Source: an uncultured delta proteobacterium
Lineage (GTDB): Bacteria; Desulfobacterota; BSN033; UBA1163
Reading direction: 5' to 3'
DNA: 64,000 nucleotides
NCBI GenBank assembly: GCA_963708295.1
Contig: CAVPSJ010000004.1
Coordinates: 864,001 to 928,000 of the forward strand
Shown here: positions 1 through 64,000 of the stretch, one piece after another
How positions within the stretch are numbered: position 1 is the stretch's first letter
How the letters are laid out: every line of letters starts with the position of its first letter
The notes under the pieces: generated by a model
What the model was told of the DNA's origin: nothing
The model's input: only the letters and a program-made list of their open reading frames with translations
Database searches by the model: none
Translations under genes and position numbers: made by a program

Positions 1-1003
1 GGGTTGCAGCGATGATGCGGATGTCTACCTTGATTTGGCCGGTGCCCCCCACACGATGGATATTCTTATCCTGTAAAACCCGCAACATTCTGACCTGAGC
101 CTGGAGCGGCAGTTCGCCCACCTCATCCAAAAAGATTGTTCCCCCATCGGCGCGCTCAAAGCAGCCTCGCTTTTGAGAAATGGCGCCGGTAAAAGCACCC
201 TTTTCATGGCCGAAGAGTTCGCTGTCGATGAGGGTTTCAGGAATGGCCCCGCAATTCACCTGGATGAAGGCGCCGTTCTTGCGACGGGACAAACTGTGGA
301 TCGCATTCGCGATAATTTCCTTCCCTACCCCTGTCTCTCCCTGCAACAGGACCGGACTGTCCAGAGGAGCGACTTCCCTGACCATTTCCATGACTTCTTT
401 TAGACCAAAGTCCTCGCCGATCACATCCCCGGAAAAATGCTGAAGTCTGCCCTGGAGATAACGAAGGTCATCCGCCATGATCTCTTTGAGTTGATTCAGC
501 TCATCATACCGTAGGGAATTCGAGAGGGCGATCGCAAAAGGTTCATACAGGATTGAGTATAATCGCAAATGCTCCTCCGAGTACCGGTCGAGTCCCTCTG
601 CGAACAGGACCAAGTTCCCAAGTTTTGTTTCTTTGACGGCCAGGTGCATCACCATAATGGAATCGTTCCATCGTCCGGTCCTTTGCACGATCGGTCTTGC
701 AACCGGATCCATGATCACGCGATTCCGTATCATGACGGGTGGAAGGCCAGGGCCATCGAGGAACCTCTTTCCCTCGTCGTCGAGCGGCAGAACTGTATTG
801 ACCCTACTGGCCTCTGTGGGGGTGGCTATCGCAATCGTCCTTAATGCACTCAATCCCCGATCATAAAGGCTGAGTTGGAATCTATCCGCTGGCATAAAGG
901 ATCTCAGGAAGATGAGACAATCCTTCATGGCCAACTCAAAATCGAGATTTCCACAGATGCGCAGCGTAGCCTGGCGGAAGAATTCATTTTCGTCGATCAT
1001 CAT
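1..1003 (-). CDS. Sigma-54-dependent transcriptional activator (GAF-like N-terminus + AAA+ domain), 3' end runs off the window
   Basis: Manual minus-strand translation from ATG at 1003 (MMIDENEFFRQATLRICG). Walker A LLQGETGVGKE, VNCGAIP, HEKGAFTGA (same frame as the start) and GTIFLDEVGEL. Absent from the ORF track because there is no stop inside the window. Confidence 0.93.
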   Translation of the reverse strand, partial: MMIDENEFFRQATLRICGNLDFELAMKDCLIFLRSFMPADRFQLSLYDRGLSALRTIAIATPTEASRVNTVLPLDDEGKRFLDGPGLPPVMIRNRVIMDPVARPIVQRTGRWNDSIMVMHLAVKETKLGNLVLFAEGLDRYSEEHLRLYSILYEPFAIALSNSLRYDELNQLKEIMADDLRYLQGRLQHFSGDVIGEDFGLKEVMEMVREVAPLDSPVLLQGETGVGKEIIANAIHSLSRRKNGAFIQVNCGAIPETLIDSELFGHEKGAFTGAISQKRGCFERADGGTIFLDEVGELPLQAQVRMLRVLQDKNIHRVGGTGQIKVDIRIIAAT

Positions 1004-1052
1004 ATTTCTAATTCCACCCGAGTCAGAAAAAATTAGGAGATGTTAATTATTT

Positions 1053-1114
1053 ATCATATTTGACAATTTAACGCAAAATCGTCTAATATGACAGGGGATT
1101 GGTCATATTTGACA
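1053..1114. promoter_or_regulatory. Three putative upstream activator sequences (imperfect palindrome GTCA-N4-TGAC) for the adjacent sigma-54 activator
   Basis: ATCATATTTGACA (1053-1065), GTCTAATATGACA (1081-1093) and GTCATATTTGACA (1102-1114), 50-110 bp upstream of a -24/-12 box. Confidence 0.65.
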
Positions 1115-1165
1115 AATTCGAAACAACAATATTTTTATGTACTTGATATTACAATATAAAATTAA

Positions 1166-1181
1166 TGGCACATTTTTCGCA
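1166..1181 (+). promoter_or_regulatory. Sigma-54 (-24/-12) promoter
   Basis: TGGCACATTTTTCGCA has exact GG-N10-GC spacing, lies in AT-rich DNA and is divergent from a bEBP gene. Confidence 0.85.
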
Positions 1182-1384
1182 ATGATCTTTATAGACGTCT
1201 TCATCGCTGTCAATTCATGATCCCGGGCATCACATCTCTTCATGTCCAATCAAAGTTCTGAATCCTGATTTCTATGAGAAGCACTATGCCCAGGGTATGA
1301 TCACCGAAGAATAGAAGGATCACATCAAGGTGTGGCGTCAGGAAAGGTGATGGCGGGAAAACAGCAGGACTGGGAAGGGCTGTT

Positions 1385-2513
1385 GTGAAAGAGGAGACAA
1401 GTTCAAGAAGACGGGAATTCGCGAGCAAAACCCACAGCCTCACGAATAGCGGTCGTCATGTTGTTCTAAGGGGATCACAAGGCAGCAAGGGCAGCCGGAG
1501 AACTTCGAACGGTTCTGCAGATATCCTCCAAAGAACGAAGAAGATCGCTGTTGAGGAACACTGGGCGAATCAGGAGCTGAACGACCTACGGACCGAGTGG
1601 GGGAAGAGAACGAGATACCCCATTACTGTCGATCCAAAGGCCATCGGATACTCCTTCCCCAGGGCGCCGGACTTCGAGAAATTCCGTCTTCCTTTCATGG
1701 ACGAATTCGGCATCTGCCCTGCAGGTCATTTCAACAGGCTCCCCCGGCATTCAGGGGTACGCCGACGCGCAGACCGCCGTCACCAAGGCAAAGCAGATCA
1801 ACGATACACAGGCAGAAATCATTCGGAAGTACCCCGGACGCTTTGCGGGTTTTGCGGGCTTGCCCACCCAGGACCCGAAGGCCGCCGCCGATGAGCTCGA
1901 GCGGGCGGTGAAACAGTTGGGATTCAAGGGCGCCATGATACAGGGCAGCACCAACTGGGAGTATCTCGACGACGCGAAGTACTGGGTGATCTGGGAGACG
2001 GGCAGAAGCCCTGGAAGTGCCCATCTATCTGCATGTGCAGGAGCCTTCTTTTGATTCGGCAAAGTATACGCGGGACACCCCGAACTGACCGGTGCTACCT
2101 GGGCCTGGGGGGTCGAGACGGGCACTCATGCGCTCCGTATCATCAACGCCGGGGTCTTCGACGCATTCCCCAAGGCCACACTGATTCTGGGACACCTCGG
2201 TGAATCTCTTCCATATCTCCTTGGCCGTCTGGATGAGGGGTACGTCATGGCTGCCAAGAGCGGCAGAAAGCTCCAGAAGCGGCTTTCCGAATACATCAGG
2301 AGTAACATTCTCGTCACGACGAGCGGCCTCTACAGACCGGAGGCGCTGTTGTGCGCGATAAGCGCCATGGGCGAGGACCGCGTCCTCTATTCCATGGACT
2401 ATCCCTTTGTGCATCCCAAGGCCTCCATCGACTGTTTTGAGAGCACTCCAATGAGCGATGAAGTGCGAGAGAAGATAGCACACCTGAATGCTGAACGATG
2501 GTTGAAGCTTTAG
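1385..2513 (+). CDS. Amidohydrolase-2 family metal-dependent (de)carboxylase/hydrolase, probable Tat signal, several frameshifts
   Basis: Pieces in ORFs 1385-1894, 1860-2054 and 2247-2513: KKIAVEEHW, LPTQDPKAAADELERAVKQLGFKG, GHLGE, TTSG, SMDYPF. Collinear with the intact paralog at 48221-49333. N-terminus SRRREF. Confidence 0.85.
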
Positions 2514-2769
2514 GGAGGCATGCCTGCCGGACGGCGAAATCCTGTGACCGGACAGTGAGAAGGAGGCTGGTAGCCTTTTTGAGAGGAGGAACCACTATAA
2601 TCTACCGATCCAGTTCCAACCCAGAACGATGACGGGCGGAACCCGGTTTTTTGGAGATAGAAAAGTTGCGGAGAAAGGGGGTGTTCATTCTTCTCAAGAA
2701 CAAGAAAATCAAATCTCGGACGGAGTGGCTGTAATCATTAATTAAGCAATATTACAAAGGAGGCATGTC

Positions 2770-3969
2770 ATGAGGAAAAAGCAATGGATCGGAATTACGC
2801 TGTGTATTTGTCTGATGCTATGGGTGGCTTTAGCGCCCGCGTATGCTCAGCCGGCAGCACCCAAGGCCATAAAGATTGGGATTATGATTTCCATGACCGG
2901 TCCCGATGCCGCGATCGGAAGGCCGGCCAAAGACGGTTACGAAATGGCAGCGGCAAAAATCAATAAGGACGGCGGTGTTTTCGTCAAGGAATACGGCAAA
3001 AAAATACCTCTTGAAATTTCAATCCTGGATATGGAGACCAACCCGGAGAAGGCGATCGCCCGAGCGGAGGCATTCAATCAACAAGGCGCTTCTATTGTCT
3101 GCGGCACGACCATGATGAGTGGGTCTTCCGATGTCTTTGAAAAGAATAAGTTACCTGCCATCACCTCATTGGTGACCAATGTCGCGCTTTGGGAGAGGGG
3201 CTTTAAGTACTATTTTGGTCTCAGTAAGCTCAACGATGGGATCGTCAATGCAGTCTTCGGTGCCTTCGGAAAAATCCCCAAGGATCAAAGGCCAACCAAG
3301 TGGGCCATGTGGCAAGAGCAAACCGATTGGATCGCTGAGATGTTCAATCTCGCGAAAGAGAAAGCGGCGGCAGCAGGGATTACCTTCGTATCCCATAACA
3401 ATTATCAGGTGCTAACTCCGGATATGAGCAAGCTCATCCTTGAGGCAAAAAAGGCCGGTGCAGAGGTGGTCTTTTCCGGGCCCGTCCCTCCGGATTGCAT
3501 TACGATGCTTAAGCAGATGAAGGAGCTTGATTATAATCCAAAAGCCATCATTATGATCAGGGGGTCCGACGATCCCGTCTGGGTGAAGATGACAGGCGCC
3601 ATGGGTGATTATGTCATCGGATGTCCTGACTGGCATCCTGCGCTAAACTACCCCGGCGTGAAGGAATTGAATGCCGAATACAAGGCCAAGTTTGGAACGG
3701 AAACTCACATTGTTGTCGGGAATGCCTATGCCTCGATTCAGGTCGCAGCCGCGGCGATCGAGAAAGCCGGCACGCTGGACAGAACGAAAATCAGGGATGC
3801 GATTGCCAGCATCGATGTACCGACCGTTTTTGGACAGATCAAGTTTAATGAGAAATGCCGGCGAATCAATGCTCCCCTTGTCGTTACGCAATGGCAGAAG
3901 GGAAAAATGGAGATGGTCTGGCCGGATGACATGAAGTCAAAGGCAATGATTTATCCCCGACCCAAGTAG
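2770..3969 (+). CDS. ABC transporter substrate-binding protein (LivK/PBP1 fold)
   Basis: Signal peptide (APAYA), IKIG...SMTG motif, AAAAIEKAGTLD, AGGAGG RBS. Precedes livGFHM. Confidence 0.92.
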   Translation: MRKKQWIGITLCICLMLWVALAPAYAQPAAPKAIKIGIMISMTGPDAAIGRPAKDGYEMAAAKINKDGGVFVKEYGKKIPLEISILDMETNPEKAIARAEAFNQQGASIVCGTTMMSGSSDVFEKNKLPAITSLVTNVALWERGFKYYFGLSKLNDGIVNAVFGAFGKIPKDQRPTKWAMWQEQTDWIAEMFNLAKEKAAAAGITFVSHNNYQVLTPDMSKLILEAKKAGAEVVFSGPVPPDCITMLKQMKELDYNPKAIIMIRGSDDPVWVKMTGAMGDYVIGCPDWHPALNYPGVKELNAEYKAKFGTETHIVVGNAYASIQVAAAAIEKAGTLDRTKIRDAIASIDVPTVFGQIKFNEKCRRINAPLVVTQWQKGKMEMVWPDDMKSKAMIYPRPK

Positions 3970-3986
3970 CATGTCATAAATTTCGT

Positions 3987-4026
3987 GCATTCCAACCGCT
4001 GAGTTTCGCGGTTGGAATGCTTTCTT
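3987..4026 (+). terminator. Hairpin (terminator or mRNA-stabilising stem) after the SBP gene
   Basis: GCATTCCAACCGC-N8-GCGGTTGGAATGC followed by TTTCTT. Confidence 0.7.
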
Positions 4027-4053
4027 ATTGAGCTGTAAAGATCGAACGGATTC

Positions 4054-4376
4054 TAAATCCGAAGCACGGAATACGAAATTCGAAACAAAAAAGATGTCGA
4101 ATCCTAAACTCGAAACCCCTGCCTTCGCCGGAGCGGCTTCGCACAGGCAGGCTAAACTCTAAACAAACCCATTCGACAGGGCCCATGGCCCTGAGTCTTA
4201 TCGAAGGGTCAAATGTCCCTGCCTACCGGCAGGCAGGCAAAGCACAAACTCAAAACCATATGACTTAGAAAATATTCGGTTTAATTTTTGAGCAGTCAAA
4301 ATTACTTTTTGAGTTTTATATTTAGGATTTAGAGTTTAATGTTTAGAGTTTGAACAAATTCGGATTTCGGATTTTT
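4054..4376. repeat. Composite intergenic element: inverted 7-nt repeat arrays with nested REP-like hairpins
   Basis: Left arm AAATCCGAAGCACGGAATACGAAATTCGAAAC, right arm TTTAGGATTTAGAGTTT...TTCGGATTTCGGATTT. Internal palindromes CCTGCC...CAGGCAGG, TTCGACAGG...TCGAAGGG and CCTGCCTACCGGCAGGCAGG. Related element at 13651-13799. Confidence 0.7.
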
Positions 4377-4449
4377 TGAGGTCCTATTGCTTCCGGCCGG
4401 GACGGGTCAGGTCAAAAGACGCCCATCGGCCACAACACGCAAGTAAGAC

Positions 4450-5181
4450 ATGAAATTGCTTGAAGTAGACAACGTTTCGAAAGCGTTTGGCGGTGTGCTT
4501 GCTGTCAATCGGGTGAGCTTTCATCTCGACCAGGGAGAGGTGCTGGGACTGATTGGTCCTAACGGAGCGGGCAAAAGCACGCTGTTCAACATCATATCGG
4601 GGATTTTCAAGCCGAACACAGGTACGGTGAGGTTCAATAATAAAGATATCACCGGGATGGCTCCTTATAAGATATGCGAGAGCGGGATAGCCCGGACCTT
4701 CCAGTTGGTTAAACCTTTCAGCCGGTTAACTTCACTGGAAAACGTGATGGTAGGAAGAGCTTACGGCAGCCATCCGGCTCGGGATACAAGAGAGGCCCGC
4801 ATCGAATCGGAGCAGATATTGGCTTTTACCCGCTTGGCAAACAAACAGACAAGGACGGCGGGCATGCTTAGCCTGGTGGACCGGAAGCGGTTGGAAATTG
4901 CCCGAGCCCTGGCCACGAAACCTAAGTTGCTCTTACTGGATGAGATGATGGCAGGTTTGAACCCGGCAGAGCTGGATGATGCGATTGCGCTGGTGAAGTC
5001 AATCAGAGATTCGGGCATCAGCCTCATCGTTGTTGAACATGTCATGAAAGTGATCATGGGGATTTCGGACAGGGTCATTGTGCTGAAGACCGGCGAGAAA
5101 ATAGCGGATGGCACCCCTCAGGAGATTGTCTCCAATCGCGAGGTTGTGAAGGCCTATTTAGGAGGAGAAGTCTCGTGTTAA
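4450..5181 (+). CDS. livG: Branched-chain-type ABC transporter ATP-binding protein
   Basis: GPNGAGKST, IARTFQ, LLLLDE, VVEH. Confidence 0.93.
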   Translation: MKLLEVDNVSKAFGGVLAVNRVSFHLDQGEVLGLIGPNGAGKSTLFNIISGIFKPNTGTVRFNNKDITGMAPYKICESGIARTFQLVKPFSRLTSLENVMVGRAYGSHPARDTREARIESEQILAFTRLANKQTRTAGMLSLVDRKRLEIARALATKPKLLLLDEMMAGLNPAELDDAIALVKSIRDSGISLIVVEHVMKVIMGISDRVIVLKTGEKIADGTPQEIVSNREVVKAYLGGEVSC

Positions 5182-5885
5182 AGATTACCCATATCGATGT
5201 CTATTATGGTGACCTTCAGGCATTATGGGATGTCTCGCTGACGATCGGAGAAGGGGAAATCGTGACGCTGGTTGGTTCCAATGGCGCGGGCAAGAGCACC
5301 CTCATGAATACCATCTCAGGGTTACTCAAAATTCGAGCCGGATCCATTGAATTTCGTGGCATTCGCCTCGACAGCTTGCCTGCACACTCAATTGTAGAAC
5401 ATGGCATTTCCATGGTTCCTGAGGGAAGAAGAATATTCCCGCAGATGAGTGTCCTGGAGAACCTGGAGATGGGTGCTTCGATTCACGCAGCGCGCAAGGT
5501 AAGGCAAAAAACGCTCAAAGAGATCTATGAGGTCTTTCCGATTTTGGGAGAGAGAGCCAAACAAAGGGCGGGGACGCTGAGCGGGGGAGAGCAACAGATG
5601 TTAGCCATCGGCAGGGCCCTGATGTCACAACCGAAGGGTCTCTTAATCGATGAAATGTCCCTGGGTTTGAGCCCTCTTGTGGTGCAAGAACTCTCCCGTG
5701 TTATTCAGAGCATCAATAAGGCAAACCATTTGACCATTTTCGTTGTCGAGCAGGATGTGCCACTGGCTTTATCGATGGCTCACCGTGGTTATGTGATAGA
5801 AAATGGGCGTATTATAGACCAGGGTGACGCGAAGTCTCTGTTATGCAGTGCACGTATTAAAGAGGCCTATTTGGGGGCGGCGTAG
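5175..5885 (+). CDS. livF: Branched-chain-type ABC transporter ATP-binding protein
   Basis: GSNGAGKST, VPEGRRIF, LSGGEQQMLAIGRALM. Confidence 0.93.
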   Translation: MLKITHIDVYYGDLQALWDVSLTIGEGEIVTLVGSNGAGKSTLMNTISGLLKIRAGSIEFRGIRLDSLPAHSIVEHGISMVPEGRRIFPQMSVLENLEMGASIHAARKVRQKTLKEIYEVFPILGERAKQRAGTLSGGEQQMLAIGRALMSQPKGLLIDEMSLGLSPLVVQELSRVIQSINKANHLTIFVVEQDVPLALSMAHRGYVIENGRIIDQGDAKSLLCSARIKEAYLGAA

Positions 5886-5904
5886 AGAAGAGGGAAGTGG
5901 GTCT

Positions 5905-6792
5905 ATGGAAATCGTATTCCAGACGATGGCCAATGGTTTGTTGGTCGGGGCTCTCTACGGGCTGGTCGCGCTTGGGTTTGCTCTGCTGATGGGCGTCATG
6001 AAATTCCTCAATACGGCTCATGGGACATTCATCATCCTGGGTGGCTATCTGAGCTACTGGCTCCTGGAGCTTTGGGGGATTGACCCATTCCTTTCGCTAC
6101 CCTTGGTCGTCATGGCCATGTTCCTCATCGGGATCGTCTTCTATAAGCTGGCTCTTTCGCCCTTGCTGAAATTACCGAACATCGGAATGCGAATTAACAC
6201 TTCCATGCTGATTACCTTTGGCTCGATCTGGGTCCTGGATAACACGATGACCTTGCTCTGGACCCCTGATGTCCGAAGTATCATGACCTCCTACACCGGA
6301 CAGACCTTAAAGCTTCTCGGCGTTAGATTCAGCCTCACCGGTCTCGGCGGAGTGGGCGTTGCTGTTCTGGTGGCATTGGCGCTCTATTTTATTCTCAGCG
6401 GGACTTATTTTGGCAAACATATCCGGGCGGCGACGCAGGATGCTGTCGCAGCCAGCCTCTGTGGAATCAACGTTCAACGTACCTATTTATTTTCATGTGG
6501 CATAGCGATCGCGCTGGCAGGCGTGGCCGGGATGGTGGTCGTTTCAAGTTATTCCATCAGCTCGACCGCCGGCATCGGTTGGCTATCCTCAGCGTTTGTG
6601 GTCATGGTTCTTGCGGGTGAAGGAAACATCAATGCCATTATTCCTGCCGGTATGCTCCTGGGGCTGATTGAGTCGGCAGGTCTTCTGGTGGTGGGGGTTT
6701 CGTACCGCCAGGCGATCGCGCTGATCGTCTTTATCATCGTCCTCATGATCAAACCCCAGGGATTGTTCGCCAAAAAGGAGTATGGATCCTGA
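5905..6792 (+). CDS. livH: Branched-chain-type ABC transporter permease
   Basis: NGLLVGALYGLVALG, NTAHG, GKHIRAATQD, KPQGLF. ATG at 5905 is in frame with the ORF from 5824. Confidence 0.92.
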   Translation: MEIVFQTMANGLLVGALYGLVALGFALLMGVMKFLNTAHGTFIILGGYLSYWLLELWGIDPFLSLPLVVMAMFLIGIVFYKLALSPLLKLPNIGMRINTSMLITFGSIWVLDNTMTLLWTPDVRSIMTSYTGQTLKLLGVRFSLTGLGGVGVAVLVALALYFILSGTYFGKHIRAATQDAVAASLCGINVQRTYLFSCGIAIALAGVAGMVVVSSYSISSTAGIGWLSSAFVVMVLAGEGNINAIIPAGMLLGLIESAGLLVVGVSYRQAIALIVFIIVLMIKPQGLFAKKEYGS

Positions 6793-7727
6793 TGAATTGG
6801 AAGAAACTGTCCATCCTCGGGGTTTTGGTCATGGTGTTTCTGATTCCTCCTTTGATTTGGGATATCGGAACCAGTGTCCTGAATCTGCTGATCATGCTGT
6901 TTATCTATATCATCCTCGCTCAGAGCTGGAACCTGATGGGAGGCTATACAGGACAGATTAATCTGGGTCTGGCTGCTTTCTTTGGTTGCGGGACGCTGGT
7001 GACGCATTTCATCTGGAAGGCTGGGGTCCCCTTTTATCTGGCGATGACAGCGGGTGGAGTCGCTGCCATGTTGTTGGCCGTGGTGATTGGTTTGCCTACC
7101 CTCAGGTTGAAAGGGATGTATTTTGGCATAGGGACGTTCGCATTGGCAGAGGTGTGCCGAATCGTGGTGGGGAGCACTTTCCATCGGATGCTTAAGATGC
7201 CCAGTTCCTATGTTGCTTCCTATAGCCTTGTTTCCCGTTATTACGTTGCCTTTGTTGTAGCCGTCCTGGCAATCGTCATCGTTTACCTGGTGACCCATTC
7301 AAAGCTGGGACTGGGAATGGTTGCGGTTCGGGACGACGAAACAGCAGCCCAGGTGACCGGTGTCAACACGTTCAAATGTAAGGTGTTGGCATTATTCATC
7401 AGCGCACTGTTGGCCGGACTGGCCGGGGGCGTCTTCGCTTACTTGCGGCTTTCCTTCCATTACATCTTCATGATGTTCAGTCCTGTCTGGACGTTTGAAC
7501 CCCTCATGGCAGCGATCATCGGCGGTGCCGGCACATTAGCGGGACCGATTATAGGCAGCATTTTCCTGGTCATCCTTTCAGAGATCTTTGCGCTTAAATT
7601 GGGAGAAACACATCTCATCATATTCGGGTTTCTGTTCATTCTGGTCGTGATGTACTTCCCCTCCGGACTGGTCGGGTCTATAGACCAAATTCGGCAGAAG
7701 ATAAGTGGTGTTGGCCGGAAGAGCTAA
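6792..7727 (+). CDS. livM: Branched-chain-type ABC transporter permease
   Basis: SWNLMGGYTGQINLG, AVRDDETAA, IGGAGTLAGP. Confidence 0.92.
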   Translation: MNWKKLSILGVLVMVFLIPPLIWDIGTSVLNLLIMLFIYIILAQSWNLMGGYTGQINLGLAAFFGCGTLVTHFIWKAGVPFYLAMTAGGVAAMLLAVVIGLPTLRLKGMYFGIGTFALAEVCRIVVGSTFHRMLKMPSSYVASYSLVSRYYVAFVVAVLAIVIVYLVTHSKLGLGMVAVRDDETAAQVTGVNTFKCKVLALFISALLAGLAGGVFAYLRLSFHYIFMMFSPVWTFEPLMAAIIGGAGTLAGPIIGSIFLVILSEIFALKLGETHLIIFGFLFILVVMYFPSGLVGSIDQIRQKISGVGRKS

Positions 7728-7777
7728 TCTGAAAGGAAAACGGATTGTTTTCTTACGACAACTCAAGGAGGGTTGAA

Positions 7778-8692
7778 GTGATTCCAAAGAAAAAGATTAT
7801 TGGCTTATCCTGTGGAAGAGTGAACGGCAACAGTGAAATTCTTTTAAAGGAAGCTGTGATGGGAGCGGAGGAGATCGGAGTCCAATCAGAAATCATCCGC
7901 GCCATGGAGCTGAGAGTCAAACACTGCACGGGTTGTGAAGCCTGCTCCATGGCCATGGCCCGGGGAAAGGAATCAAGATGCGCGATCAAAGACGATGATG
8001 TCGAGTGGATTCTGGAAAAGGTCCTGGTGGAGGATTGCGGTCTCATCGTCAGTACCCCGGTCTATCATTTAAGGTCCAACGGATGTTTTGAGATTATTAA
8101 TGAGCGAATGCTTCCAACGATGTTCAGGAATCCGGGGATTCTGAAAAAGACAAGAGTAGGAGCGATCATTTCTGTCGGCGGGGGGGAGCCCGAATGGACC
8201 CCCTTAGGGCTCACATCGGCCAATATCTTTGTCCAACATACCCGAAAACTGGTCGATCAAATCCAGGTGAATTTCGTGGGACGCCCGGGCGCTGTTTTGG
8301 CGAGACCGGAGGTCCTCCAGCGGGCCAGGGAATTGGGACGAAGAGTTGCCAGGGCAATGAAGGTGCCGATTGAAGAAGTGAAATACTTGGGCGAAGACAA
8401 AGACGTTTCTTGCCCGGTCTGCCACTGCAACGTCGTGCAGGTGTTTGAGAAATTGCCGGATGTCTACTGCCCGGTATGCTGGGTCCATGGTGTCCTATCT
8501 GCCGAGGGAGGCAAAATGAAGGTGAAGTGGAACGAAGAGGATGCAAAGCATCCCCGGTTTTCCGAAAAAGGGGTTTTCACGCATTTGGAATTGATCAAAA
8601 ACCTTCAGAAAAAATTCTTTACAGAAGATCAGGACAAAGTCAAAGCACTGATGCCAAAATATACAGCGTACGGCAACATTGTAAAACCCTAA
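7778..8692 (+). CDS. Flavodoxin/FMN-reductase-fold protein with C-terminal CxxC-CxxC module, flavone reductase (FLR)-like, paralog 1
   Basis: GLSCGRVNGNSEIL, CTGCEAC, STPVY, SVGGG, CPVCH...CPVCW. GTG start 6 nt after AAGGAGG. Confidence 0.85.
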   Translation: MIPKKKIIGLSCGRVNGNSEILLKEAVMGAEEIGVQSEIIRAMELRVKHCTGCEACSMAMARGKESRCAIKDDDVEWILEKVLVEDCGLIVSTPVYHLRSNGCFEIINERMLPTMFRNPGILKKTRVGAIISVGGGEPEWTPLGLTSANIFVQHTRKLVDQIQVNFVGRPGAVLARPEVLQRARELGRRVARAMKVPIEEVKYLGEDKDVSCPVCHCNVVQVFEKLPDVYCPVCWVHGVLSAEGGKMKVKWNEEDAKHPRFSEKGVFTHLELIKNLQKKFFTEDQDKVKALMPKYTAYGNIVKP

Positions 8693-8785
8693 CCCCACTC
8701 CCACCCCACCCTTCCCCTCCCCCTGAAGGGGAGGGAAATCGCTATCTTCCTCCCCCTTCAAGGGGGAGGTTAGGAGGGGGATGGG
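8693..8785. repeat. REP-like paired GC-rich hairpins
   Basis: CCCTCCCCCTGAAGGGGAGGG and CCTCCCCCTTCAAGGGGGAGG, enclosed by outer C-rich/G-rich arms. Confidence 0.7.
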
Positions 8786-8843
8786 ATTTGTCGAAGTAGT
8801 ATAATTATGTCTTCTCAAAGATGGACTTATTTGTAGCTGTTAA

Positions 8844-10151
8844 ATGATATCGAAAGGTCCTCCCCAGGTCAGAATAGCCCTTCGCAATTGTGGTGAGATC
8901 GACCCCGGAAATATCGATCACTATATCGGCCGCGGCGGGTACAGCGGACTGGTCAGGGCTCTGAAGATGGTTCCTGAAGAGGTGATCGAAGAGGTGGGTA
9001 GGTCCGGGCTCCGGGAGCGAGGCGGGGACGGATTTCCCGCGGGAAAGAAGTGGCGCCTCAGTTTCAATGCACCAGGCAGTGAGAAGATTGTGATCTGCAA
9101 TGCCGCAGAAGGCGACCCGAATTCTCTCACGGCCCGGGCCCTGCTGGAAGGAGACCCCCATTCCGTCTTAGAGGGAATGGGCATTGGTGCCTATGCCATT
9201 GGAGCCGGCCTGGGGTGGATCTATATTAATGCTGAATACGGATTGGCGATTAACAGACTCAGGACTGCTTTGAAGCAAGCGGAGGATCATAGGTTTCTAG
9301 GGGATCATCTTCTGGATTCCAACATCCCTTTCCGCATCGAGGTTAAAGAAGGGACGGGCAAACTCGCCTGCGGCGACGAGACTTTCCTGATCAACGCCAT
9401 AGAAGGTAAGCAAACCATGCCTTTCGTTTGTTCTTCTCACCCTCCCGTATCCGGGCTGGGGGGTAAGCCAACCCTCATCCATCAGGCAGAGACCTGGGCC
9501 CATGTCTCTGCTGTCATGGAGAAGGGTGCAGAATGGTACGCTGGCTTCGGCACTGAGCAAAGCAGGGGGACGAAAGTTTGGAGTTTATCGGGAAAGGTGA
9601 TGCATTCCGGGTTGATCGAGGTCCCCATGGGCATACCTCTCCGTGAAATTGTTTATGACATCGGAGGAGGCCTCCCGGATGGCAAGTCTCTAAAAGCAAT
9701 CCGGGTCGGCGGTTCCACAGGCGGTTATCTACCGCCAAGTTCCCTGGACCTGCCCATTGACGAGGAGCATCTGTCCGCTGCCGGGACCCTCATGGGGTCC
9801 GGAAACATTCTGGTGATCGATAGCGATGCCTGCATCGTTGATCAAGCGAAGTGCTCTCTCTCCTTCATCCGGAGTGAATCGTGCGGCAAGTGCGTTTTTT
9901 GCCGTGAAGGTACGATGCAAATGGCAGAAATTCTGGCGGACATTACCGAAGGCAGGGGAAAAGCTCATGATATCGACCTGCTGTTAGAGTTGGGGGAAGG
10001 TCTTAAGTTGGGGGCTCAATGCGATCTGGGCAGGACGGCAGCTTATCCGGCCCTCACCGCGATCCGGTATTTTCGCGAGGAACTTGAAGCGCATATCAAG
10101 GATAGAAAGTGTCAGGCGCGCGTCTGCAAAACCCTTGAGCCGTCGACGTAG
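8844..10151 (+). CDS. NuoF/HydB-like NADH-binding flavoprotein subunit, truncated and divergent
   Basis: QVRIALRNCGEIDP, SGLRERGGDGFPAGKKW, CNAAEGDP, GTKVWSLSG, ESCGKCVFCREG, QCDLG, HIKDRKCQARVC. Confidence 0.88.
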   Translation: MISKGPPQVRIALRNCGEIDPGNIDHYIGRGGYSGLVRALKMVPEEVIEEVGRSGLRERGGDGFPAGKKWRLSFNAPGSEKIVICNAAEGDPNSLTARALLEGDPHSVLEGMGIGAYAIGAGLGWIYINAEYGLAINRLRTALKQAEDHRFLGDHLLDSNIPFRIEVKEGTGKLACGDETFLINAIEGKQTMPFVCSSHPPVSGLGGKPTLIHQAETWAHVSAVMEKGAEWYAGFGTEQSRGTKVWSLSGKVMHSGLIEVPMGIPLREIVYDIGGGLPDGKSLKAIRVGGSTGGYLPPSSLDLPIDEEHLSAAGTLMGSGNILVIDSDACIVDQAKCSLSFIRSESCGKCVFCREGTMQMAEILADITEGRGKAHDIDLLLELGEGLKLGAQCDLGRTAAYPALTAIRYFREELEAHIKDRKCQARVCKTLEPST

Positions 10152-10236
10152 GCCCAGGGAGGGTGATGCAGCACCCTCCCAAATCCCACGGATCAGTGAG
10201 GTATTACGGGGATAGTCCCCGAAAGGAGAAAGTAGA

Positions 10237-12032
10237 TTGCAGGATGTGAAGGACGGTCGAGATGAGCGGATCGAGGTCCTCTTTCGTAAAGCGGCACCCA
10301 TCGACGTCCCGGAAGCCCGTTATCCGGGCTTCAAACCTGGTACGACCGTTCTCCCTAAAGGGTTTGTCCAAAAGAAAGGAGCACTCCCGCTCCCCTGCGA
10401 CATTATCTTTGAACGAGACGTTGCTGTGGCGCTCCGCGATGGCACGATCATCTATACGGATATCTTTCGTCCCGTCGGTGGTACCCACCTCCCGGCCATC
10501 GTCGCCTGGAGTCCCTACGGAAAGGAGGGAGGCTTGACGCTCCTCGACGACTTTCCTTTTCGGGCCGGTGTGGCCAAGAATGCAGTCTCGGAACTGCAGA
10601 AGTGGGAAGGTCCTGATCCCGCCTACTGGTGTTCCCATGGTTACGCGGTCGTGAATCCCGATGCTCGCGGTGCCTTTAGTTCGAACGGAGACATCCACTT
10701 CTGGGGGAGCCAAGAGGGCCGGGACGGCACCGATATGATTGAGTGGGTGGCATCTCAGGAGTGGAGCAACGGCAAGGTTGGGCTGTCGGGCAACTCGTGG
10801 TTGGCCATTGCCCAGTGGTTTATCGCAGCAGAGAGACCTCCCCATCTGGCCGCCATTGCTCCCTGGGAGGGGTGGTCCGATGCCTACCGAGAAGATGTGG
10901 GTCGTGGCGGTGTGCAGGATTTCGGATTTTGTGAACGCATTGTCTCGAAGATGCGCGGGAAGAATCGTGTCGAGGACGTCCCCACCATGATCCAGAAATA
11001 TCCCCTCATGAACGCCTGCTGGGAGGACAAAATCGCCAAGTTAGAGAATATTGGCATTCCTGCCTACGTTGTCGCAAGCTGGACCGGCATGATGCACGTA
11101 CACGGGACCCTCGACAGTTTCCAGCGGATTCCCTCCAAAGAAAAATGGCTTCGCGTCCATAACACTCAGGAATGGCCCGACTATTACGACCCTAAGTACA
11201 CGGAAGATCTACGTCGATTCTTCGACCGGTACCTGAAGGGTATCAAGAACGGCTGGGAGAATACCTCGCGGGTGCGACTGTCGGTTCTCGACCCCGGCGG
11301 CGCTGATGAAATCAATCGTCCTGAGAACGAATTTCCCCTGGCTCGGACACAGTACAAGAGTCTCTACCTCGACGGACGCTCGGGGACGCTCTCTTCCAAT
11401 CCGGTGACAGATGAGACTTTGGTGCGCTATGCGGCTGACGATGGCAAAGGAAAAGCTGCCTTCACTATCAGGTTCGATGAGGATACGGAACTGACCGGAT
11501 ACATGAAGTTGCGCCTCTGGGTGGAGGCAATCGGGTCAAACGACATGGACCTATTCGTCAAGGTCCAGAAGCTCAGCAAAGGAGGCAAGGTCCTTTCCAG
11601 CCCGGTCATTGTCCCGCCAATCCCGTTGCCCGGACGATGGTCAATCTCCTGTGGTCGTTCGGAGTCCGGAAGCTGTCCTTTCTCTTCTTTACCGGTCCTT
11701 CCGGGAGATTGCGGGTCTCCCACCGTGCACTCGATGAGGCACGGTCGACCCCATCAGAACCTTATCTGACACACCGCGCTGAAGAGTTTTTGAGTCCCGG
11801 GCAGATTGTTCCGGTGGAGATTGGAATATGGCCTGTGGGCATGCGCTGGCATGCCGGCGAGCAATTGCGGCTTATGATCGCAGGATACAACCTGACGCCG
11901 ATGCCAATGGCCGGGATCAAGCCGCCTAAGCTGCGCAACAAGGGTGAGCACATCATCCATGCGGGTGGTAAGTACGATTCACACCTTCTGGTGCCGGTGA
12001 TTTCGAAGGGCCAGTCTTTGGGAGGAGGTTGA
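10237..12032 (+). CDS. CocE/NonD family serine hydrolase (peptidase S15 + PepX_C), cytoplasmic, frameshift near 11630
   Basis: LRDGTIIYTDIFRP, WSPYGK, GYAVVNPDARG, nucleophile GNSWLA. The C-terminal domain continues in ORF 11637-12032 (GRLRVSHR...YDSHLLVPVI). Confidence 0.9.
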
Positions 12033-12412
12033 TTGGCAATAGGCCTGGGCGTAGACATCATCACCCTCAGCAGAATGAAAGACGTATTGGACACCGGCGG
12101 CAAGGTGTTTCTGGACAAGGTATTTCACGCCGTGGGAGCAGGAGCGGGCTGAAGCCCACTCCCGACCGCGTGGCCTATCTGGCAATGATCTTTGCTGCCA
12201 AAGAAGCCATCTTTAAAACGTTTGGAATTGGCTGGGAGACAGGCGTCCAGTTCAAGGAAATAGAGGTCCGGGACGGGGAACATGGAGAGCCGATCCCCGT
12301 TCTCACGGGAAGATTTGCTGAGCTTGCATCCGAACGTGATGTCTCCCGTGTGCTTTTGAGCCTCTCGTATGATGGCGACTATGCCGTGGCAGTAGCAACC
12401 TTATCAAAATGA
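12033..12412 (+). CDS. acpS: Holo-ACP synthase (4'-phosphopantetheinyl transferase), frameshifted near 12125-12165
   Basis: TTG start after GGAGGAGG gives AIGLGVDIITLSRMK. The other frame gives FAAKEAIFK...IEV...GEP...LSLSYDGDYAVA. Confidence 0.88.
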
Positions 12413-12491
12413 GAGATTTCTGAAAAGGCCAGAAATCTCTGGTTACAGCGATTATGAAACGATTACAACGAAGCAACCCCTCCCTTCCTCG

Positions 12492-12573
12492 TAACTCCCC
12501 CCGCCCCCTCTCTTATTCTAAGAGGGGATCATTTGATTCCCCCCTTAGATTAAGGGGGGATTTAGGGGGGTTA
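12492..12573. repeat. REP-like paired hairpins
   Basis: TAACTCCCCC...CCCCTCTCTT-AAGAGGGG...CCCCCCTTA-TAAGGGGGG...GGGGGGTTA. Confidence 0.65.
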
Positions 12574-12644
12574 TATTGGGAGGTGAGGTGGGATTAATCA
12601 TCTTAGAGAAACTGTGAGTATCCCTTCAACCAGGAGAACTTGAA

Positions 12645-13646
12645 ATGCCTACGGATGTCATGGAGCAATTGCAGGTTAAGGCCAAGGCGAATCCTCAAAG
12701 GGTTGTATTTTCTGAAGCTGATGAGGAGAAGATCCTTCGTGCGGCGCGTCAGATAAAAGATATGGGGATCGCGTATCCTATACTCGTCGGGGAACCCGAG
12801 GCCGTATCCCTCTTGGCCGGAAACATCGGGGTGTCGCTTGATGGGATCACGGTGATTGACCACACTGATGCAGGAAAGGTCGAGCAGTTCGCCAGCGGGT
12901 ATGCGAAGATCAATCCGGACTTTCCGGCCTCCGCTATCAAGCGCATGCTAAGGGACCCGCTTTATTTCGCGGCCATGATGGTGAAATTAGGCGAGGCGGA
13001 CTGCATGGTGGCAGGACTGAGCCATACGACGGGAGAGGTGATCATGGCCAGTGAGATGATCATCGGATTGCAGGAAGGCATCTCCACGGTCTCAAGTACG
13101 GGCATTCTTTCCATCCCGGGATATGAGGGGCTGGAAGGGAACCTGCTGGGGATTGCTGACTGCGCTGTCTGTCCGGCGCCCGATTCTAAGGAGCTGGCCG
13201 ACATCGCCATCTCGACGGCCGACACCTTGCAGAGACTGCTGGGCTGGGAGCCGCGCGTGGCCCTGTTGTCCTTTTCAACAAAGGGCAGCGCAAGCCACGA
13301 GCGCGTTGACACAGTACTGCAGGCCCTGGACATGGTGCGCGAGCGGAGGCCGGAGCTGCTCATTGACGGCGAGCTTCAACTGGATTCCGCGATCGTCCCG
13401 GAGGTGGCAGCCAGGAAGGTGAAGGGAGGAAGCCCGGTGGCCGGCAAGGCCAACATCCTGATCTTCCCGGATCTCAACGCAGGCAACATCGGGGTGAAAC
13501 TTGTCCAGCGGTTTGCCAAGGCGGTGGCTTATGGGCCGCTTCTGCAGGGCTTCGCCAAGCCGGTAAGCGACCTGTCCCGTGGCGCGCCTGTGGAGGAGAT
13601 TGTAGGGGCGACCACGATGGTGGCAGTACGAGCACAAAATAAATAG
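12645..13646 (+). CDS. pta: Phosphate acetyl/acyltransferase
   Basis: ADCAVCPAP, ALLSFSTKGS, DGELQLDSAI, GKANILIFPDLNAGNIGVKLVQR, GPLLQGFAKPVSDLSRG. Confidence 0.93.
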   Translation: MPTDVMEQLQVKAKANPQRVVFSEADEEKILRAARQIKDMGIAYPILVGEPEAVSLLAGNIGVSLDGITVIDHTDAGKVEQFASGYAKINPDFPASAIKRMLRDPLYFAAMMVKLGEADCMVAGLSHTTGEVIMASEMIIGLQEGISTVSSTGILSIPGYEGLEGNLLGIADCAVCPAPDSKELADIAISTADTLQRLLGWEPRVALLSFSTKGSASHERVDTVLQALDMVRERRPELLIDGELQLDSAIVPEVAARKVKGGSPVAGKANILIFPDLNAGNIGVKLVQRFAKAVAYGPLLQGFAKPVSDLSRGAPVEEIVGATTMVAVRAQNK

Positions 13647-13650
13647 GGCT

Positions 13651-13799
13651 CGAATATCGAAGCACGAAATTCGAAACAAATCCGAATTTCGAATGTTTCA
13701 AATTCTAAACATCGTAGTACCTGAAAAAACTGATTTCGGTCAGTTAGAATTCGAATTTTGGTCATTGTTTCGGATTTCGATATTCGAGTTTCGGATTTT
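13651..13799. repeat. Inverted heptamer-repeat element (empty form)
   Basis: CGAAGCACGAAATTCGAAACAAATCCGAA ... TTGTTTCGGATTTCGATATTCGAGTTTCGGATTT. The arms are reverse complements. Same family as 4054-4376. Confidence 0.7.
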
Positions 13800-13902
13800 A
13801 ATTCAATGGTCGCTCGCTTACCCGATGTTACATCTTTGCGCCTGGCGCAACCCTGCCTGATGGTTAAGGACCAGGTTGGTCATGGAGGGAAAGGTAACTC
13901 TT

Positions 13903-15012
13903 GTGGATAAGAAATACAGACTTCTTGCGATCAACCCGGGCTCCACCTCAACCAAGATCGCGCTCTTTGAAAACGATACGGAAATTTTCTCTGCCAACGT
14001 CGCTCATGACGCAGCCAGGCTCAAAGAGTTTCGCGAGATCAGCGACCAGTTTCCGTATCGTAAGGAGACCATACTGAGTGAGCTGGCTAAAAAGAACATC
14101 TCCTTGAAAGGAATAGACGCCTTTGTCGGACGGGGAGGCGGGCTCGTCGGCCTGGAAGGAGGAACCTATACGATCAATGAGACCTTGCTGCATCATGCCA
14201 GAATTGGCTTTACCGTGAAACACCCGGCCACGCTCGGCAGTCAGCTGGCCCATGACTTTGCGTTGACCTATGGCGGAAAAGCCTTCGTCGTCAATCCGCC
14301 CGACGTCGATGAATTTCAACTTGTGGCACGAGTCAGCGGGCTCCACGATGTCCCCCGCGAGAGCAGGGGCCACCCTCTCAACCAGAAAGAAGTCGGAATC
14401 CGCTACGCCGCAGAGATCGGCAAGCGTTACGAGGATCTCAACCTGATCATATCCCACATCGGCGGCGGCGTAACGGTGACGGCTCACCAGAAGGGTCGTA
14501 TGGTCGATTCGACCGATGTGATCAATGGCGATGGTCCCATGGCTGCCACGCGCGCAGGCGCGATCCCGGCTGTGGCCATCATCAGGATGTGTTATTCGGG
14601 AAAATATACGGAAAAAGAGATGTATGACCGCATCACCAAGAATGGCGGTCTGGTCGATCATCTCGGCACCGCCGACGTCCGCGAGATACAGGAACGCATC
14701 AAAAACGGCGATGCCTATGCAAAACTCATCTACGACGCCATGATCTATCAGATTGGAAAGAGCATCGGCGCTTATGCAACGGTCTTAAGAGGTGAAGTGG
14801 ATGCCATTCTACTGACCGGCGGCATCGCTCACGATGCCTATCTGGTCGAGAGGATCACCGATATGGTCAAGTACATCGCTCCGGTCAAGGTCTACGCAGG
14901 TGAGTTCGAGATGGAAGCCCTGGCTGCAGGCGCTCTCAGGGTGCTGACCGGTCAGGAACAGCCCAAGACCTATACCGGAGTACCGGTATGGAATGGTTTT
15001 GACGAGAGATGA
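13903..15012 (+). CDS. buk: Butyrate kinase family acyl-phosphate kinase
   Basis: LAINPGSTSTK, VGRGGG, HPLNQK, HIGGGVTV, LTGGIA, GEFEMEALAAGALRVL. GTG at 13903 is in frame with the ORF from 13876. Confidence 0.93.
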   Translation: MDKKYRLLAINPGSTSTKIALFENDTEIFSANVAHDAARLKEFREISDQFPYRKETILSELAKKNISLKGIDAFVGRGGGLVGLEGGTYTINETLLHHARIGFTVKHPATLGSQLAHDFALTYGGKAFVVNPPDVDEFQLVARVSGLHDVPRESRGHPLNQKEVGIRYAAEIGKRYEDLNLIISHIGGGVTVTAHQKGRMVDSTDVINGDGPMAATRAGAIPAVAIIRMCYSGKYTEKEMYDRITKNGGLVDHLGTADVREIQERIKNGDAYAKLIYDAMIYQIGKSIGAYATVLRGEVDAILLTGGIAHDAYLVERITDMVKYIAPVKVYAGEFEMEALAAGALRVLTGQEQPKTYTGVPVWNGFDER

Positions 15013-15013
15013 A

Positions 15014-15138
15014 CAGGTTGCTGAAAAATGGCCATCTACTGCGTTTCCCTCATCCTTCGTCGTTGCAGCGTACAGGCAAGTACGCCTCGCTCCTCAGGAT
15101 TTCGGGAGCCTTGCATCTGGCCCTTTTTGAGCAACCTG
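15014..15138. mobile_element. Putative MITE (125 bp) with terminal inverted repeats
   Basis: CAGGTTGCTGAAAAA ... TTTTTGAGCAACCTG (14/15 match). No coding capacity. Confidence 0.6.
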
Positions 15139-15164
15139 GAGGAGATTCCCTTTTCAGGAGCCTG

Positions 15165-15238
15165 GACGAAATACGCGAATGATGATGAATTTCACGAATA
15201 GAACCGGTTCGTGTTATTCGTTGTCATTCGTGCCATTT
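15165..15238. repeat. Short inverted (A)CGAAT/ATTCGT repeat array
   Basis: ACGAAATACGCGAAT...CACGAAT versus TTCGTGTTATTCGTTGTCATTCGTG. Confidence 0.5.
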
Positions 15239-15278
15239 GAGCCTATTTTCTAAATCATAGAAAAGGAGTAAAAAAACA

Positions 15279-15527
15279 ATGGGATTAAGAGAAGAGGTAT
15301 TGGAGAAAATCATTCAACGAGCTGCGGTACTCTTCAAGAAAGACCCCGGCGAATTAAGTCCAGACACGAAATGGGTGGAGGACCTCAAGGCCAAATCGGT
15401 CAATTACGTTCAGGTCATCGCCATATTAGAGGATGCATTTGACGTCCAGATTAATTTCATGGAGTTCAGAAGGAAAAAGACTTTGGGCGAGGCCGCTGAA
15501 TTCGTCGCCCAACTCTGCGGGGGCTGA
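15279..15527 (+). CDS. Acyl carrier protein with atypical Ppant motif
   Basis: 82 aa. WVEDLKAKSVNYVQVIAILEDAFDVQI aligns with ACP F.EDLGADSLD.VEL...LEEEF.I.I. KKTLGEAAEFV. AAGGAG RBS. Confidence 0.85.
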   Translation: MGLREEVLEKIIQRAAVLFKKDPGELSPDTKWVEDLKAKSVNYVQVIAILEDAFDVQINFMEFRRKKTLGEAAEFVAQLCGG

Positions 15528-15593
15528 TCAGAACAAGAATCAGAAATTTAATTGAGATAAGAAAATAATCGATACAAGAGATAAAATGGGAGG

Positions 15594-17369
15594 ATGGCCA
15601 TGGCTGAAACGAAAAGAAAAAAAGTAATGTTCGGCAATGAGGAAATCGATGCAGTCTACAGGGAAACAAGAAGACCAGTTCCGCCCCAGAAGAAAGAATC
15701 GAAGGCCAAACAGGAGGAGAACTGGGACGGACTCGAAGAAAAATCTCTAGAGGGATCCGGGTTTGGAGTCTGTCCTGATCTCAACCGCCGCACCTATCTT
15801 GCTGAAGACGGCATTATCTGCGAGCAGGACGTCCCCGTGACCCTGCGGGACGGCGTGGTGATCTACACCGACATTTACCGTCCCGTGGAACAGACAAATA
15901 TTCCTGCCATCGTCTCATGGAGTTATTTCGGCAAACGTCCGGGCGATGGCTTCGACGAATGGCAGATCATCGGGGTTCCGCCGGGGACTGTTTCCCGGAT
16001 GGCCAAGTTCGAATCTCCCGATCCCGCCTACTGGTGTCGCCATGGCTATGCGATCGCCAACGCGGACCCCCGCGGCATTGGCCATTCAGAGGGTGATGTA
16101 TGCTTTTTCGGCACGCAAGACGGACGTGACTGCTATGACTTCATCGAATGGCTTGCAACCCAGTACTGGTGCAACGGCAAGATCGGGATGGGCGGCAACT
16201 CGGGTGTGGCCATGACCCACTGGCGAGTGGCTGCAGAGCAGCCCCCTCACCTTGCCTGCATCGCCCCTTGGGAAGGCACGGGAGACCTGTATCGCGAGTC
16301 CCTTTATGAAGGAGGTATCCCGGCGCTTGGTTTCTGCGACTTTATTGTGGGTTCCCTGGTGGGCAACGGATATGTGGACGACGCCGCTGCTATGGCCCTG
16401 GAGCACCCTTTTCTGGACGCCTATTGGGAAGACAAAATCCCGAGGTGGGAAAAGATCAGGATTCCAACCTATACCACAGTCTGCTGGAACCATTTTCACC
16501 TGCGCGGTTCTATGGAAGGTTTCAGGAGGATCCGTTCCACGAAGAAGTGGCTCCGGGCACACAGGGAGTTTGAGTGGCCGGATACCTATTCCACCTTCGG
16601 CCTCGAAGATCTGAAAGGGTTCTACGATCGCTATCTGAAAGACATCCGAAACGGCTGGGAGCTTACGCCGAGGGTCCGCCTTGAGATCATGGATGCCTAT
16701 GATTTTAATTATCAGGTCAACCGTCCCGAAAAGGAGTTCCCCCTTGCCCGAACCCAGTACAAGAAGCTCTACCTCGACGCCGCCAAGGGCGCTCTCTCCT
16801 TTGATCCCGTTGCCAAGGAATCAAAGGTCAGCTACGAGGCCGAGACCGGGTCAACGACCTTCGCCATCAAATTGACCGAAGACACGGAGATTACCGGCTA
16901 CATGAAGCTCCGCCTCTGGGTTGAGGCCGAGGGCAATGATGATATGGACCTCTTTATTGCAATCCGGAAGCTCGATGAAAAAGGCAACTGGCTGCCGACA
17001 AACGTGTTGGGAGAACCCCATCCGGGAGCATGGGGAAAGATGAGGGTATCGCGGCGCGAGCTCGATCAGAAGCTGTCCACGGATTTTCAGCCGATCCAGG
17101 CCCATCGCAAGGATGAAAAGCTGAAACCCGGTGAAATCGTTCCCGTGGATATTGAGATATGGCCCCACAGCAGGATTTGGCACAAAGGCCAGCAGTTGCA
17201 AGTCCTTGTATCAGGGCATTACGTTCGCGAAGGCTGGTTTGAGCCTTTCTCATGGGAGCTTAACAATAAAGGTAAGCATGTGATCCACTCAGGGGGGAAA
17301 TATGATTCGTATCTCCAGATACCTGTCATCCCTCCGAGATATCAGGCCGGCGATTATGTTTACAGGTAA
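15594..17369 (+). CDS. CocE/NonD family serine hydrolase/acyltransferase, cytoplasmic
   Basis: LRDGVVIYTDIYRP, GYAIANADPRG, GNSGVA, PepX_C-like C-terminus (GYMKLRLWVEA, YDSYLQIPVIP). Intact 591 aa. Confidence 0.92.
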   Translation: MAMAETKRKKVMFGNEEIDAVYRETRRPVPPQKKESKAKQEENWDGLEEKSLEGSGFGVCPDLNRRTYLAEDGIICEQDVPVTLRDGVVIYTDIYRPVEQTNIPAIVSWSYFGKRPGDGFDEWQIIGVPPGTVSRMAKFESPDPAYWCRHGYAIANADPRGIGHSEGDVCFFGTQDGRDCYDFIEWLATQYWCNGKIGMGGNSGVAMTHWRVAAEQPPHLACIAPWEGTGDLYRESLYEGGIPALGFCDFIVGSLVGNGYVDDAAAMALEHPFLDAYWEDKIPRWEKIRIPTYTTVCWNHFHLRGSMEGFRRIRSTKKWLRAHREFEWPDTYSTFGLEDLKGFYDRYLKDIRNGWELTPRVRLEIMDAYDFNYQVNRPEKEFPLARTQYKKLYLDAAKGALSFDPVAKESKVSYEAETGSTTFAIKLTEDTEITGYMKLRLWVEAEGNDDMDLFIAIRKLDEKGNWLPTNVLGEPHPGAWGKMRVSRRELDQKLSTDFQPIQAHRKDEKLKPGEIVPVDIEIWPHSRIWHKGQQLQVLVSGHYVREGWFEPFSWELNNKGKHVIHSGGKYDSYLQIPVIPPRYQAGDYVYR

Positions 17370-17481
17370 GGGCGAGACAGGCTGAAATGGAGGTGTAAGA
17401 GTAAGCACAGCCGCGAGAACGGAGCGGCATACGCAAAAGAGGGATGAACGAGTTAGATTCAATACAAAAGGAGGTATCTAC

Positions 17482-18455
17482 ATGAAAGTTCTCGGACTGA
17501 CCTGCGGCAGGAAGATGAGCAACACGGAGATACTCGTCAAAGAAGCGCTTATGGGCGCGGAAGAGGCGGGTGCAAAGGTGGAGATCGTGCGTCTGATGGA
17601 CCTGAATATCAGGCCGTGCACGGGGTGCAACTCCTGCGTGATCGATCTTTTCGAAAAAGCCGGCTCAGGGGAATGCGTCATCAAGAATGACGATTTCAAG
17701 TTCATCGACGACAAAATCCATGACTGCGACGGGCTGATCCTGGGTTCCCCGGTTTATGAGAAGGCCCCGCAGGGTTTGCTGAAGGTCCTGAACGACAGGA
17801 TGGGGCCGTCCCATGATCTGGCATTCAGAATCATTGCGAAGAAGATCAGGGAGGAGAAAGGCATTACCAAAGGCAAAGGACCGGACGAGAGGTCGTTCAA
17901 ACCGAGAGTGGCATCGCTCTTTGCCGTCGGAGGCAGCGACTGGACGACTCTGGCGCTTCCCATGCTGCAGATATTCGCTCTTCCGATGAACATGCTGGTT
18001 GTGGATCAGCATGTATTCAACTGGACGGCTTTACCCGCTATCGTGGCATTGAGGCCTGAAATGCTCGAGAGGGCGAGAAGGTCAGGGCGTCATGTGGCCG
18101 AGACCTTGAAGAAACCGATTGAAGAGGCAAAGTATATTGGCGATCCCGGTAGGTGTCCCGTATGCCATTCAAGTGTACTGGAGGTCGGAAAGACAACGGA
18201 ACCGGTGATTTGCGCCGTCTGCGGTGTAAAGGGCAACTTTGAAAACGAAAGGTGACGATTATGTAGCTGGAGGTCACCGACGAGGCAAGGGCCCTTTCGA
18301 ACGTTCTCCTTTCGGGTAAATTCCACCATGGCGATGATATGAAGGCTGTTTCGCTGAAGCCTGACCCACGGATGGCCGAGATCCCTGCGTTGATCGAGAA
18401 ATACAAATCGTATTTAACGTACTCCAGGCCGGATCGAACGGCGACGGAAAAGTAA
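17482..18455 (+). CDS. Flavodoxin-fold flavone reductase (FLR)-like protein, paralog 2, frameshifted near 18235-18260
   Basis: EALMGAEEAGA, CTGCNSC, SPVYEK, DRMGP, AVGGSDW, CPVCHS...CAVCG. The shifted frame continues LSGKFHHGDDMK...KYKSY to TAA at 18453-18455. Confidence 0.87.
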
Positions 18456-18529
18456 CGGAGCGGCGAAATCGAGCAAGCACCGGTCTTATGCCTTTATCAG
18501 GAATCTCAAAATGAAGGAGGGGTAAAGTC

Positions 18530-20872
18530 ATGAAGAAAAATTTGCTTATCCTGGTGATGGGCCTTTGCCTGATCCTCATGTCCGCCATGTTGGCTCCTGT
18601 GCCCGCTTTCGCCGAGAAAACCAAGGCCGGACAAGCAAAAGAGGCAATTAAGGGGAAAAGGTTATTAGAGGGGGTCTTCGGCGGTCCCGTGCAAGGGCTT
18701 GATTACAAAACACCGACTATTTCCGGCATAACCAACGAAAAGGGTGAGTTCAAATACCGCCTGGGGGAAACAGTCACCTTCTCTATCGGCGGACTGGTGC
18801 TCGGGGCTTCACCCGCTCGCAATTTGATTACCCCGGCCCACTTGGCGATTGAGGTCGCCGGGGATGCCATGAAATTACGTAATCAGAAGGTAACCAACAT
18901 TGCCAGACTGATTCAAAGTCTGGACTCGGATAGCAATCTGGAAAACGGCATCACCCTGACGGATGATGCAAAGAATACCGTTCAGAAATACCGTTATCGG
19001 ATAAACTTCGACCAGCCTGAACAGGTATTTGCGCAAAACCCCGATGTGTCTGCGCTTTTTGCTGAACTGAAACTTCCGTTGCGAAACCCGGCCGAAGCGA
19101 GAAACCACCTGCGCCGTACGCTCATGGGCATTATGAAGTTGACCGATGTGAGAATCCCCACCCGTGACGGCTCTTACCTTCTGGCCGACGTTTACCGCCC
19201 GATTAAAGATGGCAAATACCCGGTGCTGATGACGCTGGGCGCCTACGGGAAGGCTTTCACTTTCGGATGTATCTGCAATCCGGCTGACTTGTTGAAGTTC
19301 GAACAAATCGAGGACAACTATTTTAACGGAATTGCGCCCGCTCCCTCCACCTTCACCGACCCCAAAGTAAAGGGACATCCCGTGGTTCCTCACGTGGCTG
19401 AGCACTTCGAACGCGCCAACAGTGTGGACTGGGTCCCCAATGGCTATGTCGTCGTGCATGTTGATGAGAGGGGTACCTGTAACAGCCCGGGAACATTCGA
19501 GCAGTTCAGCCTCCAGGAAGCTAATGACTACTATGACGCTATAGAATGGGCGGGAACGCAGAAATGGAGCAACGGTAATGTGGGCTTATGGGGGGCGTCC
19601 TACTATGCCATGACGCAATACACTGTTGCCCAGCTTCAGCCGCCGCATCTGAAGGCCATGGTGCCGATTGGCGGCGACCTCAATTCATACCGGGACTACA
19701 TTTATTCGGGCGGCGGCCTTTATAATCCGTTCAACTTCGTCGCCCGAAACTCCTGTGGCGAATGGAAGGGCGTGGACTGGGTCCCTATCGCCCTGGCCAA
19801 TCCCTTTGATGACCCTGCAATATACGGCGCGTCAGGCACACTTTGCGTGAGCGCCAACCCGGACAGGATTACTGTGCCGTTCTGGAGTGCCATGGGCACG
19901 GAAGGAACCATCCACACCCGAGGCAGCAGCGATGCATTCGTCCAGGCTGCCTCCAAGCATAAGAAATTGCTCATACTCTCCGAACCGGGCATTCATTTCT
20001 GGTCCTATGCCAAGGAGTTTTTCGAAAGCTACAAGGCATTCTTCGACTACTGGCTCAAGGGTGTAAAGAATGACATTATGAAAGAGCCGCCGGTACGGAT
20101 GATGGTTCGCACGGGTTGGACCGGTTACTACTGGCAATACGAGAACGAATGGCCTGTTGCCCGGACCAGGTATACTAAGTACTATCTTGAGGCCATTCCG
20201 TCGAGTTTCCCCGGCAATGATAAGAGGAAAGAATTCTTGCGCCTCGGACCCGGCGTACCGGCTTCGGAGGCCAAAACCACCTATTCCGCGGATGTGAAAT
20301 TCGGGGTTGACTCTCCCTGGTCTTACGGTGTTTCTTTCGTCACAGAACCTCTGAAAGAAGATACGCTGATAGCGGGCTATATCAAGGCGGTGCTTTGGGT
20401 ATCTTCCAGCTCTCATGACATGCAGATTCACGCTTACGTCAGGGTCATGGACGAGAACAACCAGGAAGTCTCCTTCGCAACGGGCAACCCTGGGATGAAT
20501 AGACTCTACCCGGTAGGACAGGGCGCTCTTAAAGTCTCCCATCGGAAACTGGACCCGGCCAGGTCCACGGTCTACCGACCCTATCATACTCACCAGAAGG
20601 CGGACTACCAGCCCTTGATTCCGGGGGAAATTGTTGAGGCCCAGGTTGAGCTCTGGCCGACGACTGCCCTGATAAGAAAAGGCTGGCGCATCAGACTTGA
20701 CGTGCAACCAGCTACCGGTGAGGGTTTCATGGCACCGCTCATCGACCCGCAGGATAGTAAGTACCAGGCAGGCGCGTCCAATACCATTTATACGGGTCCG
20801 GAGCATCCCTCTTACGTGCAACTTCCTTTAGTGCCGGCAAATCTTGGAAAGCAAACAAGGGCCCGCGATTGA
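18530..20872 (+). CDS. Secreted CocE/NonD family hydrolase with extra N-terminal domain
   Basis: Sec signal (VPAFA), about 170 aa extra domain, TRDGSYLLADVYRP, GYVVVHVDERG, WGASYYA, PepX_C-like C-terminus. Confidence 0.9.
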   Translation: MKKNLLILVMGLCLILMSAMLAPVPAFAEKTKAGQAKEAIKGKRLLEGVFGGPVQGLDYKTPTISGITNEKGEFKYRLGETVTFSIGGLVLGASPARNLITPAHLAIEVAGDAMKLRNQKVTNIARLIQSLDSDSNLENGITLTDDAKNTVQKYRYRINFDQPEQVFAQNPDVSALFAELKLPLRNPAEARNHLRRTLMGIMKLTDVRIPTRDGSYLLADVYRPIKDGKYPVLMTLGAYGKAFTFGCICNPADLLKFEQIEDNYFNGIAPAPSTFTDPKVKGHPVVPHVAEHFERANSVDWVPNGYVVVHVDERGTCNSPGTFEQFSLQEANDYYDAIEWAGTQKWSNGNVGLWGASYYAMTQYTVAQLQPPHLKAMVPIGGDLNSYRDYIYSGGGLYNPFNFVARNSCGEWKGVDWVPIALANPFDDPAIYGASGTLCVSANPDRITVPFWSAMGTEGTIHTRGSSDAFVQAASKHKKLLILSEPGIHFWSYAKEFFESYKAFFDYWLKGVKNDIMKEPPVRMMVRTGWTGYYWQYENEWPVARTRYTKYYLEAIPSSFPGNDKRKEFLRLGPGVPASEAKTTYSADVKFGVDSPWSYGVSFVTEPLKEDTLIAGYIKAVLWVSSSSHDMQIHAYVRVMDENNQEVSFATGNPGMNRLYPVGQGALKVSHRKLDPARSTVYRPYHTHQKADYQPLIPGEIVEAQVELWPTTALIRKGWRIRLDVQPATGEGFMAPLIDPQDSKYQAGASNTIYTGPEHPSYVQLPLVPANLGKQTRARD

Positions 20873-20909
20873 ACAGCGAAAACCGCGGGAGGGAGATGAC
20901 TATGACCTG

Positions 20910-21050
20910 ATGAAAGTACGGTTTGGGCCCTTCTTCTCGGATATCGACAACAAGGGCAGGGATGTGAACCACTCGGGGGGAAATATGACTCGTACCCAGA
21001 TACCTTCTATTCCTCCGAAATATCAGGCCGGCGATTAAGTTTACTGTTAA
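20910..21050 (+). pseudogene. Degenerate duplicate of the 3' end of the CocE gene at 15594-17369
   Basis: CACTCGGGGGGAAATATGACTCGTA...CAGATACC...CCTCCGAAATATCAGGCCGGCGATTAAGTTTAC closely matches about 17230-17369 (HSGGKYDSYLQIPVIPPRYQAGDYVY). Confidence 0.8.
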
Positions 21051-21149
21051 ACGGCGACAATCCTATTTCTGTCGCCGAAGCAATCAAATAGTTGGATAAA
21101 CTGTATTTGGATCATTACGACATTGGTTGGACAGAGGAGGATATCTCCA

Positions 21150-22109
21150 ATGAAAAGTTTGGTCGTCTATTACTCTCAAACGGGAAACACCAAAAAGGTC
21201 GCTCGTGCAATTCACAAAGGGATGAGCCCACTGCTGGAGCAATGCGATATCGCCACGGTCAAGGAGATCAAGCCTCAGGATGTGAGCAAGTATGATTTGA
21301 TCGGCCTGGGCAGTCCGGTATGGGATGGCGCAGAGGCCCCCAATGTCAGACGCTTCACAGAAAACATGCTGAATCAGCAGGGAAGGCACATCTTCTCCTT
21401 TAATACCCACGGCGTCATGCCGGAACACTATTTCCCCACCGTGGTCAGGAGGTTGAAGGGGAAGGGTTTCACGGTCATTGGGATGCGGGACTGGTACGGG
21501 GACGGCATTTTTCAGCTTGCCCCCAGTCCCTATTTTACCCACGGACATCCGGACGAGATTGACCTGAAAGAGGCGGAGGATTTTGGGAGAGAAATGGTGG
21601 AGGTCAGTCGTAGGATATCGGCCGGGGAGGTCGTTCTCATTCCTCCTGTGCCCGCGCGTGTGTTTACGGAACAATTGCATGTCCTGACGGAGTTCTACCG
21701 GTCCGGCCATAACCCGCACGGCCTCATTAAATATGATTCCGAAAAGTGTGCCTATCCGAAATGCCGCCTCTGTATGGATCACTGCCTGATGGATTACATC
21801 GACCTGTCGGCTTCGCCAAGGGTCTTCGGGTCTAACAAAACAGAGTGTGACATGTGGCTTGGTTGCACCTTTTGCGAAATGATCTGCCCCACCGGCGCCA
21901 TATCCTGCGACTGGGAGGGATTCCAACGGGATTTCGGGGGAAAGATCGGTGTGGTTCTTGGCGGCAATCCACTTGCGAATGCTGCAGAAGAAGCCATTGC
22001 TTCAGGTCGATTGAGGATGCTGGTGCCCAAGGAAGAGGTGAGGTGGGATAGGCCCTATTTCAAGGTTCACAATAAACACCCTCGCTTCAAGATACCTAAG
22101 GAAAAGTGA
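21150..22109 (+). CDS. Flavodoxin - 4Fe-4S ferredoxin fusion (EFR1-like)
   Basis: YYSQTGNTKKVA, GLGSPVW, GHPDEIDLKEAEDFG, CAYPKCRLCMDHC, CDMWLGCTFCEMICPTGAI. Confidence 0.88.
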   Translation: MKSLVVYYSQTGNTKKVARAIHKGMSPLLEQCDIATVKEIKPQDVSKYDLIGLGSPVWDGAEAPNVRRFTENMLNQQGRHIFSFNTHGVMPEHYFPTVVRRLKGKGFTVIGMRDWYGDGIFQLAPSPYFTHGHPDEIDLKEAEDFGREMVEVSRRISAGEVVLIPPVPARVFTEQLHVLTEFYRSGHNPHGLIKYDSEKCAYPKCRLCMDHCLMDYIDLSASPRVFGSNKTECDMWLGCTFCEMICPTGAISCDWEGFQRDFGGKIGVVLGGNPLANAAEEAIASGRLRMLVPKEEVRWDRPYFKVHNKHPRFKIPKEK

Positions 22110-22143
22110 CATTGCGGGGTGAACTTTCAGAGAGGAGGTGTCT

Positions 22144-23742
22144 ATGGATTACCAAAAAAGATTCGTTGTTATTGGACTCATTGCTCTTGTGGCCCTGCTG
22201 TCGCTGACAAGGCCCGGCCTAGCTGCTCAGAGCACCCCGGTCATGGCCTGTCCGGGCCTGATGGACATGACGAAGTTCTTCCAACCGGGGGCCACGATCA
22301 CCTCGGCCAAGATGGTTCCCGCAGGTGACGGGCTGCCCGAACACTGCAAAGTAGAGGGGTGGCGGTGGCCTGACGACGGGTTCGTCGTCAAGCTGCCGTC
22401 TCAATGGAATGGCCGCCTCTTCCAGGTCGGGAACGGCGGTGCAGGCGGTTCGATCGATGAAGCGGCGATGGTAATGGGTCTTCAAAAGGGTTTTGCAGCG
22501 GCTGGAGGAAGCGGTGGCCACAGAACCCCTGCCACCCTGTTCCAGTTCGGCTATTTTGCTAATGACCCCGTAGCCTACCGGAAGATGGTCGATTACTGCT
22601 CGGAATCGGTTCACTCCAGCAACGAACTGGTGCGCAAGATGATCAAGACATACTATGGTGTCGCTCCTATATATGCCTACTACGTGGGTTATTCTACCGG
22701 CGGAAGGCAAGGTCTTATGGAGGCCCAGCGGTATCCCGATGACTTCGACGGAATCCTGGGAGGCGGGGACCCCGCACCCTTTACAGTGAGAACCATGGAG
22801 GACACCTGGGTCTCTACCCAACTGCTCGGCCCGGCCCATATCCCGCACGCCAAGCTCCCTCTTCTCGCCGAGGCAGTTATGGCCAAGTGCGACGAGATCG
22901 ATGGATTAAAAGATGGTGTGATCGAAGATCCTCGCAAGTGCGCCTTCAATGCATTGACCGATCTACCCGCCTGTCCAGGGAATAGCGATGGGGTGAACTG
23001 CTTTACTGAGGTCCAGCGGCAGGTTGCCTACAACATATACCGGGGTCCGCAGACCTCGTCGGGCAAGCTCCTTGCAATGGGTGTCAGTTTCGGCAGTGAG
23101 GCCATCATGGCAGACGGCAAAAGCGGCTGGACCATGTTTGTTCCCGAGAAGCCAGGGGGCGGCACATATTCCTTGGGACTGGGTTCCAGCTTTGTGAAGT
23201 GGGTCGGCCTGCCTCCCACGAGCGGTGGGCCGAACTGGGACTGGAAGACATTCAACGTCGATACGGACTGGGATGTGGTGAGGGGTAACTGGGGAGAGAT
23301 GTGTGATACCAACGATCCGGACCTACGGGCCTTTAAAGCGAAAGGAAAGAAGTTCATCGACTATCATGGCTGGGCTGATGCGCTTTGCTGGCCCTTCCGG
23401 GCGATCGACTACTATGACGAGGTGATGAAGAAGATAGGAAGCCTTGAGGAGACAAGGAAGTTCTACAGGCTCTACATGATCCCGGGCATGACCCATTTTC
23501 CAGGAGGACGCGGGGTGCTCGACAGAAATACGTTGCGAGAGCCCATGTTCCAGGCCTTGCAGGACTGGGTTGAAAAGGGCATCGAGCCTATCAAACCTTT
23601 TGTGGGGTCGCGACCGGTGGTACCCGGCAAGTGGGATGCCATCACGCGGCCTGTCTGCGCCTATCCCGAAGTGGCTCGGTACCGCGGTTCGGGCAGCACG
23701 GACGCGGCAGAGAACTTCACCTGCGTGAATCCGTCTCCGTGA
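22144..23742 (+). CDS. Tannase/feruloyl esterase family alpha/beta hydrolase, secreted
   Basis: Signal peptide, LPSQWNGR..QVGNGG, GYSTGGRQGLMEAQRYPDDFDG, CDEIDGLKDG, YHGWAD, PGMTH, DWVEKG, TRPVCAYP. Confidence 0.93.
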   Translation: MDYQKRFVVIGLIALVALLSLTRPGLAAQSTPVMACPGLMDMTKFFQPGATITSAKMVPAGDGLPEHCKVEGWRWPDDGFVVKLPSQWNGRLFQVGNGGAGGSIDEAAMVMGLQKGFAAAGGSGGHRTPATLFQFGYFANDPVAYRKMVDYCSESVHSSNELVRKMIKTYYGVAPIYAYYVGYSTGGRQGLMEAQRYPDDFDGILGGGDPAPFTVRTMEDTWVSTQLLGPAHIPHAKLPLLAEAVMAKCDEIDGLKDGVIEDPRKCAFNALTDLPACPGNSDGVNCFTEVQRQVAYNIYRGPQTSSGKLLAMGVSFGSEAIMADGKSGWTMFVPEKPGGGTYSLGLGSSFVKWVGLPPTSGGPNWDWKTFNVDTDWDVVRGNWGEMCDTNDPDLRAFKAKGKKFIDYHGWADALCWPFRAIDYYDEVMKKIGSLEETRKFYRLYMIPGMTHFPGGRGVLDRNTLREPMFQALQDWVEKGIEPIKPFVGSRPVVPGKWDAITRPVCAYPEVARYRGSGSTDAAENFTCVNPSP

Positions 23743-23782
23743 TGTTGGATGATTAGCTTTCAAAATCATTGAGGAGGTCAAG

Positions 23783-24745
23783 ATGAAACTGCTGGGACTC
23801 TCCTGTGGAAGGAAGATGCAAAACACCGAGGTCCTCGTCAAAGAAGCGATGATGGCGGCAGAGGAGCTGGGTGCTGAAGCCAGGATGATACGCCTGTTGG
23901 ACCTCGATATTAAGCCTTGCACGGGCTGCACGAAATGCGTGCAAAGTCTGATGCAGGGGGGACCGGGGAAGTGTGTCATCAAAGACGATTTGCACCTTGT
24001 GGATGAACAACTGATGGAATGCGATGGACTTATTCTCGGTTCGCCGGTCTTTGTCCTGACGCCTCATGGATTGCTAAAAGTGATAAGCGACAGGTTCGGT
24101 CCCTCCCATGATTATGCTTTTCGGATGGAAGCTCAGAAGATAAGGGACGCCAAGGGTACCGGTAAAGGTCCTGATGAGAGATCCTTCAAAAAGAGGGTTG
24201 CAGGCTTTATATCCGTCGGTGGTGCAGTTACTCCGCACTGGCTGTCTCTGGGGCTCCCGCTGATGAACCTTTTTACCTTTCCGTCCCATATCCAGGTTGT
24301 TGACCAGATGCAAGTGCTCGGGGTGAGCAGGTGGGGCCATGTTGTGTTGAATGACGAAGCCATGGCACGGGCCAGGAAGTTGGGGCACAATGTCGCTCAG
24401 GCCATGGGCAAATCTGAGAAGGAAGTGAGGTGGATGGGAGATGAACCGGGAACTTGTCCTGTCTGCCATTCGAACCTTATGACCGTGCCAAGTAAGAATC
24501 CCGTCGAGTGTGCCATATGCGGTATCAAGGGAGAGATCAAGGTCGAGGGCGACGAGATCTCCGTGACCTTCAGTGAGGAGGAGCAGAAGAAAGCCCGGTT
24601 GACGGTTGCGGGGAAATTAGAGCACTATCTCGAGATACGGGACAATTTTAAAATAGCTGCGGCAAGAAAGGATCTCGATCAGATTCCTGAAAGATTAAAG
24701 AAATACGAAGGGTATAGAGAAATAGAGAAGAAAAGTCGTCAATGA
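23783..24745 (+). CDS. Flavodoxin-fold flavone reductase (FLR)-like protein, paralog 3
   Basis: CTGCTKCVQSLMQGGPGKCVIKDD, SDRFGP, SVGG, CPVCHS...CAICG, AGKLEH. Confidence 0.87.
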   Translation: MKLLGLSCGRKMQNTEVLVKEAMMAAEELGAEARMIRLLDLDIKPCTGCTKCVQSLMQGGPGKCVIKDDLHLVDEQLMECDGLILGSPVFVLTPHGLLKVISDRFGPSHDYAFRMEAQKIRDAKGTGKGPDERSFKKRVAGFISVGGAVTPHWLSLGLPLMNLFTFPSHIQVVDQMQVLGVSRWGHVVLNDEAMARARKLGHNVAQAMGKSEKEVRWMGDEPGTCPVCHSNLMTVPSKNPVECAICGIKGEIKVEGDEISVTFSEEEQKKARLTVAGKLEHYLEIRDNFKIAAARKDLDQIPERLKKYEGYREIEKKSRQ

Positions 24746-24828
24746 ACAATTAGCAATGATCAATTAGCATTTTAATCATTCTTGCTCAAATTGGATTTTA
24801 GCTTGGTGATGTTACGCAAGCTTAAATT

Positions 24829-24919
24829 CGAGATTGCCGCGTCACTATCGCTCCTCGCAATGACACTAACGGTTTGTCTTGACTAATGTTGTCATTGCGA
24901 GCAAAGCGAAGCAATCTCG
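24829..24919. repeat. REP-like inverted pair inside heptamer-repeat flanks
   Basis: CGAGATTGC...CTCGCAATGACA / TGTCATTGCGAG...GCAATCTCG. Flanked by CAATTAG repeats (24747-24770) and TGCTAA/TTTGCA repeats (24950-24990). Confidence 0.7.
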
Positions 24920-25006
24920 TATTTTGGACAATAATACATGTTTATACAATGCTAAGTTTGCAGTGCTAATTTTACAATTTGCATTTATCTTTTGTGAGAG
25001 GGTGAT

Positions 25007-27116
25007 TTGACCGCGATCTCATTGAATATTGACGGACGGGACATTGAGACGAAAAAGGGGAGGACAGTGCTCGAAGCCGCACTGGAGGCAGGGGTCTATA
25101 TTCCCCATCTCTGTCACCACCCTGATCTCACGCCTGTCGGAGGTTGCGGGTTGTGTCTTGTAGAGATCGAAGGGATGCAAGGGCTGCCCACTTCTTGCAC
25201 GACACCCGCGGAAGAGGGAATGAGGGTGAAGACAAAGACGCCCCAGGTGGACCGGATGCGCCGTCTCGCCATGGAACTGATGCTGTCCGGTCATCCTCCC
25301 GAGTGCACGGTATGCTCCCAGTATCTCAACTGTGAGCTGCAATCCGTGAAGCAATACATCGGGACGAGCGAAGAACTGCGCGTGAGAAGGCGATCAAAAC
25401 CCTTTGCCGCTAATACCGCCAACCCTCTGTTCGTTCACGACCCGGCCAGGTGTATCCTGTGCGGCCGGTGCGTGAGGGCTTGCCATGACCTGCGGGGAGT
25501 CGACGTTCTCTCGTTTATGAAGAAGGGCAAAGAAGCCTATATCGGGACGGGCTCCGATTCTCCCCTCGCCGATGCCGGGTGCAGGTTCTGTGGCGCTTGT
25601 GCGGAGGTTTGCCCCACCGGCGCCCTGAGGGATAAAGAAGAACTGACGAGGGGAAGGAGCCGCAGAGCAGCTCGCGTTCCCTGCAGATACACCTGTCCGG
25701 CGGAAATCGATATCCCCCGGTATATCCGTCTCATCCGTGAAAAAAAATATTCGGAAGCGACAGCGGTCATTCGTGAAAAGGTGCCTTTCCCAAAGGTCCT
25801 TGGGTATGTTTGCAACCACCCCTGTGAAGCGGTCTGTCGTCGCGGCGAGGTGAACGAGTCAATTTCTATAAAGGAACTGAAGCGTTTTGCCGCCGAGCGG
25901 GACCATAACAAGTTATGGGCAAAGAACTCCCGATAAAGCGGAACCAACAGACAAGCGGGTGGCGATTGTCGGGTCAGGGCCGGCGGGACTGACTGCGGCG
26001 TACTACCTTTCAAAACTGGGTCATGCGGTGACCGTCTTCGAAGCCTTACCTTTTCCAGGCGGGATGACGCGCATCGGCATCCCCGAATATCGGCTGCCTC
26101 GAGATGTACTGGAGGAAGAGATTCGGGAGATCGAAAGCAGGGGTGTGGAAATAAGGACCAGCTCGCGGGTGGATTCACTGGATCCTCTCTTTGAAGAGGG
26201 ATACCACGCCATCCTTGTTGCCGTTGGCACCCATGAGGGTCAGAAACTGCCCATTCCCGGAGCCGACCAGGACGGAGTGCTGCTGAGCATGGATTTGCTC
26301 GGGAATGTGAATCTCGGGAAAAAAGTGAAAATCGGCAAAAAGGTGTTGGTGCTGGGCGGGGGAAATGTGGCCTTTGATTGTGCCCGTGTTGCCCGACGGC
26401 TCGGTGCGGACGAAGTCCATTTGGCTTGTCTGGAGTCGAGGGATAAGATGGTGGCCACGCCTGGCGAGATTTCAGAAAGCGAGGAAGAAGGTATCGTGAT
26501 TCACCCTTCCCGGACATTCACGAGGATTTTGGGGGAACATGGGCATATGATCGGCGTCGAATGCCTGAATGTGGACTCCTTCGAATTCGATGAGGAAGGC
26601 AAAGCCCAGATTAACGTTGTTGAAGGTTCAGAGCACCTCCTGTCAGCCGATACGGTCATCTTCGCGATCGGCCAGCGTCCGCAGATCCCCGAGCGGTTTG
26701 AGTTGATGACCGGGAGGGGAAACCGAATTGAAGTTGACCCCGGCACCTTTCAAACCAGCAGGGAAGGTGTCTATGCTGCCGGGGATGCGGTCACGGGAAC
26801 CACATCCGTGATCGAGGCGATCACTTCAGGCCGGAACGGGGCCGTCATTGTGGACAAATACCTCGGCGGCAGCGGTGAGATCGATGAAGTGTTGGTGCCC
26901 GTTGAAAAGCCCGAACCTGGGTTGGGCCGAAGAGATGGGTTTGCCCGCGAGAACCGGTTTGAAAATTCCCGTTTGGCACCAGATAAGCGGGTGATCAGCT
27001 TTTGCCGGATTGTCCATGATCTTGACGAGAAGGCAGCGGTTGCCGAGTCGCACCGGTGCCTGCAGTGCGATCTCAGGCTCAAGATGACACCGGTGAAGTT
27101 TTGGGGAGACTATTAG
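25007..27116 (+). CDS. NuoG/HydA-type N-terminal Fe-S domains fused to a GltD/NfnB-type FAD NAD(P)H oxidoreductase, frameshift near 25933
   Basis: IPHLCHHPDL..GGCGLC...TSC (2Fe-2S), HPPECTVC, CILCGRCVRAC, CRFCGACAEVCP, PCRYTCP, GYVCNHPCEAVC. The next frame gives VAIVGSGPAG, GGGNVAFD, AAGD, RCLQCD. Confidence 0.9.
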
Positions 27117-27260
27117 CCAGAAAGCAGAAAGCGGTAAGCAGTAAAAGAACAGTGATCAGTCATCAGTTGCCAGTTAACAGAACGGTCGAGGCAGATAGAA
27201 AGCGGACACGGAACACGGACACGCTTGAGTGCCGAAGCACATCAGCGCGCAGGCACGGTC
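27117..27260. repeat. Heptamer repeat tract and small REP-like hairpin
   Basis: CAGAAAG CAGAAAG CGGTAAG CAGTAA...CAGTGAT CAGTCAT CAGTTGC CAGTTAA, then GGACACGGAACACGGACACG. Confidence 0.5.
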
Positions 27261-27299
27261 ACGTCATTTTTATAGCATTTCGCAAAGGAGGAGGAGACC

Positions 27300-28754
27300 A
27301 TGAACCAACTTGAAGCTGACATCATCGTTGTTGCAGCAGGGGCTTCCGGGTTGCCGGCGGCCATCACCGCAGCCCAGGGCGGCGCCAAGGTCATCGTGTT
27401 TGAGAAAGGATCGACGACCGGCGGGACGGGCAATATGGGGATGGGGCCCTTTGGCGTGGAAAGCAGACTGCAGCGCTTGAAGCAGGTAAAACTGACAAGA
27501 GACGAAGCCTTTAGGATATTCATGGACTACACCCACTGGCGTGTCGATGCCCAGTTGGTGAGGGCCTACATCGACAAAGCAGCCACCGGCATCGAATGGC
27601 TGGAGAAACTGGGAGTTGAATTTGTGGAGCCGGCTACTTATTTCCCCGGAGGAAATTACACCTGGCATCTGGTGAAGCCGGCAACGGGTCAGCCCGGACC
27701 GATGGCTTCGGGCACCATGATGAAGATTTTGACGGACAGGGCAAAAGAACTAGGGGTTAAAATTCTTCTGCAGACGCCGGTCAATAAGATTCTTAAACAA
27801 GGGGACCGCGTTACAGGGGTGGCGGCGGAAGACAAATCCGGGGAGCCTATCCAAGCCAAGGCCAAGGCCGTGGTCATCGGAACCGGCGGATTCGGCGACA
27901 ATCCGGACATGATCAAAAAATATACTGGATTTGAATGGGGCAAGGATCTCTTCTCCTTCAGGATCCCCGGCATGGTGGGCGACGGGATCCGAATGGCCTG
28001 GGAAGTGGGAGCTGCGCCGACTGAAATGACCATGGAAATGATCTACGGGATGCCCGGCGAATTGGATCCGAGACTCCATGAAACCTTTCGTCAGCCCCAC
28101 CTCATGGTCAACCTGTTGGGGGAGCGCTTCTTCAATGAAGAGATCATGCCCAATACCACATTCACGGGCAACGCAATCGCCAGGCAAAAAAATAGAGCGG
28201 CCTTCCTCATCTTCGATGAAAACATAAAGAAGCATATGGAGACCGTCGGATACGATTTCGTGAGCGTTGTTTTCCCTTTCACGAAAGTTGACAATCTCGA
28301 TGCCCTGATCAAAGAGGCCTTTGATAAAGGATACAAGGATGTATTCGTCGCGGATTCTTTGGAAGAATTGGCCGGTAAGACAGGAATCGACCCGGATGGG
28401 TTGAAAGGAACTGTGGAACAGTACAATAAATTCTGCGAGAAAGGCTGGGATGATATCTTTAACAAAAGTCATAAATATCTCAGGCCGGTGAGAACCCCAA
28501 AATTTTACGCCGCAAGACATTTACCCGGTGCGTATGGCACTCTCGGGGGAATTAAGATCAACCACAAGACAGAGGTTCTGAACAAGGATTGGAAGAAAAT
28601 TCCAGGGCTTTATGCGGTAGGAACGGACGCCTGCACAATATACGGCGACAGTTATGTCTTCGTTCTCCCGGGCAACACCATGGGCTTTGCCATTAATACC
28701 GGTCGCATTGCCGGGGAAAACGCGTTGGAATACATCAAGTCCGTCAGTCTGTAA
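27300..28754 (+). CDS. FAD-dependent oxidoreductase (fumarate reductase flavoprotein/KstD, FAD_binding_2 family)
   Basis: DIIVVAAGASG, FEKGSTTGG, IGTGGFG, GDGIRMA, VNLLGERFFNE, TLGGIKIN, PGLYAVGTD, YGDSY...GFAINTGRIAG. Confidence 0.92.
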   Translation: MNQLEADIIVVAAGASGLPAAITAAQGGAKVIVFEKGSTTGGTGNMGMGPFGVESRLQRLKQVKLTRDEAFRIFMDYTHWRVDAQLVRAYIDKAATGIEWLEKLGVEFVEPATYFPGGNYTWHLVKPATGQPGPMASGTMMKILTDRAKELGVKILLQTPVNKILKQGDRVTGVAAEDKSGEPIQAKAKAVVIGTGGFGDNPDMIKKYTGFEWGKDLFSFRIPGMVGDGIRMAWEVGAAPTEMTMEMIYGMPGELDPRLHETFRQPHLMVNLLGERFFNEEIMPNTTFTGNAIARQKNRAAFLIFDENIKKHMETVGYDFVSVVFPFTKVDNLDALIKEAFDKGYKDVFVADSLEELAGKTGIDPDGLKGTVEQYNKFCEKGWDDIFNKSHKYLRPVRTPKFYAARHLPGAYGTLGGIKINHKTEVLNKDWKKIPGLYAVGTDACTIYGDSYVFVLPGNTMGFAINTGRIAGENALEYIKSVSL

Positions 28755-28759
28755 GCTTT

Positions 28760-28986
28760 TGACGGAATCACCAAATGAAGAAAGGGATGCGTGCTTTCGA
28801 ATCAAGGGTTTTGACGGTACACAGCCATTAATGAGCAAGAACGTGTCCACAGCTTTTAGCGTGGGACGGAAGGAACCGGAGTCGATCTCCTAGGCGGGAT
28901 TTTATCTTCCGGAGCGTCACCCCCTGCTCGAAAGTAGGGTGACACCCTCCGCAGTACTTCATTCCGATTCTCTTCTTGATTCCCAT
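28760..28986 (-). pseudogene. Small Cys-rich KYCGGC protein, degenerate/frameshifted copy (3' end uncertain)
   Basis: MGIKKRIGMKYCGGCHPTF..., with the shifted frame DTFLLINGC. Paralog of 33077-33389. Confidence 0.6.
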
Positions 28987-29012
28987 TCGGCTTTTGAAAT
29001 GTTCCCCTCGAT

Positions 29013-29783
29013 CTAAAAAGCCAGCCACCCTCCGTCCACGAAAAGGGTTTGGCCCGTGACGAAGCTCGATGCTTCCGAGGCGAGATAGATGGCTGCTCCG
29101 ATAATCTCTTCGGGCTTACCAAATCTTCCCATTGGAGTCCTTCGGAGCAAGTTTTCTGAGATGATCTTCGATTCTCTCATCCCTTTCGTCAATTCCGTTT
29201 CGAGATAGGCCGGGCCAATGGCATTAACCTGGATGTTATGCTTCGCCCATTCGATGGCGAGGACTTTGGTCAATTGGAGAATCCCCCCTTTTGTGACACA
29301 ATAGGCAACTTGTCGGGGAAAACCCACCACAGCTCCCACAGAGGCCATATTAATAATCTTTCCTCGTCCCTGTTGAATCATTACCTTCCCTACAGCCTGG
29401 GAGAGGAGGAAGGTCCCAGTGAGATTGACTTTCAGAACGTCCTCCCATTCGTCGAGGGTCATCTCCTCCGCCTTTTTCAAGACTGGACTGATTCCGGCGT
29501 TGTTCAGGAGGATATCGATTTCCGGGAAGACATCCAGAGTAGCTTCTATGATCCTTTGGATTTCTTCAGGGTTCCCAATGTCAGCAGAGACGGGTAGTAC
29601 TTTTCCCCCAAAGGCTTCTATCTCTCTTGCCACCCTTTCAAGGGCGGACAGATTTCTGCTCACAATAACAAGGTCAGCTCCAGCCTGGGCAAAACCCCTA
29701 GCAATGGCCTCGCCAATGCCCCGGCTCGCTCCCGTTACAATCGCTGTCTTTCTCTCCAGATTGAAGACCTTCAATCTATCCAT
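29013..29783 (-). CDS. SDR family oxidoreductase (gluconate-5-dehydrogenase/KduD-like)
   Basis: TGASRGIG, NNAG, YCVTK (YxxxK), NAIGPAY, GQTLFVDGG. Confidence 0.92.
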   Translation of the reverse strand: MDRLKVFNLERKTAIVTGASRGIGEAIARGFAQAGADLVIVSRNLSALERVAREIEAFGGKVLPVSADIGNPEEIQRIIEATLDVFPEIDILLNNAGISPVLKKAEEMTLDEWEDVLKVNLTGTFLLSQAVGKVMIQQGRGKIINMASVGAVVGFPRQVAYCVTKGGILQLTKVLAIEWAKHNIQVNAIGPAYLETELTKGMRESKIISENLLRRTPMGRFGKPEEIIGAAIYLASEASSFVTGQTLFVDGGWLAF

Positions 29784-31154
29784 ATTTCGAAACTCCGCAA
29801 TGAAGTCGCTATCCTCCAATCGAACCCCGCTTTCCTCTCCCTTCTATCAAAAATTCTTTTTGCTTTGAAAGTGGTTCGTTCGAGGGTATTGAACGGAACA
29901 AATTTAATCTCAGGTGTCACCTGACACTCCTCCCTTAATCCCTTCTTCAACGAAGGTTCAATCCTGGGGATGTCCTCTTCCCTCTTGCACTCCACAACAA
30001 CGGTGCATACTATCGATATTTAGCTGTGGATCTGTGGTCAGTTCGATGCAAAATTCGTCGGAAAGCTCACAAAAACTTCGGACAACCTTCTCCACCTGAA
30101 CAGGATAGAATTTTGCCCCTTTGTAAATAACCATGTCGTCTGCTCTTCCAAGGATGCCTCCCACTGAACGGGCATGGGTTCGGCCGCACTTGCACTTCCT
30201 CTTGTCGAGCGAGCCGAGATCATTCGACCAGTAGCGGATCATCGGGGTGGCTTCTTTCGTCAGGTGGGTGATCACAAGGACTCCGACTTCGCCGGGAGCA
30301 CAGGTCTTCTTCGTTTCCGGATGAATGACCTCAATCAGGAGATGATCCTCTACCCAATGAATCCCTGCCTTCTCAGAACATTCTGAAGCAACCGTTGGAC
30401 CGATCTCGGCAAGGCCGAAGTAATCGAACGCTTCAATGCCCAGTCCCTTTTCGATCTTCTCCCGCGTTGCCGAGACTTCGGCACCCCCTTCTCCACCAAA
30501 GCATCCTATCCTTAAAGGGATGTCCTCAGGTGAAATCCCTCTCTGCTTCAGGCGTTCAGCAATATGAAGGGCGTAGGAAGGGGTGGAGAGGAGGACCGTA
30601 GAGCCTGGGTTAAGGAGGTAATCGATCTGACGTTCGGTCATGGAGGCTCCAATAGGAATGACGAAGCAACCCAGTTCTCGAGCTGCGTAATGAGTGGACA
30701 TTCCAGCTACCCAGAGGCCATAGCTGAATCCGTTCTGGATAATGTCCCCTGGCCGAACGCCAAAGGTCCACATGGTTCTAGCGGTCCAGCGGGAGATATT
30801 TCTTACATCTCTAAAGGACCAGAGGTTATTGACCGGGGCACCCGTCGTTCCAGAGGAGGGGTGGAGCTCCGCCCAGGTTTCCGGGGGGGTCACCGTATGC
30901 CGGCCGAAAGGAGGAAAAGCGAGTTGTTCGTCACGAAGTTCTGTCTTTGTAACAAAAGGACAATAAATGATATCGCTTATAGTTCGCACATCGTCAGGCT
31001 TGACGCCAGCTTCTTGAAATTTTTGTCTGTAGAATTCCGAATCTCGATAGCATCTCTTCAACTGTGCTTTGAGCCGGCGGAGTTGAAGGGCCTCCAGCTT
31101 ATCCCTATCCATCGTCTCGATCTCTGCATCAAAATATTTTCGGGTTTTGTTCAT
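29771..31154 (-). CDS. paaK: Phenylacetate-CoA ligase family aryl/acyl-CoA ligase, frameshift near 30000
   Basis: PFVTKTELRD, HPSSGTTG, FSYGLWVAG, YFGLAEIGP, TKEATPMIRY, GRADDMVIYKG. The C-terminus continues in ORF 29771-29995 (TLERTTFKAKR). Confidence 0.88.
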
Positions 31155-31428
31155 TTCGCTCCTCATGTCGCAGATTCACGGATAAAAAACGTTTTCCGCT
31201 TTAAACTCTCCACCTTTCGAAAACACGATTTCGTCCACTATTGGGAAGGTCGGAGAATTGAGACAGACGATCTATCTCGCCAAGCTTTTCGTGTTAGCTT
31301 CACAATTCATGGAGGGATAATGCAAAGAAAGCATCTCAGGCAATTTATAGAAACACAGCTATTTTCTTGTATTCCTCGGCTCGTTGCTCCAGTATCAGCA
31401 ATTTCATCTTCGATTTCCTCCTTGGATG

Positions 31429-32619
31429 TTAAACAACGATGATCTCTTTCGGCGTCTTGTGCAGGCAAGGGCCAACGCCTTGCTCCGTCACAAGGTAGTT
31501 GTCAGTCAGAGAACCCCATACCGTCGCGTTGGTGGCCGCAGGGTGAACCGTGATACTCATCCCCGCTTTGATCTTCATCGGTTCATCTTGCCGAATCAGA
31601 GGCCGCTCGACGAGATCATACCCCTGTCCGTGGGCATAAAGCCTTCTCTCGGGAAAGTATCCCTTCTTTTGGAGGAACTCGTTGTTGGCTTCAATGATAT
31701 CTCTTCGGATTCGCCCCGGGCTTCAACAGGCTCAGGGTCAGCTGCTGGGCCTCGATAGAAACGCCGAAAGCATCCTGTAGTTCCTGCGGAGGTGTTCCGA
31801 TCGAGAAGATTCTCCCAAGCTCCGTGTAAAATCCTCCCGGACCGTTCACTTCGACCAACACGGAGACCTGGTCTCCTTCCTGGATCACCCGGTTCTGGAA
31901 GTGCCTGTGCTGAAAGGGAACCGGCGTCCCCGGCCGTCCGGATCCGACAATGACTAACCCCCGCTCGCTCCCGTTCATCGTCGTTGAATAATGGACCTCT
32001 GCATGGATCTCAAAGTCTCTTTTGCCCGGCTTGAGCACTTTCCTCACATGCTCGAAGGCTGCATCCTGAAGTGCCGCCGTCTTCTTGATCAGCTCAATCT
32101 CTTCCGGGCTCTTGATCACCTTGACCTGATCAATCGCATCGGTCATGTCTACGAACTTATACCCGACCAGATGTTTCTTCAAATATTCATAGAACGTGAC
32201 CGGAATGTAAGACTTTCCCACCAGTCCGATCGTTGCCCGTTTTTTCTCTTTTAAAACTCCGACCGCCAATTCCGCGTCATAGGTGCTGGTATAATGGACA
32301 GAGGAAAAGTAAGCAGCGCTTAGTCTCTTCTTCACTCCCCGTACCGCCCACGCGGGAGGAGCCGGTTCACCCGGTGAAGGAGCTCCCACGGCGATGAGGG
32401 TCATCTCGTCATCCGCGGGGAAAATGACTGTAAAGGGTAACTGTGCCGCGCCGAAAGGTCGCTGAACCACCTCACATATCCCCCGAGGTATTCTTCGTCC
32501 TGCCTCATGAGGAGAAAATCGACCTTGTTTGCCCGCATCAATTCACGGGCGGCTTTCCATCTCCGTTCCAGTTCGAAGTCGGAAATGCATGTCGTCAGTC
32601 TTTCTTTCGGATCTGCCAT
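31429..32619 (-). CDS. M24 (Xaa-Pro peptidase/creatinase) fold protein, frameshifts near 32437 and 31700
   Basis: ISDFELERRW, GGYVRWF, IKSPEEIELIK, GPGGFYTELGR. The final frame gives LYAHGQGYDLVERP...ITVHP...DNYLV...HKTPKEIIVV-TAA. Confidence 0.88.
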
Positions 32620-32717
32620 TAGAATCTCTCCTTTTCTTTCTTCGCTTGAACCTGTGAAATGTGTTGAACATTGTGTTCTTAACAAAAGCAGGTACCGATG
32701 TCAAGCACGTGGATGGC

Positions 32718-32733
32718 TGCATAGCTCAGACCA
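32718..32733 (-). promoter_or_regulatory. Possible sigma-54 promoter for the M24-paaK-SDR unit
   Basis: Minus strand TGGTCTGAGCTATGCA has GG-N10-GC spacing and lies about 100 nt upstream of the M24 start. Imperfect consensus. Confidence 0.4.
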
Positions 32734-33076
32734 TTTACACCCAAAGCCCAACTATTTCGTTCCTACCCAATAATGCGAACCTTAACAACTTCCATTTTTA
32801 TTATTGTTTGAATTTGGCCAAGAAAGGAAGGGTGGTCTATAGTACTACAGAAATAAGTGTTATAATGAGCTGCAAAAGTTTAATTTTCAGTTCCACCAAG
32901 AAAGATGAAAGGTTTTGTAATTTCTTGATGGAGAGATGCAAGGAATGAATCCGGTTCAACTTAAGGGGAAAACAGCAATCATAACGGTGCCAGCCGGGGT
33001 ATCGTCCTTGCCGGTGCTGACATCGGAAATCTTTCTACCCTCGAAGAAGCCGTAACGTTGATAGGCCCGGTAATAC

Positions 33077-33389
33077 ATGAAATCCCGCAAAAGGAAAGTA
33101 GGAATTGAAAAGAGGATCGGCGTGAAATATTGCGGGGGATGCAATCCCACGTACGACCGGATGCAAGTGGTCCGGAAGCTAAGGTCCTGTTTCGTGAATC
33201 GATTCTATTTCTTTCTGCCGAAATCGAAAAAATTTGAATGGGTTGCTTTTCGTCAATGGTTGTCACCGTTCCTGTGCGGTTGAAAACGGAGATCCAAACG
33301 ACTCGGCTTCTTTTTCGATTTCCGGAGAAAATGAATTGCCTTTGCTGATCCATTGGCTGACCACCCTTGAGGAGAACGAAAAGAATTAA
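33077..33389 (+). CDS. Small Cys-rich hypothetical protein (KYCGGCNP...NGCxxxCA), frameshifted
   Basis: RIGVKYCGGCNPTYDR. The shifted frame gives LLFVNGCHRSCAVE...EENEKN-TAA (33387-33389). Confidence 0.7.
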
Positions 33390-33433
33390 TTCATTAGCCT
33401 CTTTCCGATCCGAGGACGACTAAGGAGACCTTC

Positions 33434-34878
33434 ATGAAGCCTATTATGACAAAAAAGGATTATATTCAGAGCCTCAAAGAACTCCATCACGCGGTCTATT
33501 ATAACGGGAAGCGCGTGGAGGATGTGACCGAGCACCCTGCCCTCCGGCCCCATATCAATGCGGCGGCCCTTACCTACGAGCTCGCTCTCCGCCCGGAACA
33601 TGAAGCGCTGATGACGGCGGTCTCTCATCTTTCGGGCAAAAAGATCAATCGGTTCACCCATATTCATCAAACCGTGGATGACTTGATCAAGAAAGTCCAG
33701 ATGCTCCGTCTCATTGCCCACGAGACAGGGCTCCTGTTTCCAGCGGTGCGTGGGACTTGACGCGTTAAACGCGGTCTATATGACCGCTTATGACATCGAT
33801 CAAAAATATAAGACAGACTATTTCGAGAAATTCAAGAAATATCTTCTTCATGTCCAGGAAAGCAATGTGATGGTGGTCGGCGGAATGACCGACCCGAAGG
33901 GTGACCGGTCCCTTTCTCCGTCCAAACAGGCAGACCCCGATCTTTTTACCCACGTGGTCCTGCGGCGGTCAGACGGCATTGTGATCCGCGGGGCAAAGGC
34001 CCATATGACCGGCGGCATCAATTCCCATGAGATTTTGCTCATGCCCACTCAAGCGATGAAAGAAGAAGAAAAAGACTACGCCTTGTCCTGCGCGGTGCCA
34101 TTGAACGCTCCTGGGGTGATCCTTATTTTCGGCCGTCAGACCAATGAAGAACGCAAATGCGAAGAGGGATTCGATGCCGGAAACACCCAATTCGGGTTGG
34201 TGGGAGGAGAGGCCCTCATCGTCTTTGAAGACGTCTTTGTTCCATGGGAGAACGTTTTTCTTTGCGGTGAATATGATATGGCCGGACTGCTGGTCGAGCG
34301 GTTTGCCACGCTGCACCGCCAGAACTACGGAGGCTGCAAGGGAGGGGTTTCGGACATCCTGGTCGGAGCAAGCGCCTTGGCCGCAGAGTACCAGGGAACG
34401 GCAGGGGCTTCTCACATCAAGGATAAATTGGCGGAAATGATGCACCTTGCCGAAACGCTCTACGCGGGGTCCGTGGCTTGCTCGGCCATGGGTTACTAGA
34501 ACCCCTTCCGGGGCCTATTATCCCGATCCGCTGCTGGCCAATACGACCAAATATAATGTCACGCGCCATATCTACGAAATTGCTCGGTTGGCCCATGATA
34601 TTGCAGGCGGGATCGTCGCCACCATGCCCTTCCATGGAGACATGGAAAGCAGCGAGGTGGGCCGCTACGTGAAGAAATATCTGGCCGGGGCTCAAGGGGT
34701 CCCGGTGGAGTCGCGGATGAAGATTCTCAGGCTCATTGAAAACATGAGCGGTGGCACTGCGCTGGTTGAATCCATGCACGGCGCAGGATCTCCTCAGGCC
34801 CAGAAGGTGATGTACGGACGGTTGGGAAATCTCGAACAGAAAAAACGCTGGGCTAAACGTCTGGTTCAAATCGATTAA
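33434..34878 (+). CDS. abfD: 4-hydroxybutyryl-CoA dehydratase/vinylacetyl-CoA isomerase family, frameshifts near 33730 and 34497
   Basis: INRFTHIH, CFQRCVGLD, GMTDPKGDRS, GAKAHMTG, HRQNYGGCK, ESMHGAGSPQAQ. These include the Fe-S ligands typical of AbfD rather than HpaB. Confidence 0.88.
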
Positions 34879-34972
34879 ATCGAAAAAGGAGAGAAGAGAG
34901 GTGAGCCGGAATTCCATCCCGGACAGTCCCCTTTCTTCAACCGTTCTGGACAAAGGGAGGGCAGGTTGAAAC

Positions 34973-36242
34973 ATGGTTAAGAAAGGGAGGAAAATCGGAA
35001 AGGGAGATAAAGGGATTCGCATCCCTGAACTTCTCTGGTATGGCAATACGGAGACGACTTTACATTTCCCCTCTTCATGGTCCGTTTCTTTCTGCCCGAT
35101 GCAAGGAGAAAAGAAGAAACGACTGACGCCGGTGGGGTTCAAAAAAGCTTTCCGGCAACCCATCGGAACGAAGCCGATAAAAGATCTGGCCAGGGGGAAG
35201 CGGGAAATCGTCATCCTCTTCGATGATATCACCCGGCCCACGCCTGTTTATGAGATCGTTCCCTTCGTGCTCGAAGAATTGGAAGAAGCGGGAATCTCCG
35301 ACCGGCAGATCCGGTTCGTCGTCGCTTTGGGAGCTCATGGAGCGCATACAGCCAATGATTTTCGCAAGAAGCTCGGAGAGGATGTCCTCGACCGGTTTCC
35401 CGTTTACAACCACAATAGCTTCGATTATTGCTCCCACCTGGGTAAAACCAGCTATGGAACTCCGGTCTCCGTCAACAAAGAAGTGATGGCGTGCGATCTC
35501 AAGATTGGAATCGGAGGCTTGGTGCCCCATCCCCTTTCTGGATTCGGGGGAGGAGGGAAGATTATTCTTCCGGGCGTTGCCCACATCGATTCCATTACCT
35601 ATAACCATGGAACGCTCGTTCAAAATCACCCGGAATGCGTAGGCCTCGGAAAGATGGAAGGCAACATTCCCCGCCTCGACATCGAGGAAGCCGCGAGGAT
35701 GGCCGGACTGGATTTAAAGATCGATGCGGTGACAAACCTCCGCGGAGAGATTATCGGCCTCTTTGTCGGAGACCCGATCTTAGAACATCGCGAAGGGAGT
35801 TTGTTTGCTGGCAAAGTTTATGCGACCGTTCCAGCCAAAGGCATGGAGATCGTCGTGGTCAACGCCTATTCCAAAGCGAGTGAATGTGCCATTGCCTCTT
35901 TTATGGGTGTCGGCTTCGTTAAGGGAAGAGGGCGGCGACCTGCTGGTAATTGCCAATGAGCCCGGAGGACAGGCGCTTCACTACCTCTTCGGGAAATTCG
36001 GAAATGGCGACTCAGGGAAGATCAAAATACCCGAACAGTTTTCGAAAAAAGTCCAGCGGCTCATTATCGTCTCACCGGTGGTCGATCATGTCGGAGCCCA
36101 TTTTTTTAAGACGGCTTCTTCGATTATCTGGGTCAAAAACTGGGAAGAGGCATTAGCTCTCCTGACGACCAAGTGGGGGAAAAAGGCGAAGGTCGCAGTT
36201 TATCCAGATGGCACGGTTCAATACTTTCCGTCCCTCATATAA
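34973..36242 (+). CDS. Lactate racemase (LarA) family nickel-pincer racemase/epimerase, frameshift near 35915
   Basis: FDDITRPTP, ALGAHG, GKTSYGTPV, VPHPLSGFGGGGKIILPG, NHG. The C-terminus is in ORF 35805-36242 (KVAVYPDG). Confidence 0.88.
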
Positions 36243-36404
36243 AATTCTGAAAATAGATCTTTAAAATCGCCGATTGTTTCAAGATTTTTCAGCGGGACCG
36301 TGAAGAAGGAATTCTTCTATACGTTTCTTGTAACCGAAAATAGATAGAGAGAGAATAGGTCGAGGGACTTACTGATTTCTGGCTTCCCCTTCGCATCAAA
36401 GGAC

Positions 36405-37308
36405 TTAATCTTTTGTTACCTTCCTAGGTGGGAGAGTCACAGGAGGGTATGACTTATACATTTCGAGCTTTTGATTCAGCTCCTCCTTTCTTTCTTCGTA
36501 CATCCTATGACCCCGCTGTACCTCGCTAAGGTGCTTTGTCATCATGACCGGCGACCAACGGTCATGTCTTGATCCCTTCCTCATCAAAGACAACCTTAAC
36601 TTCACTCCCGGTTAGTTCTATTCTTCCTTGAATGCCGCACAGGGGACACTCCGCGGAATTTTCCCTCACAACGAGTAAGTTCTGGTGGCATAAGGGGCAG
36701 GTCCGAGCATCTGAGGCACCTACGTACTCCACTTCATTAGGGGGACGCTTGATCGCCTCCGCGATGTTGGAACCCAACCTCCTAACTCTTTTCATGGCCT
36801 CCTCGTTCAACAGAATTTGACCAGGTCTTGGGATATAGGTAACCACCATCTGGTCAACCAGTTTGAAGTCATGAGGCAGAAAGATTGCCATCAGAGGCAA
36901 TGCCAGGCTGATCCAATCTGTTCCACCGACCATGATATGGGCGCTATAATGAGGTTTCTGACGAAATCTCGTCCCGACGATCGCCATCCTATTTCCAATC
37001 ATGGTCAGGAAGCCGGGGGGCATCAGATGGAAGATCGGTGCACCCACTATGGCGCCGTCGCATTCGAGTAGTTTCTCGACGAAAAAAGGCATATCATCGT
37101 TTTCGATGATACACTTCGCACTCATCCCACCCTCTTTTAGTTCTCTTATCCGGCACGATTCACATCCGCTGCAAGGCTTAATGTTCAGATCATGCATGCG
37201 GATGATCTCAACTTCGGCCCCCAGTTCCTCGGCCCCCATGAGGGCTTCTTTGACCATAATTTCGGAATTTCCCAGCTTCCGACCACAACTAATCCCAAGC
37301 ACTTTCAC
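36405..37308 (-). CDS. Flavodoxin-fold flavone reductase (FLR)-like protein, paralog 4, frameshift near 36570
   Basis: KVLGISCGRKLGNSEIMVKEALMGAEELG, CSGCESC, VGGTDW, CPLCH...CPLCG. The tail is in ORF 36405-36605. Confidence 0.85.
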
Positions 37309-37399
37309 AGCAGCGACCTCCTTCTTTATCCTTCACCTCTGGTTTACTATGGAGAGAATCTGTTCCGGCAATTTTCAGGTGATGTTTCGCCCATGCCGC

Positions 37400-38176
37400 T
37401 CACACGGCAGTGATATATCCATGGTAGTCCGTCAGGAAATCGTTGGTCGGACGCTCCAGAATAAACGTACTTACAAAATCCGAGTAGGGCTCCAGAAAGG
37501 GATATCTCTGATGCTTCGCCCAGGGCGGCTCCGTGTAAGCAGGCGGTGAATCGATGACCGATTTGCGCCAGCCGTCAAAGTTCTCGTACCACTGCTCGGT
37601 CAGTCGGTGCCAGGGAAAGAGGGACTCGACCGTACGGTGGCTATAATAACGTGTGAGGCCAGGCTGCTGAATGACTTCCTTTGAATGTACATTGAGAAAC
37701 CAATCCTCCCCTTCGTCCACCGGAACACCTTGTGGGTACTTGAAGGCGATAAGCCATCGAAGAATGGTTTTGTCGTTCAGCCTCAGTTCAGAGCCCAAGA
37801 AGTCTTCTGTGGGCCGGACTGGAATGATGCAGATGGCAGGAGGGTGTGGTCCTTCCGGTCGTCCGTCCCACTCCGTGGTGTAGGGTGGTTTACCTTCCTG
37901 CCCAACAATCCTGTCGTATCCAGGAGGGAAAGTGGCCTTCAGCGTTCCACCGAGCGGCAACGATTCACGCATCCAGAGCTCAGTGACTCGCCAGTTATAG
38001 TATCCGTACGGGATAGCTTCCGGAGGTGCGGGGACGACCCGGTAGCTCAAGTAACGCGACAGAAATGGGGCGATACGGCCCAGGTTCTCCGCAATGTGGT
38101 CCCGGAGCAACCAGCGCTCCATCAGTGGCAATTCATTCATACTGGTAATATTAAGAATCAGGACACGCTTATTCAC
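37400..38176 (-). CDS. Bacterial chalcone isomerase-like protein (EthD/dimeric alpha-beta barrel)
   Basis: ERWLLRDHI, YPQGVPVDEGEDWF, LTEQWYEN..GW, PPWA...YPFLEPY and C-terminal YHGYIT match my recollection of Eubacterium ramulus CHI (RWIYKVHI, FPEGV..AEGEKW, FPFLKPY, YRGYIT). Confidence 0.75.
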   Translation of the reverse strand: MNKRVLILNITSMNELPLMERWLLRDHIAENLGRIAPFLSRYLSYRVVPAPPEAIPYGYYNWRVTELWMRESLPLGGTLKATFPPGYDRIVGQEGKPPYTTEWDGRPEGPHPPAICIIPVRPTEDFLGSELRLNDKTILRWLIAFKYPQGVPVDEGEDWFLNVHSKEVIQQPGLTRYYSHRTVESLFPWHRLTEQWYENFDGWRKSVIDSPPAYTEPPWAKHQRYPFLEPYSDFVSTFILERPTNDFLTDYHGYITAV

Positions 38177-38295
38177 GGCTCCTCCCTAAATTCCCGACCC
38201 AAATTAAGAGCATCGCAGATTTTCTAATTAACCAATGCGAGCACAGAAATAAGACTCGCCTAGTAAGGAAACTGGCAATTCAAGACTTCGTATCC

Positions 38296-38890
38296 TTATT
38301 TGATATACTCCAGCGTCTTGGAATCATACTTCAAGCAACAGGGCACGTTCAATTTGGGATTCTTAATGACCTGATAGAGTTGATACAACTGCGGCAAGAA
38401 TCTGGGGAACCCCAGGGACTCCCGTTTATTATGATTGCTCAAAGCTTCCCGGGCTCCTTCAGTCCATCCCTTCTCCAACATATACGTGGAACGCATCCTG
38501 GTGCCGGTGGGCGACTCTTCGTACTCGTGCATGGTGTAGGAGATGGGCTCGCCGCCGACGGCAGGAGCATCCGGGGCAAGGCGGCCGATGACTACTGCGT
38601 GGCGAATAGATCAGGGGGATGGGGCAAGCTTTAGGAGATTCGAAGCGCATTCGCAATGTTTTTTCCGGCATCGGCGGCTCAACCTCCCGCACAATGTGAA
38701 TGGCTCCTACGTGTCCGTTCTGGGTTGGCGGGATTTCCCAGACGAAAGAAACATGTTCATCCGGGGCCCAGAGGTAATAGGCCTTTTCCATGTTGTCCCA
38801 GAACCAGTCAATCATTTCTGGAGTCACGCCCGGAATCTCATGATAATTCACAAGCGGGTCATACTCCTTTTTAGTCTCCGTTTCTTTCAT
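38296..38890 (-). CDS. DAPG hydrolase (PhlG)/phloretin hydrolase family C-C hydrolase, frameshift near 38603
   Basis: PGVTPEMIDWFW...YYLWAPDEH, HIVRE. The second frame gives MHEY...TRMRSTY...NHNKRE (HxxxE)...FLPQLY, fitting an H/E/H/E metal-ligand pattern. Confidence 0.8.
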
Positions 38891-39006
38891 CGATCTTCCC
38901 TCCTTGAACTGCCCCATTTGCGTAGCCCCTGGTGGAACGAGACCAGTCGAGCAAATGCTAACTTTTTTTATTATCATTCGTTCCCGGACGGATGCCCCTT
39001 CGCGCT

Positions 39007-40248
39007 CTACGGTTTAGAGAGAGAAAAATCGCGAGAATAGACAGGCTGTTTCAAGAATTCCTCCGGTTTGTACTTCCAGAACTGAGAAACATTGGGATAT
39101 GTATAGATCACCGTATTCTGAAGATTTCCGCCTATCCTCTCCACCTTCCGAATATAAATGTTCTGAACCGGATTCAAATAAGGGTCCAGTTTCATGGGAC
39201 CGCGGGGAATGTCCCGAGGCTCCACTTTTTTCAAAGCCTCCAGAAGCTTCCCTTTGTTTTCAACATCTCCATTAATGGCCTTAATTGCCTCCACAGTCCA
39301 CCTTCCTCCTGTGTAGGTTCCTTCCGAGTAACAGGAAGCAGGCTTCTTTGCTTTTTCACGATAAGCCTTCACAAATTTTTTGTTGGCCAGGTTTTCAAGA
39401 GCTTCACTGTAATGGAGGGCTGTGATAATGCCCAACGCTTCGTCGCCCATGGAAGGAAGTGCATGTTCGTCCGTTATAAGCATACCAATGACAGGGATTC
39501 TTGCCTTAAGGCCATAATCCTGATATTGCTTAACGAACTGCATCCCTGAACGACCGGAAACCATGGCCAATACCGCATCGGCATCTTTTGAGAACTGCGG
39601 GAAATAAGGACTAAAATCCGTGATGGTTACAGGAACCCATAATTTTTTATTGATCTTTCCTCCCAGCTCTTCGAACGTTCTTTGAAAACCTCCCACGCTT
39701 TCCCAACCAAATGAGAAATCCAATCCTATGACGTCAATATTCCTGTACTTTAGGACTTTGTAAGCGTATTCTCCGAAAGGATGACAGGGTTGACTGGAAG
39801 CGTAGCCTGTTCGTACAATCCATTTTGCACGTTTTCTCTGCGTAAGATCATCCCCACTGACGATGGGATAAGTCGTAGGAATCTCCTTCGAATCAAGGTA
39901 AGGCGCGAGTGCATAACCGCAGGCTGATGATAAGACTCCGGTCAAAACATGGACGCCATCCTTCTCCACTAACTTTCTTACCTTTGTCATAGCTGTTGTG
40001 GGAAGCGCCTCGTCGTCCTCGGTGATCAGTTCTATTTTTCGGCCAGCCACTTGGTATCCGATTTCTTCAAGATAGAGCTCGAGTCCTAATAACATGTCCT
40101 TTCCATTTGCGGCTGCAGGCCCTGAAAGAGCCGTGATGAAGCCAATCTTAATCGGACCCTTCCCTTGGGCTTGCGATGCAGAAGACCCAAACAGGACTAG
40201 ACTAAAGGCCGCAACGATCCAAATTGCCACACACAATCTTTTTTTCAT
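39007..40248 (-). CDS. ABC substrate-binding protein (PBP1, aromatic-acid-binding type)
   Basis: Signal peptide, IKIGFITALSG, VRKLVEKDGV, DFSPY, NPVQNIYIRKVE. Confidence 0.9.
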   Translation of the reverse strand: MKKRLCVAIWIVAAFSLVLFGSSASQAQGKGPIKIGFITALSGPAAANGKDMLLGLELYLEEIGYQVAGRKIELITEDDEALPTTAMTKVRKLVEKDGVHVLTGVLSSACGYALAPYLDSKEIPTTYPIVSGDDLTQRKRAKWIVRTGYASSQPCHPFGEYAYKVLKYRNIDVIGLDFSFGWESVGGFQRTFEELGGKINKKLWVPVTITDFSPYFPQFSKDADAVLAMVSGRSGMQFVKQYQDYGLKARIPVIGMLITDEHALPSMGDEALGIITALHYSEALENLANKKFVKAYREKAKKPASCYSEGTYTGGRWTVEAIKAINGDVENKGKLLEALKKVEPRDIPRGPMKLDPYLNPVQNIYIRKVERIGGNLQNTVIYTYPNVSQFWKYKPEEFLKQPVYSRDFSLSKP

Positions 40249-40385
40249 CGCTCGCTCCTCCTTTTTATCAAAAGACTATCCTTGAGGTTATAGGTATTTT
40301 TTACTGTGGATTCCGAAATTTTCTGTGCCTTTGTGTTAGAGCGAGGGACCAATCATCTTCGACCTAAACCATTTGTGTTGAGCTT

Positions 40386-41348
40386 TCACACTAGTTCCGT
40401 GTTTTTGATGGCAGCCTCTATCGCCTGCTTCTCCTGGCTGGTCAACTCCTGCATCGGCATACGAACGCGGCCATCCCCTCCTGCCATCCCCAAGAACTGC
40501 GTCCAGTATTTGAAAGTAGCCTGCTTCTTACCGGCGGGAGTCACCTTCGCTAATGCCTTTCGAATGGGGGCGAGCCTCCTGTAGGCTTCCCAGGCTTTGG
40601 CAATCTCTCCCCTGGTCGCTGCTTCGGTGTATTCCTTCATCAGCTTCAGTTTCTTACTTTGCATGACGAAGGGCATCGGATTGGCGATCAAAGCTGGCTG
40701 ACCATTCACGCTTAGATTGATCAACCAGTTGTCCTCTGTATCGGCGTCGCTGATGATGAAGTTATCACTGCAAAGAGCTCTTGCCAATGAGATGTCGGGG
40801 GCCGGGGCAATGTCCTTGACCGCAACAATGGTTTCAATCTCGGCGAGCCTGTTGATGAGCTTGGGACTCATCAAATAACCATGGGCCACCTGGTTGAAAA
40901 GCGCAATGGCGATATTCACCCTATCTGCAATGTACTTGAAGTACTGAAAAACACCCTCTTCAGTCATGGCACCGAAGTAGAACAAAGGGTTGATGATGAT
41001 AGCAAACTCCGCGCCGATGCTTTCGGCATATTTTGTCAGCTCCAGGGTATTCTCCACAGAAGGGTCCGAGGTATAGGGCATGATGACCATGTCCCCCTTG
41101 GTCTCTTCCATAGCTATATCCATGATCCTCTTTCGCTCGGCTATCGTCTGATTGAAGGCCTCACCCATGAGACCGTTAAGAAACATTCCCTCCATATTTA
41201 ACTCGTCGATGCAGTGGCGAAGGTTGCGCCTGAAGCCTGATTCATCAATCTTATAGTCCGGAGTAAAGGGCGTTAGTGTGGCACCCCAGAGACCCTTCAT
41301 ACGCTTCCGTGCATACTCTTTCGCTTCCGATTTGCGATATTTCATCAT
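40386..41348 (-). CDS. DHDPS/NAL superfamily class I aldolase or hydratase-aldolase
   Basis: GLWGATLTPF, NGLMGE, AERKRI, Schiff-base AVKD, RVRMP. Confidence 0.88.
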   Translation of the reverse strand: MMKYRKSEAKEYARKRMKGLWGATLTPFTPDYKIDESGFRRNLRHCIDELNMEGMFLNGLMGEAFNQTIAERKRIMDIAMEETKGDMVIMPYTSDPSVENTLELTKYAESIGAEFAIIINPLFYFGAMTEEGVFQYFKYIADRVNIAIALFNQVAHGYLMSPKLINRLAEIETIVAVKDIAPAPDISLARALCSDNFIISDADTEDNWLINLSVNGQPALIANPMPFVMQSKKLKLMKEYTEAATRGEIAKAWEAYRRLAPIRKALAKVTPAGKKQATFKYWTQFLGMAGGDGRVRMPMQELTSQEKQAIEAAIKNTELV

Positions 41349-41456
41349 TAAGATTCATCCTCCTCTTCTTGCTACGTTTGCAAATGGACTCGGCCCGGGG
41401 CAAGGAAGAAACAACCTCCCTGCGCCCGGGCATCAGGATCATTCCGTCATCGATCT

Positions 41457-42425
41457 TTATTCGTAATCCCTAACGACTTTGACCGACGTCTTTTTCAATC
41501 CTTCGTACAGTTTCCTTCTGACTTCCGGCAGCAGCGGCAGCCGATGCTTCACCGTTGCTCTCGGAATCAGCCCCATCCAATAACAAACCTCTTTATACTT
41601 TGTGATCAGGTCAACCATGGGTCTGACATAAATGACCTCTTCCAGCGGACGGATGCGGTTGAAGTGAATCTTCCGCGCCTCGGACAGATCCCCCTTCTGA
41701 ACTGCATTCCACAAATCGATTAGGCCATGAGGATCCATGCACGCGTATCCTGAGAAAACCCCGTCACATCCCCATAAAAAGGTCATCATCGATGTTGTAC
41801 CCGGAAAGAGAGAGATATTCTCACGGCCCACCGCCCTGAGGGCCTGCATATCCGCCTCCAGCTTGAGCCACCGCGTATCCCATCCGTTCGCCAGTTTGAC
41901 CGCCACGAGATTGTCGATCTCCCTGAAGAGCTTTGCAAAAGCCTCCGTAGGATATTCACATGCCCCTTGATGATCGTAAGACTGGTGCATGACCACCGGG
42001 ATGTTCACCGCCCTGGCAATGGCTTTATGATACTCGACCCCATATCTCGGATCTTCCATCGTATTGAGCAGATAGTAAGCAGGGGCAAGAATCATGACCG
42101 TATCCACGCCTGCCTTCTCCAGCGCCCTGGCCTCTTCAACGCCTTCGTCGATCGTGTGTTTGTGGATCCCGGTGCAGATCGGAATTTTCCCCTGTATTTC
42201 CTCGCGGGCGATCTGAATCACTTTGATCCTTTCTTCTCTGGTCAGGCATTCTCCTTCTCCCGTATGGCCGTTTACGCCGATACCGGCGACTCCTGCCTTC
42301 ACCAGGAAGCGAAAAAGAGACCGCATGGCATCATAATCCACTTTCATATCCTCTGTAAAAACCGTGATGGGATACACATTCACCCCTGTCCATTTGCCCT
42401 TCCATTGAAACTTCTTAATTTCCAT
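41457..42425 (-). CDS. DHDPS/NAL superfamily class I aldolase
   Basis: ITVFTED..VD, NGHTGE, LTREER, AVKL, RLPL. Confidence 0.88.
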   Translation of the reverse strand: MEIKKFQWKGKWTGVNVYPITVFTEDMKVDYDAMRSLFRFLVKAGVAGIGVNGHTGEGECLTREERIKVIQIAREEIQGKIPICTGIHKHTIDEGVEEARALEKAGVDTVMILAPAYYLLNTMEDPRYGVEYHKAIARAVNIPVVMHQSYDHQGACEYPTEAFAKLFREIDNLVAVKLANGWDTRWLKLEADMQALRAVGRENISLFPGTTSMMTFLWGCDGVFSGYACMDPHGLIDLWNAVQKGDLSEARKIHFNRIRPLEEVIYVRPMVDLITKYKEVCYWMGLIPRATVKHRLPLLPEVRRKLYEGLKKTSVKVVRDYE

Positions 42426-42489
42426 TCTTGCTGCTCCTTTCTCTTTTGTGTTTTGTCTGTCTGATCTTTTCTGCAGTCAAAAAAAGTCC

Positions 42490-43732
42490 TTATTTACATC
42501 TCGCATTTCCGGTCTGTGACGGTGGCACGGTGATCTCTTCTTCCGGAATAACGACCGGTTTGCCCGTATAGGGGAATGAGAAAAATTCATTATCTTTTAC
42601 GATAAGCGCCGCCTTGTAGGGGGTAATGATCTGGTGGTCGCAAGCCCTCATGGTTACTTTGCCCCATGGCATATTGTAGCTCGCCCCTTCCCAGGCTTGA
42701 ATCAGTTTCGCCGAATCGGTGCTTCCGGCCCTCTTGATCGCATCAAACATCCATTGCATGCCATAATAGTAATCGTTCACGCCAAAAACCGGGCTATAAA
42801 AGACTTTATCCAGATCCTTGTTCTTTTCCTGAAAGTCTTTAACAAACTTCTTTTGGATCGGGTTACCGAGGTCAATGAGGCTATGATGAATGACCAGATG
42901 ACCCAGGCCCGCTTCTTTTACGTCCTGCATAATGACCGGGTCAAACAAATAGCCTCCTCCGGTTACCGCTTTGCAGCCGAGCTGGCCTTCGGTCTTGATC
43001 AGGTTCCCTAAGTCCGGGCCGAAGTTGGTCGTTAAAATCACCTCTGCGCCGGAGGCGATGACCTTGCTGATATAGGGGGCGAAATCCTTCAAGGCAACGG
43101 GATGGTAGTCTTCTCCGACAAGCTGCGAGCCGGGAATTTTCTTCAAGTTTTGTTTGAATCCCTCGCCCGCTTCGCGGCCCAGTGAGGCATCCTGACAAAG
43201 GATATAGAATTTTTTAAATTTGCTGTACTTAGCAAAATAGGCAATCGTGGCGGCGGTTCGCTGGCCTGTGGTGGGGGTGGTTCTGAACACATAAGGGTTG
43301 AACTCGCTTCCGGTGATGCTTGCCGCTTCGGAGTTCGGGTTGACCGCAACCACTTTATATTTTTCAGCCGCCTTCATCATGGCTAAAAAGACATGACTTC
43401 CGAGACAACCGATCAGGACATCCGCTTTATCCTCGAGGATCAGTTTGGTCGCTTTCCTTACCGCCACATCGGGCTTAAAAGAGCTATCTTCTACGACCAG
43501 CGTCAATCTGCTTGCCAAGGAGTCCTCCCTTTGCATTGATTTCATCCACGGCGTATTTGGCGCCGAGTTGAAAACGGTCCCCAGAGGCCTTAAACGGGCC
43601 GGATATGGCATCGACCATTCCAATCACGATTTTGTCGTTGTCGGCCCTGGCCGGAACTTCCCAGGAAATCATTAACGTAGAAATGAATAAACCGGATAAC
43701 ACGGTGAGACCCAATATCTTCATTTTCCGCAT
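42490..43732 (-). CDS. ABC substrate-binding protein (PBP1), frameshifted near 43500-43560
   Basis: N-terminus in ORF 43484-43732 (signal peptide, ISGPF, AVDEINAKGGLLG), C-terminus in ORF 42490-43623 (KPDVAVRKA, DFAPYISK, MRACDHQ). Confidence 0.88.
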
Positions 43733-43810
43733 GTTAAAACCTCCTTTGACGAATATCGAAATGACTGTGGTGATTTATCTACTTCAGCCGGTTTTCTCTT
43801 TTCACCTCCT

Positions 43811-44518
43811 TTAGACCTCAAGATATTTCTGGCGAATTTCATGGGCATCTTGTACTTCGCCCGCAGTCCCTTGAAAGACGATGGTCCCCTTGCTCATGAC
43901 ATAAAATCTGCCCGCGATCTTAAGGGCGACCTTCATGTTCTGTTCCACAAGGAGAATCGCCGTTCCAAGGTTATGGATGTCCAGGATCACCTTTTTCACC
44001 GTTTCCACAATTTTTGGGCCAAGACCTTCTGTGGGCTCATCTAGAAGCAGGATACGGGGGTTTCCCATGAGCGCCCTTGCCATGGTCAGCATTTGTTGCT
44101 CCCCGCCTGAGAGAAAGGCTCCTTTCTGCCGGTCGCGATTCTTTAACCCCGGGAAATAGTCGTAGACTTTTTCGATGGTCCAGCTTTCTTTGTCTTTTTT
44201 CTGCCGGGGTTTGATGCCGATCACGAGATTTTCCCTCACAGTCAGCCTCGGAAAGATTCTTCTCTCCTCGGGCACGTACCCCACGCCGTGATTGGCAATT
44301 TCATAAGGAGGCCATCCCGATATTTTTATCCCGTTAAAAAGAATGGACCCAGAGCGGGGGATAACCAAGCCGATGATCGATCTGAGGGTGGTGGTCTTGC
44401 CCACGCCGTTTCTTCCGAGGAGACAGACAATTTCTCCTGCGTCCGCAGTCAGGCTGATCCCCTGGAGCATATGGCTCTCTCCATAATAAGTGTCAAGATC
44501 GCTGATCTCTAAAAGCAT
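43811..44518 (-). CDS. livF: ABC transporter ATP-binding protein
   Basis: GRNGVGKTT, VPEERRIF, LSGGEQQML, LLDEPTEGL. Confidence 0.92.
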   Translation of the reverse strand: MLLEISDLDTYYGESHMLQGISLTADAGEIVCLLGRNGVGKTTTLRSIIGLVIPRSGSILFNGIKISGWPPYEIANHGVGYVPEERRIFPRLTVRENLVIGIKPRQKKDKESWTIEKVYDYFPGLKNRDRQKGAFLSGGEQQMLTMARALMGNPRILLLDEPTEGLGPKIVETVKKVILDIHNLGTAILLVEQNMKVALKIAGRFYVMSKGTIVFQGTAGEVQDAHEIRQKYLEV

Positions 44519-44521
44519 CGA

Positions 44522-45268
44522 TCATTCTTCCTCTTGGCCCAGATAAGCATCTTTCACTTGCGGATCATTCCGAATCTGCTCAGGGGAGCCTGAGGCCAGG
44601 ACTTTGCCGTAATAGATGACCGTGATCCGATTGGCGAGCCTGAAGACCACATCCATATCATGCTCAACGATGACGAGAGTTTTCCCTTCGGTCACCCTCC
44701 CGATGAGTTCAACCATCTCCGTGGTCTCGCCTTTAGACATTCCAGCGGTCGGCTCATCCAAAAGGATCAGGTCCGGGTCCATTGAAATGGTCAGGGCGAT
44801 CTCCAGGGCGCGCTGATGACCGTAAGAAAGTTCTCCCGCGATCTCATCTCTTTTCGCGGCCAGGCCGACCAGAGACATCACTCTCTCTGTCTCTTCCAGG
44901 ACGCCATCTATTTTTGAAAGAGTTGAGAAAAGGTTGTAATGGACCTTCCTTTTCGACAGGATGGCATTACGAATATTCTCAAAGACCGTCATGCTGCGGA
45001 AGATATTCGTGATCTGGAATGAACGGGCAACGCCTAAATGCGAGATTTTATGAGGAGGAAGACCCGTGATGTCTTTATCTTTAAATAAGATTTTTCCCCG
45101 GGTGGGGATATACTTGCCTGTGATGAGATTAAAAAGGGTTGATTTGCCGGCCCCATTCGGACCGATGACTGCATGTCTTTCTCCTTGTTCTATCGCCAGG
45201 TCGATTCCAAAAATCACCTTCAGTCCGCTGAAATCTTTTTGTAAACCCTGAATATCGAGAATCGCCAT
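44522..45268 (-). CDS. livG: ABC transporter ATP-binding protein
   Basis: GPNGAGKST, ARSFQ, LSYGHQR, LLDEPTAGM, VEHDM. Confidence 0.92.
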   Translation of the reverse strand: MAILDIQGLQKDFSGLKVIFGIDLAIEQGERHAVIGPNGAGKSTLFNLITGKYIPTRGKILFKDKDITGLPPHKISHLGVARSFQITNIFRSMTVFENIRNAILSKRKVHYNLFSTLSKIDGVLEETERVMSLVGLAAKRDEIAGELSYGHQRALEIALTISMDPDLILLDEPTAGMSKGETTEMVELIGRVTEGKTLVIVEHDMDVVFRLANRITVIYYGKVLASGSPEQIRNDPQVKDAYLGQEEE

Positions 45269-45274
45269 AATTTT

Positions 45275-46249
45275 TTACTGATTCTTTACAGAGACGAAGA
45301 TCGATTTCAATTTTTTCGGAATCAATCCGACGGCTCCTCGATGGAAATAGAGAACCAGGATGATAAAAAAGGCTCCCAGGATGAATTCCCATCGATCCGT
45401 CAAGTGACTGATCCAATCGGTAAAGTAGACGAAAATACCCGCTCCCAGTGCGGGTCCCAGAAAGGATCCTGTCCCTCCGAGGATGGCCATCATGATGACT
45501 TGGGTTGCCATCGCCAGGTCTACGGAGCTTGTAGCTACGAAATCCTGGAACAGGGCATAGAGGCTTCCTGCGATACCCGCGGAGAATGCCGCCATCGTAA
45601 AGACCAAAAGTTTCGAAAAATTGACGTTGTACCCGAGAAATTCAGGGCGGTCTTCATTGACCTTGATCGCCCGGATGGTGTTGCCGAAAGGCGTCCTTAA
45701 AAGATACCAGATCAGAAAAAGGAAAAACATGACGATGATGGCTGAAAGGCAATAGACCGTGCCCGCGTTCGACAGGTTGAGCGTCACGATTCCTAATTTC
45801 ATACTCTTGGGGACGAATCCCCCTATCCCGTCATCCCCGCCGGTCATGCTGCGCCATTTCCATGCGAGGGCCCAGACCAGCTGATTGAAAGCCATTGTCA
45901 ATAAGACAAAGTAGCTCGCCTTGCGCCTGACGCAGAAGAAACCGATGATCACCCCGCCGACCGCCGCTGCGATTCCCGACGTCAGGATCGCCAGGAGCAG
46001 AGGCATTCCGACGATACGTTTCAGGAGGATCGCCGTGGTATAGGCGCCGATCCCAAAATAGGCGGCATGGCCACAGGAGAGGAGGCCGGCATATCCAAAC
46101 AAGAGATTGAAACTGACTGCAAAGAGGGAGAAGTAAATGGCTTCGTTCAGTATCCGGATTTGGACAATCTTCAAAAAGACGGGGGCGAGCAGGATAAGAA
46201 GAATCGTCCCGATGAGAAGAACCCATTGGCGAAACGTTATTTCTTTCAC
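45275..46249 (-). CDS. livM: ABC transporter permease
   Basis: FNLLFGYAGLLSCGHAAYFG, TGGDDG, ILGGTGSFLGP. Confidence 0.92.
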   Translation of the reverse strand: MKEITFRQWVLLIGTILLILLAPVFLKIVQIRILNEAIYFSLFAVSFNLLFGYAGLLSCGHAAYFGIGAYTTAILLKRIVGMPLLLAILTSGIAAAVGGVIIGFFCVRRKASYFVLLTMAFNQLVWALAWKWRSMTGGDDGIGGFVPKSMKLGIVTLNLSNAGTVYCLSAIIVMFFLFLIWYLLRTPFGNTIRAIKVNEDRPEFLGYNVNFSKLLVFTMAAFSAGIAGSLYALFQDFVATSSVDLAMATQVIMMAILGGTGSFLGPALGAGIFVYFTDWISHLTDRWEFILGAFFIILVLYFHRGAVGLIPKKLKSIFVSVKNQ

Positions 46250-47118
46250 ACCTTTTCTCCGAAAAGTCCGGCAGGCCTGATCATCAGAACGACGGCCATA
46301 AGAAGAAATTGGAAGACAAGGGCAAGCTGGGGAATGAACAGGACGCCGAAAGATTGAAGCTCGCCGATCATCAGGGACGCCACAAACGTCCCCCCAAGGC
46401 TTCCCAATCCCCCAACCACCACGACAACGAAAAGGTCGGCCAGCATGTCAATTCCCATTGCCGGATGGGTGCTCAGAAAAGGCCCTGCAACAACCCCTGC
46501 CAAACCAGCCAGCGCGGCTCCCCCTGAAAAGACATACAGAAAAAGTCTGGAAACATTAATGCCGAGACAATTGACCATATCCGCATCGGATACGGCGGCC
46601 CGAATGGCAATGCCGACACGGGTCTTCATGAAAATATACAAGAGAACAAACAAGGCAACGAAGGAAATCAGAAGAACGAATAACCGGTAATCCGGATAGG
46701 TCAGCCCGGTGATGCGGACCGATCCTGAAAGGGCAGGAGGAATCCTTGAAGGCAGGGTGAAATTTCCCCATATCCATTTCACGACTTCTCCGATGACGAA
46801 GAAAATTCCAAGCGTAATGAGAAGCTCATAGGCATGGCCGAAGGCATGGACCTTCTTGAGAAAAAACCGCTCGACCAGGGCCCCGAGAAGACCGACGACG
46901 ATCGGAGCGATGACCAAAGCGAGCCAGAAATTGCCGGTCTTCACAAACACGGTGTACCCCACATAGGCTCCCACCATATAGAAGCCGGTGTGGGCGATGT
47001 TGAGCACTCCCATCATTCCGAAGACCAGACTGAAACCCGAGGCGACAAAGAATAACAACATTCCGTAAACTAGCCCGTGAAGGGCTTGAATGACAAAGAT
47101 TGGAAGCATTGATCCCAT
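46246..47118 (-). CDS. livH: ABC transporter permease
   Basis: GFSLVFGMMGVLNIAH, GIAIRAA, VVVVGGLGS, RPAGLFG. Confidence 0.92.
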   Translation of the reverse strand: MGSMLPIFVIQALHGLVYGMLLFFVASGFSLVFGMMGVLNIAHTGFYMVGAYVGYTVFVKTGNFWLALVIAPIVVGLLGALVERFFLKKVHAFGHAYELLITLGIFFVIGEVVKWIWGNFTLPSRIPPALSGSVRITGLTYPDYRLFVLLISFVALFVLLYIFMKTRVGIAIRAAVSDADMVNCLGINVSRLFLYVFSGGAALAGLAGVVAGPFLSTHPAMGIDMLADLFVVVVVGGLGSLGGTFVASLMIGELQSFGVLFIPQLALVFQFLLMAVVLMIRPAGLFGEKV

Positions 47119-47276
47119 GAGAGACCCCCCATCAGGTGAGCTGATTTTTCCTTCTTCACTCGGGCGATTTCCGAGATGGTCCCTGTCTAGACAAACGTCG
47201 TATCCGTTTTAAATTTCTTTTTCTGTGAGTCGATCCCATTGCCTCCTTCGGCGGCAGGCAGGGGTCTCTCAATCCA

Positions 47277-48083
47277 TCATGAAGTTCTATTCCTCCAATG
47301 ATTATCTTTCCCCATCGATTCTGGATGGAAAAGTTGAGCTTCAATTTCGGAGGCCGCCTTTCTCAGCTCGGCCACGATGGGTGATTTAACTTCGCACTTG
47401 ATCCTTGGCGAAGGCCCTATGACGACCACGGAACCTGCAGGTTCATTCTTATGATTGAATATGGGTACACCGATGGCGTTGATGCCGATGTCAATTTCTT
47501 CCCGGCAAAAACCGACTCCTTGTTTTTTTATCTTTTCGATATGTCTTCTGAATTTCTCGGGATCGGTAATGGTCTTGTGTGTGAGACGGGCCAATTTATT
47601 TTTCAGAATATCGTCCACCACCTCTTGCTTGGAATATGCCAGGATGGTTTTCGTGCCGGCTCCTGCATGAGTGGCAACTCTGCCACCGATATGCCCCCGG
47701 ATGCTGGAAGCCTTGGCCCCTTGAACAACATAGGTAATAATTCCCTTGCCGCCCGAAACCATTTCAATTACCACGGTCTCTCCCAGTTTTTTCCCGAGCT
47801 CTCCCAGCACCGGCATGGCAACGTTGGTTAACCCCTCGCTGACAGATTCCATGGCGGTTTGTCCCAATGAAAAAATGGAGAGGCCGAGCCTGAATTTGCG
47901 TGTGAGCGGGTTCTGCTGAAGAAACCCCTTTCGGGTCAGGATTTGAATCGTCCGGCTCACGGTGGCCACATGGAAGCCTGTGATCCGGTTCAGGTCGGTT
48001 GTCCCCAGTTCAAGATTCGTGGGACTGAAGGTCATGAGGATTTCCAGCGCCTTTTCTACTGCATTCGGTTTATTCGGAGCCAT
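47277..48083 (-). CDS. IclR family transcriptional regulator
   Basis: AVEKALEIL...ATVSR HTH, ETVVI, HAGAGTKTILAY, EEIDIGINAIGVPIF. Confidence 0.93.
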   Translation of the reverse strand: MAPNKPNAVEKALEILMTFSPTNLELGTTDLNRITGFHVATVSRTIQILTRKGFLQQNPLTRKFRLGLSIFSLGQTAMESVSEGLTNVAMPVLGELGKKLGETVVIEMVSGGKGIITYVVQGAKASSIRGHIGGRVATHAGAGTKTILAYSKQEVVDDILKNKLARLTHKTITDPEKFRRHIEKIKKQGVGFCREEIDIGINAIGVPIFNHKNEPAGSVVVIGPSPRIKCEVKSPIVAELRKAASEIEAQLFHPESMGKDNHWRNRTS

Positions 48084-48090
48084 CGAATTG

Positions 48091-48123
48091 TTACATTATG
48101 AAATATGTTTTTGTATTCTGAAA
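48091..48123. promoter_or_regulatory. Putative tandem IclR operator (copy 1)
   Basis: TTACATTATGAAA-N7-TTGTATTCTGAAA, immediately upstream of iclR. 25/33 identical to 49438-49470. Confidence 0.6.
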
Positions 48124-48220
48124 TATTGCTTGCCAAGGGAAGAATGCCCGTCAAGAAATGATCGTCGATCGCTGTACCGGTGGTAATCGACAGTTGAGTT
48201 TCTCCTGGCCCCTTCCTTCA

Positions 48221-49333
48221 TCAGACTTTCAATAATCGTTCTGCATTGAGATGATAAAGTTTTTCCTTGTCCGAGTCGCTGATCGGCGTCCTCTCAACGT
48301 CTGCAACCGCCTCCTTCATCCCCGCATAGGGATAATCAGCGGCGAAAAGAACGTGATCGGCCCCCATCGCGCTGATAGCGCAGATCAACGCCTCCGGCCT
48401 ATATCGGCCGCTCGTCGTGACGTAGATATTCTCTCTGACATATTCCGAAAGCTTTCTATTCAGGGTCCTGGGCTTATACGCCATGACATACCCTTCGTCC
48501 AGGCGGTCGAGCAGGAACGGAAGCGTTTCGCCCAGATGCCCGAGGATGAGGCGCGACTTCGGGAAGGCGTCGAACACGCCTCCTCCGACGATGCGCAGGG
48601 CGTGTGTGGCAGTCTCGGCGACCCAACTCCAGACGGGCCCCATCAGTTCGGAGTGTCCTTCATAGATTTTTCTTCCCTCCGGCGACGGCTCGGCGACGTG
48701 GAGGTAGATCGGGACGTCAAGGGCCTCGGCGCGCTCCCAGATCACCCAGAATTTCTTCTCGTCGAGATACTCCCAGTTCGTGTGCCCCTGGATCATCGTC
48801 CCCTTGAATCCGAGCTGTTTGACACACCGTTCGAGTTCATCGGCGGCCGCTTTCGGGTCCTGCGTCGGCAAATTGGCCCACCCTGCGAATCGGCCCGCGT
48901 ACTTCTGAATGATCTCCGCCTGCTGGTCATTAAACCGCTTTGCTGTGGCCACAGAGACGCCGGCGTCGTTGACTCCCTGGAACCCCGGAGAACTGCACGC
49001 GATCACCTGCATGCCGATGCCGAGATTATCCATAAGGGGAAGGCGGATTTTCTCAAAATCGACGAGGCCCGCCCCTGCGTGCGGAACCGCCTTCATATTG
49101 ACCGATGAAGGTGTGTTTTTCGTCTTCGCCCATTCGAGATTCAAACCCACGATCTCCGAGTTGCGCCAATGCTCTTCAATGCAGATCTTCTTCATCCCCG
49201 TTCCCTTGGCGCTGGCAGCCGTCTGGGCGACAGCCTCCCCTTTCCGGAGGCCTGCCTGCACGCCCGCCGTGACCGCCAGAGCTCCAAGGGCGGTCTTCCC
49301 GAGAAATTCTCTTCTTCCCATTTTTTTTCCCAT
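48221..49333 (-). CDS. Amidohydrolase-2 family (hydroxybenzoate decarboxylase-like) protein with Tat signal
   Basis: MGKKMGRREFLGK + hydrophobic stretch + AVA. KKICIEEHW, IYLHV, GHLGE, TTSG, FAADYPY. Confidence 0.92.
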   Translation of the reverse strand: MGKKMGRREFLGKTALGALAVTAGVQAGLRKGEAVAQTAASAKGTGMKKICIEEHWRNSEIVGLNLEWAKTKNTPSSVNMKAVPHAGAGLVDFEKIRLPLMDNLGIGMQVIACSSPGFQGVNDAGVSVATAKRFNDQQAEIIQKYAGRFAGWANLPTQDPKAAADELERCVKQLGFKGTMIQGHTNWEYLDEKKFWVIWERAEALDVPIYLHVAEPSPEGRKIYEGHSELMGPVWSWVAETATHALRIVGGGVFDAFPKSRLILGHLGETLPFLLDRLDEGYVMAYKPRTLNRKLSEYVRENIYVTTSGRYRPEALICAISAMGADHVLFAADYPYAGMKEAVADVERTPISDSDKEKLYHLNAERLLKV

Positions 49334-49437
49334 GTTGGCTCCCTCTCTATCTTTGGGTATTTAATTCCCGGATTTAGCTTTGACAATTTAAAATGAATCC
49401 TTCGCTATTGGAAATAATTCGAAGTATCCTTATATTA

Positions 49438-49509
49438 TCACATCATGAAATATTGTATTGCATTATGAGATAACCATTGGATTATGAAGCAACTGCATTT
49501 TATTGTCAA
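49438..49509 (-). promoter_or_regulatory. Sigma-70 promoter with downstream tandem IclR operator (copy 2)
   Basis: Minus strand TTGACA (49509-49504)-N17-CATAAT (49486-49481). Operator TCACATCATGAAA-N7-TTGCATTATGAGA at 49438-49470. Confidence 0.7.
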
Positions 49510-49698
49510 GAAAAACATTTGGTCGCTCTGAGGAAAGACGCTCCTTAATTTAGAAGCGCTTTTCTCAGTTATGGATCGTTAACACCATTTTCTTCCGTCC
49601 AAAGTCAACTCATTCAACATTTTCTTTCCCTCCAACCCTTCCTGATGATAGGAGTTATCTAACAGTTATAAGAAAGTGTCTATGGACGAGTACATGCA

Positions 49699-49727
49699 TT
49701 GACAATTACACCCTGGACTTGTATATT
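49699..49727 (+). promoter_or_regulatory. Sigma-70 promoter for the tctC-like gene
   Basis: TTGACA-N17-TATATT. Confidence 0.65.
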
Positions 49728-49806
49728 CGATACACAGAGCGAGACGGAAGCACTGCCGACGGGGACGGTCTAACGATTGGAGTCCCGGGCAACAGGAGGA
49801 GTTGAA

Positions 49807-50791
49807 ATGAAAAAAGAACATCGGGTTTTATTTTTGGGTTGTGTCTTGACCGCATTGGCACTGTTCTCACGGAGTCCCTCCCATTCAGGCAGAGACCTAT
49901 CCTGACGCATACCATTCAAGTCGTCATCCCGGGGGCACCTGGAGATGCTGTAGACCTGGCCGGAAGGGTCGCCATCGAAGAGCTGGAAAAGATTCTCAAA
50001 GTTCCGGTCGTTGTGATCAATAAGCCGGGCGGAGGCGCCTCCGTGGGCACAGACTTTGTGGCCAAGGCAAAGAAAGATGGCTATACGCTCCTTTACAGTA
50101 TGTCATCGGGTTTAGTTTACAATCCGGCTTTTAATCCGGAGGAGACCCCATACAATACCCTTCGGGATTTCGATCCTCTGGCCCTTCACGTCACCTTCCC
50201 GGATGGCATCTGGGTACAGACCGAGGCCCCGTGGAAGAATTTTGCCGAGGTGATCGATTACTCCAAGAAGAATCCCGGGAAATTTCGTTGCGGAACGCTG
50301 GGCGTAGGTTCCATCAACCATTTCAGAATCGAGATTCGTGAAAGCGGTGACCGGCGCCGATATTACGATGATCCCCTTTAAAGGAGCCATGCCCGCTCTC
50401 ACGGCTCTCTTGGGAGGCCATACCGAGTCCTCGTTTACGGCGGTCGCCATTACCTACCCGCATTATAAATCGGGCAAGGTAAGACCCGTGCTGCTCGACC
50501 AGAAGGTGGCTGACCTTCCCGGAGGACTTACGCTGCAGGAGATGGGCTACAAGCGCGGTCTCCCGTTGACCTTTTTTGCGTTCCTTGCGCCCGCTGGAAT
50601 TCCCGAAGAGGCAAAGAAAGGTTCTGGTTCCGGCCATAGAGAAAGCGGCAAACAATCCGGAGGTCATCGCCAAATTGAAGAACATGCGGATTATCCCCAA
50701 CTATAAGCCGCCCGAAGAACTGAAACAGATGATCAGCGAAGATTATGAAAATGCGCGGCAGGTCGTCAAACAGATGAGATTAACCAAGTAA
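49807..50791 (+). CDS. Tripartite tricarboxylate transporter substrate-binding protein (Bug/TctC), several frameshifts
   Basis: PVVVINKPGGGASVG, AKKDGYTLL, RDFDPL, IPFKG..ALTALLGGH, APAGIP. AGGAGG RBS before ATG 49807. Confidence 0.88.
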
Positions 50792-50831
50792 AAACAATTT
50801 TTCTTTCGGAATCTTTTCCTCCGACCCCAAT

Positions 50832-50871
50832 GCGGGGAGTTCGCTTCTGAAGCGGGCTCCCCGCTTTCTTT
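50832..50871 (+). terminator. Rho-independent terminator
   Basis: GCGGGGAGTTCGCTT-CTG-AAGCGGGCTCCCCGC followed by TTTCTTT. Confidence 0.75.
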
Positions 50872-50984
50872 ACGAAGCCGCTTTCTTCTCCCGGTTCTTC
50901 CGGCCGCGGCCGGACAAATCTTCTCCGGGGCTTCTTCAGGCCCGCGTTCAGGCCATTGGATGAGGGCCGTTCGGCATAAAGAAG

Positions 50985-51038
50985 TTGACAGACCGCGCAG
51001 AATTCGCTATGTTTGTATGCAAATATTTTGTATACAAT
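50985..51038 (+). promoter_or_regulatory. Sigma-70 promoter with two palindromic MarR-type operators
   Basis: TTGACA-N17-TATGTT, then TTTGTATGCAAA and TTGTATACAA palindromes. Confidence 0.65.
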
Positions 51039-51061
51039 GTTTTTGACCCTAAGGAAGATCG

Positions 51062-51541
51062 ATGCCTGATCCGGTCAGTCGAGCGGTTGCGATTTCTGAG
51101 ACCATGCAGTCTCTTCGAAGGATCTTTAAGGCGTTACAAAACTATTCTCATGAAGTCTCTCACCGGTATGGAATCACCGGCCCCCAGCTTTGGGTGCTCA
51201 AAACGGTTTTGAAAAACGGAGGGCTCCCGCTGGGTGAGTTGAGCCAGAAAATGTATCTGCATCCCAGCACGATCACGGGTGTCGTCGATCGTCTGGAGAA
51301 GAAAGGATATGTGTCGAGGGACAGAGACCACGAAGACAGAAGAGTGGTCATGGTTCAATTGACACCCAAGGGAAGGAGGCTGGTCAAGAGGGCGCCGAAT
51401 CCCGTTCAAGGGAAGATGATCCACGGCTTAAGGCAGATGAGAAAGGAAAAGCTCGAATCCATCTATGAGGCGGTCCAGACACTGGTTGAGATTATGGAGG
51501 CCCAAAACCTGAGGGTGACCTTCTTTTTTGATCAGGAGTAA
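51062..51541 (+). CDS. MarR family transcriptional regulator
   Basis: GITGPQLWVL, LHPSTITGVVDRLEKKGYV, DRRVVMVQLTPKG. Confidence 0.93.
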   Translation: MPDPVSRAVAISETMQSLRRIFKALQNYSHEVSHRYGITGPQLWVLKTVLKNGGLPLGELSQKMYLHPSTITGVVDRLEKKGYVSRDRDHEDRRVVMVQLTPKGRRLVKRAPNPVQGKMIHGLRQMRKEKLESIYEAVQTLVEIMEAQNLRVTFFFDQE

Positions 51542-51602
51542 GGGGAGGGGCAAGCGTTCATTTTCAAGAGGGGTGGATATCCAAATCGCTTATTAAAGGA
51601 GG

Positions 51603-52226
51603 ATGATCATGATGAAGAAAAGTTTTCCTGTTTTGATTTTTGTCCTGTGCCTTGGGCTGTTGCTGACGGGATGTCCCAAGAAGAAGGTCGCTGTGGGTAG
51701 AGACCAGTCCTCCGTCCAGAGCTCGGAAGAAGCCGCCCGGCTGCAGCGAGAACGAGAAGCAAGAGAGGCGAAAGAACGAGAATTAGCAAAACTCAGGGAA
51801 GAAGATCTTAATAAACCGGCAGGAGGCGACCTGGAAAAGACCCTGGTCGTCAAGAAAGAACCCGGGATCGAAGGGGAGGTCTTCGAAAGTCGACTGCTCA
51901 AAGACATCCATTTTGACTTTGACAAGTACGACATCCGCCGGGCCGATGAGGCAATCCTAAAAGAAAATGCAGTTTTCTTGAAAAATAATCCTAAAATGAA
52001 AGTCCAGATTGAAGGACATTGTGATGAAAGAGGAACCGTCGAGTACAATCTCGCTCTCGGGGAAAGAAGGGCCAACAATACGAAAAAATTTCTTGTCACC
52101 CTCGGTATTCCTTCAGATCGTATTTCTGCGATCAGTTATGGTAAAGAGAAACCTTTGGAGAAGGGTCACGATGAGGAAGCCTGGGCGAGGAACCGAAGAG
52201 CTCACATCGTCGTGTTATCCAAATAA
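51603..52226 (+). CDS. pal: Peptidoglycan-associated lipoprotein
   Basis: Lipobox LLTGC, IHFDFDK, IEGHCDERGTVEYNLALGERRA, SYGKEKP, NRRA. Confidence 0.95.
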   Translation: MIMMKKSFPVLIFVLCLGLLLTGCPKKKVAVGRDQSSVQSSEEAARLQREREAREAKERELAKLREEDLNKPAGGDLEKTLVVKKEPGIEGEVFESRLLKDIHFDFDKYDIRRADEAILKENAVFLKNNPKMKVQIEGHCDERGTVEYNLALGERRANNTKKFLVTLGIPSDRISAISYGKEKPLEKGHDEEAWARNRRAHIVVLSK

Positions 52227-52289
52227 GTCCAGCGGACCGATCCTCGGGGAGCTGGCTCTTCCCGAGGATCCGCGCGGAAGGAGGGAAAG

Positions 52290-53234
52290 TTGAAAGCATT
52301 CGATACGATGAAAAAGGGGTTCATTCTTTCCATCGGGGTGTTTCTCGTAGCAGGATGTGCATCCGTCCGGGACGCACAAATCCTTGACAGGGAGGTCGAT
52401 ACACTTCATTCGAAGGTCAACGCGCTTCAAAAAGAAAATAAATCTTTGGAGAATAAGATTTCCGCCCTGTCCGCTGAGAACCAAAAACTTCGGACCGATC
52501 TTGGTTTCCGTCTTGAAAACATCCAATCTGAAATTCGAACCCTCTCTACGAGTGTCGAGGAGTATAAGGATTATGTCAACAGACCTTCGAAAGAGATTGG
52601 CCGTGTCAAGGAGGACGTCGACGGCCGATTGAGGGGTTTGGAAGAGGGGAGAAAGGCCCTGGAGGAGAAAAATAAGGTCCAGGAAGAGCGAATTCGAGGA
52701 ATGGAGGATCGTCTCAAAGGAATGGAGGGGAAGGTTAAACAGGTAGAGCCGGAAAAGCCGGGTCCAGCCCAAGAGGTTCCTTCCGAAGGAAAGGGGGCCT
52801 CCCCGGGGATGGGAAACATGTACAAAGTGGCCTATGAGGCCTTTCAGAAGGGAGACGCCGAAGGAGCGCGAAAGAAATTTGAGGTGTTTCTGAAACAGTA
52901 CCCGAACACCGAACTCTCCGGCCACGCACAGTTTTGGATTGGAGAGACCTATTATCAAAAAAAGGATTTTGAGAAGGCCATCCTGGAGTATGAAAAAGCA
53001 ATTACCAAGTATCCGGAAGGGAGTAAAGTTCCGGCAGCTTTGTATAAACAGGGCCTTGCCTTTCTGGAATTGGGCGACAAGGCGAATGCCAGGAACCTTT
53101 TCAAGCGAGTCATGGAGCGCTATCCACGTTCTGAGCAAGCCGAAATGGCGAAAAAGAAGCTGGAAGAGATGAAACAGCCCCCCGGTGATTCCAAGGGAAA
53201 ATCTGGGCCTTCACCCAAGAAGAAAACTCCATAG
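52290..53234 (+). CDS. cpoB: Tol-Pal system protein CpoB/YbgF (coiled coil + TPR)
   Basis: Follows pal. Lipobox VAGC, AQFWIGETYY, AILEYEKAI..YP, ALYKQGLAF. Confidence 0.92.
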   Translation: MKAFDTMKKGFILSIGVFLVAGCASVRDAQILDREVDTLHSKVNALQKENKSLENKISALSAENQKLRTDLGFRLENIQSEIRTLSTSVEEYKDYVNRPSKEIGRVKEDVDGRLRGLEEGRKALEEKNKVQEERIRGMEDRLKGMEGKVKQVEPEKPGPAQEVPSEGKGASPGMGNMYKVAYEAFQKGDAEGARKKFEVFLKQYPNTELSGHAQFWIGETYYQKKDFEKAILEYEKAITKYPEGSKVPAALYKQGLAFLELGDKANARNLFKRVMERYPRSEQAEMAKKKLEEMKQPPGDSKGKSGPSPKKKTP

Positions 53235-53244
53235 GCGGATAGAG

Positions 53245-53420
53245 AGGACCTTCTATCCCCCTGAGCCGGTTGATCCACTCTCTTGATGGGTTCCCTAGAC
53301 CCATTCGGCGGCGCCCCCTCGGCCTGAGCCTTTCGGCAGGCTCAAGATCCTGAGTTCCATCGAGGGGCCCGGGCCGAAGGCAAGCTAGGCCTTCAGGCCG
53401 GCGGGGCGAAGGATTCATTG
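53245..53420. repeat. Cluster of degenerate REP-like elements
   Basis: Repeated CCCTGAGCC / CCTTTCGGCAGGCTCAAGATCCTGAG...TCGAGGG / GGCCGAAGG motifs. Confidence 0.5.
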
Positions 53421-53566
53421 CCCAGACCATCCGTCCTCCTTCCTTCTTAAGTATTTCGCGATGGCCATTACGATCTCTCTCCTGGCCCACCCCCAAGGGC
53501 TTCTGCAGATTTTTGTTGATTCTTTGCGAAATCTAATATAAATTTTGAACTGAAAAGGAGGCGAAA

Positions 53567-54247
53567 ATGATGAAAACTCAGTACAAGGGATTCATGAGGG
53601 AAAGAATACAAAGAAATCCGGTCACCATTCGTCCCGAGGCTTCCTTTTTCGAGGCACGACGCCTGATCCACGATAAGGGGATCCGCCACCTCCCCGTCGT
53701 CGATAAAGAGAATCGGCTGGTGGGAATCGTGACGGAAAGTGATATTCGCGAAGCAGGTCCCTCTGATGTTGCCACACTAAGCGTTAAAGAACTGACGGAT
53801 CTTCTGGGGACCCTGAAGGTCTCCGAACTGATGGTACCCAAGGAAAAAGTGATTACGATCACTCCGGACACTCTTATTGAAGAAGCCATCCAGTTGATGC
53901 ACGACCACAAGATCGGGTGTCTTCCGGTTGTTGATGGGGAAAAGCTTTACGGAATTTTTACGGAAACGGATGCGTTGGCCCACCTCGTGGATATATTTGG
54001 CTCCAAGCAGAAGGGGACGCGTCTCACCGTCGCCTTTGATGAAAAACCGGGCGCGATGGCAGGAATACTCGAAGTACTTAAGAAGCATAACGTGGATGTG
54101 ATTAGCGTTGTCTCTCCCTCTTTTCTGGTGGAAGGGAAAAGGATTGCTGCCATTCGCATCAAGACGGAAGAATACGAACTCATTGCCAAAGATCTGGAGA
54201 AGTCCGGCTATCCCGTATTATCCGTAGGCAAATGGCCTTCCGTCTAG
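53567..54247 (+). CDS. CBS-pair + ACT domain protein (AcuB-like)
   Basis: IRHLPVVD, GIVTESD, KIGCLPVV, GIFTETD, C-terminal RLTV..DEKPG ACT domain. Confidence 0.9.
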   Translation: MMKTQYKGFMRERIQRNPVTIRPEASFFEARRLIHDKGIRHLPVVDKENRLVGIVTESDIREAGPSDVATLSVKELTDLLGTLKVSELMVPKEKVITITPDTLIEEAIQLMHDHKIGCLPVVDGEKLYGIFTETDALAHLVDIFGSKQKGTRLTVAFDEKPGAMAGILEVLKKHNVDVISVVSPSFLVEGKRIAAIRIKTEEYELIAKDLEKSGYPVLSVGKWPSV

Positions 54248-54272
54248 TATCGTAAACAATCTACAGAGTTGA

Positions 54273-54305
54273 AAGGCAGGGTTGAAAAGGGACCCTGCTT
54301 TTTTT
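54273..54305 (+). terminator. Rho-independent terminator
   Basis: AGGCAGGGT...ACCCTGCTT followed by TTTTT. Confidence 0.65.
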
Positions 54306-54490
54306 CTGCACGGTTGAGTCAAGAATCATCCACCTTCGGACTATGATGACTGTGGACATTCGTAGATCATCTTGTCAATCAAGGGGTCACTGGTTTGTTT
54401 TGCGGGAAATCTCGGGGCAGACGCCCGCAGAGGGAAGGTAGAATTGTCGTTAGGCGACGGGATCCACCTTATCAGAGGAAGGACTGATTC

Positions 54491-55918
54491 TCATGCAGGA
54501 AGACTCAACCTGGCCCGCAAGCCCCTTTCGGGCAAGTTCTCCAGTCTGATTTCGCCATGATGCAGGAAAGCCACCTCTTTTACGATGTTAAGTCCTAAGC
54601 CGGTGCTCTTCTTCCCGGTATCGGGTCTTTGTAAGGAAAAGAATTTGTCGAATACCTTTTCCCTGGCATAGTCTGGGATGCCCGGACCATTATCCTTCAC
54701 GGCGAAATCCAGCCGGCCCCCATCTATTCTGGCCGCGATTTCAATCTGACTGCCTGCAGGGCTGAAATCGATTGCGTTTTGAATAAGATTGGACACGGCC
54801 TGGTGGAGGAGAAAAGGATCTCCTCTCACCCAAAGATCCTCCGTTGCGTGAACTGCCACGCTCAAGTTCTTCTTCGAAGTCAACGGTTCCTTGCTCTCGA
54901 TCACCGTCCTGATTAAAGCGCTGAAAGACAGGGTCTCCGACTTTTGGAGTGTTTTCTTGTTCTCCAGTTCCGACAGCTCCAACATACGGTCCACCATATC
55001 CTGGATGCGATTGGCCTCATTCCGGAGGTTCGACAGGAACAGGGCACGTTTCTCCGTCGGCATCCCCTCTTCGAGTAATTCCGCGGCGCCGCGGATGGCA
55101 GACAGGGGGCTTTTAATCTCGTGGGTGAGCGTTTGAACGTATTGCTCCACATACTTCTTCCCTTCCAGCGCTTCCCGCATCTTCTCAAAAGCCATCCCCA
55201 TTTCTTTCAGTTCGCTTTTGCCGAGGTTGGGAAGGTCAACTCTCTTTCCCTCCCTCACGTCATTGGCATAATGCGTGAGACGCTTAATCGGCCGGGTGAT
55301 CCAAATGGACACGACGAGGCTGAGGAAGATGGCGATAGAGATTGAAACGATCACGATCTTGAAAATCCGAGGTTTCGCATTCTTAAAGAAGATGTTGACG
55401 TTTGTCGTTGGCTTGACCACGGTCAATACCCCGGCGGTCTCTCCTTTGACGCGAATGGGCGCAGCCACATACAGGACGGAGGAGGTTGAGTCTTCAGCGA
55501 CTTTCCGCGTGGTCCTGGCACCATACTCCCCTTGTAAGGTTAACCGGACATCCCTCCACTTGGAATAATCTTCTCCCATATTCTGCCGGGTCTCCGAATC
55601 AAAAATGATCTTCCCTGATTTGTCCGTCATGTAGACTCGAACATCGACATGGGTCTTGAAAAAGTCATAGATTCTGGCGGATAGAAACTGAGAGGAGATC
55701 TGATCGAAAGCCCTGTAGAATTTTTCGGGATCAAACTGTTTTCTTTCCATCTCGACGGCCACGATCCCGGCAAGGATATTTGCCTGGTCCACCAAGGGAT
55801 CCTCGACTCCTTCCACGTAGCGTGTCCGGAGATCCTTCAGCATCCGATCAATGGGGTAGTAGAAACAGATGATGAAGATCGCCAGGTAGGCAAAGAAAAT
55901 ACGTGTTCCCAGTTTCAT
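54491..55918 (-). CDS. creC: Two-component sensor histidine kinase CreC
   Basis: LVDQANILA, RVYMTD, GEDYSKWRDVRLTLQGEYGAR, LEGKKYVEQYVQTLTHEIKSPL, FFSLQRPDTGKKSTGLGL. Confidence 0.94.
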   Translation of the reverse strand: MKLGTRIFFAYLAIFIICFYYPIDRMLKDLRTRYVEGVEDPLVDQANILAGIVAVEMERKQFDPEKFYRAFDQISSQFLSARIYDFFKTHVDVRVYMTDKSGKIIFDSETRQNMGEDYSKWRDVRLTLQGEYGARTTRKVAEDSTSSVLYVAAPIRVKGETAGVLTVVKPTTNVNIFFKNAKPRIFKIVIVSISIAIFLSLVVSIWITRPIKRLTHYANDVREGKRVDLPNLGKSELKEMGMAFEKMREALEGKKYVEQYVQTLTHEIKSPLSAIRGAAELLEEGMPTEKRALFLSNLRNEANRIQDMVDRMLELSELENKKTLQKSETLSFSALIRTVIESKEPLTSKKNLSVAVHATEDLWVRGDPFLLHQAVSNLIQNAIDFSPAGSQIEIAARIDGGRLDFAVKDNGPGIPDYAREKVFDKFFSLQRPDTGKKSTGLGLNIVKEVAFLHHGEIRLENLPERGLRARLSLPA

Positions 55919-56595
55919 AGGTCCTCTCTCAAGGAGTACCCCATGCCCCTGTGCGTGACAAAGGGATCCTTTTCCGGTTTGACCGCCTTCAGTTTGGCGC
56001 GGATGTTTTTGATGTGGGCGTCCACCGTCCGGTCTAAGCTGGTATCGGGTTCGTCCCAGACGAGATCCATGAGTTGATCTCTTGAATAGACATGTCCCGG
56101 CCGTCGGATAAAAGTCTTGAGGATATGATATTCATATCGGGAGAGGTCGAGGACTTCACCAAAGTAGGAGATCTGGCGTTTGGACTCATTCACTTGGAAG
56201 GGCTGGGCGCCAGGGGAAGGCCCGGTAAGATTTGTGGTCCGTCTGAGCACTGCCTTCACCCTTGCACACAACTCCTTTGGGCTGAAAGGCTTCGGGATAT
56301 AGTCATCCGCGCCAATCTCAAGGCCGACCACGCGATCGATCTCTTCTGTCCGGGCTGTCAGGAAGATGATGGGCGTAGAATGGATTTTCCTGATTTCCTT
56401 GCAAAGCTCAAGCCCACTCATATCCGGAAGTCCGATATCCAGGATGATCAGGTCCACAGGGTCCTCGGTCAAGAGGGGGATGACAGGTGACCCTGAAAAA
56501 AGGGAGACCGTTTCAAAGCCCTCCCTCCCGAGAGCATACTGGATATTGTCCACGATTGCCGGCTCGTCTTCCACGATTAAAATCTTTGGCTTCAT
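55915..56595 (-). CDS. creB: Two-component response regulator CreB (OmpR family)
   Basis: ILIVEDEPAI, LDIGLPD, GLEIGADDY, DRTVDAHIK, THRGMGYSL. Overlaps creC by 4 nt. Confidence 0.92.
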   Translation of the reverse strand: MKPKILIVEDEPAIVDNIQYALGREGFETVSLFSGSPVIPLLTEDPVDLIILDIGLPDMSGLELCKEIRKIHSTPIIFLTARTEEIDRVVGLEIGADDYIPKPFSPKELCARVKAVLRRTTNLTGPSPGAQPFQVNESKRQISYFGEVLDLSRYEYHILKTFIRRPGHVYSRDQLMDLVWDEPDTSLDRTVDAHIKNIRAKLKAVKPEKDPFVTHRGMGYSLREDL

Positions 56596-56658
56596 GCTGA
56601 ACTCCCGTCTTCCCCTGGTCAACTTTTTTGCCTATTCTATCATCTCCCCGATGAATTG

Positions 56659-57465
56659 TCATTTCCTCTTTGGTCGCCTTATCCTGCGCGCGAGTTTTTG
56701 ATATCCAAATAGAATGAGAAACACAAAGAGGAGTGTGCTCAGGCATGCTGAAATGACAAAAGAGAAATGTTCTGTAAACTTTGCTCCATCTTTCATGTAG
56801 GCCATGTTCAACAGTGGGATTCCTAGGCCGATGATGACGTACCAGAAGAAGGGGACGAGACAACTGCCAGCCTTGCGAAGCGGACTTGTTCTCTGAAGGA
56901 TGCCTCCTTTCTCCGCGGACCTGCCCGAGACGCAGGTCTCCGTGATTCTGACCACGGCGAGGTAAGCGAAAAGGAGCGAGATGAAATAAATCAGTGTTCC
57001 TCCGATCCGATGGACCCTTTCCATCGTGATCCACCCGGCGTAGAAGTCAGCTCCATAGAGGTGGATGGAAACAATGATTCTGAGAGCGTTTGCCCCAAGG
57101 GTGAGAAGGTAGGCCATTCCCATGCTGAGACCGACCCATAGAATCTTGACCCGGGTGCCCCTGAGCCGGGAGAGAAACGAGAAGAAGAAGGTGGAGAAGG
57201 CGATGGTCAGGAAATTGACGCCCGCACAGGCCGGGGCAATGATAAACCGGACCGAATGATTTACGAGACCCAGAGGGGATTCCTTTTCAAAAGAAATCCC
57301 GGTCAGCAGTTCCACCAATCGGGAAGTGGGGATTAAAATCCAACCGAGGTCGTCCGCGGTCGCCCGGGTGTAGTAGTATTTAAGTCCAAGGGCGATCAGA
57401 AGACCCAGCGCAAAGAAGGGGCCGTTCTCCGTGAGGAGGGTTTTGATCTTGGTCGGCGTCAGCAT
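56659..57465 (-). CDS. xrtK: Exosortase K family transpeptidase
   Basis: LKYYY...DDLGWILIPT..LV, IAPACAGVNF (catalytic Cys), ANALRI (Arg), VHRIGG (His). Multi-TM. Confidence 0.82.
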   Translation of the reverse strand: MLTPTKIKTLLTENGPFFALGLLIALGLKYYYTRATADDLGWILIPTSRLVELLTGISFEKESPLGLVNHSVRFIIAPACAGVNFLTIAFSTFFFSFLSRLRGTRVKILWVGLSMGMAYLLTLGANALRIIVSIHLYGADFYAGWITMERVHRIGGTLIYFISLLFAYLAVVRITETCVSGRSAEKGGILQRTSPLRKAGSCLVPFFWYVIIGLGIPLLNMAYMKDGAKFTEHFSFVISACLSTLLFVFLILFGYQKLARRIRRPKRK

Positions 57466-57480
57466 CGCTTCACTCCCTAC

Positions 57481-57508
57481 CCGTGCCGGCCGTAAGGGGC
57501 CGGCACGG
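57481..57508. terminator. Strong hairpin between the VIT gene and xrtK
   Basis: CCGTGCCGGCC-GTAAGG-GGCCGGCACGG. Confidence 0.55.
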
Positions 57509-57526
57509 ATTTTTTATGTTTTATTC

Positions 57527-59551
57527 TTAATTCCTCCTTGAGAATTCCCCTTGTACCTTAAGCGATCGTCTCTTATAAAGAGCGGCCAGAAACAGAGCCG
57601 CAAGAGCTACTGCGACAAGTATCATCATTTCCGGCTCGTCTCCCACGCCGTACCCTCCTACTGCAAGATTCGAGACATTTGCCGGCAAAGGCAGAGGCTG
57701 ATTGACATCCGTGCCTTTCCCCTCTTTGTTTCGAATCGTCTCGAGGACGGACACAAACGAGGTATAGGGGGTCAGCAGGCTGTAGTTCAAACCCAAGGAG
57801 GTCACTTCCTGCTGGGTCTCCGCATTTTCCTTTCCGAAATTGAAGTCCGAAAGCCTGGCAATTCTCGAGCGGGCCCAGAGATAACGAATGGCACGGTTGA
57901 CCTCGAGGGGTTTTGTCTCAGAAACCTGAATGTTCCTCACATAGTTTTCCTTCCCGCCTTTTCCGGAGACCTCAATCTCGCCTCCTAATCCGCGGCGCCA
58001 TTTTCCGAAGAGAATAAGGGGACGCTCGGCAAAAAGGTCAGGGAGGCTTGACGGCTCAATATCGTAAGCCTCGAACCCTTTGTATTGGACCTGGATATTC
58101 GTCAGGCAGGGTGATTCTACATACTTTCTGAATCGTTCGGCTGTTCCGGGGGCCTCCTCCGGCTTTATCACGATAAAAGGTTCACCCAAGCCGGCCTTGG
58201 CCATGCCTTCGATAAGATAACGATTGACAGCGGTCCCGATGCCGAAGGAAAAGAAATTTGTTCTGCTGAGGTTGTTCCGTATCAATTCGAAGACGTTCCG
58301 CTCAACATTGATGTACCCATCGGTAATGACGATCACCGTCCGGGCAAAACCCTCGTCTCTGGGGAGGGACAGGGCTCTCTGCAATGCAGGGACAATTTCG
58401 GTTCCCCCGCCCCCTCGCTGCGCCTCGATCACCTGAATGGCCTTGGAAATATTCTCCCCTGTGGCCGGGACGGAGGAGGGCGACATGATGCAGGAGGCGC
58501 CGGAAAAGAGGACCACGTTGAACAAGTCCGTCTGTTTAAGATGGCTGATCAGGTCTTTGATGAGCACCTTGGCTGTGTCGAGGGGAAATCCATGCATCGA
58601 GCCGGAGACATCAAGGACAAAGACGTACTCTCGGGGCGGAAGATCCGACGGCTTGATCCGCTCCGGGGGCTGGACCATGAGAAGGAAGAAATTCTCTGTC
58701 TCTCCCTTGTAGAGCATCAAACCGGACTGGACTTCCTTGCCGGCAAGCCGGTAGTTCAGGATGAAGTCCCGGTTTCCCCCCAATTCTCCCGGTTGGGCAA
58801 GCGAGACCTTCGCCATCGACTTGTTCTCCCATGCGACATCCACCTTGTGGGACGGAGATAACAGTTCCTGCAAGGGGATGGCCGTTGACAGAGTGGTGTT
58901 GATCCTGAACTGGGTGGGAGGCAGTTTTCCTTCTTTCAGGTACGGGCTCTTCACCCATTGATCGGTCTCCGGAGCGCTGGCTTCAGGCTGGTTTGAGTAA
59001 CGGGGACCCACCACCGTGGGATACACGAACTGATATGTCCCCTCCGTGGGAACGAGCAATTCGGTATAGTGCAATTCGATCTGGACCCGATCTTTCGGCA
59101 TGATGTTGGCGACATTCATGGTGAAGACGTTGGGCCTCTGCTGCTCCAGCAAGGATGCGCTCTTTCCTTCTGTTTTGGCCTTTTCGAATTCCTGCTTGGC
59201 CGTTTGGCGCTCTTTGATCTTCGCGATGACCACCTGTTCCCCGATCGTCATCTTCATCCCGTGGACGGAAGCCCGTGTCGAGGCAGGGAAGACATAGCGG
59301 GCATGAATGGGCTGCGTCCCCTCATTCGCATACGTCTGGGTGACGTAGACCTCTGCAATCACTCCGTTGATATTGACTGCCACATTTGTCTCTTTAAGAG
59401 GAAATCGTTCCGTGGATGATTCTCCTCCCTCAACGAGGAAGTACGGAGAGAGGGTCTTATCCTCCCTTTTTTCCGCGTGGGCAAGCGCTGCAAGAAAAAA
59501 CACCATGACCCCTAAGACCAAGTAAAAAAAACCATTCATTCTCTTCTCCAT
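57527..59551 (-). CDS. VIT + vWA domain surface protein with PEP-CTERM-like C-terminal sorting signal
   Basis: Signal peptide, KTLSPYF, YVFPAST, LLEQQRPNVF, MIDAS FVLDVSGSM, GGGTE, ITDG, GIG..VNR. C-terminal GDEPE + TM helix + KRR. Confidence 0.9.
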   Translation of the reverse strand: MEKRMNGFFYLVLGVMVFFLAALAHAEKREDKTLSPYFLVEGGESSTERFPLKETNVAVNINGVIAEVYVTQTYANEGTQPIHARYVFPASTRASVHGMKMTIGEQVVIAKIKERQTAKQEFEKAKTEGKSASLLEQQRPNVFTMNVANIMPKDRVQIELHYTELLVPTEGTYQFVYPTVVGPRYSNQPEASAPETDQWVKSPYLKEGKLPPTQFRINTTLSTAIPLQELLSPSHKVDVAWENKSMAKVSLAQPGELGGNRDFILNYRLAGKEVQSGLMLYKGETENFFLLMVQPPERIKPSDLPPREYVFVLDVSGSMHGFPLDTAKVLIKDLISHLKQTDLFNVVLFSGASCIMSPSSVPATGENISKAIQVIEAQRGGGGTEIVPALQRALSLPRDEGFARTVIVITDGYINVERNVFELIRNNLSRTNFFSFGIGTAVNRYLIEGMAKAGLGEPFIVIKPEEAPGTAERFRKYVESPCLTNIQVQYKGFEAYDIEPSSLPDLFAERPLILFGKWRRGLGGEIEVSGKGGKENYVRNIQVSETKPLEVNRAIRYLWARSRIARLSDFNFGKENAETQQEVTSLGLNYSLLTPYTSFVSVLETIRNKEGKGTDVNQPLPLPANVSNLAVGGYGVGDEPEMMILVAVALAALFLAALYKRRSLKVQGEFSRRN

Positions 59552-59614
59552 AACGAATACCTCCTTTTCCTTTCTAAGGAATTTTGGTGTAGGTTCTTTT
59601 CAGAACTGACGCCT

Positions 59615-59668
59615 ACTGTAGAATTGAAAGATGAAGATAATTTGAAGGGAAAATGAAAAGTTAATGAA
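59615..59668 (-). promoter_or_regulatory. Cre-tag-like CreB binding array and -10 box
   Basis: Minus strand TTCAT-N6-TTCAT-N6-TTCAA-N6-TTCAT (11-bp period), then TACAGT 10 nt downstream. Confidence 0.7.
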
Positions 59669-59990
59669 AAAAATGCCAGCAAGTTCGCCCCTACGTCTTT
59701 CCAGAGAACCTCCAGGATTGATCTGATAATAAAAACTCAAACAAACTCCATCACTTAGCTTCTCAGAAACTGAAATATATCCAACTTCGCGCTTAGGGAG
59801 GATCGAACGAGAATTGAGTCTCTCGTCATCCCAAAAGATCTGTTTTCTGTTTCTCTTGACATGGGGAGGATGGTGAGCTTATCCTTTGGATATTCTCTAA
59901 GTAAAGAGACGCAAACGGGACGGGAATGAAGCGGCGTCATTCCGCGGCGCCAACAAATTCCCTCTTTATGGGTAAGGGGAGGTGTGGAAG

Positions 59991-61577
59991 ATGGAACCCA
60001 CCAATAAACTGGTGAATCCGATGTTGACGGATTTCTACCAGATCACCATGTCTTATGCTTACTGGAAAGCCGGCGTACACGAGGAGGAGGCCGTCTTTGA
60101 CCTTTTCTTCCGCCAGAATCCCTTTCGAGGAGAATTTGCCATTTACGCCGGACTCGGGGAGAAACTCAGGCTGTTTGAGAATTTTCATTTCACCGATGAT
60201 CACATCGCCTATCTCAGGGAGCATATGCCGCAATGCGACAAAAGGTTTTTCGACTGGCTCAAGGGCGTGGACTGTTCCCGGATGAAGATCTACGCCTTTG
60301 AGGAAGGAACGATCTCTTTTCCTCGCGAGCCCTTGATGAGAGTCCAGGGCCCGATAGCGGTTGGCCAGCTGCTCGAGACCTCCATCCTCACGCTGACCAA
60401 CTATCCCAGCCTGATGACGACCAACGCGGCGAAATATCGCTTAGCGGTTGGTTTTGACAAAGGTCTGGTTGAATTCGGTTTGCGAAGAGCACAGGGCCCG
60501 GATGGAGGGGTTTCTGCTTCCCGTTACAGTTATATGGGAGGCTTTGATGGGACAAGCAATGTTCTTGCAGGCTATCTTTTCGACGTGCCCATCAAGGGAA
60601 CACATGCCCATTCCTACGTGCAATCTTTTACGGGCGTTGAGAATTTGAAGAATAATACGCTGACGGGAGCGGACGGCAAGGATTACGATTTTGTAAAAAT
60701 CGTTTTGGAGACCCGGGAGGAACTGGGTTTCCGTTATACGAATGAGGGAGAACTTGCTTCGTTTATTGCGTATGCTCAAGCTTTTCCCGGAGACTTTCTG
60801 GCCCTTGTGGATACTTACGACACTTTGAGATCGGGCGTCCCCAACTTTATTTGCGTTGCTCTCGGGCTTCTCAAATTGGGTTACAAGCCCATCGGGATCA
60901 GATTGGATTCCGGAGACCTTTCCTACCTTTCAAAAGAAACAAGAAAGATCTTCAATGAGATGGCCGCCAGAACGAACCCCGTTCTTTCAAAATGTCTGAT
61001 TTTGGCCAGCAACGAAATCAACAAGAGCGTCCTGATGTCGCTCAAGCAGCAGGGTTATGAGATCGATATCTTTGGCATAGGCACACATCTCGTCACATGC
61101 GATGACCAGCCGGCCATGGGATGCGTCTACAAACTGGTCGAAGCAAAGGGTATCCCTCGGATCAAGCTTTCCCAGGAATTGAGCAAGATGACCATCCCCG
61201 GGAGGAAAGAGGTGTATCGTCTTTTCGGTGAAGACGGTTCCAGCTTGCTGGATCTGATGATCAGAGCAGGAGATCACCCGCCGGAACCCGAAAAGCGCGT
61301 GTTATGCCATCATCCCTTTGACCCTATCAAACGAGTGTATGTTACTCCTTCTAAAGTAGTTCCGCTCCATCGTTGTGTCTGGGATGGAAAAAGGATTTAT
61401 CCGGAAGTTCCTTTGAAGGAGTCGAGAGAATATGTCCTGAGTCAGCTGCGGCGCACAAGAGAGGACCATCTCAGAGACATCAACCCCACCCCGTACAAAG
61501 TCTCTGTCAGCGAAGAGCTTTATAATTACGTTTACCACCTGTGGGCGGAAGAGTCCCCGGTCAAAGAGCTGAAATAA
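59991..61577 (+). CDS. pncB: Nicotinate phosphoribosyltransferase
   Basis: LTDFYQITM, FDLFFRQNPF, EFGLRRAQG, GTHAHS, LVDTYD, GIRLDSGDL, GCVYKLVE. Confidence 0.95.
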   Translation: MEPTNKLVNPMLTDFYQITMSYAYWKAGVHEEEAVFDLFFRQNPFRGEFAIYAGLGEKLRLFENFHFTDDHIAYLREHMPQCDKRFFDWLKGVDCSRMKIYAFEEGTISFPREPLMRVQGPIAVGQLLETSILTLTNYPSLMTTNAAKYRLAVGFDKGLVEFGLRRAQGPDGGVSASRYSYMGGFDGTSNVLAGYLFDVPIKGTHAHSYVQSFTGVENLKNNTLTGADGKDYDFVKIVLETREELGFRYTNEGELASFIAYAQAFPGDFLALVDTYDTLRSGVPNFICVALGLLKLGYKPIGIRLDSGDLSYLSKETRKIFNEMAARTNPVLSKCLILASNEINKSVLMSLKQQGYEIDIFGIGTHLVTCDDQPAMGCVYKLVEAKGIPRIKLSQELSKMTIPGRKEVYRLFGEDGSSLLDLMIRAGDHPPEPEKRVLCHHPFDPIKRVYVTPSKVVPLHRCVWDGKRIYPEVPLKESREYVLSQLRRTREDHLRDINPTPYKVSVSEELYNYVYHLWAEESPVKELK

Positions 61578-61797
61578 GTATTTTCATAGAGTATTTTCCT
61601 GCCATTCACCCCGGCAGCAGAAAGCCAGGGTCTACGTTGAGACACTCTTGTCCAAAATCGACATTTCACCGCGGAGCGAAAGGTCGAGTCCTCACGAAAA
61701 CGAACACAGCAATATAAGAAATAATGTTCGGCTAAGGATGAATTGAAGTCGGCTGGGTTTGGTGGTATTCTATGATAAGAAAGAAGGAGGTTCGGCT

Positions 61798-61986
61798 ATG
61801 TCGTCAATCATGGAAAAGGATGAAGCCCACAGGATCATCGATCGTATGCCACCCAACGCCACCTGGGATGATCTCATGCGGGAGATTTACGTCCGGGAGG
61901 CAGTTGAGCGCGGGTTAGCCGACAGCAAGGCAGGCCGGACCAAGGACGTGAAACAGGTCCGGGCGAAATACGGTTTACCGGAATGA
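61798..61986 (+). CDS. Small hypothetical protein, probable antitoxin of a RelE/ParE module
   Basis: 62 aa with AGGAGG RBS. LPxxATWDD.M..IYV...VERGLAD..AGR pattern. An overlapping ATG at 61983 starts MKVH then stops. Confidence 0.65.
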   Translation: MSSIMEKDEAHRIIDRMPPNATWDDLMREIYVREAVERGLADSKAGRTKDVKQVRAKYGLPE

Positions 61987-62087
61987 AAGTCCACTGCATC
62001 AACTGATTGGCACAGGGTAAGACCTCTCTCTTCTAAATTGCTCCATCCTCATTTATAGAAAGCAGCGAACAATGGCCTGTCGAAGGG

Positions 62088-62114
62088 TTGACAATTTCAC
62101 AGCATTATTATAAT
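62088..62114 (+). promoter_or_regulatory. Sigma-70 promoter
   Basis: TTGACA-N15-TATAAT (short spacer). Confidence 0.55.
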
Positions 62115-62147
62115 TTCCTCCCATCTTGAAGACGTTGAGGAGGGGAT

Positions 62148-62285
62148 ATGAATGAGAGAGCATTTATAGAAAACCAGATTGCATCGATCAGGGAAACCGT
62201 GGGGAATGGCATTGCTATTAATGCGCTCAGCGGGGGGGTGGATAGTTCCATAGTAACGGTCCTTGGACACCGCAGCCCAAGATGA
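62148..62285 (+). pseudogene. N-terminal fragment of a GMP synthase ATP-pyrophosphatase subunit
   Basis: MNERAFIENQIASIRETVGNGIAINALSGGVDSSIVTVLGHR then SPR-stop. PP-loop SGGVDS. GAGGAGG RBS. Confidence 0.8.
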
Positions 62286-63469
62286 AGTCCGAAAGAAACA
62301 AAAAAGCTCGCTCCCTCTTCTCCTTCTGCGCCTTTCATTTTATCGATGACGGTTTTACGGATTCCCTCTATCTCCTTCTTCCTTTCATTGCCGCCGAGAT
62401 GCATCTGAATTTCAGCCAGGTGGGGTTGCTGAAGGGAGTTTTTTCCGGTTCCATGGCCCTGTTTCAGGTTCCATTGAGCTTTTTGGGTGAAAGGATTGGC
62501 GAGCTGACCGTGATTGGAGCTGGAACATTTGGGCTGGCTGGTGGTTTTTTGCTCCTGGGCTGGGTCCATTCCTTTCCGGCGATTCTTGTCTCTCTCATTC
62601 TTGCCAAGGCAACGGGAGGAGGACAGCACGGTTTAAGTTCTTCTCTCCTCTCGAGGGTCTTCGAAATTTCCGGACGGCGGACAGCCATGGGAACTTACAA
62701 TTTCTCCGGCGATATGGGGAAAGTCTGCCTTCCATTCTTGCTGGCTTTAATGATCAACCTCTGGGGCTGGAGACAGGGCGTTTTGGTTCTTTCCGTCTTT
62801 GCAGTTGCAGCAACGGCTGCCCTCTGGACGGTCGCCAGAGAGAAAGGGAAGGTTTCGCTTGTTTCTTCATCCCAGGAGGGGTTCTCAGGAAAAAAAGGGG
62901 ATTGGGGAGTACGGGACTTGAAGAGCTTTTCGTCCCTTTTGACTATTGGCGTTATCGACATCACCACCCGAACGGCTTTACTTACTTTTCTTCCTTTTCT
63001 CCTTCTTCGAAAAGGAATTCCAATGGCTCACGTGGGCTTTGCCCTGACCCTTCTTTTCGCGGGAGGCGCGGCTGGAAAATTTGTCTGTGGAATTCTCGCG
63101 GAAAGGCTTGGAATTATTCCGATGGTGGTTGGGACAGAGATCCTGACTTCTGCTGGAATTCTTTCCTTAATCTGGCTTCCTTCTTCGCTAACGTGGATCT
63201 CTCTCCCCATGGTGGGGATCGTCTTAAACGGGACCTCCTCTGTTCTGTATGCTACGGTGGCGGAGATGATCGCTCCGAGCGCCCGTTCAAGGGGATATGG
63301 CCTCTACTATGCGATCACCCTGGGCTCAGGAGCCATTGCTCCGATGGTCTATGGCCTCTTCACCGATTTTTTTGGCCTTTCTATGACCTTGGTCGCCGTC
63401 GGATTGGTCGTTCTATTGACCCTTCCTCTCACCCGATACCTTGTTTCACCCAAAGCGCTGGCTTACTAG
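62282..63469 (+). CDS. MFS transporter (Fsr-like)
   Basis: About 12 TM segments. HFIDDG, LYLLLP, GTYNFSGDMGK, GILAERLG. Confidence 0.92.
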   Translation: MKSERNKKARSLFSFCAFHFIDDGFTDSLYLLLPFIAAEMHLNFSQVGLLKGVFSGSMALFQVPLSFLGERIGELTVIGAGTFGLAGGFLLLGWVHSFPAILVSLILAKATGGGQHGLSSSLLSRVFEISGRRTAMGTYNFSGDMGKVCLPFLLALMINLWGWRQGVLVLSVFAVAATAALWTVAREKGKVSLVSSSQEGFSGKKGDWGVRDLKSFSSLLTIGVIDITTRTALLTFLPFLLLRKGIPMAHVGFALTLLFAGGAAGKFVCGILAERLGIIPMVVGTEILTSAGILSLIWLPSSLTWISLPMVGIVLNGTSSVLYATVAEMIAPSARSRGYGLYYAITLGSGAIAPMVYGLFTDFFGLSMTLVAVGLVVLLTLPLTRYLVSPKALAY

Positions 63470-64000
63470 GCCTTCTTCATGAGCTCTTTTAATCGATTCA
63501 CGGCTGGGGGCAACACCTCTGCGATGCTTTCATCAAAACGGAGATGGCATCTGCTGTCCACGGGGGTCTCCCCCTGATTGATAATGACCAGACGAGCTCT
63601 TCCCCTCAAGGCGACCTCGGGCAATTCATTTGCGGGACCGACGACGAGGCTCGAACCGACGACCACAAAAAGATCACTTTGACTTGAATGCCAGAAAGAG
63701 TCCTCGAGATCTTTCTGAGGAACAGGTTCGCCAAAGTTAATGACACTCGAAACCAGTTTACCCCCACAGGAACACGTTTCTAGACCCAGGGACTTGGCGA
63801 CCTGAGTCTCGCATTGTTGACATCTGAGCCTCGCTACATTGCCATGCAATTCAGCCAGCAGCTCAAGCCGGATCCCCGATCGTAGATGAAGGTTGTCCAC
63901 GTTCTGAGTGATGAGAAACCTCAATTTACCGAGATTCTGCAGGTCCACGATTGCTCGATGACACGCATTCGGCTCGACCGATGTGTAGAGTCTGAATTTG
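63466..64000 (-). CDS. Sir2/CobB family NAD-dependent deacylase, 5' end outside the window
   Basis: ITQNVDNLH, ELHGN, CxxC...CxC, NFGE, VVGSSLVV, IINQGETP. Confidence 0.93.
   Translation of the reverse strand, partial: KFRLYTSVEPNACHRAIVDLQNLGKLRFLITQNVDNLHLRSGIRLELLAELHGNVARLRCQQCETQVAKSLGLETCSCGGKLVSSVINFGEPVPQKDLEDSFWHSSQSDLFVVVGSSLVVGPANELPEVALRGRARLVIINQGETPVDSRCHLRFDESIAEVLPPAVNRLKELMKKA

What the first reader, a model, noticed from the sequence alone, without database searches (positions are those of the whole stretch)
10237..17369. CocE-AcpS-Pta-Buk-ACP-CocE module: candidate ACP-dependent, ATP-conserving catabolic acyl-transfer system
Seen: six co-oriented genes encode two cytoplasmic CocE/NonD serine enzymes, a dedicated PPTase, a phosphotransacylase, a butyrate kinase and a standalone ACP. 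I found no KS, AT, A-domain or fab genes in the window. Known: CocE/S15 enzymes form acyl-serine intermediates and some (alpha-amino acid ester hydrolases) act as acyltransferases, while Pta+Buk convert thioesters to ATP via acyl-phosphate. Inference: an acyl group from an ester, or from C-C cleavage of an acyl-phloroglucinol/dihydrochalcone, is caught on the ACP phosphopantetheine instead of water. It then goes acyl-ACP -> acyl-phosphate -> acid + ATP. This would be an energy-conserving alternative to phloretin hydrolase and a catabolic use of ACP that I do not know to be described.
Basis: partly seen in the sequence, partly recalled or inferred. Interest (0 to 1): 0.93.

Follow-up and report, generated by a model that had tools for sequence, protein, structure and literature searches.

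The report
Carrier-protein ATP module beside polyphenol genes
A conserved set of five genes found in many oxygen-free wetland and sediment bacteria looks built to catch a cleaved-off acyl group on a small carrier protein and turn it into ATP, probably during plant polyphenol breakdown, but no experiment has yet shown this.

Summary
The six genes are at the stated coordinates with the stated families. In this assembly the first CocE gene and AcpS are broken by three single-base indels that relatives lack.

The real unit has five genes: AcpS, a Pta-type phosphotransacylase, butyrate kinase, a distinctive 82-aa ACP, and one clade of CocE/NonD enzyme (CocE2).
- I found 98 distinct ACP loci, in Thermodesulfobacteriota, Chloroflexota, Acidobacteriota and one Bacillus.
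- CocE2 is the next gene in 56 of 61 evaluable loci.
- Among 31 loci with at least 5 kb on each side: Buk 31, Pta 30, CocE2 30, AcpS 26. Gene order varies.
- In the window's class, full-length Pta occurs only in the 4 of 68 genomes that carry this ACP.
- Module Ptas keep the catalytic Asp/Ser/Arg. All 14 lack both CoA-contacting arginines that 28 ordinary Ptas of the phylum retain as Arg or Lys.
- Sister CocE1-type genes sit with the same reductases but without ACP, Pta or Buk.

Neighbours are flavone-reductase-family, vinylphenol-reductase-like and enoate reductases, sometimes phloroglucinol-pathway genes. Best reading: acyl to ACP, to acyl phosphate, to ATP. The substrate is unknown and there is no biochemistry. 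I found no description in print.

The parts
10237..12032 (+). CocE1, a CocE/NonD (S15) serine-hydrolase-family gene. It is frameshifted in this assembly near 11615/11616, giving ORFs 10237-11769 and 11637-12032. It is not part of the conserved five-gene unit.
   Evidence: Pfam S15 plus the two halves of PepX_C fall in two ORFs. Relatives carry one extra base at 11615/6. The gene is an intact 598 aa in L081. Orthologs in G022, G017 and G249 lie with FLR-like, flavodoxin and FAD reductase genes but without ACP, Pta or Buk.
12033..12412 (+). Dedicated AcpS-type phosphopantetheinyl transferase. Two single-base insertions near 12122-12126 and 12159-12160 break the frame in this assembly.
   Evidence: PF01648 matches the C-terminal part only. 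An alignment with three intact 125-aa orthologs shows the two extra bases. The contigs listed at these two places's indel table lack the extra bases. AcpS is present in 26 of 31 well-flanked loci.
12413..12644 (.). Intergenic repeat element between AcpS and Pta.
   Evidence: 16 further partial copies occur in the genome. Metagenome depth is very high and loose ends appear here. A terminator-like hairpin lies at 12540-12570.
12645..13646 (+). Pta-type phosphotransacylase (Pta*), the proposed acyl-ACP:phosphate acyltransferase.
   Evidence: PF01515 full length, E 9e-105. NF007233 scores 331.6 against a cut-off of 310. It is the only PTA_PTB gene in the genome. Catalytic D309, S311 and R312 are kept. 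The M. thermophila Pta (MtPta) R87 motif is deleted and R133 is M or L in 14 of 14 module Ptas, against Arg or Lys in 28 of 28 background Ptas.
13876..15012 (+). Butyrate kinase, proposed to convert acyl phosphate plus ADP to acid plus ATP. Orthologs start at the 'DKKY' motif, so the true start is probably near 13903.
   Evidence: TIGR02707 scores 435.9 against a cut-off of 289.1. It is the only acetokinase-family gene in the genome. Present in 31 of 31 well-flanked loci. A true acetate kinase takes its place in the Bacillus locus L063.
15279..15527 (+). Dedicated 82-aa acyl carrier protein with an invariant DLKAKSVN motif.
   Evidence: PF00550 scores 28.5 against a cut-off of 20.8. Ser40 aligns with the DSL serine of solved ACPs. 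The family is highly conserved, 74-91% identity among 24 relatives, with invariant S40 and C80. It is only 27-33% identical to the housekeeping ACPs of relatives.
15594..17369 (+). CocE2, the ACP-linked clade of CocE/NonD enzymes. Proposed acyl-enzyme former that passes the acyl group to holo-ACP.
   Evidence: S15 plus a complete PepX_C. TIGR00976 scores 203.9 against a cut-off of 66.3. It aligns over residues 73-579 with PDB 3IB3, and Ser203 aligns with the cocaine esterase nucleophile. It is the next gene after ACP in 56 of 61 loci. The 18 ACP-linked sequences form one clade, support 100/99. 37 positions are clade-specific, including G204, H300 and R324.
17482..18255 (+). Flavone-reductase (FLR) family ene-reductase, a frequent neighbour of the module.
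   Evidence: Its only PDB hit is 7D38, E 6e-53. 7D38 is FLR with chrysin. The FLR family is present in 20 of 31 well-flanked loci.
7745..10151 (+). Upstream redox partners: an FLR-like FMN_red protein (7745-8692) and a NuoF-like NADH-binding Fe-S flavoprotein (8844-10151).
   Evidence: Pfam. NuoF family, E 2e-111. A Nuo51 homolog is present in 11 of 31 loci.
21123..28754 (+). Downstream partners. Flavodoxin-4Fe4S (21123-22109), tannase (22138-23742), FLR-family (23783-24745), a GltD/NuoG-like Fe-S flavoprotein split into 25007-25936 and 25887-27116, and an FAD ene-reductase (27300-28754).
   Evidence: Pfam. The FAD protein's best NCBIfam match is vinyl phenol reductase VprA, 336 bits against a cut-off of 600. 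23783-24745 hits FLR 7D38 at E 4e-52. The GltD-like protein is a single ORF of about 700 aa in orthologous loci.

Best explanation
AcpS, Pta*, Buk, ACP and CocE2 form one functional unit. I read it as a CoA-independent device for substrate-level phosphorylation. The proposed steps are:
1. The dedicated AcpS puts a phosphopantetheine arm on Ser40 of the unusual ACP.
2. CocE2 uses Ser203 to attack an energy-rich acyl-X bond in a polyphenol-derived intermediate. The neighbouring FLR-family, VprA-like and OYE-type ene-reductases would produce that intermediate. The bond is most likely the C-C bond of a beta-dicarbonyl or acyl-phloroglucinol (dihydrochalcone-type) compound, or else an aryl ester or lactone.
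3. The resulting acyl-enzyme is resolved by the ACP thiol instead of water.
4. Pta*, which has kept its catalytic residues but lost the arginines that hold the nucleotide part of CoA, phosphorolyses acyl-ACP to acyl phosphate.
5. Butyrate kinase makes ATP and regenerates holo-ACP.

The sister CocE1-type enzymes would carry out the same cleavage hydrolytically, without energy conservation.

What is shown: the gene content, the co-conservation, the phyletic coupling and the residue patterns. What is inferred: every chemical step, the direction of flow and the substrate.
For: 1. **Co-location.** There are 98 distinct ACP loci.
   - CocE2 is the next gene in 56 of 61 evaluable loci.
   - Among 31 loci with at least 5 kb on both sides: Buk 31, Pta 30, CocE2 30, AcpS 26.
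   - Gene order varies. Examples are AcpS-Pta-Buk-ACP-CocE2, AcpS-ACP-CocE2-Pta-Buk and Pta-Buk-AcpS-ACP-CocE2.
   - By record titles the 26 genome loci split as 14 Thermodesulfobacteriota/deltaproteobacterial, 5 Chloroflexota, 6 Acidobacteriota and 1 Bacillus.
2. **Reverse test.** Searching 401 genomes of the phylum with CocE2 gave 5 hits at 72-86% identity. All 4 evaluable ones have ACP directly upstream plus Pta and Buk.
3. **Phyletic profile in the window's class (68 genomes).**
   - This ACP occurs in 4.
   - Full-length Pta occurs in the same 4 and in no other, always inside the module.
   - The module's butyrate kinase copy likewise lies in those 4. Buk-type matches otherwise occur only in two genomes (G042, G066), both of which also carry Ptb-type genes; in G066 the two lie side by side.
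   - The window's Pta and Buk are the only members of their families in its genome.
4. **Pta residues.**
   - D309, S311 and R312 are kept in 14 of 14 module Ptas.
   - The LRK(H)KG arginine (M. thermophila Pta, MtPta, R87) sits in a 2-residue deletion in 14 of 14. The equivalent of MtPta R133 is Met in 11 and Leu in 3.
   - All 28 background Ptas of the same phylum have the first Arg. At the second position 26 have Arg and 2 have Lys.
   - A passage of PMC6461089 says these two arginines form CoA site 2, that their mutation mainly changes Km, and that acetyl-CoA binds there in the P. gingivalis crystal.
5. **Sister clade.** CocE1-type genes in G022, G017 and G249 have the same partners (FLR-like, flavodoxin-FeS, GltD-like, FAD reductase, transporter) but no ACP, Pta or Buk nearby. 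G022 and G017 also lack them genome-wide. The shared step is therefore a cleavage, and the extra genes deal with its acyl product.
6. **Redundancy argument.** In L049 and L073 an ADP-forming acyl-CoA synthetase sits between Pta and Buk. This is redundant unless Pta and Buk serve a different thiol carrier.
7. **Context.**
   - Ene-reductases are common neighbours: FLR family, VprA-like FAD reductase and enoate reductase.
   - In some loci there are also DPGC-like cyclase, 3-hydroxyacyl dehydrogenase, BKACE, an SDR and a pyrogallol-transhydroxylase-like enzyme.
   - These match the phloroglucinol pathway families described in PMC10470551 (passages).
8. **Phloretin hydrolase.** The DAPG_hydrolase family was not found in any of 5 other module genomes, although the same search does ring in G000.
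9. **Chemistry (recalled).** Thiolysis of beta-dicarbonyls and aryl esters is roughly isoenergetic. FabD and AT domains pass acyl-serine to an ACP thiol. PlsX interconverts acyl-ACP and acyl phosphate.
Against: - No biochemical or expression data exist. The complex prediction never ran.
- Pta and kinase genes are ordinary members of phloroglucinol gene clusters, acting on acetyl-CoA (PMC10470551 figure legend passage). In L073 they sit in one operon with CoA transferase genes.
- Five of 61 loci lack CocE2 after ACP. Examples are L129 (AcpS-ACP-cyclase-SDR-3HCDH) and L057/L132 (ACP-Pta-Buk without CocE2). ACP therefore need not always work with CocE2.
- One locus (L052) lacks Pta nearby.
- The lost arginines belong to 'site 2', which the cited paper considers not essential for catalysis. 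Their loss is suggestive, not proof of a change of substrate.
- The catalytic Asp and His of CocE2 could not be placed with certainty. The position where CocE1-type proteins carry Asp or Glu is an invariant His in CocE2, so the chemistry may differ from a classical triad.
- The Pta subtype suggests acetyl while the kinase is Buk-type, so the acyl group is unresolved.
- An ordinary alkyl ester would not carry enough energy (recalled thermodynamics).
Confidence: 0.45

Rival explanations
1. Two units that merely travel together. Pta and Buk are the ordinary CoA-dependent terminal enzymes of polyphenol and phloroglucinol fermentation (acyl-CoA to acyl phosphate to ATP). AcpS-ACP-CocE2 does a separate job, for example hydrolysing or transferring an ACP-bound intermediate.
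For: - Phosphate acetyltransferase and acetate kinase are drawn as members of phloroglucinol clusters, and butyrate kinase is induced by phloroglucinol in C. scatologenes (PMC10470551 passages).
- In L073, Pta and Buk lie in one operon with DPGC-like, SDR, 3HCDH and CoA transferase genes.
- The Pta catalytic residues are intact.
- Some ACP loci lack CocE2 next door.
Against: - Pta and Buk co-occur with ACP far more tightly (30-31 of 31 loci) than with any phloroglucinol gene (4-7 of 31).
- In the window's class, Pta exists only where this ACP exists.
- All 14 module Ptas have lost both CoA-contacting arginines.
- ACD next to Pta and Buk in two loci would be redundant.
- This reading leaves ACP-CocE2 without a function.
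Confidence: 0.22
2. The reverse, activating direction, like FakAB-PlsX. Buk phosphorylates a short acid at the cost of ATP. Pta* moves the acyl group onto ACP. CocE2 acts as an acyltransferase that esterifies or amidates a phenolic acceptor, for example to prime it for reduction or to modify it.
For: - Fatty acid kinase plus PlsX makes acyl-ACP from acid and ATP without CoA (recalled precedent).
- Enzymes of the CocE family such as alpha-amino acid ester hydrolases catalyse acyl transfer (recalled).
- All the reactions are reversible in principle.
- An AMP-binding ligase lies next to CocE2 in 3 genome loci and in 4 of 31 well-flanked loci.
Against: - The sister CocE1 loci have the same reductases and transporters without any acyl-activating genes, so the shared step is more likely a cleavage than an acylation.
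- The hosts are energy-limited anaerobes from wetlands and sediments (record titles; runs laid). The loci look catabolic, with uptake ABC or TRAP transporters and sigma-54 or LysR regulators.
- ACD, an ATP-yielding enzyme, is inserted in two loci.
Confidence: 0.15
3. A chance neighbourhood of unrelated genes or decaying pseudogenes in this genome.
For: Two of the six genes carry frameshifts in the window. Several other genes of the window are also split.
Against: The indels are absent from all relatives examined. The five-gene set recurs in 98 distinct loci in four phyla.
Confidence: 0.02

Closest known systems
Pta-Ack and Ptb-Buk substrate-level phosphorylation
   Same: A phosphotransacylase of the PTA_PTB family with intact catalytic Asp/Ser/Arg, followed by an acetokinase-family kinase.
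   Different: It is always clustered with a dedicated ACP, an AcpS and a CocE-family enzyme. The Pta lacks both CoA-contacting arginines in 14 of 14 cases, against 0 of 28 ordinary Ptas of the phylum. The proposed thiol is ACP-bound phosphopantetheine, not CoA.
PlsX with the FakA/FakB fatty acid kinase system (recalled)
   Same: Interconversion of acyl-ACP and acyl phosphate, and a kinase acting on the acid/acyl-phosphate pair without CoA.
   Different: The protein families differ: PTA_PTB and butyrate kinase here, against PlsX and Fak. The known system serves lipid synthesis with the housekeeping ACP. Here the setting is catabolic, the acyl groups are presumably short or aryl-alkyl, and the ACP is dedicated. 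PlsX family membership was not tested.
Glycine reductase complex (recalled)
   Same: A protein-bound thioester is phosphorolysed to an acyl phosphate that yields ATP through a kinase.
   Different: There the thioester sits on a cysteine of GrdC after selenoether reduction. There is no ACP, no phosphopantetheine and no serine hydrolase.
Phloretin hydrolase (Phy, DAPG-hydrolase family) of the gut flavonoid pathway
   Same: It would stand at the same place in the pathway, between ene-reductases (FLR, enoate reductase) and the phloroglucinol pathway. Phy was not found in 5 of 5 other module genomes.
   Different: CocE2 has an unrelated fold: only S15 and PepX_C domains match. Phy releases the free acid. 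Here the acyl group would be conserved as a thioester. The substrate is unproven.
CocE/NonD family hydrolases: cocaine esterase, alpha-amino acid ester hydrolases, and S. aureus 3IB3
   Same: The domains match, TIGR00976 is passed, and the nucleophile serine aligns.
   Different: CocE2 forms a separate clade. It has 37 clade-specific invariant positions, including Gly in place of Trp right after the nucleophile and His where sister proteins have Asp or Glu. It also has a conserved N-terminal extension of about 70 aa and is obligatorily linked to an ACP gene.
Citrate lyase and malonate decarboxylase ACPs (recalled)
   Same: A dedicated carrier protein used in catabolism.
   Different: Those carry a 2'-(5''-phosphoribosyl)-3'-dephospho-CoA group and belong to other families. 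This one is a PP-binding ACP with an AcpS-type transferase.

Membership tests
CocE/NonD (peptidase S15) family, for CocE2 at 15594-17369 | S15 alpha/beta-hydrolase domain plus the PepX_C jelly-roll domain | tested here: met
   PF02129 E 5.5e-35 and PF08530 E 5.6e-35, covering 1-217 of 217 profile positions. TIGR00976 scores 203.9 bits against a cut-off of 66.3.
CocE/NonD (peptidase S15) family, for CocE2 | Nucleophile serine in the G-x-S-x-x-G elbow | tested here: met
   Ser203 in GGNSGVA aligns with the serine of GVSYLG in cocaine esterase chains and in 3IB3. It is invariant in 15 of 15 orthologs. That this is Ser117 of cocaine esterase is recalled.
CocE/NonD (peptidase S15) family, for CocE2 | Complete Ser-Asp-His triad | tested here: inconclusive
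   His323 aligns with a conserved His of 3IB3. At the position where CocE1-type proteins have Glu or Asp, CocE2 has an invariant His300. No coordinates were available to check the geometry.
Phosphate acetyltransferase (Pta) | Full-length PTA_PTB domain and curated Pta models | tested here: inconclusive
   PF01515 E 9e-105. Subfamily NF007233 scores 331.6, above its cut-off of 310. The equivalog TIGR00651 scores 306.8, just below its cut-off of 311.2.
Phosphate acetyltransferase (Pta) | Catalytic Asp, Ser and Arg of site 1 | tested here: met
   D309, S311 and R312 are present in 14 of 14 module Ptas. Their roles are taken from a passage of PMC6461089.
Phosphate acetyltransferase (Pta) | CoA-contacting arginines (M. 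thermophila Pta, MtPta, R87 and R133) | tested here: not met
   Both are absent in 14 of 14 module Ptas: a deletion at the first, Met or Leu at the second. They are present as Arg or Lys in 28 of 28 background Ptas.
Butyrate kinase | Curated equivalog model | tested here: met
   TIGR02707 scores 435.9 against a cut-off of 289.1. NF002834 scores 461.5 against 222.
Acyl carrier protein (PP-binding) | PP-binding fold with the phosphopantetheine-accepting serine | tested here: met
   PF00550 scores 28.5 against a cut-off of 20.8. Ser40 aligns with the DSL serine of solved ACPs and is invariant in 25 of 25 sequences.
Housekeeping fatty-acid-synthesis AcpP | Curated AcpP models, the DSL motif and a strongly acidic protein | tested here: not met
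   The best NCBIfam ACP model scores 45.4 against a cut-off of 66. The motif is KAKSVN. Counting residues in the sequence gives 14 acidic and 12 basic. It is 27-33% identical to the relatives' housekeeping ACPs.
AcpS-type holo-ACP synthase | ACPS domain of about 125 aa | tested here: met
   PF01648 scores 36 bits against a cut-off of 25 on the in-frame part. Intact 125-aa orthologs exist. The window copy itself is broken.
Phloretin hydrolase (DAPG_hydrolase), for CocE2 | PF18089 domain | tested here: not met
   CocE2 matches only the S15 and PepX_C families. Any likeness is of role, not of family.
Flavone reductase (FLR) family, for 17482-18255 and 23783-24745 | Sequence homology to the solved FLR, a WrbA-like fold with a C-terminal tail | tested here: met
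   The only PDB hit is 7D38, at E 6e-53 and 4e-52. 7D38 is FLR with chrysin. Activity was not tested.
PlsX (acyl-ACP:phosphate acyltransferase) | PlsX family domain | not tested
   Pfam reported only PF01515 for the Pta gene at E up to 0.01. No dedicated comparison with PlsX was made.

The most novel reading that the evidence does not exclude
Many wetland, peat and sediment anaerobes would carry a CoA-free 'thiolytic' replacement for phloretin-type hydrolases. A serine-hydrolase-fold enzyme cleaves the C-C bond of a reduced flavonoid or another acyl-phloroglucinol or beta-diketone intermediate. It hands the acyl group to a dedicated ACP. A Pta that has switched from CoA to ACP, together with butyrate kinase, then earns one ATP per cleavage. 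This would be a new mode of substrate-level phosphorylation in anaerobic polyphenol degradation.
Probability: 0.25. Interest if true: 0.9.

Novelty: new variant of a known kind. Interest (0 to 1): 0.8.

Why it matters
**If the reading holds.**
- It adds a new route of substrate-level phosphorylation in which an ACP replaces CoA as the thioester carrier.
- It shows how a hydrolytic step can be upgraded into an ATP-yielding one by recruiting four genes.
- This matters for organisms living near the thermodynamic limit.
- It matters for the fate of plant polyphenols in anoxic peat and wetland soils. How anaerobes gain energy from phenolics there is an open question tied to carbon storage (the 'enzyme latch' discussion in the PMC10470551 abstract).

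**A testable enzymology case.** A Pta family has lost its CoA-contacting arginines while keeping its catalytic residues.

**If the exact chemistry is wrong.** A five-gene module conserved in 98 loci across four phyla, and absent from the literature I could search, still deserves an assay.

Tried and rejected
**Complex prediction.** Complex prediction (CocE2 alignment A2 with ACP alignment A1) was sent ten times and never answered, so there is no result at all.

**Fusions.** I looked for fused ACP forms. Only one longer protein turned up, 201 aa on a 913-base contig, so there is no Rosetta-stone evidence.

**RNA and signals.**
- Rfam scan of the whole window: no match.
- Promoter and terminator scan of 7500-21500: 16 promoter-like sites against 8.9 ± 3.5 expected, terminator-like sites at the chance level, and nothing usable.

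**Sequencing runs.** No public run holds the stretch at half of its words or more; the best share was 0.24. The window's own reads could not be checked. The laid contigs are relatives, not the same strain.

**Ideas considered and dropped.**
- The M24/creatinase-like fragment at 31691-32470 as the dihydrophloroglucinol hydrolase. The paper places DPGC in the cyclase family.
- CocE2 as the DPG or triacetate cleaving enzyme in general. Cyclase and BKACE genes co-occur with CocE2 in L042 and L061. This is weakened, not excluded.
- The chalcone route as general. CHI was not found in any of 5 other module genomes.

**Caveat on the tree.** The rows of the tree were chosen through the ACP, so it does not on its own show that the whole clade is ACP-linked. 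address this partly.

**Literature.** Searches found no paper describing the module. Supplements were not consulted.

Full report
**What is in the window**

- a CocE/NonD (S15) gene;
- an AcpS-type phosphopantetheinyl transferase;
- a PTA_PTB phosphotransacylase;
- an acetokinase-family kinase that NCBIfam names butyrate kinase;
- a PP-binding ACP;
- a second CocE/NonD gene.

NCBIfam refines the calls. The Pta passes the phosphotransacetylase subfamily model (331.6 against 310). It falls just short of the pta equivalog (306.8 against 311.2). The kinase passes the butyrate kinase equivalog (435.9 against 289.1).

Two of the six are not intact here. The first CocE gene is split into 10237-11769 and 11637-12032. 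AcpS has two extra single bases within 40 nt, so only its C-terminal part is in frame. The evidence that these breaks are not real features is:
- Three orthologous loci have an intact 125-aa AcpS.
- A close relative (L081, CocE2 98% identical) has an intact 598-aa CocE1 and 125-aa AcpS.
- Every related metagenome contig listed's indel table at the three places has one base more at 11615/6 and one base less at 12122-6 and 12159-60.
- Other genes in the window are split too, for example the GltD-like protein at 25007-27116, which is one ORF of about 700 aa elsewhere.

I therefore read the breaks as assembly errors or very recent lesions. The window's own reads could not be examined.

**The unit is five genes, not six**

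The ACP is distinctive. Its motif is DLKAKSVN instead of DSL, and it is nearly neutral in charge. It is only 27-33% identical to the housekeeping ACPs of relatives, yet 74-98% identical among 120 listed database clusters.

Using an alignment of it, I fetched 26 loci from genomes and 80 from metagenomes. These make 98 distinct loci after merging near-identical ones.
- Where at least 1.9 kb of sequence follows, a CocE2-type gene is the next gene in 56 of 61 loci.
- Among the 31 loci with at least 5 kb on both sides: Buk 31, Pta 30, CocE2 30, AcpS 26.
- Gene order differs between lineages.
- The record titles name Thermodesulfobacteriota/deltaproteobacteria (14), Chloroflexota (5), Acidobacteriota (6) and one cultured Bacillus sp..
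- In the Bacillus locus a true acetate kinase replaces Buk.

Starting from CocE2 instead gave 5 hits at 72-86% identity in 401 genomes of the phylum. All 4 evaluable ones have ACP immediately upstream plus Pta and Buk. Two of the four seem to be records already found through the ACP.

In a tree, the 18 ACP-linked CocE2 sequences form one clade (100/99). The CocE1 type is its sister, with the caveat that the rows were picked through the ACP.

CocE1 itself is next to the module only in a subgroup (the window, L040, L078, L081, L083). Its orthologs in G022, G017 and G249 lie with the same kinds of reductases and a transporter, but without ACP, Pta or Buk.

**Pta and Buk belong to the module, not to housekeeping**

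They are the only members of their families in the window's genome. Across the 68 genomes of its class:
- This ACP occurs in four genomes.
- Full-length Pta occurs in exactly those four, each time inside the module. Two other genomes (G042, G066) carry shorter Ptb-type genes.
- Buk-type kinases occur in the four plus those two; in G066 the Buk gene lies beside its ptb genes, while in G042 the two matches are on different contigs.
- About 18 other genomes have a full acetate kinase without any Pta.
- None of the other 14 species of the window's genus has the module. The four copies are about 90% identical in protein across four genera. This points to lateral spread.

**A changed Pta**

Aligned with solved Ptas, the module enzyme keeps Asp309, Ser311 and Arg312. 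A passage of PMC6461089 states three things:
- Site-1 residues (Ser309 and Arg310 of M. thermophila Pta, MtPta) govern kcat.
- Arg87 and Arg133 at site 2 mainly affect Km.
- Acetyl-CoA was seen bound at site 2 in the P. gingivalis crystal.

In all 14 module Ptas the LRK(H)KG motif holding the first arginine is replaced by a stretch that is two residues shorter and has no Arg. The second arginine is Met (11) or Leu (3). In 28 ordinary Ptas from 28 other genomes of the same phylum the first Arg is present in 28. The second position is Arg in 26 and Lys in 2.

An ACP-bound phosphopantetheine lacks the 3'-phospho-ADP part of CoA. Loss of nucleotide-contacting arginines is what one would expect of a switch to ACP, but it is not proof.

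**A changed CocE**

CocE2 aligns over residues 73-579 with an uncharacterised S. aureus CocE/NonD structure (3IB3, E 4e-99). Its Ser203 aligns with the nucleophile of cocaine esterase.

Thirty-seven positions are invariant in 15 CocE2 sequences and different in 3-4 CocE1-type sequences. They include:
- Gly204 (Trp in CocE1), directly after the nucleophile;
- His300, where CocE1-type proteins have Glu or Asp;
- Arg324 (Asn in CocE1), next to the conserved His323.

CocE2 also has a conserved N-terminal extension of about 70 residues. That these changes make room for a pantetheine arm is my inference.

**Context**

The most frequent neighbours are ene-reductases and their electron-input modules.
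- Proteins whose only PDB hit is the gut flavone reductase FLR (7D38). These occur in 20 of 31 loci.
- An FAD protein whose best NCBIfam match is vinylphenol reductase VprA, below its cut-off. 16 of 31 loci.
- A GltD/NuoG-like Fe-S flavoprotein, 16 of 31 loci.
- A NuoF-like protein, 11 of 31 loci.
- OYE-type enoate reductases, 7 of 31 loci.
- Branched-chain-type ABC or TRAP transporters.

A minority of loci also hold the phloroglucinol pathway families described for C. scatologenes (passages). These are a cyclase-family DPGC-like gene (6 of 31), 3-hydroxyacyl dehydrogenase (6 of 31), BKACE (4 of 31) and an SDR (7 of 31).

One locus, L073, is a single co-directional string: cyclase, SDR, 3HCDH, CoA transferase A/B, Pta, ADP-forming acyl-CoA synthetase, Buk, AcpS, ACP, CocE2, then a pyrogallol-hydroxytransferase-like molybdoenzyme.

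The window adds a tannase, a CHI-like ORF and a weak DAPG-hydrolase-like ORF. In five other module genomes neither the DAPG hydrolase (phloretin hydrolase) family nor the bacterial CHI N-domain was found.

**Reading**

The module sits where an acyl-releasing cleavage step would sit, between reductive steps on phenolic substrates and, in some lineages, phloroglucinol breakdown. Three observations fit one model:
- the contrast between CocE1 loci (cleavage only) and CocE2 loci (cleavage plus ACP, AcpS, Pta* and Buk);
- the altered Pta;
- the co-existence with an acyl-CoA-dependent ATP-forming enzyme in two loci.

In that model the acyl-enzyme of CocE2 is resolved by the ACP thiol. Pta* makes acyl phosphate and Buk makes ATP.

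Thermodynamically this requires an energy-rich bond. A beta-dicarbonyl C-C bond, an acyl-phloroglucinol or an aryl ester or lactone would do; an ordinary alkyl ester would not (recalled values).

I put the whole chain at 0.45. That the five genes are one functional unit I put at about 0.9. The substrate is open. My rough odds are:
- a dihydrochalcone or acyl-phloroglucinol type compound, about 0.3;
- another beta-diketone of the phloroglucinol or resorcinol routes, about 0.2;
- an aryl ester or lactone, about 0.15.

Rivals are that Pta and Buk are ordinary CoA enzymes that merely travel with ACP-CocE2 (0.22), and the reverse, Fak/PlsX-like activating direction (0.15).

**Novelty**

Five full-text searches found no description of this gene set. 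All the parts are known families. Acyl-ACP/acyl-phosphate interconversion (PlsX), protein-thioester phosphorolysis (glycine reductase) and catabolic carrier proteins (citrate lyase) are all known (recalled). I therefore rate it a new variant of a known kind rather than categorically new.

It passed every test I could apply except the CHI link. It remains unproven biochemically.

Noticed in passing
window 25007-27116; 31691-32470; 33714-34499; 34973-35959: Several further genes look truncated or split. The GltD/NuoG-like protein is two overlapping ORFs here but one ORF of about 700 aa in orthologous loci. The HpaB, M24 and LarA matches cover only parts of their profiles. The assembly seems rich in single-base indels.
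   Followed up: partly
window 12413-12644: The AcpS-Pta intergenic region is a short repeat with 16 further partial copies in the genome. Its metagenome contig depth is very high and it has many loose ends. It contains a G/C-rich hairpin at 12540-12570.
   Followed up: partly
window 36562-38977 (minus strand): A fourth FLR-like gene (36562-37308) lies next to a CHI-like ORF (Chalcone_N, E 4e-7) and a weak DAPG-hydrolase-like ORF (E 2e-5). This may be a small flavanone-opening set next to a Peripla_BP_6 binding protein.
   Followed up: partly
window 18530-20872: A third CocE/NonD gene of 780 aa has an N-terminal extension of about 200 aa with weak likeness to SslE/AcfD lipoprotein models. It branches far from CocE1 and CocE2 in the tree.
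   Followed up: no
L073 (G215:C11) 1-15900: One co-directional string joins DPGC-like cyclase, SDR, 3HCDH, CoA transferase, Pta, ADP-forming acyl-CoA synthetase, Buk, AcpS, ACP, CocE2 and a pyrogallol-hydroxytransferase-like molybdoenzyme with its Fe-S subunit. It looks like a trihydroxybenzene operon that includes the module.
   Followed up: partly
L129 88-3625; L057 and L132: These are ACP loci without CocE2 next door. L129 reads AcpS-ACP-cyclase-SDR-3HCDH. L057 and L132 read 3HCDH-AcpS-ACP-Pta-Buk-FLR-like-ABC transporter. The ACP may have a partner other than CocE2 in some lineages.
   Followed up: no
G-handles of the window's class: About 18 of 68 genomes have a full-length acetate kinase but no PTA_PTB gene at all. 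What supplies their acetyl phosphate is unexplained.
   Followed up: no
window 15279-15527 and alignment A1: The ACP has an invariant Cys80 in a C-terminal LCGG tail and a basic RRKK patch at 64-67. Both are unusual for ACPs and their role is unknown.
   Followed up: no
L063 (Bacillus sp. record) 700-17300: This is the only cultured carrier found. It has ACP-CocE2, a TetR regulator, AcpS, Pta and a true acetate kinase. An integrase gene and an acyl-CoA dehydrogenase/ETF/ETF-QO/AMP-ligase set lie upstream, and a lactonase-like beta-propeller lies downstream.
   Followed up: partly
L042 8737-10332; L043 12248-13824; L124 1414-2940: An AMP-binding ligase lies directly after, or near, CocE2 in a few Dehalococcoidia and metagenome loci. 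It could be an alternative way of loading a thiol carrier.
   Followed up: no

Follow-up and report, generated by a model that had tools for sequence, protein, structure and literature searches.

Anaerobic flavonoid breakdown bears on the persistence of plant phenolic carbon in waterlogged peat, a matter discussed in the "enzyme latch" debate. To our knowledge, descriptions of the enzymes which open flavonoids come almost exclusively from gut Firmicutes. For the chalcone isomerase (CHI) of Eubacterium ramulus, His33 is reported to be the catalytic base, with an active-site lid reported to be non-essential (PMC9694015). In flavone reductase (FLR), mutants of Gly106 and Trp149 lose activity, most of it being gone in G106A. 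All 12 FLR homologues tested are reported to have reduced apigenin (Yang et al., 2021, PMC7862272). Furthermore, the expression of CHI, FCR, and PHY by Holophaga and Sporomusales genomes was reported for wetland soil under anoxic conditions (McGivern et al., 2021, PMC8084988), and an anoxic pathway for flavonoids was reported to be enriched in a fen (PMC11153144). Here, a four-gene cassette of an uncultured, anaerobic wetland bacterium is described in which the gene of a solute-binding protein (SBP1) is followed by those of a short PhlG/phloretin-hydrolase-like protein, a CHI homologue and an FLR homologue.

Gene Cassette and Its Surroundings

The features in and around the cassette are compiled in Table 1; "window" denotes the whole stretch of 64,000 nucleotides that was analysed. 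All cassette genes share one strand, with gaps of 91-119 bp between them, and form the 3' end of a same-strand array of about 13 kb, which leads from the IclR gene over the Liv-type importer with the two binding proteins and the two aldolase-like genes to hydrolase, isomerase and reductase. The aldolase-like genes match Pfam DHDPS (7e-32 and 1.4e-34), with neither reaching an NCBIfam cut-off, and are kept beside the cassette in contig L086 (96%). Promoter and terminator scans of positions 35900-49600 are uninformative on the operon limits, their site counts not exceeding those of shuffled sequence (17 vs. 11.8, sd 3.6; 16 vs. 14.8, sd 4.2); the best promoter-like site lies at the head of the array (49509-49481). 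Contigs from the RNA library of run X18 cover parts of the cassette, which was not counted as expression because DNA carry-over is possible.

Table 1. Position of the cassette, its neighbours and candidate partner genes (window coordinates unless indicated otherwise).
Feature	Position	Strand	Evidence
Four-gene cassette	36405-40248	-	
SBP1, 413 aa, Peripla_BP_6, Sec-type signal	39007..40248	-	Pfam 7.1e-66
Short PhlG/phloretin-hydrolase-like gene, 5' part	38612..38890	-	ATG 38890, RBS AAGGAGG upstream
PhlG/phloretin-hydrolase-like gene, 3' part, other frame	38296..38610	-	Stop TAA 38296
CHI homologue, 258 aa, GTG start, intact	37400..38176	-	3zph 4.1e-25; Chalcone_N 30.7 bits
FLR homologue, main reading frame of 248 codons with FMN_red and Cys4 motif	36562..37308	-	7d38 2e-34
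FLR homologue, C-terminal tail, shifted frame (P0001)	36405..36575	-	Match to P0295
DHDPS/NAL-family gene pair (class I aldolase-like), directly upstream of cassette	40386..42425	-	Pfam DHDPS
Second Peripla_BP_6 binding protein (SBP2) and Liv-type ABC importer with ATPases and permeases (two each)	42490..47118	-	
IclR-family regulator and Amidohydro_2 protein (Tat-like signal), head of same-strand array	47277..49333	-	
SDR, candidate phloroglucinol-reductase type	29013..29819	-	tblastn 35% identity, 5.5e-51
Candidate reductase: Fcr-type flavoenzyme	5.4 kb before window		
Candidate reductase: fumarate-reductase-like flavoprotein	C4:283.9-285.6 kb		
Candidate reductase: VprA-like reductase	27300-28754		

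The closest PDB relatives of SBP1 include 4zpj (6.8e-60) and 4ey3 (6.6e-51) as well as 4eyg/4eyk, 4f06, and 4evq. Several of these relatives are presumably binders of aromatic acids. This point counts against an import of flavonoids, as the closest solved relatives would bind aromatic acids and not flavonoid aglycones. In contigs L084, L086, and L092, the SBP1 gene likewise precedes that of the hydrolase. The host belongs probably to the Thermodesulfobacteriota, and its diderm nature, as proposed by the first-pass annotation, is borne out by Pal and YbgF/CpoB, which pass the NCBIfam cut-offs.

Frame Breaks in the Assembly

Two genes of the cassette are broken, on which the first-pass annotation was silent. 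The hydrolase gene changes frame near 38601-38612, with a metagenome contig featuring one base fewer at 38605, and the FLR-like gene meets a stop at 36562, its last 52 codons (to 36405) being in another frame. The 5' part of the hydrolase gene corresponds at 98% to residues 1-96 of P0123, an intact and 98% identical orthologue of 197 aa whose cluster has 53 members, and the 3' part to residues 87-197. Likewise, the main frame of the FLR homologue is 98% identical to the intact P0295 (300 aa), and its tail shares 51 of 56 residues with positions 245-300 of that protein. A single frame of 197 codons encodes the hydrolase in L084, L086, and L092, and the FLR-like gene is unbroken in L084, L086, L087, and L088; the order SBP, hydrolase, CHI, and FLR is found with intact genes in L084 and L086. 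Because near-identical metagenome contigs and protein clusters carry both genes intact, both breaks are most likely assembly errors.

If the breaks were real mutations instead, the cassette would be dead in this strain and its genes would be remnants, in decay, of an island gained by horizontal transfer. Two breaks inside 2.5 kb would fit such a remnant, as would the fact that the cassette is accessory in the genus, since CHI was not found in any of 14 other genomes of the genus; in addition, no DNA match to 36405-42480 came from 12 same-genus genomes among the matches listed. Nevertheless, the broken genes are, beyond one extra base each, 98% identical to the intact orthologues and contain no further stops. 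Moreover, the same one-base excess occurs in neighbouring genes of unrelated families, namely the HpaB-like, the LarA-like and the SBP2 gene, the latter with a frame-broken N-terminus in this assembly, and is absent from Illumina-derived contigs (34496/7 in four of four runs, 35912 in one run, 43504/7 in three runs). A decaying cassette is accordingly regarded as improbable.

Enzymes of the Cassette

The CHI-like protein aligns with E. ramulus CHI 3zph over its full length (residues 7-256 on 13-280 of the chain), and its family profile matches the same structure at 5.7e-38. The motif RWLLRDHI faces RWIYKVHI of 3zph, by which the catalytic His33 corresponds to H27, a residue invariant in 26 CHI-like homologues. 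In the alignments with 3zph, none of the CHI substrate contacts His73, Asp79, Glu91, and Gln101 is retained, and the lid region (106-130) is shortened by a gap of some 10 residues. The protein is part of a large environmental clade of 245-290 aa, all members of which are unnamed ("hypothetical") at source. It is predicted to act as a flavanone/chalcone or taxifolin/alphitonin isomerase.

The FLR-like protein belongs to Pfam FMN_red (4.8e-12), and its family profile covers residues 1-309 of 310 in 7d38 (5.7e-75). With the FLR of Flavonifractor plautii, 248 of 300 residues are aligned at about 36% identity (E 4.9e-34), which makes it an FLR homologue by the in-silico definition of PMC7862272 (no less than 30% identity and 80% coverage, E of at most 1e-10); the profile aligns over the full length. 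Trp149 is kept, the His aligned to His271 is nearly invariant in the family, and Val is found at Ile275. The tail bearing the equivalents of His271 and Ile275 aligns with 7d38 by the family profile and sits in the shifted frame in the window. At the position of Gly106, where the alignment is uncertain, an Ala is followed by a shortened loop, and Thr279 and Lys282 are not conserved. Three more FLR paralogues are located in the window and a fifth in the genome.

The short hydrolase reaches 24.6 bits as broken ORF and 28.7 bits as intact P0123 in Pfam DAPG_hydrolase (PF18089; cut-off 22.7). Its H/E/H/E pattern is formed by H46, E69, H153, and E157 of P0123; among 39 family members, E69 is found in the majority only, whereas H46, H153, and E157 do not vary. 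By the family profile, all four align with His or Glu of phloretin hydrolase 5xe5, with the same ligand spacings (31 residues and HxxxE). The zinc ligands of PhlG are presumably His129, Glu160, His270, and Glu274. The link to Phy and PhlG in the PDB is provided by the family profile (5.6e-16 against 5xe5, 9.2e-12 against PhlG 3hwp) and the fold search only, with phmmer of the intact hydrolase alone giving no PDB match at E up to 1. In the AF2 model (pLDDT 95.3), the catalytic domain is predicted to adopt a Bet v1-like fold, and ranks 1-5 in Foldseek are taken by 5xey, 5xe5, and 3hwp (TM-score on query 0.61-0.68). An N-terminal domain of about 90 residues is lacking, as the profile aligns to 91-276 of 280 residues in 5xe5 and to 104-295 of 302 in 3hwp. 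With 171 clusters in 1.84 billion representatives, this is a small family, some members of which occur as fusions with a SnoaL_4 domain or a fumarate-reductase-like flavoprotein. None of the three enzymes (hydrolase, CHI-like and FLR-like protein) is represented by a model in NCBIfam.

The first-pass annotation had placed the four genes correctly on the minus strand and had assigned their families without database searches. All four assignments proved right (Peripla_BP_6, PF18089 with the 5xe5 profile, 3zph, and 7d38), relatives of CHI, FLR, and PhlG being confirmed by the matches to 3zph, 7d38, and 3hwp/5xe5. Its H/E/H/E pattern was recovered, with the reservation on E69, together with the retained RWxxxxHI histidine.

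Linkage and Distribution

Our own scan of 78 loci revealed a CHI-like family spread over many phyla. A PhlG-family gene occurs within 8 kb at 22 of them, in 15 of these 22 on the same strand and no farther than about 250 bp away, and an FLR-family gene is nearby at nine. All three families meet at five loci, affiliated with Desulfopila, Syntrophorhabdaceae, Clostridia, Dehalococcoidaceae, and Chloroflexota, and an Fcr-type neighbour is found at only six. Long hydrolase forms next to CHI score 235.6 and 248.8 bits with the Pfam model in L023 and L073. The loci L035, L069, and L027 lie on contigs of the genomes CTSoil_007, _081, and _082 of McGivern et al. In L041 (Lachnospiraceae), SDR, cyclase, BKACE, and 3HCDH genes form a cluster which encloses the CHI-like gene; these are the same families as reported for the characterised phloroglucinol pathway (PMC10470551).

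The three enzymes could belong to unrelated pathways and be neighbours by chance, considering that a PhlG-family gene is missing within 8 kb at 56 of the 78 loci and an FLR-family gene at 69, and that the CHI-like neighbourhoods are highly varied. However, the gene order is kept in contigs with 88-96% identical CHI, the trio recurs in five distant lineages, and the genes are tightly spaced on one strand. An incidental juxtaposition is hence deemed very improbable.

A molybdenum enzyme downstream of FLR in L086 was considered as a transhydroxylase as well. Its closest relatives are TMAO/DMSO reductases, and it was not called a transhydroxylase because pyrogallol hydroxytransferase ranked only eleventh.

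Proposed Pathway and Missing Steps

Homology, conserved catalytic and metal residues, cross-phylum linkage, and intact copies in related populations form the basis on which we consider it fairly probable that hydrolase, CHI, and FLR homologues constitute a cytoplasmic module for C-ring opening and release of phloroglucinol (the A-ring) from imported flavonoid-type polyphenols. A flavone or flavonol would be reduced at its C2=C3 bond by the FLR homologue, an FMN enzyme whose tail caps the substrate. With His27 as base, the CHI homologue would open the heterocycle to the chalcone or contract it in 3-hydroxylated substrates, and the short, putatively Zn-dependent hydrolase of Bet v1 fold would cut the aryl-carbonyl C-C bond, yielding phloroglucinol and a phenyl-C3 acid. 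Substrates, step order and electron donor are presumptive, as is the degradation of flavonoids by the organism, and the identity to characterised enzymes amounts to only about 30-36%.

The cassette had been described as a "flavonoid catabolism core", from which the reductive step is missing: neither the cassette nor its intact counterparts on the sister contigs L084 and L086 include an Fcr-type or other chalcone/flavanone reductase. The reduction of chalcone to dihydrochalcone would therefore come from outside the cassette, with three candidate reductases given in Table 1. Concerning the released ring, a clustered phloroglucinol pathway was not found in the genome, the two BKACE and two cyclase matches being located on different contigs, and the L041 enzymes share only 30-38% identity with their matches in the genome. 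The SDR in Table 1 is the best match of the genome to the phloroglucinol-reductase-type SDR of L041, for which NCBIfam yields generic SDR names only.

The same enzyme types might act on other substrates, e.g., non-flavonoid aryl ketones, acylphloroglucinols, aurones, coumarin-like compounds, or further plant phenolics, with the ABC system importing aromatic acids. The similarity of SBP1 to presumed aromatic-acid binders would agree with this, as would the two aldolase-like genes travelling with the cassette. The differing CHI contact residues, the Ala with shortened loop in FLR and the low hydrolase score (28.7 bits in comparison to the long forms beside CHI) point in the same direction, and PhlG itself is reported to be DAPG-specific (PMC8003664). 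Nevertheless, where characterised, the three families are known almost only from flavonoid and phloroglucinol-ketone chemistry, and the repeated co-location as well as the phloroglucinol cluster of L041 point to phloroglucinol-ring products. Such other substrates are thus judged unlikely.

Furthermore, FLR, CHI, and the short hydrolase might represent a complete route which needs no Fcr-type reductase. FLR would convert a flavonol to the flavanonol, CHI the flavanonol to the auronol (taxifolin to alphitonin), and the short PhlG-type enzyme would hydrolytically cleave the C-C bond of the ring-opened auronol to phloroglucinol and an arylpyruvate, so that alphitonin would be cleaved by the short-hydrolase subfamily. 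The reductase, where one is needed, would be provided by the fumarate-reductase-like flavoprotein seen fused to the hydrolase domain. This would match the lack of a reductase in the cassette and its sister contigs and the rarity of Fcr-type neighbours; products of auronol cleavage have been hypothesised in print, with no enzyme named in the available part of the source (PMC11170127). Against it, long canonical Phy forms also adjoin CHI, and the CHI of L041 lies beside a 2-oxoacid:ferredoxin oxidoreductase, PTA, and a kinase, but without a PhlG-family gene within 8 kb. Overall, we hold this route to be unlikely.

Comparison With Known Systems

With the module for C-ring opening and phloroglucinol release as preferred reading, the cassette can be set against the described enzymes. 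The CHI of E. ramulus (3zph/4d06; Pfam Chalcone_N) is homologous over the full length and has the catalytic His33 in common with the protein of the cassette, which differs by its length of 258 aa compared to 282 aa, a shorter lid and four contact residues. FLR of F. plautii (7d38-7d3b) features the same FMN_red N-terminal domain, Cys-rich middle and C-terminal tail, whereas Gly106 is probably replaced by Ala, the loop is shorter, and Thr279 and Lys282 differ in the homologue; the host phylum is absent from the phyla listed for FLR homologues in the available part of PMC7862272. PhlG and Phy (Mycobacterium abscessus 5xe5/5xey, E. ramulus Phy, 3hwp) offer the closest PDB fold, with a Bet v1-like catalytic domain predicted to be common to both. 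In contrast to these proteins of 274-302 aa, the hydrolase consists of the catalytic domain only (197 aa), and its sequence likeness to them is weak.

The first-pass annotation located the cassette "outside gut Firmicutes". This is true of the host, which is no gut Firmicute, but overstated the novelty, since wetland sets were reported in 2021 (PMC8084988). The CHI/FCR/PHY sets of Holophaga and Sporomusales likewise originate from environmental anaerobes of wetlands and include a homologous CHI. They differ from the cassette, which features FLR in place of FCR, a short hydrolase and a host probably affiliated with the Thermodesulfobacteriota. Apparently new are the host lineage and a subfamily of short hydrolases which lack the N-terminal domain, together with the natural fusion of some of these to a fumarate-reductase-like flavoprotein.

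The cassette and its relatives provide a concrete set of three enzymes from lineages of wetlands, among them probably Thermodesulfobacteriota, and direct attention to a short form of the C-C hydrolase and to candidate partner reductases. They could help to close steps of the pathway, namely from where FLR obtains its electrons, which reductase serves outside the gut, and how auronols are cleaved. The known picture of the pathway is unchanged by the cassette, which is a good, slightly unusual example and no new kind of system, because similar sets occur in many soil bacteria.

Organization of the Cassette and Frame Breaks

As judged from its sequence, the cassette of SBP1, short hydrolase, CHI-like and FLR-like genes on the minus strand is real and probably a functional, horizontally acquired set of flavonoid-type catabolic genes. 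A Shine-Dalgarno-like motif lies upstream of the start in all three enzyme genes, and the intergenic gaps amount to 91–119 bp. Upstream, the same strand encodes two DHDPS-family proteins, the second binding protein SBP2 and a Liv-type ABC importer, together with an IclR regulator and a protein of the Amidohydro_2 family. The latter (48221–49333) carries a twin-arginine-like N-terminus (RREFL...), i.e., a Tat-like signal, and found no match among NCBIfam models; it would be a predicted periplasmic member of a usually cytoplasmic family.

Features of the window and of related loci (window positions unless marked C4, source genome, or L, genome or metagenome locus)
Feature	Position	Strand	Remarks
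SBP1	39007–40248	minus	Pfam Peripla_BP_6, 7e-66; Sec-type signal
DAPG_hydrolase family (short hydrolase)	38296–38890	minus	ORF listing and Pfam
Chalcone_N family (CHI-like)	37400–38176	minus	ORF listing and Pfam
FMN_red family (FLR-like)	36405–37308	minus	ORF listing and Pfam
Split HpaB-like gene	33714–34878		single-base frame break; contigs lack one base there
Split LarA-like gene	34973–36242		single-base frame break; contigs lack one base there
Split SBP2 N-terminus	~43504		single-base frame break; contigs lack one base there
Split SDR and enolase-superfamily genes	L082 7423–8279; L083 7972–9145		single-base frame breaks
Further FLR paralogues	7745–8692; 17482–18255; 23783–24745
NuoF-like gene	8844–10151		adjoins FLR paralogues
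Flavodoxin/4Fe-4S gene	21123–22109		adjoins FLR paralogues
Fer2_4 and GltD-like genes	25007–27116		adjoin FLR paralogues
Tannase	22138–23742
Three CocE/NonD-type hydrolases	10237–11769; 15594–17369; 18530–20872
PTA and kinase	12645–15012
VprA-like protein	27300–28754		candidate reductase
Oxidored_FMN and Pyr_redox_2 protein	C4:857035–858624		candidate reductase
Fumarate-reductase-like flavoprotein	C4:283900–285596		candidate reductase; 53% identical to N-part of fusion P0128
Broken FLR-like gene, second locus	C4:293031–293749
Second short PhlG-like gene, second locus	C4:295229–295690		38% to P0123

The hydrolase gene switches frame near 38601–38612, and in the FLR gene the final 52 codons are shifted into a different frame. 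Intact orthologues of 98% identity were found for both, namely P0123 for the hydrolase (197 aa, cluster of 53 sequences) and P0295 for the FLR homologue (300 aa), the tail of which shares 51 of 56 residues with the shifted frame of the window. In JGI metagenome contigs, the hydrolase is a single 197-codon frame wherever it is spanned (L084, L086, and L092; 3/3), and the FLR gene is a single frame of 299–300 codons in 4/4 (L084, L086, L087, and L088). The complete gene order is preserved in L086, from the ATPase and SBP2 through the two aldolase-like genes and SBP1 to the hydrolase, CHI, and FLR. Contigs from four public runs were compared with window 33700–43600; among the 12 of 28 rows listed, one metagenome contig has one base fewer at 38605, no row covers the FLR break, and unrelated neighbor genes feature one-base differences at 34496/7 (4/4 runs), 35912 (one run) and 43504/7 (three runs). 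An RNA-library contig over 36394–36757 contains one gap. Strain-specific mutations are a possible explanation for the hydrolase and FLR breaks, assembly errors the most likely one. Furthermore, soil metatranscriptome contigs (run X18) partly cover the FLR, CHI, hydrolase, aldolase-like and SBP2 genes (36394–43396) with 90–99% likeness, DNA carry-over being possible.

Enzyme Families of the Cassette

The CHI-like protein matched the chalcone isomerase of Eubacterium ramulus (3zph) over its full length (4.1e-25), and a profile from 26 homologues reached 5.7e-38. Its motif RWLLRDHI aligned to RWIYKVHI of 3zph, which places H27, invariant among the 26 homologues, opposite His33, the catalytic residue of the bacterial enzyme (PMC9694015); the histidine of the RWxxxxHI motif is therefore kept, as the first-pass annotation had stated. 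In contrast to the E. ramulus enzyme, the lid (106–130) is shorter and His73, Asp79, Glu91, and Gln101 are not kept. The clustered protein collection holds 245 relatives at E ≤ 1e-3, every named one of which is termed "hypothetical".

A phmmer search of the PDB with the short hydrolase found zero entries. Its family profile recovered phloretin hydrolase (5xe5, 5.6e-16) and PhlG (3hwp, 9.2e-12), covering only the C-terminal catalytic domains of both, and the protein is distant from its solved relatives. For the AlphaFold model (pLDDT 95.3), the best five Foldseek matches corresponded to 5xey, 5xe5, and 3hwp, which ranked above other Bet v1/START proteins. The proposed H/E/H/E pattern was recovered as H46, E69, H153, and E157, all four aligned to His/Glu of 5xe5; H46, H153, and E157 are invariant in the family and E69 is the majority residue. 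By analogy with PhlG, these four would be the Zn ligands. The family is small, with 171 clusters at E ≤ 1e-3 among 1.84 billion representatives, and no account of the short form turned up in word searches of open-access text. Natural fusions or longer forms of the domain occur (P0128, P0294, P0134, P0139, P0146, P0148, and P0223), including fusions to a FAD_binding_2 and Succ_DH_flav_C flavoprotein in P0128 and P0294 (749–753 aa) and to a SnoaL_4 domain (378 aa), while relatives of 384–427 aa contain two matched stretches each.

The FLR-like protein matched flavone reductase 7d38 (2e-34), a structure named once in the text of the FLR paper (PMC7862272), and a profile of 34 homologues aligned to all 309 residues (5.7e-75). 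In this alignment, His271 of FLR is matched by a nearly invariant His, Ile275 by Val, Trp149 by Trp and, beside a shortened loop, Gly106 by Ala; functional roles of these FLR residues are described in PMC7862272. NAD(P)H is not a direct electron donor of FLR (PMC7862272). The products of the NuoF-like, flavodoxin/4Fe-4S, Fer2_4 and GltD-like genes adjoining the FLR paralogues of the window are candidate donors.

Host and Distribution

Pal and YbgF/CpoB both scored above NCBIfam cut-offs, and hence the host is a diderm, in agreement with the first-pass annotation. The cassette is regarded as accessory because a search for CHI in 14 further genomes of the genus and 18 of the family gave no hit, and because none of the listed DNA matches from 12 same-genus genomes lies in window 36405–42480, while the flanking HpaB-like and LarA-like genes have matches of 70–78%. 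Two class-level CHI matches (E ~4e-4) were discounted as too weak. Among CHI proteins clustered at 88% identity to that of the window, one carries the source name "Thermodesulfobacteriota bacterium", and near-identical DNA was obtained from wetland, peat, and soil metagenome runs.

A genome scan for the CHI-like protein revealed 78 loci in Acidobacteriota, Chloroflexota, Desulfobacterota, Actinomycetota, Proteobacteria, and Firmicutes, including Holophaga foetida and CTSoil wetland genomes. Linkage was counted with HMMs from three family alignments on six-frame translations of these loci. A PhlG-family gene, in short (~200 aa) or long (~300 aa) form, is present in 22, on the same strand and within ~250 bp of CHI in 15 of them; nine loci contain an FLR-family gene, and five combine all three families. 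An Fcr-type flavoenzyme is found near CHI in six loci and the FAD_binding_2 and Succ_DH_flav_C type in eight. Two CHI-like copies, often in tandem and 32–43% identical to the window protein, occur in 16/78 loci (e.g., L001, L005, L006, L043, L045, L050, and L051), whereas the window genome has one. Directly after FLR or hydrolase genes, a DMSO-reductase-family molybdenum enzyme (~820 aa) with a Fer4_11 subunit is encoded in a sister population (L086 8888–12084; 88% CHI identity) and a Chloroflexota genome (L068 12368–15576), a pair that the window lacks at this place; its best PDB relatives are TMAO/DMSO reductases, with pyrogallol hydroxytransferase as eleventh.

Predicted Function and Comparison With Known Pathways

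Since the CHI, FLR, and PhlG families are known from consecutive steps of anaerobic flavonoid breakdown, the most economical reading of the cassette is a putative module for C-ring opening and phloroglucinol release. No gene for the reductive step lies within the cassette; candidate reductases are encoded elsewhere in the window and genome (see table). A bolder reading is that the route may work without any reductase, via alphitonin. Taxifolin is converted to alphitonin by CHI (PMC9694015), and for the further conversion to phloroglucinol and a hypothetical 3,4-dihydroxyphenylpyruvate PMC11170127 names no enzyme; formally, this cleavage would be chemistry of the PhlG-type hydrolase family.

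Window 2770–28754, with its tannase and CocE/NonD-type hydrolases, looks like a polyphenol island and also harbors a second Liv-type ABC system. A second, looser locus (G000:C4:283900–295690; L083 spans 286001–300000) comprises a fumarate-reductase-like flavoprotein, IclR, CoA ligase, enoyl-CoA hydratase, TRAP transporter, enolase-superfamily and SnoaL-like genes.

In a Lachnospiraceae isolate (L041 3249–13451), the CHI-like gene has 2-oxoacid:ferredoxin oxidoreductase, PTA, and kinase genes to one side, while 3HCDH, BKACE, cupin, SDR, and cyclase genes make up its other flank. SDR, cyclase, BKACE, and 3HCDH are families of the characterized phloroglucinol pathway (PMC10470551), and the group on this second flank is a cluster of that type. 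Desulfobacterota are not mentioned as carriers in the main texts of PMC8084988 and PMC11153144 (0 occurrences in both); the supplements of PMC11153144 may list carriers by lineage. The novelty initially seen in a cassette outside gut Firmicutes goes too far, as wetland flavonoid degradation by non-gut lineages is already in print: in anoxic wetland soil, expression of CHI, FCR, and PHY was reported for genomes of Holophaga and Sporomusales (PMC8084988), and an anoxic flavonoid pathway is enriched in a fen (PMC11153144).
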